A stretch of DNA of 26,737 nt, from positions 1 to 26,737 of the forward strand of contig JANOSY010000012.1 of assembly GCA_031416075.1 (NCBI GenBank). The letters run 5' to 3'. Of this stretch, positions 1 to 26,737 are shown one piece after another; the first letter of the stretch is position 1, and each line of letters starts with the position of its first letter. A program made the position numbers and the translations under genes. The notes under the pieces are model-generated. The model had not been told where the DNA came from and did not search any database. It saw only the letters and a program-made list of their open reading frames with translations. The DNA is from Candidatus Tenderia sp. (lineage in GTDB: Bacteria; Pseudomonadota; Gammaproteobacteria; Tenderiales; Tenderiaceae).

Positions 1-138
1 ACGACAACAGCGATGAAATTCTTGGCGTTCTTCTTCTGTGAGTGAGATAGCAACGGGGACAGGCATAGTCAGCGCACCAGAAAATAAGGAAGGAGTAGCG
101 CTATTATATATGATCACACTATTTGTTACAGTACACTA
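1..138 (-). mobile_element. Probable left end of an IS630-family element with transposase N-terminus (ATG at 66, runs off the window)
   Basis: Minus strand from 66 reads MPVPVAISLTEEERQEFHRCCR, resembling the IS630 N-terminal 'I.LT.EER.EL.R' helix. The element ends at ...GTACACTAG (131-139), consistent with IS630 ends and TA/CTAG targets. Only 22 codons are visible. Confidence 0.5.
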
Positions 139-195
139 GCGGGGTAGGTGCGGGTGTGAGCGGACACGTTGTGCCCACCCAAATCATCAATAAAA

Positions 196-420
196 TCAGT
201 TGTTATCGTCGAGTACGTCGTCGCTCCAGTCATCACCCAGGCGGGCGCGCAACTCTTTGCGCTCACGCAGTAACTCCAGTTTGCGCCGTGCAGCCATACT
301 GCTTTTGGTTTTTTCGCTGCCAGTACTGGTATTTACCTGGATGTCTTCATTGTCAAACGCGACCTCAATCTCATCGTCATCGTCATCAGGGACTATCGGC
401 TCATCTTTTTCGTCACGCAT
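196..420 (-). CDS. Small acidic protein (74 aa), resembles PA3496-family proteins
   Basis: GAGG RBS 6 nt before ATG at 420 (the ORF track starts at TTG 426). Asp/Glu-rich N- and C-termini flank an ARRKLELLRERKELRARLGD helix. Confidence 0.7.
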   Translation of the reverse strand: MRDEKDEPIVPDDDDDEIEVAFDNEDIQVNTSTGSEKTKSSMAARRKLELLRERKELRARLGDDWSDDVLDDNN

Positions 421-670
421 ACTCAACCTCTATGTACAACAGCGCCATTTTTAACCCCGGTCTGCCGAGGCAGCGGGGGTTTTAATAACGTGGGATTTTC
501 GCCACCTTATAAGGCAAAACCGAACGATAGACAACTTCTTTTTGCATCAGGGTTATCGGCATGACACCGAAACACCATGATTATGTCAGTGCTGTTATGT
601 AAAAAAACAGCATGGTTGCCGGTTCGATGGCTAATGTTGTTTTGATCGCTGAGGTCAAGCAGGCCACTAT

Positions 671-2209
671 TTATGCCGGTAGCAGTGTTTGTCCCCCCTT
701 TTCAGATTGGGGGATGCGGCCGTGACGCAGGTCAAGACGGCGGACAAATTCGCCCATGACGATCTGATAGAGTTTTTCTTTGAGGACGAGATCTTCTACC
801 CCCTGCTCCAAGCTCGGATTGTCGTTGACTTCAATGACATAGACACCTTGGGCGGTCTGTTTCATATCAACACCATACAGGCCATCGCCAATCAGGTTGG
901 CCGCTTTCAGGGCTGTTTCGACCACCTCTGGCGGCGCATCCTCCACCGCACAGGTTTTAAAACCGCCATGCACGGGGTTGCCGTCGTTGTCATACCGGAC
1001 AATCTGCCAATGTTTTTTGCTCATAAAGTATTGGCTGGCAAAAAAGGGTTTGCGGTTGAGTACACCTATACGCCAGTCAAACTCGGTATAGATATACTCC
1101 TGGGCCAGGATTAGCTCAGAACTCTTGAAGAGGCGGGCGGAGATCTCCCGCAGTTTTTCTGAACTCTCTGCTTTAAACACCCCACTGGAGAAGGCGCCGT
1201 CTGGTACTTTGAGCACAATCGGAAAACTGATCTGCTTTTCAGCGGCATCGAGATCATTTTTACCGATGATGATGGTCTTGGGGGTATTGATACGGTTGTT
1301 ACGCAGCAGCTCGGCCAGATAGACCTTGTTGGTGCAACGCATGATGGAGGTGGGATCGTCCATCACTACCATGCCTTCACTCTCGGCCTTTTTGGCAAAG
1401 CGGTAGGTGTAGTGGTTAATGTTGGTGGTAACACGGATAAAGAGCGCGTCATACTCCGCCAGACGTGAGTAGTCACGCTTTTCGATCAAATCGACATCAA
1501 CCCCCAGCTGTCGCCCCGCCTTGATGAAGAGCTGTAGCGCCTTTTTGTCAGACGGGGAGAGGGGGTCTTCCGGGTCGTGCAGGATGGCCAGATCGTAGCG
1601 GGCGGGCACACGGCTGCGCGGCTCACGCCACCGCTTTTTCAGGTAGTGGTTGAGTGCAGAGGTGAACTCCTCACGACTCTCTCCCTTCAGCTGGCGCACC
1701 GACTGTTGTTTGATGGCGCTGATATACCACTTGTCGAGCCGTTTAAAGGTCACTTTCAGCAGCGGTGCAGAGAAGGTCTCAAAGATCTGACGTGCCAGGC
1801 TGCTGAGCTCCTCATAACGGCAACGGCCAAAAAATATTTTAAACTCAAAGAGGGGGGCCGCCCCATCGGCACTGACCTCGGTGCTGTGGCTCTCACCATA
1901 TTTTTTGAACGCCTTCTGCACACTCTCGTCCAGAGTGGCGGCATCCAGGCTGTACATCGACTTGCTACTGAGGTCGAGCATACATTTAACCGTCGGGATA
2001 ATCCGGTGGTTACGGGCCTCGGCCAGCAGTGAGCAGTAGTAACCAACACTCAGATAGCGGTAGTCGTGGCAGAGGTTGATCACCTGGGCCCCCTTGAGCT
2101 TGCAGTAGTGCTCCGCCGTCAGGTAATCATCAATATCCACCACCGGGCACTCAACATCCGTAAAAATAGTGTTACTTGGATCTTCAGTCACAATGATCTG
2201 GGTGGTCAT
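671..2209 (-). CDS. RimK-family ATP-grasp ligase with N-terminal RLAN domain
   Basis: RLAN motif VINLCHDYRYLSVGYYCSLLAEAR; ATP-grasp motifs CTNKVYLAELL, FPIVLKVPDGAFSSGVFK, QEYIYTEFDWRIGVL, GLYGVDMK, VIEVNDNPS. Confidence 0.92.
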   Translation of the reverse strand: MTTQIIVTEDPSNTIFTDVECPVVDIDDYLTAEHYCKLKGAQVINLCHDYRYLSVGYYCSLLAEARNHRIIPTVKCMLDLSSKSMYSLDAATLDESVQKAFKKYGESHSTEVSADGAAPLFEFKIFFGRCRYEELSSLARQIFETFSAPLLKVTFKRLDKWYISAIKQQSVRQLKGESREEFTSALNHYLKKRWREPRSRVPARYDLAILHDPEDPLSPSDKKALQLFIKAGRQLGVDVDLIEKRDYSRLAEYDALFIRVTTNINHYTYRFAKKAESEGMVVMDDPTSIMRCTNKVYLAELLRNNRINTPKTIIIGKNDLDAAEKQISFPIVLKVPDGAFSSGVFKAESSEKLREISARLFKSSELILAQEYIYTEFDWRIGVLNRKPFFASQYFMSKKHWQIVRYDNDGNPVHGGFKTCAVEDAPPEVVETALKAANLIGDGLYGVDMKQTAQGVYVIEVNDNPSLEQGVEDLVLKEKLYQIVMGEFVRRLDLRHGRIPQSEKGGQTLLPA

Positions 2210-3345
2210 ATTGGCTCTCCATGGGTCGTGGCCACAATCTGTTGGCCCTTAGGGTAGATAATCAGTGCGGCGCGCTGGCCGCTTCTTCCGTAACGTGCCA
2301 TCTGCTCAAACTCGTGTTTCAGGATAGGCATATTGATGCAATCGGTAACACTCTTGCCTTTGTCTACATCCACAAATGAGTCATGTACATAGATAAACCG
2401 GTCGTCATAGCCGGTGACCACTACCCAGTGTGGAAACTTCTCCTTATATATACGATACGAACTGATCAAAATGACCGGTATCCCCCCGAGGGCCATTTTG
2501 CTGATCATCTCCGGCACCCGAATCGGGCGATAGTGAAGCGGGATCTGCGCCTGTTCGATCTCGGCAAGAAAATCCTCCTCCACCAGGCGCATCACCTCTT
2601 TTTTCTCCTCACTTCGCACACTGTCGACAAACATAGTGCCCAAATCGTTCACAAAAACCTCCAGCGGAAAATCGCGCTGGTAGGCGGACAGTGCCATGCC
2701 ATAGGGGCCACAGCCACCGTGTCCAGCCGTCATGAAGATGGTGGTGGCTTCGCGCCAGAGCCGTAGCTCCAGGCGTCGCCCCAATACCAGGGAGTCGTCC
2801 ACCGTCTTCATCGCCATCATCAAGGTGGCCGGACCGCAGGTGAACTCCAGTGTTTGTTGATAGTAGGGAACATGGGCAAGGCTCTGCTCCAGATTGGCGA
2901 CCAAGCGCTTCTCCATCCGCAGTGCGCTCATGTGATCTTCGTAGTAATCGGTATAGGTGCCAAACTCCCGATACCCCATGCCCTTAAAAAGCCCGATAGA
3001 GGCGTGGTTATCGGTACGGATCTCCAGCCGCATGGTGACGCAATCACGGGCGCGGGCCGCGTTTTCTGCTGCGTCGGTCAGCTGTCGACCCAGGCCGGAG
3101 CGGTGCAGGGCGGGGTCCACCGCAATGGAGTAGAGCCGCGCCAGCGAGGTGCCCCGGTGGAACAGCACCAGCACATAACCGGTCACACTGCCTTCGTCCT
3201 CTTCCAGCAGGGTGACTGCCTTACCCCTGGCAATGAGGTGGCGAAAATTGCGTCGCGACAGCCGGTCGCTCTCAAAACAGCGCTCTTCAAGCGCCACCAA
3301 GGCGTCGATATCCTCAAGCCTGGCATCACGAATCATGGCGGTCAC
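2206..3345 (-). CDS. GNAT (RimI-like) acetyltransferase fused to a peptidase C39-like domain
   Basis: N-terminal GNAT (LYSIAVDPALHRSGLGRQL, LEIRTDNHASIGLFKGMGY); C-terminal papain-like motifs YYQQTLEFTCGPA and PHWVVVTGYD...YVHD. Overlaps the ATP-grasp gene by 4 nt (ATGA), implying translational coupling. Confidence 0.9.
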   Translation of the reverse strand: MTAMIRDARLEDIDALVALEERCFESDRLSRRNFRHLIARGKAVTLLEEDEGSVTGYVLVLFHRGTSLARLYSIAVDPALHRSGLGRQLTDAAENAARARDCVTMRLEIRTDNHASIGLFKGMGYREFGTYTDYYEDHMSALRMEKRLVANLEQSLAHVPYYQQTLEFTCGPATLMMAMKTVDDSLVLGRRLELRLWREATTIFMTAGHGGCGPYGMALSAYQRDFPLEVFVNDLGTMFVDSVRSEEKKEVMRLVEEDFLAEIEQAQIPLHYRPIRVPEMISKMALGGIPVILISSYRIYKEKFPHWVVVTGYDDRFIYVHDSFVDVDKGKSVTDCINMPILKHEFEQMARYGRSGQRAALIIYPKGQQIVATTHGEPI

Positions 3346-3453
3346 AACTTGCTACCGATGGGGTCATATGCGGTTGACCTTAGCATGAGGCGCTCACTCC
3401 CAGCAGAAAATTTTCACTTGTATTACCGCCGTCGCCCTTTCATCATCTAGGAC

Positions 3454-4614
3454 ATGAAAACACACGCCCCCACACTCCTGAAAATGGTGCACGACCTGAT
3501 CGCCGTGCCATCGATGAGCAGCGTCAGCCCCGCCTTTGATTGCAGCAACCGCGCGGTTATCGACCTGCTGGCCGGCTGGCTTGAAGCCGAAGGGTTTCAA
3601 GTTGAGATCACGCCGCTGCCAACTCAACCGCACAAAGCCAATCTGATCGCCACCCTCGGTGAGGTGCGCCCCGACAGCGCCGGGCTGATGCTGGCAGGTC
3701 ACACCGACACCGTTCCCTACGACGCAGCGCTATGGCGCTTTGACCCGTTCAAACTGACCGAGGCCGACAACCGCCTCTACGGTCTTGGCACCTCCGACAT
3801 GAAGAGTTTTTTTGCCCTCGCCATCGAAGCAGCACGGCGTTTTAATGCCAAGGATCTAAAACAGCCGCTGGTCATTCTGGCCACCGCCGATGAAGAGAGC
3901 TCCATGGACGGCGCGATACTGGTCAGCGAACAGGGGTGTCCTTATGTGCGCCACGCCGTTATCGGCGAACCGACCAACCTGCGCCCGGTCAACGCCCACA
4001 AAGGCATCATGATGGAGGCGATCCGCCTCACCGGCCACAGCGGCCACTCCAGCGATCCGTCGTTGGGCATCAACGCCATCGACGCCATGCACAAAGTCAT
4101 CGGCGACATCAGCCAGTGGCGCGAAGAGCTGCAACGCAACAACCGTGACAACCGTTTTGCGGTAAGTGTGCCAACACTTAACCTCGGCCACATCCACGGC
4201 GGCGACAACCCCAACCGCATCTGCGGCGCTTGCGAACTACACTTCGATCTGCGGCCACTGCCGGGCATGGAACTGGAAGAGCTGCGTGGCATCCTGCGCC
4301 AGCGCCTTGATCGACTCTTTAATAACTCACCCGTCGGCTGGGAGCTATTCTCACTCTCCACCGGCACACCACCACTGCACACCAGAGCCGACGCTGCCAT
4401 CGTGCAGAGTAGTGAACTACTCACCCACCACACCTGCGAAGCCGTGCCCTTCTGCACCGAAGGCCCCTACCTCGCCAGCATCGGCATCGAATCCATTATC
4501 CTCGGTCCCGGCGACATCGCCCAGGCGCATCAACCGGATGAGTATCTGGCGCTTGATCGGTTAAAGCCGACACTGGATATTTTGGAAGGGTTGATTAAAA
4601 GGTTCTGTATGTAA
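3454..4614 (+). CDS. argE: Acetylornithine deacetylase (M20A family)
   Basis: LAGHTDTVP, YGLGTSDMK, ATADEES, IGEPT, GHSSDP, IHGGDNPNRIC, FCTEGPY, GPGDIAQAHQPDEY. Confidence 0.93.
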   Translation: MKTHAPTLLKMVHDLIAVPSMSSVSPAFDCSNRAVIDLLAGWLEAEGFQVEITPLPTQPHKANLIATLGEVRPDSAGLMLAGHTDTVPYDAALWRFDPFKLTEADNRLYGLGTSDMKSFFALAIEAARRFNAKDLKQPLVILATADEESSMDGAILVSEQGCPYVRHAVIGEPTNLRPVNAHKGIMMEAIRLTGHSGHSSDPSLGINAIDAMHKVIGDISQWREELQRNNRDNRFAVSVPTLNLGHIHGGDNPNRICGACELHFDLRPLPGMELEELRGILRQRLDRLFNNSPVGWELFSLSTGTPPLHTRADAAIVQSSELLTHHTCEAVPFCTEGPYLASIGIESIILGPGDIAQAHQPDEYLALDRLKPTLDILEGLIKRFCM

Positions 4615-4658
4615 TGTTTAGCGATCATCTGATTAGTACCAGCGTAGGCTGGATGAAA
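4609..4658 (+). repeat. Degenerate partial copy (copy 0) of the composite REP element
   Basis: ATGTAA..TAGC.ATCATCTGAT..GCGTAGGCTGGATGAAA aligns by eye with ATGTAAATAGCTACCATCTGAT..GCGTAGGATGGGTGAAA of copy 2. It overlaps the argE stop. Confidence 0.5.
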
Positions 4659-4677
4659 CAGAGTTAAATGATAGGTA

Positions 4678-5274
4678 ATGAAGATTGTATTTGATACTAG
4701 AGAGTACATAGAAAAAGCTTGGAATATAGCTGAAAAAATCAGTATTGACAGTGAAATTACCACCCAATTTAAAGGGGCAATGTTCTACTCTATTTTGAAC
4801 ATTTGCGATGCGATGCAAATGCTCATTCAAAAAAGAAACTTCGTGTCTGCCAATATACTGTTCCGTTCATTGCTTGAGTACGTATTTCGTTCATATTGGC
4901 TAAATAGAATCGCTGATAAAAACGAAATTGTCCTGGCAATGGAGAATGATAAGTGGCCAAAAACAAAAAAAATCCATGAATTAATCGCAGGAAAAAATTC
5001 GATAATTGATATTTTTGCGAGTGAGAAATCGAAAATCCAGGATATATTACACAGCTATATTCATGGTGGGTCACAAAACCCATTAGGTCAGTTGGGAGGT
5101 AGTGGACACATTGAACCAAACATTCCTGATTCAGAAGCATCGTACCTACTCCATGTAATTCAACTCAGCATCTACGTTGCGCTATCCGAAATGACGCACT
5201 TATCTGGATCAGATAAAATTGAAGCAGAAATAGTCAAAATTGTTGAGGAATTATTAGCCCGTAGGTCCGATTAG
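4678..5274 (+). CDS. AT-rich helical hypothetical protein, DUF6988/DUF5677-like
   Basis: Motifs SANILFRSLLE...W and LHSYIHGG resemble these families. Visibly lower GC than flanking genes. The C-terminal ARRSD* is encoded by the REP. Confidence 0.7.
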   Translation: MKIVFDTREYIEKAWNIAEKISIDSEITTQFKGAMFYSILNICDAMQMLIQKRNFVSANILFRSLLEYVFRSYWLNRIADKNEIVLAMENDKWPKTKKIHELIAGKNSIIDIFASEKSKIQDILHSYIHGGSQNPLGQLGGSGHIEPNIPDSEASYLLHVIQLSIYVALSEMTHLSGSDKIEAEIVKIVEELLARRSD

Positions 5275-5473
5275 CGCAGCGTAATCGGACGGATGTAAAT
5301 AGCTACCATCTGATAAAACTAATAGTGTGTAGGATGGGTAAAATGAAATGGACCCCATCAACACTGATGACAAAATATGAAAGGTGGGGGAGTATTGAAA
5401 TTCCATGGCCGATGGTTTTCGTGACTGATTTTTGGAGTGATGGGTTGCGCTGCTCTCCACCCATCCTACGGGC
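5257..5473 (+). repeat. Composite GTAG-REP element, copy 1 (REP-A hairpin plus inverted REP-B pair, REPIN-like)
   Basis: GTAG+GTCCGATTA-gcgcagcg-TAATCGGAC hairpin, then GTAGGATGGG..CCCATC and an inverted GATGGGTT..CCCATCCTAC. Outer ends GCCCGTAG / CTACGGGC are inverted repeats. Confidence 0.9.
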
Positions 5474-5696
5474 TGATGTTCGATCGGAAGGGGCGCCTCA
5501 GAAAATGCGCCCATTTCTGTAATCCGGTGAACCACATAACAAATACGTATCAATGAAATCCAGATTTTGTAAATCCGCCGGAGAGCGTGTATAAATCGTC
5601 AGGAAGGAAATGCCCCAGAGTTGGGTGTTTGATTGCCCCAGGTTGGGGTCCATTTAATGTTAGGCCTCAGATGACTTCCCTGGAACTCTCGATGCG

Positions 5697-6725
5697 ATGA
5701 AACGCAGACTTTATTTACGGCGGTACCGCGCTTCCGAAATTGCAGTGCCAGAACTTGCGAAGAGTTCAAGCGCCATTGACGTCACTCTCCAAAGACTTTC
5801 GCAAGCGGCTCAACTTGGGTTATTAGCACTGGCAGTGTTCGGGTATTTCTACACAGTGCTTCCGAGCTACCAATTGGCAAGGCTTACTGAGGAGTCCGTC
5901 AAGAAGGATACGGATATTCGTAGATCCGAAAATCGTCTCAAGGTAGCTAGGACGGAGCTACTAGCCATTGAGGAGCGATCTGCCGAGCTTACTCGTGGGC
6001 TGACCATTGAAATCTCTAGGCTGAATCAAGATATCCAAATTCGCAAGATTGACTTGCATAAGCAGACTCAGTTGCTTCAGGAACTCGCGCTTGAAGTAGA
6101 TACAGCGAGAGCGACTGCCAAGACAGCAGAAGCTCGAGCCAAGGTAGCCTTCGGTGAACTCGCAAGACTAGAGGCGGTGTCGAACACTCAGTATCTATTG
6201 ATGCTTACACAGCTCACGGCTGACGCACAATTGATGGGTAAGACTCTTTGCTCTCTCGAGATTGAAAGAGAGTTCTCGATTTCAAAGTGTCTTCGCGAGA
6301 AGGTGATATCCCTACAGGTATTTGATAGCCTTCGGCCAGAACACAAAGCACAGTTCCTACAGGCAGCGGAGCGTTCTGCCAATGGCGCTGAACTTGCTAC
6401 AAACGACCTAAAGCAGTTAGCAAAGGAGAGGCGTGACTACCTAAACTGGGTTCTACTAATCTCTCGTCCACTGTGTGAAACATTAGGCTCTTTACGGACT
6501 CCCAGCACTAAGGCGCGTGAGTCAACAGAAAAGACTTCGGAACCTAAAGGTGTCGGAGATTTATTCACAAGCATTATGCTCCCCGCCCTCTGCAACTTTC
6601 CTGAAGGCATGAAATCATTGCTCGAATTGGAGATTAGGGTCGCCCGAGGCCTAGCCACAACTAAAATACTTTCTAGGGAATTTGGTCAAATTGCAAACGG
6701 CTCACAGGCCCGTAGGTCCGATTAG
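5697..6725 (+). CDS. Hypothetical membrane-anchored coiled-coil protein
   Basis: Single hydrophobic segment LGLLALAVFGYFYTVLP followed by a long heptad-like helix. The C-terminal ARRSD* is encoded by the REP. Confidence 0.7.
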   Translation: MKRRLYLRRYRASEIAVPELAKSSSAIDVTLQRLSQAAQLGLLALAVFGYFYTVLPSYQLARLTEESVKKDTDIRRSENRLKVARTELLAIEERSAELTRGLTIEISRLNQDIQIRKIDLHKQTQLLQELALEVDTARATAKTAEARAKVAFGELARLEAVSNTQYLLMLTQLTADAQLMGKTLCSLEIEREFSISKCLREKVISLQVFDSLRPEHKAQFLQAAERSANGAELATNDLKQLAKERRDYLNWVLLISRPLCETLGSLRTPSTKARESTEKTSEPKGVGDLFTSIMLPALCNFPEGMKSLLELEIRVARGLATTKILSREFGQIANGSQARRSD

Positions 6726-6971
6726 CGCAGCGTAATCGGACGCATGTAAATAGCTACCATCTGATCAAACTAATAGCGCGTAGGATGGGTGAAATGAAAT
6801 GGAATCCATCAATACCAATGACAAAATATGAAAGGTGGATGAGGATTGAAATTCCATGGTCGATGGTTGTCTCGGCCGATTTTGGGAATGATGGGTTGCG
6901 CTGCTCTCCACCCCTCCTACGGGCTGCCCCTAGTGGGTGTGGGTGTGGGTGACAACCGGATAGGAAAGGTG
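6708..6971 (+). repeat. Composite GTAG-REP element, copy 2, with a 3' extension shared with copy 3
   Basis: 6708-6924 aligns with 5257-5473; 6925-6971 (CCCCTAGTGGGTGTGGGT..GACAACCGGATAGG.AAGGTG) recurs at 10481-10521. Confidence 0.9.
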
Positions 6972-7262
6972 GTTTCTTTTCAATTTGTCATGCCTCGTCG
7001 CGATTGCCCGGAAATGTTTGAGTTTGGCAAAGGCATTTTCAACCAGATGGCGGTAGTTATATAAACCCCCGTCCATCTCCGCATTGCCTTTCGTCGACTT
7101 ACGCCGTCTTGGGATGACGGCCACTGAGCCGTTGGCGCTGATCTGCTCTCGCTGCTTCTCGCTGTCATACCCCTTGTCGGCAACAACGGCGGTTGCGGCC
7201 GGGATTCTGGCGGTCAGCGCGGGCACCACCGTGAACGGCTGATATCCAGGCGTAACGGTCAC
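6972..7262 (-). pseudogene. IS5-family transposase C-terminal fragment
   Basis: VVADKGYDS and YNYRHLVENAFAKLKHFRAIATRHDKL are IS5 (IS427/IS1031-type) DDE motifs. The N-terminal half is missing and the 3' end abuts repeat copy 2. Confidence 0.85.
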
Positions 7263-7638
7263 TCAACGCGCTACGTTGAATTATCCAGCACGGCCCCGAT
7301 CATCCCAGGCCGTGACTCTTGGAAAGCGATGGCGAACACCAAAAAATATTTGGAGGATTTCGAAACTACATCCGTACCTTGATTTCCCGCCAAGCCAGTC
7401 TAGACTTGGCAGCTGTAGGGATACTCTTTCATGCCTGACAAGGACAACAAGACCACGGGCAGCCTCATCTCCTCATGCATCGTTGACAAGCTTACGGCCA
7501 CTGGCAATACCGCTGTGACTGATGTACCCACCCTTGAGTCCTATACTCTAAGATCGTGTTTGACCCCATCCACTACAGGCGAGCTGCGGGGAATCAAACC
7601 CGAAGACAAATTTAATTCTCACGCTCAGGGAGTGCTCC

Positions 7639-10350
7639 ATGTTAACCATTACCCGATACGCTGCTTCATTCATGACCATGCTGTTTTCGCTCGCCGCCGC
7701 TGCTTCTACCCCACCCGCACCTACGCTAGCCGAAGTCTCATCCAGGCTCGCCACCATGCAAGTGCCGTTTATACCCAACGGCGGACAGTGGGATAAACAA
7801 GCCGCGTTCGCAGCGCACACTTTTGCCGGAACACTGTTTGTCACTACCGAGGGCAAGCTGGTGTACAGCCTACCCGGCAAGCCCCAGGCAGATCAGTCTC
7901 AGCCAGATCAGCCCAAGATGAAGGGTTCCGCTGACAGAGGTACCGCTGACAGAGATAAAAACGCAGGCAAACACCTCCGCAAGCAAACCACCCCCGGCTG
8001 GGTGCTGACCGAAACTTTCATCGGCACTAACCACCAGCCGCTCGCGGTCAAGCCTGCGGGCTATCGTCCCGCGCAGGCCAAAGCCAGTTACATGATTGGT
8101 GCCAATAATCCCCAAGGCAGCCGCCATACAAAACCCCTCGATAGTTTTGAGCGGGTGCGTCTGGGCGAGGTGTTCAAGGGCGTGGAAGTTGAGTTACGCG
8201 CCACCGGCAGCAATGTCGAAAAAATCTTCACCGTCAAGCCGCACCAGGACCCCAAACAAATTCGCCTGCGTGTGGCGGGCGCAAACAAATTGGCGCTGGG
8301 CAAGCGCGGCGAACTGATCGTTCAGACCGGTAACGGGCCAGTCACCTACACCGCGCCGATTGCCTATCAGGAAGACGCGAACGGCAAGCGCAGCGAAATT
8401 AAAGTGGCTTATGCGCTCAACACCGCCACCCACAGCTATGGCTTTAAGGTGGGTGATTACAACCCCGGCCAGGCATTGGTAATTGATCCGCTGTTGCAAT
8501 CCACTTATCTGGGTGGCGCGGGGACTGATTTCGCTGCGGCTCTGGCCATTCACCCTGCCAGCGGTGACGTGTATGTGGCGGGCAGTACCGCCTCGACTGC
8601 CTTCCCTGGCACGGGCGGTGGGGCGCAGCCCGCCCAGGCTGGCGGCACTGAGGAGGGGGATGTTTTTGTCAGTCGCTTCAACGCCAGCCTCACGACGCTC
8701 GTGCAATCCACTTATCTGGGCGGTGCGGAGGATGACTACGTCAGCGCCCTTGCCATACACCCCACCAGCGGCGACGTGTATGTCGCGGGCAGTACCTATT
8801 CGTCCACCTTCCCCGGTACTGTCGGCGGCGCGCAGCCAGCCCATGTGGGTGACGCGGATGCCTTTGTCAGCCGCTTCAACGCCAGCCTCACGACGCTCGT
8901 GCAATCCACTTATCTGGGCGGCGCGGGGTATAACAACGCCTCCGCCCTTGCCATCCACCCCACCAGCGGCGAGGTGTATGTCGCGGGCAATACCGATTCG
9001 ACCACCTTCCCCGGCACGGGCGGCGGGGCGCAGCCAGCCTCTGCTGGTGGGTCTGTTCTCGGTGATGATGCCTTTATCAGCCGCTTCAACACCAGCCTCA
9101 CGACGCTCGTGCAATCCACTTATCTGGGCGGTGCGGGGAATGACTACGCCTGGGCACTTGCCATCCACCCCACCAGCGGCGAAGTGTATGTGGCGGGTGA
9201 GACAGGCTCGCCCATATTTCCCGCTACCCTGGGTGGGGCGCAGCCCGTCTATGCGTTGGGCGATGATGCCTTTGTTAGCCGTTTCAACGCCAGTCTCACG
9301 ATGCTCGCACAGTCCACTTATCTGGGGGGTGTGGTGAGCGACACCGCCTACGCCCTTGTGATTCACCCCACCAGCGGAGAGGTGTATGTGGCGGGGAATA
9401 CCGCATCGACCACATTCCCCGGCACCGCTGGCGGGGCGCAGCCAGCCCATGCTGGCGGTACTTTCCCTGAGGATGCCTTCGTCAGCCGCTTCAACACCAG
9501 TCTCACCATGCTCACGCAATCCACATATCTGGGCGGCGCGGGTGGTGATGCCGCCTACGCCCTTGCCATACACCCCACCAGCGGCGAGGTGTATGTGGCG
9601 GGTTCAACCGGCTCACCCACCTTCCCCGGTACCGCTGGCGGGGCTGGGGCGCAGGACTGTACGTTAATCAGCTGTACTAATGCCTTTATCAGCCGCTTCA
9701 ACACCAGTCTCACGACGCTCGCGCAATCCACTTATCTGGGCGGCTCGGAGAAGGATGCCGCCTACGCCCTTGCCATACACCCCGCCAGCGGAGATATGTA
9801 TGTTGCGGGTGGAACCAGTTCGACCATCTTTCCCGCCATCTCCGGTGGTGCGCAGACGGTTTACGCGGGGGGCACGAGCTTGGCTAGTAACGATGCCTTT
9901 GTCACTCGCATCTCACGCTCACTTGCCCTCGTTGACACCCCTGCATCGACTGTCCCCGGCGCGCCCGTGATCGGCACCGCCAGCGCAGGTAATGCCCAGG
10001 CCACCGTGAGCTTCACTGCCCCGGCCAGTAACGGCGGGTCGGCGATCACCAGCTACACTGTCACCTCATCCCCCGGCGGCATCACCGCCACCGGCGCGGC
10101 ATCGCCGATCACGGTGACGGGTCTGACCAACGGTACGGCCTACACGTTCACCGTAACAGCCAGCAACGCGGTAGGCCCGAGTGCGGCTTCGGGCGCTTCA
10201 AACAGCGTAATGCCCACCGCTGCCGAACCCGTTCCGACAAGCGATGGAGGCGGCGGCGGTGGCGGCAGCACTTCTGCATCCATGCTCCTGGCGCTGTCGG
10301 GGCTTTACTGGTGGCGCCGTCGCAGCAATAAATGTAGATGGGTGAAATGA
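7639..10350 (+). CDS. Secreted SBBP-repeat beta-propeller protein with FN3 domain and GlyGly-CTERM anchor
   Basis: GGAG RBS and signal peptide; F.PNGGQ N-terminal domain ending in LVIDP; seven QSTYLGG..A.ALAIHP.SG.VYVAG repeats; FN3 (PASNGGSAITSYTV..GLTNGTAYTFTVTA); GGGGGGGS-hydrophobic-WWRRR tail. Confidence 0.88.
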   Translation: MLTITRYAASFMTMLFSLAAAASTPPAPTLAEVSSRLATMQVPFIPNGGQWDKQAAFAAHTFAGTLFVTTEGKLVYSLPGKPQADQSQPDQPKMKGSADRGTADRDKNAGKHLRKQTTPGWVLTETFIGTNHQPLAVKPAGYRPAQAKASYMIGANNPQGSRHTKPLDSFERVRLGEVFKGVEVELRATGSNVEKIFTVKPHQDPKQIRLRVAGANKLALGKRGELIVQTGNGPVTYTAPIAYQEDANGKRSEIKVAYALNTATHSYGFKVGDYNPGQALVIDPLLQSTYLGGAGTDFAAALAIHPASGDVYVAGSTASTAFPGTGGGAQPAQAGGTEEGDVFVSRFNASLTTLVQSTYLGGAEDDYVSALAIHPTSGDVYVAGSTYSSTFPGTVGGAQPAHVGDADAFVSRFNASLTTLVQSTYLGGAGYNNASALAIHPTSGEVYVAGNTDSTTFPGTGGGAQPASAGGSVLGDDAFISRFNTSLTTLVQSTYLGGAGNDYAWALAIHPTSGEVYVAGETGSPIFPATLGGAQPVYALGDDAFVSRFNASLTMLAQSTYLGGVVSDTAYALVIHPTSGEVYVAGNTASTTFPGTAGGAQPAHAGGTFPEDAFVSRFNTSLTMLTQSTYLGGAGGDAAYALAIHPTSGEVYVAGSTGSPTFPGTAGGAGAQDCTLISCTNAFISRFNTSLTTLAQSTYLGGSEKDAAYALAIHPASGDMYVAGGTSSTIFPAISGGAQTVYAGGTSLASNDAFVTRISRSLALVDTPASTVPGAPVIGTASAGNAQATVSFTAPASNGGSAITSYTVTSSPGGITATGAASPITVTGLTNGTAYTFTVTASNAVGPSAASGASNSVMPTAAEPVPTSDGGGGGGGSTSASMLLALSGLYWWRRRSNKCRWVK
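8497..9915 (+). repeat. Seven intragenic tandem repeats of 198-210 bp
   Basis: CAATCCACTTATCTGGG-type units start at 8497, 8704, 8902, 9112, 9310, 9517 and 9724. Confidence 0.92.
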
Positions 10351-10521
10351 AATGGAACCCATCAATACTAATGACAAAATATGAAAGGTGGATGAGGATT
10401 GAAATTCCATGGTCGATGATGGTTGTCTCGGCCGATTTTGGGAATGATGGGTTGCGCTGGTCTCCACCCATCCTACGGGCTACCCCTAGTGGGTGTGGGT
10501 GACAACCGGATAGGCAAGGTG
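10334..10521 (+). repeat. Composite REP element, copy 3 (REP-B pair plus extension; lacks REP-A)
   Basis: Near-identical to 6780-6971; supplies the TGA stop of the SBBP gene. Confidence 0.9.
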
Positions 10522-10678
10522 ATTTTATCGCTGCCACGCCCACTGGCACGGCATAAGGACCGGCAAAAAATATTCAACCGTAAATACACCACTGACTGAT
10601 GACGGGAAGGCACCGAAGGCAGGGCCATACATTGAGTCACCGGCACTGCCCTTGGGGTGCCCTCCTTCGTGGGTGTTG

Positions 10679-11803
10679 TCAGTTTATATTGTAAATCTTA
10701 AAGGTAGTGAGTTTGAGTTCGACAGCCACTTTGTCGTTGCGCAACCACACCGTGAAGTCGTGGCCGGCGTCGTTTTTAACCATGCGCATCTCCAGTTGCA
10801 GCGGCTGGTTGTGGCTGCCGAGTTTTTTAAAGGCGGCGACTATTTCACCTTCGTTAAAATTCAGCGTCATTGAGCGCCCCCGAGCCCCGTTGGGCGGCAT
10901 CCAGATGTAACTCAACTCTTTGGGCACGGGGCGGGTAGTCGCGGCGAGGGCGGGGGCCAGTGGGGTGTAGAGATAGTCACTCTCGCCGTTGAAATAGGTG
11001 ATGTCCTCGATCAGCCCATCTTCCACCAACATCCCGGTAAACAGCGGCTGCCAGTGGTACTGCGTGCGGTAGCTCTCCCATAGACCGAAGGGAACGCCAT
11101 TTTTGAGCAGTGCCTCCAGGGCCTCCTGCTGTTTTTGCTCTTTCTGTGGACCCTCGATCATTTCGCCGTCGGGGGTGACGAAGGAATCGAGGATAACCAT
11201 GCGGATATACTGCTCCCGTGTGAGGCTCGTGGAACGAGTCACGATCTCCCAATCCTTCTCTACCTTCTCGGCGTGGCCAAAAAAGACCTCGGTGGTTTTA
11301 TCGATGCCCCTCAGCCACACCGCCACCGCACCGCCGGGGGCAACGCCAACGATAACGGTGCTGTAGGTGGTACGGCCATTGTCACTCTCTGTTTTCCAAT
11401 TAGCCTTTGAAGGGCTGTAGTACCCCTCTTTAAACAGTCTGAGGATCTTGTCATAGGGCAGCTCAAAGATGCCCTGATAAAACTGGTTTTCGGTGTAGGA
11501 GAAAAAGCTGATAGCCAGCCGGTTGGGCAGCGGCTTGCGGTCGGGCCCCACCACATGCCCGGAGACGCCCCGGCCCCAGCCGCCGTCGACTCTTCTGTGG
11601 TCCGGCACGGAGAGTCCCCCGCTGCCGTCATGATAAGCAAGGCTGCCGCCGATGAGATAGCTAGCATAGTTAAACGGCGCGCTTTCGCTGGCCTGCCAGT
11701 CAAACTTGTTTGTAAACCTGTCCATTTTTGCCCCTAAAGTACAGCCTGCCGTGGTTAAAAACAGGAGTGTCGATCCAATTGCCCAGCGCATAATTTTAGC
11801 CAT
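10679..11803 (-). CDS. DUF2931-family lipoprotein, putative Tle1 immunity protein
   Basis: Lipobox LTTAGC; LPNRLAISFFSYTENQFY and IVGVAPGGAVAVWL motifs; overlaps the 3' end of the Tle1 gene. Confidence 0.85.
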   Translation of the reverse strand: MAKIMRWAIGSTLLFLTTAGCTLGAKMDRFTNKFDWQASESAPFNYASYLIGGSLAYHDGSGGLSVPDHRRVDGGWGRGVSGHVVGPDRKPLPNRLAISFFSYTENQFYQGIFELPYDKILRLFKEGYYSPSKANWKTESDNGRTTYSTVIVGVAPGGAVAVWLRGIDKTTEVFFGHAEKVEKDWEIVTRSTSLTREQYIRMVILDSFVTPDGEMIEGPQKEQKQQEALEALLKNGVPFGLWESYRTQYHWQPLFTGMLVEDGLIEDITYFNGESDYLYTPLAPALAATTRPVPKELSYIWMPPNGARGRSMTLNFNEGEIVAAFKKLGSHNQPLQLEMRMVKNDAGHDFTVWLRNDKVAVELKLTTFKIYNIN

Positions 11804-13334
11804 CGTAGGTCATCCTGGTACGTTTGCCGCCGCTGATGCGTGGAGCATAGCCAGGCTCCATGCGGGCAGAGAAGTGTAGGTAGCGATGACGCAACTCGCG
11901 CAGCCAGGGTTCATTGTGGCGCCAGTCGCTGGCTCTGGATATATATGTGGAGGCGATATAGGCCTCAATCCGGTCCCGCACCTCATGCAACGGCTCTGGC
12001 ACCGCTTCATCTCTATCGAACTCTGGTATGAACAGAAGCCCCTTGTCACGGGCATGGCGGGCCATGATCTGCAGCGGAATCTGGCTGTAGCCATTGCCGA
12101 TGTTACTGCGCTCTGCCCGTAGCGCCCGGCGCTCGACAAGCTGTGGGCCCCCGCTTTCGGCGTGAATGTAATAGTCATTGTTTTCTATTTTTATCTCATC
12201 CTCCCCGCCCGGCACGCCAGCCCGATACCAGCCAGCGGCAATAAGCTGCTGCCTATCAGCCTCCATCTCCTGCAGGGAGAGATCGCTGCCCTGGAGCACA
12301 AAACCGATCAGGCCGACATTGCCAAGCAGGTAATTCTTTTCACTGCCGGCATCGCGGTAACCCCCCCCAATATCTGAATGCGAACCCGGCAGAAAAAACT
12401 GTTTGCCCTTGCCGCAGGCACTCTCGATCGTAGTGAGTGAAAAATGGAAGCGGTGTTCATCGGCAGCGGCCAGCTGCAGCGTCGCTTCGGCGTGGGCAAC
12501 GGCGTACAGGTGCAGCTCCTGGACGTTGTTGGCGATGCCGCGCCTGATATTATTCACCCCTTTAAGGTCAGAGGCGTAGGTGGAGACGGTGTCAAACAGC
12601 CCGGCAAAACAGATAGTGACCTTGATGACGGTGTAACCTTTAGCCTCCAGACGCGCCTGGAGACATCGCTCCTCATCCCCGCCACCAAACAGCAGTTCGT
12701 GAATAAGTTTACGCGCTGCGGCGGCGCCACGACTGAAGCCGTAGACCCCGATGACGATCTCGTCGATGATCAGACGCTTGCTCTTTTTGACCTGCTCGAT
12801 GATCTGTTTCATCATTTCGAGAATCCCTTTCTCCACCTTATCGAGAATGCCTGCGCGCCAGATCAGAATGGAGGTGCCCAGGGCGTAACCGGCCATTTCG
12901 TCACCCGCTAGATCCTCACTGCCCACCCCTTCGATGTAGGCTTTTAATCTATACTTATAATCACCACCAGCAGCGATGGCTTTCACATTACGTTCCATTC
13001 GGACGATATTGGTGTAATACCCTTCGTAGCTGTTTTCACTCTTGCTGGGCGGCGGCGCGCCATGTTTTTGATAGGCTTTGACGGCCGTCTGGCGCTGATC
13101 CGCTGACATCTTGCTTTGCAAATCCAGGGCGGCTTTGCGCTCTTCGTCCGTCAGGTACTGCTTATTGTCTAGCGCCTCTTTTTCCAGCATGGTCACCAGC
13201 CGCGCCTCGATGTTGCTGCGGTTGTTCAGGGTGCCGTCGTTGAAGATGTCAAAACGGATTTTAATGTGCTCTTTACCGTCGTTCTCCACCTCGGGTTCTG
13301 GTGGGGTGTAGGACGCTTCTCCTATCTGAGACAT
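11796..13334 (-). CDS. Tle1-like (DUF2235) phospholipase effector
   Basis: FNDGTLNN, YIEGVGS, GFSRG nucleophile elbow, GLFDTV, DEHRFHF and LPGSHSDIGGGY give a complete Ser-Asp-His set; AGGAG RBS upstream. Confidence 0.9.
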   Translation of the reverse strand: MSQIGEASYTPPEPEVENDGKEHIKIRFDIFNDGTLNNRSNIEARLVTMLEKEALDNKQYLTDEERKAALDLQSKMSADQRQTAVKAYQKHGAPPPSKSENSYEGYYTNIVRMERNVKAIAAGGDYKYRLKAYIEGVGSEDLAGDEMAGYALGTSILIWRAGILDKVEKGILEMMKQIIEQVKKSKRLIIDEIVIGVYGFSRGAAAARKLIHELLFGGGDEERCLQARLEAKGYTVIKVTICFAGLFDTVSTYASDLKGVNNIRRGIANNVQELHLYAVAHAEATLQLAAADEHRFHFSLTTIESACGKGKQFFLPGSHSDIGGGYRDAGSEKNYLLGNVGLIGFVLQGSDLSLQEMEADRQQLIAAGWYRAGVPGGEDEIKIENNDYYIHAESGGPQLVERRALRAERSNIGNGYSQIPLQIMARHARDKGLLFIPEFDRDEAVPEPLHEVRDRIEAYIASTYISRASDWRHNEPWLRELRHRYLHFSARMEPGYAPRISGGKRTRMTYDG

Positions 13335-13354
13335 CTCTGTCGCTCCTTAATCTG

Positions 13355-13957
13355 TTACTGAAGTTTTTGATTGCTGAACTGTTTGGCGGTCTCTTCATCA
13401 ACACTGACGGTCGTATCGATTCTCACATTGCTTAAAATCGGCGTGCCATATTTGGCCCAATTTTTATCCCAGGTTTTTACCGGGCTTTCAAAAATAAAGA
13501 CGTGGAGAGTATCTATGTCGGTACTGGCCATGATGAACTTGTGGACAATGATCGGCTTTTGTCCGGACGGGGCGTCTTTATACCTCAGAAATGTACGGTC
13601 GAAATAGCCGTCCGTATCCTGTTCAAGAAAAATTATCTTTTTTGTGCGTTCATTCAGGTGGGGATTCAGGTAGACATCAACCATCTGTTTTGCATCCACT
13701 CCGATAATCTTCTGCGTGTCGCGGATAACCTGAAGCGTAAATCCCATCTCAAATTGCTGGGTTTCAGAAAACCACTCGGGACTGGCGGAGTAGCTAGTGA
13801 CCGGAAAGGGGTTGCCGGTTTCAATACGCTCACGTTCGTACCACGATACTGGTTTGAGAAAGGTGGCATCGCCGTACAACTTCCATGCAAACCCCGCTGG
13901 CGGGGTGGACAGTTGCGACTGCGCCCTGACTGCTGCTTGAATGTAATCTTTATCCAT
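13355..13957 (-). CDS. Hypothetical protein, possibly PsbP/Mog1/DcrB-like fold
   Basis: GAGG RBS before ATG at 13957 (the ORF track starts at TTG 14005). FLKPVSWY near the N-terminus and HVFIFESP..WD..W...G.PILSNVRI at the C-terminus suggest the fold. Lies 20 nt upstream of the Tle1 gene. Confidence 0.65.
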   Translation of the reverse strand: MDKDYIQAAVRAQSQLSTPPAGFAWKLYGDATFLKPVSWYERERIETGNPFPVTSYSASPEWFSETQQFEMGFTLQVIRDTQKIIGVDAKQMVDVYLNPHLNERTKKIIFLEQDTDGYFDRTFLRYKDAPSGQKPIIVHKFIMASTDIDTLHVFIFESPVKTWDKNWAKYGTPILSNVRIDTTVSVDEETAKQFSNQKLQ

Positions 13958-14056
13958 TGTCCTCTCACTCCATCTGCCGTTACTTGACCGGATTGTAGCA
14001 AACAAGTCACATGGCGATTGTGGTCAGGATGGTTGGTGGTCACATCGCTGGCGGAA

Positions 14057-14119
14057 CCCGTAGGTCCGATTAGCCCTGCGTAATCGGACGCATGTAAAAT
14101 AGTCACCAGCTGATCAAAC
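14057..14119 (+). repeat. Composite REP element, copy 4 (REP-A plus linker) directly upstream of the RAYT stub
   Basis: CCCGTAG GTCCGATTA gccctgcg TAATCGGAC GCATGTAAAATAGTCACCAGCTGATCAAAC aligns with 6709-6770. Confidence 0.88.
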
Positions 14120-14135
14120 GAATGGAAAACGGCAT

Positions 14136-14204
14136 ATGCCCAACTATCGTCGCGCCTTTATTCCGGGCGGCACATGGTTCTTTACCGTTAATCTGTTGGA
14201 GTAA
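14136..14204 (+). pseudogene. REP-associated tyrosine transposase (RAYT/TnpA-REP) 5' remnant
   Basis: Translates as MPNYRRAFIPGGTWFFTVNLLE*, the characteristic RAYT N-terminus. Stop at codon 23 and no recognisable continuation. Absent from the ORF track. Confidence 0.85.
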
Positions 14205-14324
14205 CGTGGCAATTTCGCCGTTTTTGTAGCTTGAGAGGTTTTACTGTCCAGCGCCGTCATCCGTTGGTATGATCCTCCCACCTCACTTCTGAGGCTCATT
14301 AAGACAAGGTGTTAATGGAATAAC

Positions 14325-14870
14325 ATGGCGTCCCTTGCCCAGCTCACCCTTCGTACTCTTTTGTTGCCAGCGCTCATCCTCTTGAGCAGCGGTTGTAGCT
14401 TAATGCCTGACTATCCGGCGCGCTATATTGAAGCACCGATGACTCCGGAGGGAGTGGAGGAGCCAGAGGAGGTCGCGGTGAGTGGTGATGAGCAGGCCCC
14501 AAACAGGCTGCTGGCCCGACTCTATAAACAGCATGATGAGTGGCGTGGGGTGAAATACAGAATGGGTGGCATGAGCAAAAGTGGCACTGATTGCTCCGGT
14601 TTTGTGAAGCTGACATTTGCCTCTCTGTTTGATCTTGAGCTGCCACGTAGCACCCATCAACAGGTCAAGGCGGGTATTGATGTGAATGTTGCTGATTTGC
14701 AGAGTGGCGATCTAGTCTTTTTTAAAATCAATAAACGGACGCAGCACGTCGGCATCTATCTTGAGGAGAGCAAATTTCTGCACGCCTCCACCAGTCGTGG
14801 TGTGATGGTCTCCAGCATGACACACCCCTACTGGCAGAGCCGTTATTGGAAATCGGTTCGGGTTAGCTAA
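14325..14870 (+). CDS. NlpC/P60 lipoprotein (MepS/NlpC-like endopeptidase)
   Basis: Lipobox LSSGC; WRGVKYRMGG, DCSGFV, LPRST, GDLVFF, HVGIY, FLHASTSRGV. Confidence 0.93.
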   Translation: MASLAQLTLRTLLLPALILLSSGCSLMPDYPARYIEAPMTPEGVEEPEEVAVSGDEQAPNRLLARLYKQHDEWRGVKYRMGGMSKSGTDCSGFVKLTFASLFDLELPRSTHQQVKAGIDVNVADLQSGDLVFFKINKRTQHVGIYLEESKFLHASTSRGVMVSSMTHPYWQSRYWKSVRVS

Positions 14871-14894
14871 ACTTTTTAGGTGCTCTATTGTGAT

Positions 14895-14930
14895 AAAAGG
14901 CCACTCCGGCGTACGTTGGGGTGGCCTTTT
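14895..14930 (+). terminator. Rho-independent terminator, potentially bidirectional
   Basis: AAAAGGCCACTCC..GGGGTGGCCTTTT hairpin 24 nt after the NlpC stop. Confidence 0.75.
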
Positions 14931-15077
14931 GGTTGTTAGCACGGGCAGTGGCATTACCCCACTGTTGGACTAGTATTAAAGTGTGTGGGGTTTTCGGGAG
15001 GGGATGGCTGCCCTTCACTAATGGTGATGGTGGGCCGATAGCCTAAGTGAGGATGTGGAAAACCGAGGAGAGCAATC

Positions 15078-15254
15078 ATGAGAGATTCATTTATCAGTTC
15101 AACGGACCATCAACACCCAGGTAAGGAAGAGTGCTGCGACCTTTATGGTGAGTATTGCTACCCCTGTCATGCCCCTGCTGTGACCGTAACGGACAAAGAG
15201 AAGCAGAAAAAGCAGCGCAAAAGCGCGCCAGTGACGCCAGCCAAAAACAGCTAA
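15078..15254 (+). CDS. Small Cys-rich protein (58 aa) with a CxxCH motif
   Basis: GAGGAG RBS; MRDSFISSTDHQHPGKEECCDLYGEYCYPCHAPAVTVTDKEKQKKQRKSAPVTPAKNS*. Fills the intergenic gap and falls below the ORF-track cutoff. Confidence 0.55.
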   Translation: MRDSFISSTDHQHPGKEECCDLYGEYCYPCHAPAVTVTDKEKQKKQRKSAPVTPAKNS

Positions 15255-15304
15255 CAGGCTGATAGATATCTAATTCTGGCTACGAGCTGCCGGGGTTTAC
15301 TTAC

Positions 15305-16507
15305 CTAAAGTGCGTGACGGCGGTCCTGGAGCATAAACCCCTCCAGCAGGCCGTCGTACCCTTTGCCTAACGCCAATACCTTGAACAGTTCTCCCATCTC
15401 ATTGGGCAGTGTCAGCTTTTTCACCTGCTGGGTGATCTCCAGATAGTGGCGGGTATCGTTTTGATCCACCGTTGCTAGACGTTGACCCAGGCCTGAGGCA
15501 ATCAAAAACTGCGCTTGAGCGGTATAACCCAGCACCTCCAGCCCGGACTTCAGTGCCGTCTCTGCCAGTGCGGTGAAGTCGACATGGGCAGTGATATCCT
15601 GCAGGCCGACGAGGATGAGTGGGTCGCCATGGGCGCGGTGGCGGTAGTGGCACATCAGGGTACCGCCGGTGCGTTCGGCGTGGTAGTACTCGTGGCGTGG
15701 AAAGCCGTAGTCGATGATCAGCGCCACCCCCTGCTTCATAAAACCGGCCAGACTTTTTATCCACCCTTGTTGGGCCAGATTGATCTCGGTGGTATAGCCG
15801 GGGCAGAAGGTCTCGTTATCCAATGTCTGTTGCAGGGGGGGGATGCGCTGCTGTAGTTCCGGAGTGCTGAGCGGCCTGTCGCACCAGACAAAACGTCCCT
15901 CCTGCCAGGCAACAAACCCTTCCCGCACCCCCTTCTCTTCAAAACGGATCAGGTGGACCGGCATCGCATCGACCACCTCGTTGGCCAGTACCACCCCTAT
16001 GAAACCGGGGGCGGGCAGCTGATCCAGCCACTCAATCCGTTCAAACAGGTGGGGCACGTGGCGGCGTAGTGTCTCCTGCTGGCGCTGGCGCAAGTCGGCA
16101 CTCAGCTCCAGTATGAGATAACGCACCGGCAGGCTCTCCAGCCGCTCCAGCTCCAGCAGGATGTCGCGGGCCATGGCCCCCGTGCCCGCGCCAAACTCCA
16201 GCAGGTTGCCACCATTAAGCCCCTGCAAAATCTGCTGACACTGTTGTGCTAGACAGTGTGAAAAGAGTGGTGATATCTCGGGCGCAGTGACAAAGTCCCC
16301 GGCTTCGCCAAATTTACGCGCCCCGGCGGCGTAGTAACCTAACCCCGGTGCGTAGAGTGCCAGCTCCATAAAGCGGGCGAAGGTGATCAAGCCATTGGCG
16401 GCGGCGATTTCGGTGCAGATCAGCGTCTCCAGCTTTTTGCTGTGGGCCAGCTCATCAGCGGTGGCGGTGGGCAGGCCGTTGGCGGGATTGGCGTTCATTC
16501 GGTTCAT
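15305..16507 (-). CDS. SAM-dependent methyltransferase, MidA/NDUFAF7 family
   Basis: FARFMELALY, GDFVTAPEIS, LEFGAGTG, ANEVVDAMP, IDYG, QDITAHVDF, EMGELFKV. Confidence 0.93.
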   Translation of the reverse strand: MNRMNANPANGLPTATADELAHSKKLETLICTEIAAANGLITFARFMELALYAPGLGYYAAGARKFGEAGDFVTAPEISPLFSHCLAQQCQQILQGLNGGNLLEFGAGTGAMARDILLELERLESLPVRYLILELSADLRQRQQETLRRHVPHLFERIEWLDQLPAPGFIGVVLANEVVDAMPVHLIRFEEKGVREGFVAWQEGRFVWCDRPLSTPELQQRIPPLQQTLDNETFCPGYTTEINLAQQGWIKSLAGFMKQGVALIIDYGFPRHEYYHAERTGGTLMCHYRHRAHGDPLILVGLQDITAHVDFTALAETALKSGLEVLGYTAQAQFLIASGLGQRLATVDQNDTRHYLEITQQVKKLTLPNEMGELFKVLALGKGYDGLLEGFMLQDRRHAL

Positions 16508-16588
16508 GTTTACCAGTCAATCAGTTAGAGTGGGCCACAGTGTAGCTAATCACACCTCCAATCACCATTCAGGAGCACTATTCAGGGT

Positions 16589-17341
16589 ATGAACAGCACT
16601 GATCAACAAGGGTTTAAAGTGGCGCTGATCACGGGCGGTGCCCAGCGTATTGGTGCCGAACTGGTGCAGCAGCTGCATGCCAATGGTATGAATATCGCGC
16701 TGCACTATCGCAGCTCTGCCGATGCGGCGATGGCATTGGCGGAGCAGCTGAACCAGCAGCGTGCCGACTCGGTAATCCTGCTTCAGGGGGACCTGTTGAA
16801 TATGGCGGATCTGCAACGGATTGTGGATGAGGCGGCAGACCACTGGCAACGCCTTGATGTGCTGGTGAATAACGCCTCCAGCTTCTACCCCACCGTTGTT
16901 GGGCAGAGTAGCGCGGCGCAGTGGGACGACCTGATCGGCACCAACCTTAAAGCTCCCTTTTTTCTGGCGCAGGCGGCGTTGCCACACCTCAAACAGAAAC
17001 ACGGCTGCATCATCAATATTGTTGATATCCACGCCCAGCGCCCCATGAAGGGGCACCCCATCTACTGTGCGGCCAAGGCCGGGCTGGCGATGTTGACCCA
17101 GTCCCTGGCGCGGGAGCTGGGGCCGGAGGTGCGGGTCAACGGTGTTGCCCCCGGTGCCATTCTCTGGCCCGAACAGGCAATGGATGATGAGACCAAGGGG
17201 ACGATCCTTGAGCGTACCGCCCTTAAGCGCCAGGGTTCCCCCCGTGACATTGCCCGTACCGCGCTGTTTTTGATTGCTGATGCGGATTACATCACCGGCC
17301 AGATCATCAGCGTTGATGGGGGGCGCACGCTGGGTTATTAA
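16589..17341 (+). CDS. Pteridine reductase (FolM/PTR1-like SDR)
   Basis: ITGGAQRIG, LVNNASSF, NIVDIH, YCAAK, VNGVAPG, VDGGR. Confidence 0.9.
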   Translation: MNSTDQQGFKVALITGGAQRIGAELVQQLHANGMNIALHYRSSADAAMALAEQLNQQRADSVILLQGDLLNMADLQRIVDEAADHWQRLDVLVNNASSFYPTVVGQSSAAQWDDLIGTNLKAPFFLAQAALPHLKQKHGCIINIVDIHAQRPMKGHPIYCAAKAGLAMLTQSLARELGPEVRVNGVAPGAILWPEQAMDDETKGTILERTALKRQGSPRDIARTALFLIADADYITGQIISVDGGRTLGY

Positions 17342-17350
17342 CCGGTAGGT

Positions 17351-19453
17351 TCAGGCGGGAATGGTCAGATGTTCCGGTGCCAACCCCGCCTGATGGCGCT
17401 GCCACATGGCGCTGTAGGCCGCTTCAATGTGGCGAGTGAATAGGGGGGTATCAAAGAGCGGTTGGGTCAGACGGTTGCGCTCCAGTTTGTCCCTGATGGC
17501 GGCCAGGGTGGCCGGCTCTCTGGCCAGGGTTAAGGCCCGCGCCGCATAGTCTTCATGGCTCTGGGTGATCAGCTCGGGCAGACCCACCGCCTGCAACAGA
17601 CTGGCGGCCACCCGGCTGGCAAAGGTACTGCCGATGCAGGTGAGCAGCGGCAGCCCGGCCCACAGGGCATCACTGCTGGTGGTATGGGCATTGTAATAAA
17701 AGGTGTCGAGGAACAGATCCGCCTGCCGGTGGCGGGCCAGATGTTCAGCCAGTGCCAGCCGTGGGGCAAAGATGAGCCGTGCCGGATCGATGCCGCGCTG
17801 CTCTGCCTCGCGGCGCAGGTTATGGCAGATTGCCGAATTCCCCTGATAGAGCCAGAGCACGCTCCCCTCCACCTCTGCCAGCAGCCCCATCCAGACAGTA
17901 AACAGATCGGGGGTGATCTTGAAGTTATTGTTAAAACAGCAGAAGACAAAACCCGTCTCCGGCAGCCCCAGTGCTGCCCGGGAGGGTGTATTTGTGGCAA
18001 TGGGGCGCTGGTTATCATTCACCTGATAGCAGTGTGGCAGCTGCACCACCTTCTCACTGTAGAGATTAAAATGGTCCGTGGGCACCACCACCGGATCGGC
18101 GATGAGGTAATCGATGTAAGTAGCTCCCATGGTGCCGGGAAAGCCGAGATAGCTCACCTGGATCGGGGCGGGGCGCTGGGCAAAAATGGCGGGGCGCGAG
18201 TCGTGGGTATACCCCTTCAGATCAATAGCGATATCGATCTGCTGCCGTTGCGCCAATGTTGCAATCTGCTGGTCGCTGTTATCCTGAACATCAAAAAAGT
18301 GGTCAAAGGCGGCCCGCAGCCGCTGCTGCATCGGGTCGTGATGGGCAGGGCCAAAGGAGAAGGCAAAGGTTTCAAAGCGTTGGGCATCGTGCTGTTCAAA
18401 CATCTGTACCATCAGGTGGGCGGTAGCATGGTTGTGAAAGTCGGCCGAAAAATAGCCGATGCGAATGCGCTCATGGGGGGTAGCTGGCGCGGTCCAGAGC
18501 GGTGGCCCCAGCGCCGGGTACTGATCGGCGGTGCAGCACTCAGCCGCCTGTTTTAACAGGGTGGCATCGATGGCAGTGGCCATCAGGCCAAACGGAATTG
18601 CCACCGTTGCCCCGCGTTTAATCTGGGTGCTGATCTGCTTAACCCGTTCGTCAAACCCCTGCCAGTCACCCATCGCCATCTGGGCGTGGAGTCGGCTGCC
18701 CTGGATATAGGGCAGCGTTGGGTCGAGGGCAATCGCCCGGTCGTAACTGGCCAGCGCCTCTTCCGGTTGCTGGAGCGCTGTCAGCAACTCCGCTCGGTTT
18801 TTGTGCGCGGCGGCGTAGTCGGGGGTCAGGGCAATCGCCCGGTCGTAAGCGGCCAGCGCCTCGGTTGTCTGCCCCAGCGCCGCCAGCGCCAGCCCGCGAT
18901 TGTTAAACGCCTCTGCCATCGTACTGTCGATCGCCAGCGCCCGTTCATAACAGGCGAGGGCATCATGGTAACGGTGCAGATCGGTCAGTACAGAGCCACG
19001 ATTGATATGGGCGGCCACAAAACCGGGGTCCAGCTGTAACGCCCTGTCATAACTCGCCAGCGACTCCTCATAACGGCGCAGCTTGTTCAGTACCACACCA
19101 CGATTGTTGTGGGCGTCAGGGTAGTGGCTGTTGAGGGCCAGCGCCTGGTTGTAACTCGCCAACGCCTGCTCATAACGGTCCAGCTCCTGCAGCGCCTTGG
19201 CGCGGTTGTAGTGCATGGAGACATTGTGTGGCTCCACAGCAGACGCCTTGGTGAACTGGGTCAGCGCCTCTTCAAACCGCCCGCTCTGGCCGTAAAGAAT
19301 GCCCAGATTCTGCAAGGCGTTAAGATTCTTGGGATCAGCCTTCAGCACCTGACGATAGAGCTCCAGGGCGCGGGCAAGTCGGCCCTCCTGGTGCGCAGTA
19401 ATCGCCTGATTCAGCTGTTTGTGTAGTCGTGGGTCTGTTGGGGGTGGGGTCAT
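17351..19453 (-). CDS. TPR-containing GT41 glycosyltransferase (O-GlcNAc transferase-like)
   Basis: About seven 34-aa TPRs, then RIRIGYFSADFHNHAT, IDLKGYT, APIQVSYLGFPGTMG, FNNNFKITP and DTFYYNAHTTSSDALWAG. Confidence 0.92.
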   Translation of the reverse strand: MTPPPTDPRLHKQLNQAITAHQEGRLARALELYRQVLKADPKNLNALQNLGILYGQSGRFEEALTQFTKASAVEPHNVSMHYNRAKALQELDRYEQALASYNQALALNSHYPDAHNNRGVVLNKLRRYEESLASYDRALQLDPGFVAAHINRGSVLTDLHRYHDALACYERALAIDSTMAEAFNNRGLALAALGQTTEALAAYDRAIALTPDYAAAHKNRAELLTALQQPEEALASYDRAIALDPTLPYIQGSRLHAQMAMGDWQGFDERVKQISTQIKRGATVAIPFGLMATAIDATLLKQAAECCTADQYPALGPPLWTAPATPHERIRIGYFSADFHNHATAHLMVQMFEQHDAQRFETFAFSFGPAHHDPMQQRLRAAFDHFFDVQDNSDQQIATLAQRQQIDIAIDLKGYTHDSRPAIFAQRPAPIQVSYLGFPGTMGATYIDYLIADPVVVPTDHFNLYSEKVVQLPHCYQVNDNQRPIATNTPSRAALGLPETGFVFCCFNNNFKITPDLFTVWMGLLAEVEGSVLWLYQGNSAICHNLRREAEQRGIDPARLIFAPRLALAEHLARHRQADLFLDTFYYNAHTTSSDALWAGLPLLTCIGSTFASRVAASLLQAVGLPELITQSHEDYAARALTLAREPATLAAIRDKLERNRLTQPLFDTPLFTRHIEAAYSAMWQRHQAGLAPEHLTIPA

Positions 19454-19510
19454 GGTAAAAGTTTGCCACAGTTAGTGCGGTGTAGAGAAGCAGTAGCGTG
19501 TGGTAACCCG

Positions 19511-20650
19511 TTATTTGTGAATAGTTATTTGATCTTTTTCCCTTGAGGCAAATCCCAGCGCTTCGATCCCGGCCCAGTCGCGGCTCTTGGTGGCGGGGGA
19601 TAGGACAGAATAGAGTGCTCGGTACCAGCGTTGTGTATTGAGTTTATGCATGGAGACCGTTTTTGTCCGCTGCGCCCCCAGGTATTCGAGGATTTCGTGT
19701 TGCCGGGCATTGATCTTTTTTTCGCGCAGCAGATCGCCCAGGTAGGCGAGGGCCAACATCTGACCGGCAATTTGGCTGGCGCGCTCATGAATGCGCTCAA
19801 TGGTATCGGTCATGCCTAGCAGGGCGAACTTGATGAATGGCTCATTGCAGCTCTCCGGTGTTGACTTTTCAGCTTTCCGGCACTGGTTGAAGAGTGTGTA
19901 GTAGTCGTCGATGTGGTCCAGATAGTACTTATCCAGGCCGCGTGCCCAGCCGCGATAACCGGCGTGCATGAGTACCGCCTTCTCCAACAGGCGACCAATG
20001 CGACCATTGCCATCATTAAATGGATGGATGCGTTCGAAGTAGTAGTGGAGCAGTGCTGCGCGGATGTAGGCTGGAACAGTCGCCATCTCTTCGGATGAGT
20101 TCCACTGCGTTAGTGCCTGCATCAGCATTGCAATGTCACTCCGAGCTTGAGGCGGTTTGTAGGTGCCGCCATGGGCTTGATCCCCCACGTTGGTTGTTAT
20201 GCCTGGTGGATTGTCACGATAGAGGCCGGGTTGGTAGTCGCTGTCTGTCAGGCCGGTGGTCGCCATAATGTGGAGTTGGCGCATCAGCGCCTCGGTGATG
20301 GGGAGTGCGGCGGCATCCTTGAAGGAGGTCACATATTGATCCAGGTATTCATAGGCCTTGACCAGATTGGCGATACGCAATTCCCGGTTATCGCTGGCCG
20401 CATCGGCGTTCTCGATCAGATCAGACGCCTCTTCGTCAGTGATATCTCCCCCTTCGATGGTATCGGTGCTGGTTACGCCACTGACCAGTACATCCTTTTC
20501 CAGTTTGGCGGCAATACGTGAATAGGCGGGCAGCCGGGTGAGCATCCGGTGGCCAAGTTCAATCTGGCTGGTATACGCCTGAAGGGTGTTTAGGGCAAAG
20601 CCCAGTTGAAAGGTGAAGGGGCCTGAACTAAACGTCTCTATTTTCAGCAT
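19511..20650 (-). CDS. Fic-family protein with N-terminal inhibitory motif (class II) and possible C-terminal winged helix
   Basis: Canonical HPFNDGNGRIGR; (S/T)xxxEG-type motif STDTIEG; tail INARQHEIL..SPATKSRD resembles an HTH. Confidence 0.9.
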   Translation of the reverse strand: MLKIETFSSGPFTFQLGFALNTLQAYTSQIELGHRMLTRLPAYSRIAAKLEKDVLVSGVTSTDTIEGGDITDEEASDLIENADAASDNRELRIANLVKAYEYLDQYVTSFKDAAALPITEALMRQLHIMATTGLTDSDYQPGLYRDNPPGITTNVGDQAHGGTYKPPQARSDIAMLMQALTQWNSSEEMATVPAYIRAALLHYYFERIHPFNDGNGRIGRLLEKAVLMHAGYRGWARGLDKYYLDHIDDYYTLFNQCRKAEKSTPESCNEPFIKFALLGMTDTIERIHERASQIAGQMLALAYLGDLLREKKINARQHEILEYLGAQRTKTVSMHKLNTQRWYRALYSVLSPATKSRDWAGIEALGFASREKDQITIHK

Positions 20651-20651
20651 T

Positions 20652-20743
20652 TGAAAGCCCTGTGAAATTTATATGAAACCTTTATGAAAATGATATTTCA
20701 TTTAAAACATTGGGTTACATGTAACTTTATTTTTTCATGAAAA
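20652..20743. promoter_or_regulatory. Putative operator array upstream of fic
   Basis: TGAAA at 20652, 20663, 20674 and 20685 (exact 11-bp phase), inverted TTTCA at 20696; palindromes GTTACATGTAAC (20714) and TTTTCATGAAAA (20732). Confidence 0.45.
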
Positions 20744-20779
20744 CAGAATTGAAGAGTATTGCATGTGTTTGAAATAGTC

Positions 20780-20823
20780 AAAAAATCGCGGTGGTGGGTT
20801 GGCAATCACTCCTAACCCACCAT
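20780..20823 (-). terminator. Terminator-like hairpin downstream of the duplicated tex end
   Basis: TGGTGGGTT(GG)..(CCT)AACCCACCA stem with a T-tract on the minus strand (AAAAAA at 20780-20785 on +). Confidence 0.5.
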
Positions 20824-20833
20824 ATTTTTGGTA

Positions 20834-20870
20834 TTAATGCTTCAAATTTGCAAACGCCGCCACCGACTCC
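20834..20870 (-). repeat. Decayed direct-repeat copy of the tex 3' end (att-like)
   Basis: Encodes ESVAAFANLKH* versus [13 protein letters not shown] of tex. ATTTGCAAACGCCGC is identical at 20846-20860 and 24166-24180, followed by CCGACTCC after a 6-bp gap. Confidence 0.75.
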
Positions 20871-21150
20871 ATTCCACGCGCACAAGCTCGGCCAAAAGTT
20901 GAGTACACTCCCTTGGCCATGTGCACTCTTCAGCCAGTATCTTGCTGAGTTTCTCTGCCCGGCGAATGGTGGCCTCAGTATCATGTAGCTGGAACAGAAT
21001 CGCCTCACGCCAGTTGTCGGCAGCCTGTCGAGATCATCCGGCGTCTGACGATATGGTCCCCCCGCTCGTGCGTTTTAAGGAAGGTGCAGAGCAGTTTTGC
21101 CAGTCCGCTATTGTTGCTGCTGATCAAGATGGCGGTGTAACCCATTAACT

Positions 21151-21240
21151 CCGTTCGCCTTGAGCCTGTCGAAAGGCTGATGTAACTCTCTGATTGTACC
21201 TGGCCCTCCATTCATGGTTCGACAAGCTCACTACGAACGG
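21151..21240. repeat. 90-bp palindromic REP/MITE-like element (TGAGCCTGTCGAA / TTCGACAAGCTCA type)
   Basis: CCGTTCG.CCTTGAGCCTGTCGAAAGG ... TGGTTCGACAAGCTCACTA.CGAACGG: terminal inverted repeats with internal hairpins. Confidence 0.75.
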
Positions 21241-21260
21241 AGGGGTCATTTAGAGATTCC

Positions 21261-22301
21261 CTAACCGTTGGAGTAGGCGCGCCGGATCATCTTTAAAACC
21301 TCTTCATTGGCGTTGTCGTGTCGCAGATCGATATCAGGATGGGCATTTTTGAAAACACGAAACACCTCATCAGCAAAGGCCTGGCCGATGGAGTCTACCC
21401 CCTCAAAGTCCAGCACCACACGACTGAAACGTTCTACACGGTTCAATATCCGTTTGGCTTGAGAGCGTGAGACCAGTCGTTCACCTTCATACAGGGCGAG
21501 TTTGACGGGCACGATGGTTTTGTCGAAATGGTAATCGTCGGGGCCGCTGCTGTAGGCATCAAATATCTGTTTCAGGCTCTTTTGACTGTGTGTGGATATT
21601 TCCATAATGACCGTAGTCCCTGCTGTCACCTTCTCACCGTGAAACAGAAAGTCATTGTCGTGATGGTCCACATGGGTAAACGCCAGATCATCGGAGAGGA
21701 TAAAAAACTGATCAAAGGCCCGAGAGGTGAAAAAGATCCCCTCTCCCGTGTGGTTGGCGGGGTCGGTAGTCAGCTTGCCTTTGCTCAACTCCAGCAGTGA
21801 TTCGCGGGGATCGGGAAGTTTCAACAGCCGGGCGATACGCAGAAATATCCCCTCGCCATTGTCGGAGATGGAGATGGCAACATGGGAATCCGTCCGTTCG
21901 GCAGAGACGTCGATCTCCGTCCCCTCGGAGTGGTCAATGGCGTTGTTGAAGATCTCCGTAAAGCCGTAGTGGCAGATCTCTTCGATGTTTTTCGGCAGAT
22001 CGGCAAATACAAAATGGAAGTCACGGCGATAGGCGCTCGATTCATCCGCAATGCTCGGGTCATAACTGGCGGCATACCAGCGATTCGGGCCAATCGAATA
22101 GCGCCGCGCCCGTGTGCTCCCCTCGGCGACAAGATAACCATGTTCAACCAGATAGCTCAGATGGCGATGTATGGCCTGGCGAGTGACGCCGAACTGTGCG
22201 GTCGCCGTCTGGATGTAGTCGAGCCGCCCAGCCTTGATGGCCTCCAGCAGGAAATACCGTGCCTCGGTCGCTTTTTGGGTTTTGCCTAGGGGTGAGTACA
22301 T
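21261..22301 (-). CDS. HTH + HATPase_c + STAS-like (DUF4325) protein
   Basis: FGVTRQAIHRHL HTH; GHKL boxes EIFNNAIDHS, ISDNGEGI, HTGEGIFF, GTTV; C-terminal SRSQAKR..VVLDFEGVDSIGQAFADEVFRV. Confidence 0.9.
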   Translation of the reverse strand: MYSPLGKTQKATEARYFLLEAIKAGRLDYIQTATAQFGVTRQAIHRHLSYLVEHGYLVAEGSTRARRYSIGPNRWYAASYDPSIADESSAYRRDFHFVFADLPKNIEEICHYGFTEIFNNAIDHSEGTEIDVSAERTDSHVAISISDNGEGIFLRIARLLKLPDPRESLLELSKGKLTTDPANHTGEGIFFTSRAFDQFFILSDDLAFTHVDHHDNDFLFHGEKVTAGTTVIMEISTHSQKSLKQIFDAYSSGPDDYHFDKTIVPVKLALYEGERLVSRSQAKRILNRVERFSRVVLDFEGVDSIGQAFADEVFRVFKNAHPDIDLRHDNANEEVLKMIRRAYSNG

Positions 22302-22306
22302 GGTCT

Positions 22307-22373
22307 TTGTAAACTTTTTTAGTCGGGATGAGGGTAAATAGTAAACATTTTGTTTGTTGATTGTAAACTTTTT
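22307..22373. promoter_or_regulatory. Direct-repeat boxes in the divergent promoter region
   Basis: TTGTAAACTTTTT at 22307 and 22361, plus GTAAACATTTT at 22341. Confidence 0.45.
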
Positions 22374-22485
22374 CAGGATTTAACTGCTCCCCCTATCCCG
22401 CTCGGACAAACTCGGCCAGGCGTTTTATACATGTCGGTTGTGATAGGGTCGCTGGTTGGTGGTCATGTCATGTTGGGGGTGGGGA

Positions 22486-24099
22486 ATGGTCGTAGAGATA
22501 GACGGATACAAAGTATTTATCGCAAGTCCGGGCGGGCTTGAAAAGGAGCGCAAGGCCTTTGCCTGTACTCTGAATGATTACAACGAAACCGATGCCCTGC
22601 ATCGCGGCAAGTTGTTTATCCCAAAAGGGTGGGAGGTAACGCTGGCGGGCATGGGGCGGCCACAGGCGTTAATTAATGAAGCCATCTGTGAGTGCGACTA
22701 CTTTGTGCTGTTGCTGTGGGATCGCTGGGGTTCACCCACAGGTGTGGAGGGGCAATCCAAATACAGCTCAGGCACGGAAGAGGAGTATCACGTCGCCCTG
22801 GAGTGCATTAACGATCCGGAAAAACCGCTGCGGCAGATGGTGGTGTTTTTCAAGGCGGTAGACCCCGGCAAGTTGAGTGATCCGGGGCCACAGTTGACCC
22901 AGGTGCTGGAGTTCAAGAAAAAACTTGAACGGGAAAAGCAGCTGTACTTTTTCACCTTTGATGAAATGGCCACGTATGAAAAAAGACTCAGGGCTCACCT
23001 TGCCCGGTGGGTGCGTGATGCTGAAAATCCATCGGCGCAACCATTGGTGATTTCTGACGATGTCACGCTGGATGTGAGCGACTCCAGGCCTGCTACGGAA
23101 GATACAAACAGACACACCGGCATGTTGACAGAGGCGGATGCCCTTGCCGATGCGGGTCGTCTTACGGAGGCTGAGGTGTTGTATGCCCGTGCCGCAGTAA
23201 GTGGCAATAGCCTGGAGGCGATTAACGCCTATGGTCACTTTTTAAGTCGCATTGGACGTTTGGCTCAGGCAGAGGCGATGTATGAGCGCTGTCAGGAGTT
23301 GGCTCAGGCGGCGGATGATCGAAGCTGGCTTGCAGCTTCTTACGGTAATTTAGGGACTGTCTACCAAAGACGGGGTGATCTGGCGCAGGCCGAGGTGATG
23401 TATCACAAGAGCCTGGCGATCTGTGAGGCGCTGGGACACAAAGAGGGGATGGCGAATCAATACGGCAATTTAGGAGTTGTCTACGAAACGCGGTCTGATC
23501 TGGATCGGGCCGAGGCGATGTATCGCAAGAGCCTGGCGATTAATGAGGTGCTGGGGCGCAAGGAGGGGATGGCGAATCAATACGGCAATTTAGGGAATCT
23601 CTACCAAACGCGGGGTGATCTGGATCAGGCTGAGGCAATGTATCGCAAGAGTCTGGAGATCGATGAGGTGCTGGGGTGCAAGGAGGGGATGGCGAATCAA
23701 TATGGCAATTTAGGGATTGTCTACAAAGCGCGGGGTGATCTGGCGCAGGCCGAGTCGATGCATCGCAAGAGCCTAGAGATCAATGAGGTGCTGGGGCACA
23801 AGGCGGGGATGGCCAGCAATTATGGCAATTTAGGGATTGTCTACAAAGCGAGGGGTGATCTGGAGCAGGCCGAGTCGATGCATCACAAGAGCCTGGAGAT
23901 CAATGAAGCGCTGGGGTGCAAAGAGGGGGTGGCTGGCGATTACGGCAATTTAGGGAATGTCTACCAAGCGCGGGGTGATCTGGATCAAGCCGAGGCGATG
24001 TATCGCAAGAGCTTGGATTTGTTCCATGCGATTGATGCAAAACTTGGTGTTCAGCATTTTGAGGTTCTATTGATGGAGCTGTTGGACAAAAAGAGTTGA
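22486..24099 (+). CDS. DUF4062-like (TIR-like) N-terminal domain plus tandem 40-aa TPR repeats
   Basis: KVFIASPGGLEKER, PQALIN..I.ECDYFVLLLWDRWGSPT, SGTEEEY, VVFFK; then YGNLG.VY..RGDL.QAE.MYRKSL repeats. ATG at 22486 after GGGGA is the likelier start (track gives TTG 22456). Confidence 0.85.
   Translation: MVVEIDGYKVFIASPGGLEKERKAFACTLNDYNETDALHRGKLFIPKGWEVTLAGMGRPQALINEAICECDYFVLLLWDRWGSPTGVEGQSKYSSGTEEEYHVALECINDPEKPLRQMVVFFKAVDPGKLSDPGPQLTQVLEFKKKLEREKQLYFFTFDEMATYEKRLRAHLARWVRDAENPSAQPLVISDDVTLDVSDSRPATEDTNRHTGMLTEADALADAGRLTEAEVLYARAAVSGNSLEAINAYGHFLSRIGRLAQAEAMYERCQELAQAADDRSWLAASYGNLGTVYQRRGDLAQAEVMYHKSLAICEALGHKEGMANQYGNLGVVYETRSDLDRAEAMYRKSLAINEVLGRKEGMANQYGNLGNLYQTRGDLDQAEAMYRKSLEIDEVLGCKEGMANQYGNLGIVYKARGDLAQAESMHRKSLEINEVLGHKAGMASNYGNLGIVYKARGDLEQAESMHHKSLEINEALGCKEGVAGDYGNLGNVYQARGDLDQAEAMYRKSLDLFHAIDAKLGVQHFEVLLMELLDKKS
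23329..24048 (+). repeat. Six 120-bp intragenic tandem repeats (TPR)
   Basis: TAYGGYAATTTAGG recurs at 23341, 23461, 23581, 23701, 23821 and 23941. Confidence 0.93.
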
Positions 24100-24103
24100 G
24101 TGC

Positions 24104-24138
24104 AGAGGTTGGCGTGGTGTGAGACCACGCCAACCTTT
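24104..24138. terminator. Hairpin terminator between the convergent TPR gene and tex
   Basis: Perfect 13-bp stem AGGTTGGCGTGGT-gtgag-ACCACGCCAACCT. Confidence 0.75.
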
Positions 24139-24153
24139 GGTCTGTTTTGATAG

Positions 24154-26481
<2,328 letters not shown>

Positions 26482-26597
26482 GAGGCGTGTCCTTTCTACG
26501 GCTTGTTTTTTGAGCTTAACAGCCGGGTTTAGTCGGCGTAGTGGGGCGCTATTATACGGGAGATGTGCGGTGTGGGGGGATGGGGGGGTAGAACCAC

Positions 26598-26737
26598 CAG
26601 GGCAATCGCGCTATAAATCTCTTGCCGATCAGGATTAAATGAGGTATGGGTTAAGGATTTGACAGGAAGTCAAATGCTACCCGACCCACGACCGTATTTT
26701 GAAGTATTGGCTGATCCCCGCCGGGAGACGAAGAACA
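26598..26737 (+). mobile_element. ISAs1-family element left end with transposase start (ATG 26674, runs off the window)
   Basis: Terminal CAGGGCAATCGC typical of ISAs1; MLPDPRPYFEVLADPRRETKN matches the ISAs1 N-terminal F..L.DPR motif. Confidence 0.8.

Follow-up and report, generated by a model that had tools for sequence, protein, structure and literature searches.

The window analysed here, the whole of a 26,737-nt metagenomic contig from Candidatus Tenderia sp., contains a 9.6-kb interval between argE and an NlpC/P60 peptidase gene in which unrelated genes are separated by copies of a composite repeat, every one of them on the plus strand. The composite consists of a REP-A hairpin, then a spacer, then an inverted pair of REP-B elements, and in this form it is found at 5257–5475 and 6708–6975. 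The last repeat stands next to a remnant of a RAYT (TnpAREP) gene. The features of the interval and its flanks are as follows.

3454–4614, plus strand: argE, acetylornithine deacetylase, left flank (NCBIfam PRK05111, 535 bits, residues 1–386)
4619–4658, plus strand: degenerate composite relic, spacer and GTAG foot of REP-B1 (by alignment to copy 2)
4678–5274, plus strand: DUF6988/DUF5677 gene (Pfam), module 1
5257–5475, plus strand: composite copy 1, with REP-A 5261–5290, spacer, REP-B1 5329–5360 and inverted REP-B2 5439–5469
5697–6725, plus strand: gene for a 342-aa protein with no Pfam family and a conserved hydrophobic segment, module 2
6708–6975, plus strand: composite copy 2, long form, with REP-A 6712–6741, REP-B1 6780–6811, inverted REP-B2 6890–6920 and a right extension 6927–6975
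about 6976–7262, minus strand: internal fragment of an IS5-family transposase (NCBIfam NF033580, profile positions 169–247 of 258; Pfam DDE_Tnp_1)
7639–10350, plus strand: DUF7948/SBBP beta-propeller repeat/fn3 surface protein with a GlyGly-CTERM-like tail, module 3
10334–10525, plus strand: copy 3, the REP-B1/REP-B2 inverted pair and extension without REP-A, starting at the GTAG of REP-B1
10679–11803, minus strand: DUF2931 protein (Pfam PF11153, 5e-24), module 4
11796–13334, minus strand: Tle1-like DUF2235 phospholipase (Pfam PF09994, 1e-16), module 4
13355–14005, minus strand: 216-aa ORF with no family, module 4
14057–14123, plus strand: REP-A (14060–14089) and spacer, homologous to the composite's first 67 nt and forming the 5' flank of the RAYT stub
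14136–14204, plus strand: RAYT (TnpAREP) remnant, the first 22 codons and then a stop
14325–14870, plus strand: NlpC/P60 peptidase gene, right flank (Pfam NLPC_P60, 3e-33)

Profile searches bore out the gene content that the earlier note had described between the repeats, namely a DUF6988-like gene, an IS5 fragment with an SBBP protein, and a Tle1 set. In the last of these the DUF2235 and DUF2931 genes are adjacent and overlap, the arrangement of a Tle1 effector–immunity pair; the same adjacency occurs in an annotated Ewingella plasmid, and the DUF2931 protein is likely the immunity protein of the Tle1-like effector. The window contains neither vgrG nor any T6SS core gene. The 216-aa ORF was considered as a DUF2931 paralogue and rejected on comparison, and atlas look-ups for this protein and the 342-aa protein returned only 'hypothetical' entries. 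GC content is clearly atypical in modules 1 and 2 only (35.5% and 48.5%), modules 3 and 4 (60.2% and 54.2%) resembling the flanks (54.8% and 56.6%). The IS5 fragment has neither IS end and directly adjoins composite copy 2.

Both repeat types are imperfect palindromes of 20–40 nt with GTAG at the 5' foot, as in the GTAG class of REPs. REP-A comprises GTAG, a 9-bp stem and an 8-nt loop, in three plus-strand copies (5261, 6712 and 14060) where 100 shuffles gave an expectation of 0; REP-B has a stem of 7–9 bp, with three inverted copies (5439–5469, 6890–6920 and 10446–10476, again with 0 expected in shuffles) and degenerate direct arms. REP-B1 and REP-B2 form a REPIN-like pair, inverted with 32-nt arms and 77 nt between them, and the arms pair in a DNA fold as one long imperfect hairpin (z = -2.1 over the whole 281 nt). 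Under strict GTAG-hairpin criteria all three hairpins of this REP family fall within the 9.6-kb interval; the other 17 kb of the window has one strict match (26680), which is unrelated, and the argE neighbourhoods of relatives (1.27 Mb) have 36. No Rfam family matched at gathering threshold, and no tRNA genes were found.

Pairwise local alignment showed that 5257–5475 and 6708–6926 are identical at 197 of 219 positions (90.0%), that 6780–6975 and 10334–10525 are identical at 182 of 199 with gaps (91.5%, with ungapped blocks at 95–96%), and that 6709–6774 and 14057–14123 share 60 of 67 positions, the identity of REP-A plus spacer between the composites and the RAYT 5' flank being 87–90%. The right extension of copy 2 (6927–6975) is common to copy 3. 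The earlier note had counted five same-orientation copies; those at 5257, 6708, 10334 and 14057 stand, as does the shared orientation, but the one placed at 4609 is only a weak relic. Its alignment of 4619–4658 to 6751–6794 (33/45 identical, score 30) nonetheless exceeds both the maximum of 28 among 2000 mononucleotide shuffles and the maximum of 25 among 1242 other 81-nt contig windows on both strands.

A repeat array on a metagenomic contig could be a product of assembly, if the assembler passed from one copy of a dispersed repeat to another and joined segments that no genome has side by side, and the joins between compositionally different segments do all lie within repeats. Such an artefact is very unlikely here. 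The copies diverge by 4–13% and their longest shared exact runs are only 18–49 nt, and the final k-mers of common metagenome assemblers are longer than this. The exact DUF6988 protein, including its repeat-encoded tail, is recorded on four contigs, the longest of them 26,737 nt and so equal in length to the window, and the left junctions pass from unique sequence into repeat, which a repeat-mediated misjoin could not produce.

The repeats sit 3' of argE, the DUF6988 gene, the 342-aa gene and the SBBP gene, and overlap the last codons of three of these genes. This placement, just downstream of ORFs and between co-directional or convergent genes, is that of REPs in general. The argE C-terminus is intact (relatives align through residue 386), with its stop 4 nt ahead of the relic. 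The DUF6988 gene and the 342-aa gene end at the same TAG inside REP-A, and the SBBP gene ends inside REP-B1. The claim that each module ends at the GTAG foot of the next repeat thus holds for three of the four modules but fails for the Tle1 module, which lies on the opposite strand with its 5' end facing REP-A at a distance of 51 nt.

Alignment with 14 homologues revealed that the last five codons and stop of the DUF6988 gene (ARRSD*) are encoded by REP-A and replace a native tail ending in GEKII*. The 342-aa protein carries the same ARRSD* tail in place of a native tail ending in VKR*, and its 97%-identical homologue, P0001, encoded on a 2.8-kb contig, diverges precisely at the first REP-A codon. 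Two genes have thus lost their last 3–5 native codons, and both run into the REP-A foot at one and the same nucleotide and reading frame. Since the native last codons of both were replaced at exactly the same position, the REP-A foot is a real recombination, insertion or deletion junction and not a mere neighbour of the genes. Simple insertion of the composite into both gene ends was ruled out: the displaced native tails are absent after the composite. Fusions of this kind, with the tails missing, are unpredicted by simple REP insertion and point to a joining or deletion process specific to the REP foot. They are the one result that goes beyond ordinary REP properties. Because REP-A offers a stop within nine codons whichever frame is read, gene fusions to it would be harmless.

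The claim that the last repeat leads into a RAYT remnant was confirmed: REP-A and spacer lie directly upstream of the 22-codon stub, with the REP-A end 46 nt ahead of the stub's ATG (14089 versus 14136). The stub matches residues 1–20 of E. coli TnpAREP (PDB 4ER8; E 3e-5), and tblastn with K-12 RayT recovered residues 1–27 only (1–22 before the stop, 1–27 through it). Neither an HUH motif nor a catalytic tyrosine region occurs anywhere in the window, which thus lacks the intact RAYT of a REPtron, and the stretch from the stub to nlpC has no GTAG hairpin. The RAYT locus has lost its 3' part. The 67 nt with which the composite opens are the upstream flank of the RAYT gene itself, and the repeat unit is an ordinary GTAG-class REP mosaic in which the RAYT 5' leader links a REP-A hairpin to a REPIN-like inverted REP-B pair.

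One way to read the junctions is catalytic capture, in which a RAYT bound to REP-A would cut single-stranded DNA near the hairpin and transfer the strand to unrelated DNA, stacking fragments like cassettes. In its favour, three copies whose left flanks are unrelated have exactly the same junction nucleotide on the REP side. Two of the cargo genes break off a few codons before their native ends, and module 1 is compact, an insert of 597 nt whose leader is only 18 nt long. The E. coli enzyme TnpAREP cuts at C|T sites of loose specificity within >400 nt around a BIME and carries out strand transfer in vitro (PMC3333891). Even so, we regard capture by a RAYT as highly improbable. The local RAYT is dead, and a search with E. 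coli RayT recovered no intact RAYT from the window or from 80 argE loci of relatives, apart from one weak IS200-like match in L065; no report of cargo capture by REP/RAYT systems was found in the literature searched; deletions at hairpin feet can give the same junctions; and module 4 consists of three opposite-strand genes, and module 3 contains IS debris. A C|T pattern at repeat ends was also considered as a sign of RAYT cleavage and dropped as too weak.

A broader version, in which the REP-A foot is a site-specific joining point handled either by RAYT or by a hairpin-processing nuclease, is improbable too. Under it, foreign gene-sized pieces, a few codons short of their stops, would be fused to a REP unit that provides a stop in every frame and a 3' hairpin, and repeated joining would stack units in one direction, giving a REP-based analogue of integron cassettes caught after its enzyme died.

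For comparison with relatives, genome contigs were searched for ArgE and 10-kb flanks were taken, giving 592 ArgE relatives (the nearest at 69% identity), of which 80 loci were kept. None of the 80 has nlpC or any other gene that follows argE in the window, and none contains a RAYT N-terminus. In eight of the nine relatives scanned by Pfam, argA is next to argE. The 3' end of argE is thus a synteny break, and the repeat relic lies at that point. A fuzzy search of these loci (1.29 Mb) for REP-A, REP-B, REP-B1 and the spacer returned no composite copy; its sole match was a REP-A-like hairpin with compensatory stem changes (L050:7219). A blastn comparison of the composite with plasmids yielded nothing beyond 35 nt resembling REP-A in a record of Aeromonas caviae, and a 54-aa reading frame of the composite, used as bait against proteins of 29–95 aa in the protein collection, had no matches.

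These searches bear on a second alternative, that the composites (190–270 nt) act as portable homology: RecA-mediated crossover of composite-bearing circular or linear DNA would insert modules, the reverse reaction would remove them, and a same-orientation array would result. Module 2 is bracketed by direct repeats of 219 nt (90%) and module 3 by repeats of about 192 nt (91.5% gapped, 95–96% ungapped). The single orientation of all copies, the distinct GC of modules 1 and 2, and the presence elsewhere of a gene closely homologous to that of module 2 but differing at its 3' end would likewise fit such a platform. A donor must, however, carry the lineage-specific composite, and none turned up in the relatives' sequence, in plasmids (bar the 35-nt match) or in the protein collection. 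Moreover, a crossover within the composite yields two whole copies, but three of the five copies are partial and end at different internal points, and the trimmed gene tails are left unexplained. Module exchange mediated by REPs is possible; as the explanation of the array, we consider this platform rather unlikely.

The earlier note had proposed an integron-like accretion locus punctuated by REPs. RAYT-linked composite REPs in one orientation between unrelated accessory genes are indeed present, but the accretion part found no direct support, given the RAYT stub, the lack of an integrase and attC sites, and the general REP hallmarks of the locus. An integron was rejected: the window's 18 large ORFs include no recombinase domain and no IntI, and no attC-type sites were found in 4400–14400, where paired RYYYAAC/GTTRRRY core sites 40–130 nt apart were sought on both strands. 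One stray GTTRRRY lies near one of ten boundaries. The single-ORF pattern of cassettes fits module 1, while module 2 carries a 221-nt leader, module 3 IS debris and module 4 its three opposite-strand genes.

Most of what was taken for cassette hallmarks has been published as typical of REPs and REPtrons in general. REPs are found no more than 20 bp from the stop codon upstream of them, and the genes on either side are co-directional or convergent; for E. coli, 260 of 496 REPs have been reported to have a stop codon within 15 nt (PMC12306157, citing its ref. 17). REPs also gather around RAYT genes and flank them (PMC3390384), and RAYT loci decay and are replaced; E. coli REPtrons vary in BIME number, have lost tnpAREP by deletion or hicAB replacement, and show IS rearrangements (PMC3333891). 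For 29% of REPINs, flank orthology is one-sided only, a pattern explained in that study by insertions or rearrangements (bioRxiv 10.1101/2024.10.14.618302). REPs are also reported to serve as IS targets (PMC1525189), and this fits the IS5 fragment abutting the composite.

We therefore favour, with a probability of roughly 0.55, a reading of the locus as a REPtron/BIME cluster in decay, lying in a rearranged part of a gammaproteobacterial chromosome that is rich in accessory genes, with no dedicated cassette system. Its units would have multiplied locally while a RAYT was active, or through unequal recombination. The foreign genes may have come in by various unconnected routes, for example through insertion of an IS into a REP or through illegitimate or flank-homology recombination, and deletions with one end at a hairpin foot could then have trimmed the DNA to the minimum tolerated by selection. 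At present the hairpins most likely serve just as 3'-end RNA/DNA structures, and the 190–220-nt direct repeats would be substrates for occasional RecA-mediated deletion. Three observations speak against the decayed-REPtron reading: two independent genes are fused to REP-A at an identical position with their native tails missing, the direct repeats bracketing modules 2 and 3 are the footprint expected of Campbell-type insertion, and the strict hairpins of this REP family are concentrated in an accessory interval, whereas published accounts of 'REP deserts' describe REPs as normally depleted from horizontally acquired regions.

If the decayed-REPtron reading holds, the locus is a clear worked example of REPtron decay, of the way in which REP mosaics end up at the seams of accessory regions, and of the overwriting of terminal codons by REP units. 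REP/RAYT systems are currently viewed as vertically inherited, self-contained repeats. Were the REP foot actively to join foreign DNA, they would gain a role in gene acquisition, and a new route of genome plasticity would exist in many Proteobacteria.

Several known systems resemble the array in part. Integron cassette arrays, among them the Vibrio VCR arrays, and CALINs resemble it in having imperfect palindromes that adjoin unrelated genes on their 3' side and all point the same way, and module 1, a tight single ORF, is cassette-like; unlike them, the array has GTAG-class REP palindromes, a three-gene opposite-strand operon, IS debris, a 221-nt leader and truncated gene ends. In Neisseria, NIME/dRS3 arrays and 'minimal mobile elements' are short repeats that punctuate variable segments between genes and exchange them by recombination, but as generally described they belong to another repeat family and have no RAYT link. 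The array also recalls REPs as IS targets and points of rearrangement, in that the IS5 fragment adjoins copy 2 and the relic marks the argE synteny break; the fragment is internal and lacks its ends, however, so that insertion into a REP is only a possibility. With REPINs and BIMEs the composite shares an inverted REP-B pair, a long imperfect hairpin and the mixing of two REP types with linkers, but its left arm is degenerate and the unit also includes the RAYT leader. The E. coli REPtron (yafL-rayT-lfhA) likewise has a GTAG-footed REP just upstream of the RAYT start, with additional REP mosaics nearby, and the RAYT N-terminus in the window is recognisable. Here, though, the RAYT is reduced to 22 codons, the 3'-side REP is missing, and about 9 kb of unrelated genes lie among the repeat units. 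In K-12, too, an NlpC/P60 gene (yafL) adjoins rayT, but there the RAYT and NlpC/P60 genes stand in the opposite order, and identity between the NlpC/P60 proteins of the two loci is only 32% over 113 aa.

Exact and near-exact searches of the window bore out two families of GTAG-footed hairpins, REP-A (GTAG, a 9-bp stem and an 8-nt loop) and REP-B; neither pattern occurred in shuffled sequence. Together they form a mosaic unit, the composite, in the order REP-A, 38-nt spacer, REP-B1, 77-nt linker and inverted REP-B2. Each inverted REP-B has its degenerate direct arm, REP-B1, some 77 nt further left. The composite begins with GCCCGTAGG and ends with CCTACGGGC; its single-stranded DNA form adopts two hairpins, a small one from REP-A and a long imperfect one from REP-B.

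Repeat elements of the 9.6-kb interval between argE and nlpC
4619-4658, relic: 40 nt, a weak match (33/45 identity) scoring above 2000 shuffles and 1242 other contig windows
5257-5475, copy 1: full composite, 197/219 identity (90.0%) with copy 2 at 6708-6926
6708-6926, extending to 6975, copy 2: longer right end common to copy 3
10334-10525, copy 3: 91.5% identity to copy 2 across an alignment with two small indels, rising to 95-96% where it is ungapped
14057-14123, fourth element: REP-A and spacer only, 87-90% identity to copies 1 and 2, leading into the ATG at 14136
5261, 6712 and 14060, + strand: REP-A
5439-5469, 6890-6920 and 10446-10476: inverted REP-B (REP-B2)

Of the five full or partial copies claimed in the earlier note, those at 5257, 6708, 10334 and 14057 stand, whereas the one placed at 4609 is reduced to the weak relic. 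Copy 3 lacks REP-A, and its first nucleotide coincides exactly with the GTAG of REP-B1; a REP-B doublet standing on its own describes it better than a broken composite does.

The 22-residue open reading frame at 14136-14204 matches residues 1-20 of Escherichia coli TnpAREP (PDB 4ER8; E = 3e-5), and compared with K-12 RayT the match covers residues 1-27 and nothing beyond; the RAYT catalytic part is absent from the window. The 5' flank of the RAYT gene makes up the first 67 nt of the composite, which therefore has the look of a REPtron end without its RAYT, joined to a REP-B doublet. An NlpC/P60 gene lies directly downstream of the stub (14136-14870, compared with 1213-2635 of locus L083). In K-12 the order is the other way round: yafL, another NlpC/P60 family gene, immediately precedes rayT. 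The two peptidases are only 32% identical, over 113 aa, so the shared RAYT-NlpC/P60 neighbourhood may be a coincidence.

Gene sets between the repeats
Module 1: DUF6988/DUF5677 protein; 35.5% GC
Module 2: 342-aa protein of no family, with a strongly conserved hydrophobic segment; 48.5% GC
Module 3: internal fragment of an IS5-family transposase (profile positions 169-247 of 258) and a DUF7948/SBBP/fn3 protein; 60.2% GC
Module 4, - strand: 216-aa ORF, Tle1-like DUF2235 protein and DUF2931 protein; 54.2% GC

Against flanks of 55-57% GC, foreign composition is confined to modules 1 and 2. Domain searches identified the DUF6988 gene, the IS5 fragment with the SBBP protein and the Tle1 effector set. 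The earlier note was right that RAYT-linked composite GTAG REPs lie between unrelated genes, and that the last repeat leads into a RAYT remnant, which proves to be a 22-codon stub. The SBBP protein has a GlyGly-CTERM-like tail, and its gene contains, at 8489-9978, seven coding repeats of 198-210 nt with 61-79% identity. The DUF2235-DUF2931 pairing also occurs in an annotated Ewingella plasmid, which carries four DUF2931 genes in tandem, each of about 220 aa. The window's DUF2931 protein (10679-11803) has 374 aa, with a Pfam match limited to residues 32-196; it is possibly an immunity protein that has been fused or extended.

Two of these genes are altered at their 3' ends. DUF6988 homologues (n = 14, 61-78% identity) mostly end in ...EELVGEKII; the window protein ends in ...EELL-ARRSD, where REP-A supplies the final five codons together with the stop. 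Similarly, the 342-aa protein has a 97%-identical homologue on another contig that ends in ...GSQVKR, and the window protein diverges from it at the first REP-A codon, ending in ...GSQ-ARRSD. Both genes are 3-5 codons short and fused to REP-A at the identical nucleotide and frame; the chance of sharing the frame by accident is one in three. Neither displaced native tail was found in the sequence after the composite, so simple insertion of the composite into both gene ends is ruled out. As read from the sequence, every frame of REP-A reaches a stop by the ninth codon, and such fusions would thus be tolerable. Modules 2 and 3 are each bracketed by direct repeats of 190-220 nt. The identical foot-anchored fusions are the one oddity that remains.

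For the window's DUF6988 protein the longest recorded contig measures 26,737 nt, exactly the window's length, so the window is apparently an entire contig. Every join between unlike segments falls inside a repeat, as would suit a contig misassembled through its repeats. Against this caveat, the copies differ by 4-13%, they have exact runs of only 18-49 nt in common, and four contigs are on record for the identical DUF6988 protein, fused tail included.

ArgE and its 10-kb flanks were compared across genome contigs, giving 592 confirmed relatives (best identity 69%), from which 80 loci were kept. The window's genes downstream of argE occurred in none of the 80, and no conserved argE-nlpC slot was demonstrated among them. 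Pfam searches placed argA directly 3' of argE in eight of nine loci sampled from among the closest. Loci with argE-argA were L001, L002, L005, L006, L014, L016 (with one short ORF between), L022 and L023. A Dam-type methyltransferase, an EAL/HDOD protein and a GAF-PtsP gene usually follow (ptsP-like in 6/9). The window lacks argA, Dam and ptsP-like genes over 22 kb, and the EAL/HDOD gene of the block is missing from it as well; synteny with family-level relatives therefore breaks at the argE stop, the site of the relic. Upstream, rimK-like or DUF3335 genes accompany argE in 13/80 kept loci, as in the window, where a RimK-like ATP-grasp gene (RLAN domain) and a GNAT-DUF3335 (C39-like peptidase) gene are divergent from argE (671-4614); one or both recur in L002, L006, L015, L016, L021 and others.

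A strict hairpin criterion (GTAG, stem ≥8 bp, ≤1 mismatch, score ≥8) gave four matches in the window, three within the 9.6-kb interval, and 36 in the argE neighbourhoods of relatives, which total 1,266,763 nt; a looser scan placed six of eight window matches inside the interval. Horizontally acquired regions are described as REP deserts by Loper et al. (PMC3390384), so a REP-dense island is unusual, unless the adjacent REPtron accounts for the density. GTAG REPs of this class are widespread among these Gammaproteobacteria. Hairpins of the same style in distant relatives include a REP-A-like one with compensatory stem changes (L050:7219), a REP-B-like one downstream of a rimK-like gene (L002:7168) and a cluster of three (L020:19238-19815).

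Elsewhere in the window, Fic, MarR-like/HATPase/DUF4325 (STAS-like) and DUF4062-TPR proteins, the last with six 120-nt tandem repeats, make up a second accessory-looking cluster (19511-24099), which is free of REP copies and perhaps an island for defence or signalling. At 17351-19453, a 700-aa TPR protein carries a glycosyltransferase domain of family 41 (O-GlcNAc transferase-like; 1e-85). The 434-nt convergent gap between nlpC and a Methyltransf_28 gene holds a strong terminator-like hairpin (about 14890-14935) and, after it, a small cysteine-rich ORF of about 58 aa read from sequence only (15079-15255).

The locus consists of a dead RAYT with its own REP and a mosaic unit partly derived from the RAYT flank; units stand at gene 3' ends, with IS debris beside one of them and two foot-anchored truncations. 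The most fitting classification is a decayed REPtron/BIME cluster that marks the seams of a rearranged accessory region. Repeat units would have multiplied locally, foreign DNA would have come in by unrelated routes, and deletions anchored at hairpin feet would have trimmed the spacers. According to Ton-Hoang et al. (PMC3333891), TnpAREP requires a GTAG REP for binding, cuts loosely specified C|T sites over >400 nt around the BIME and carries out strand transfer in vitro, which would make RAYT-made rearrangements next to a REP chemically plausible. The earlier note had instead proposed an integron-like accretion locus driven by RAYT activity or REP-REP recombination. Its description of REPs, RAYT stub and intervening unrelated genes holds, but the mechanism is unsupported: an integron is ruled out, with no recombinase domain in the window's 18 large ORFs and no RYYYAAC...GTTRRRY pairs in 4400-14400. 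Neither a tRNA gene nor an Rfam match was found. REP-mediated exchange stays in play at low probability on account of the identical foot-anchored fusions.

Searches of the literature outside subscription journals, limited to the main text of papers, gave no account of REP- or RAYT-bounded gene cassettes. The cassette-like hallmarks of the locus are mostly general REP features. In REP-rich genomes most REPs occupy the gaps between unidirectional or convergent ORFs (Di Nocera et al., PMC3733652); an earlier study quoted in PMC12306157 placed 260 of 496 E. coli REPs no more than 15 nt from a stop codon; and REPs flank RAYT genes (Loper et al., PMC3390384; Ton-Hoang et al., PMC3333891). The REPORTH preprint (bioRxiv 10.1101/2024.10.14.618302) gives 29% of REPINs with one-sided flank orthology, attributed there to insertions or rearrangements. 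The IS5 fragment of module 3 fits REPs as IS targets, a claim made in the title of PMC1525189. The composite itself is like a REPIN in its one long REP-B hairpin. At E. coli tnpAREP loci (PMC3333891), BIME number varies, IS-mediated rearrangements are known, and tnpAREP has been lost by precise deletion or swapped together with its BIMEs for hicAB.
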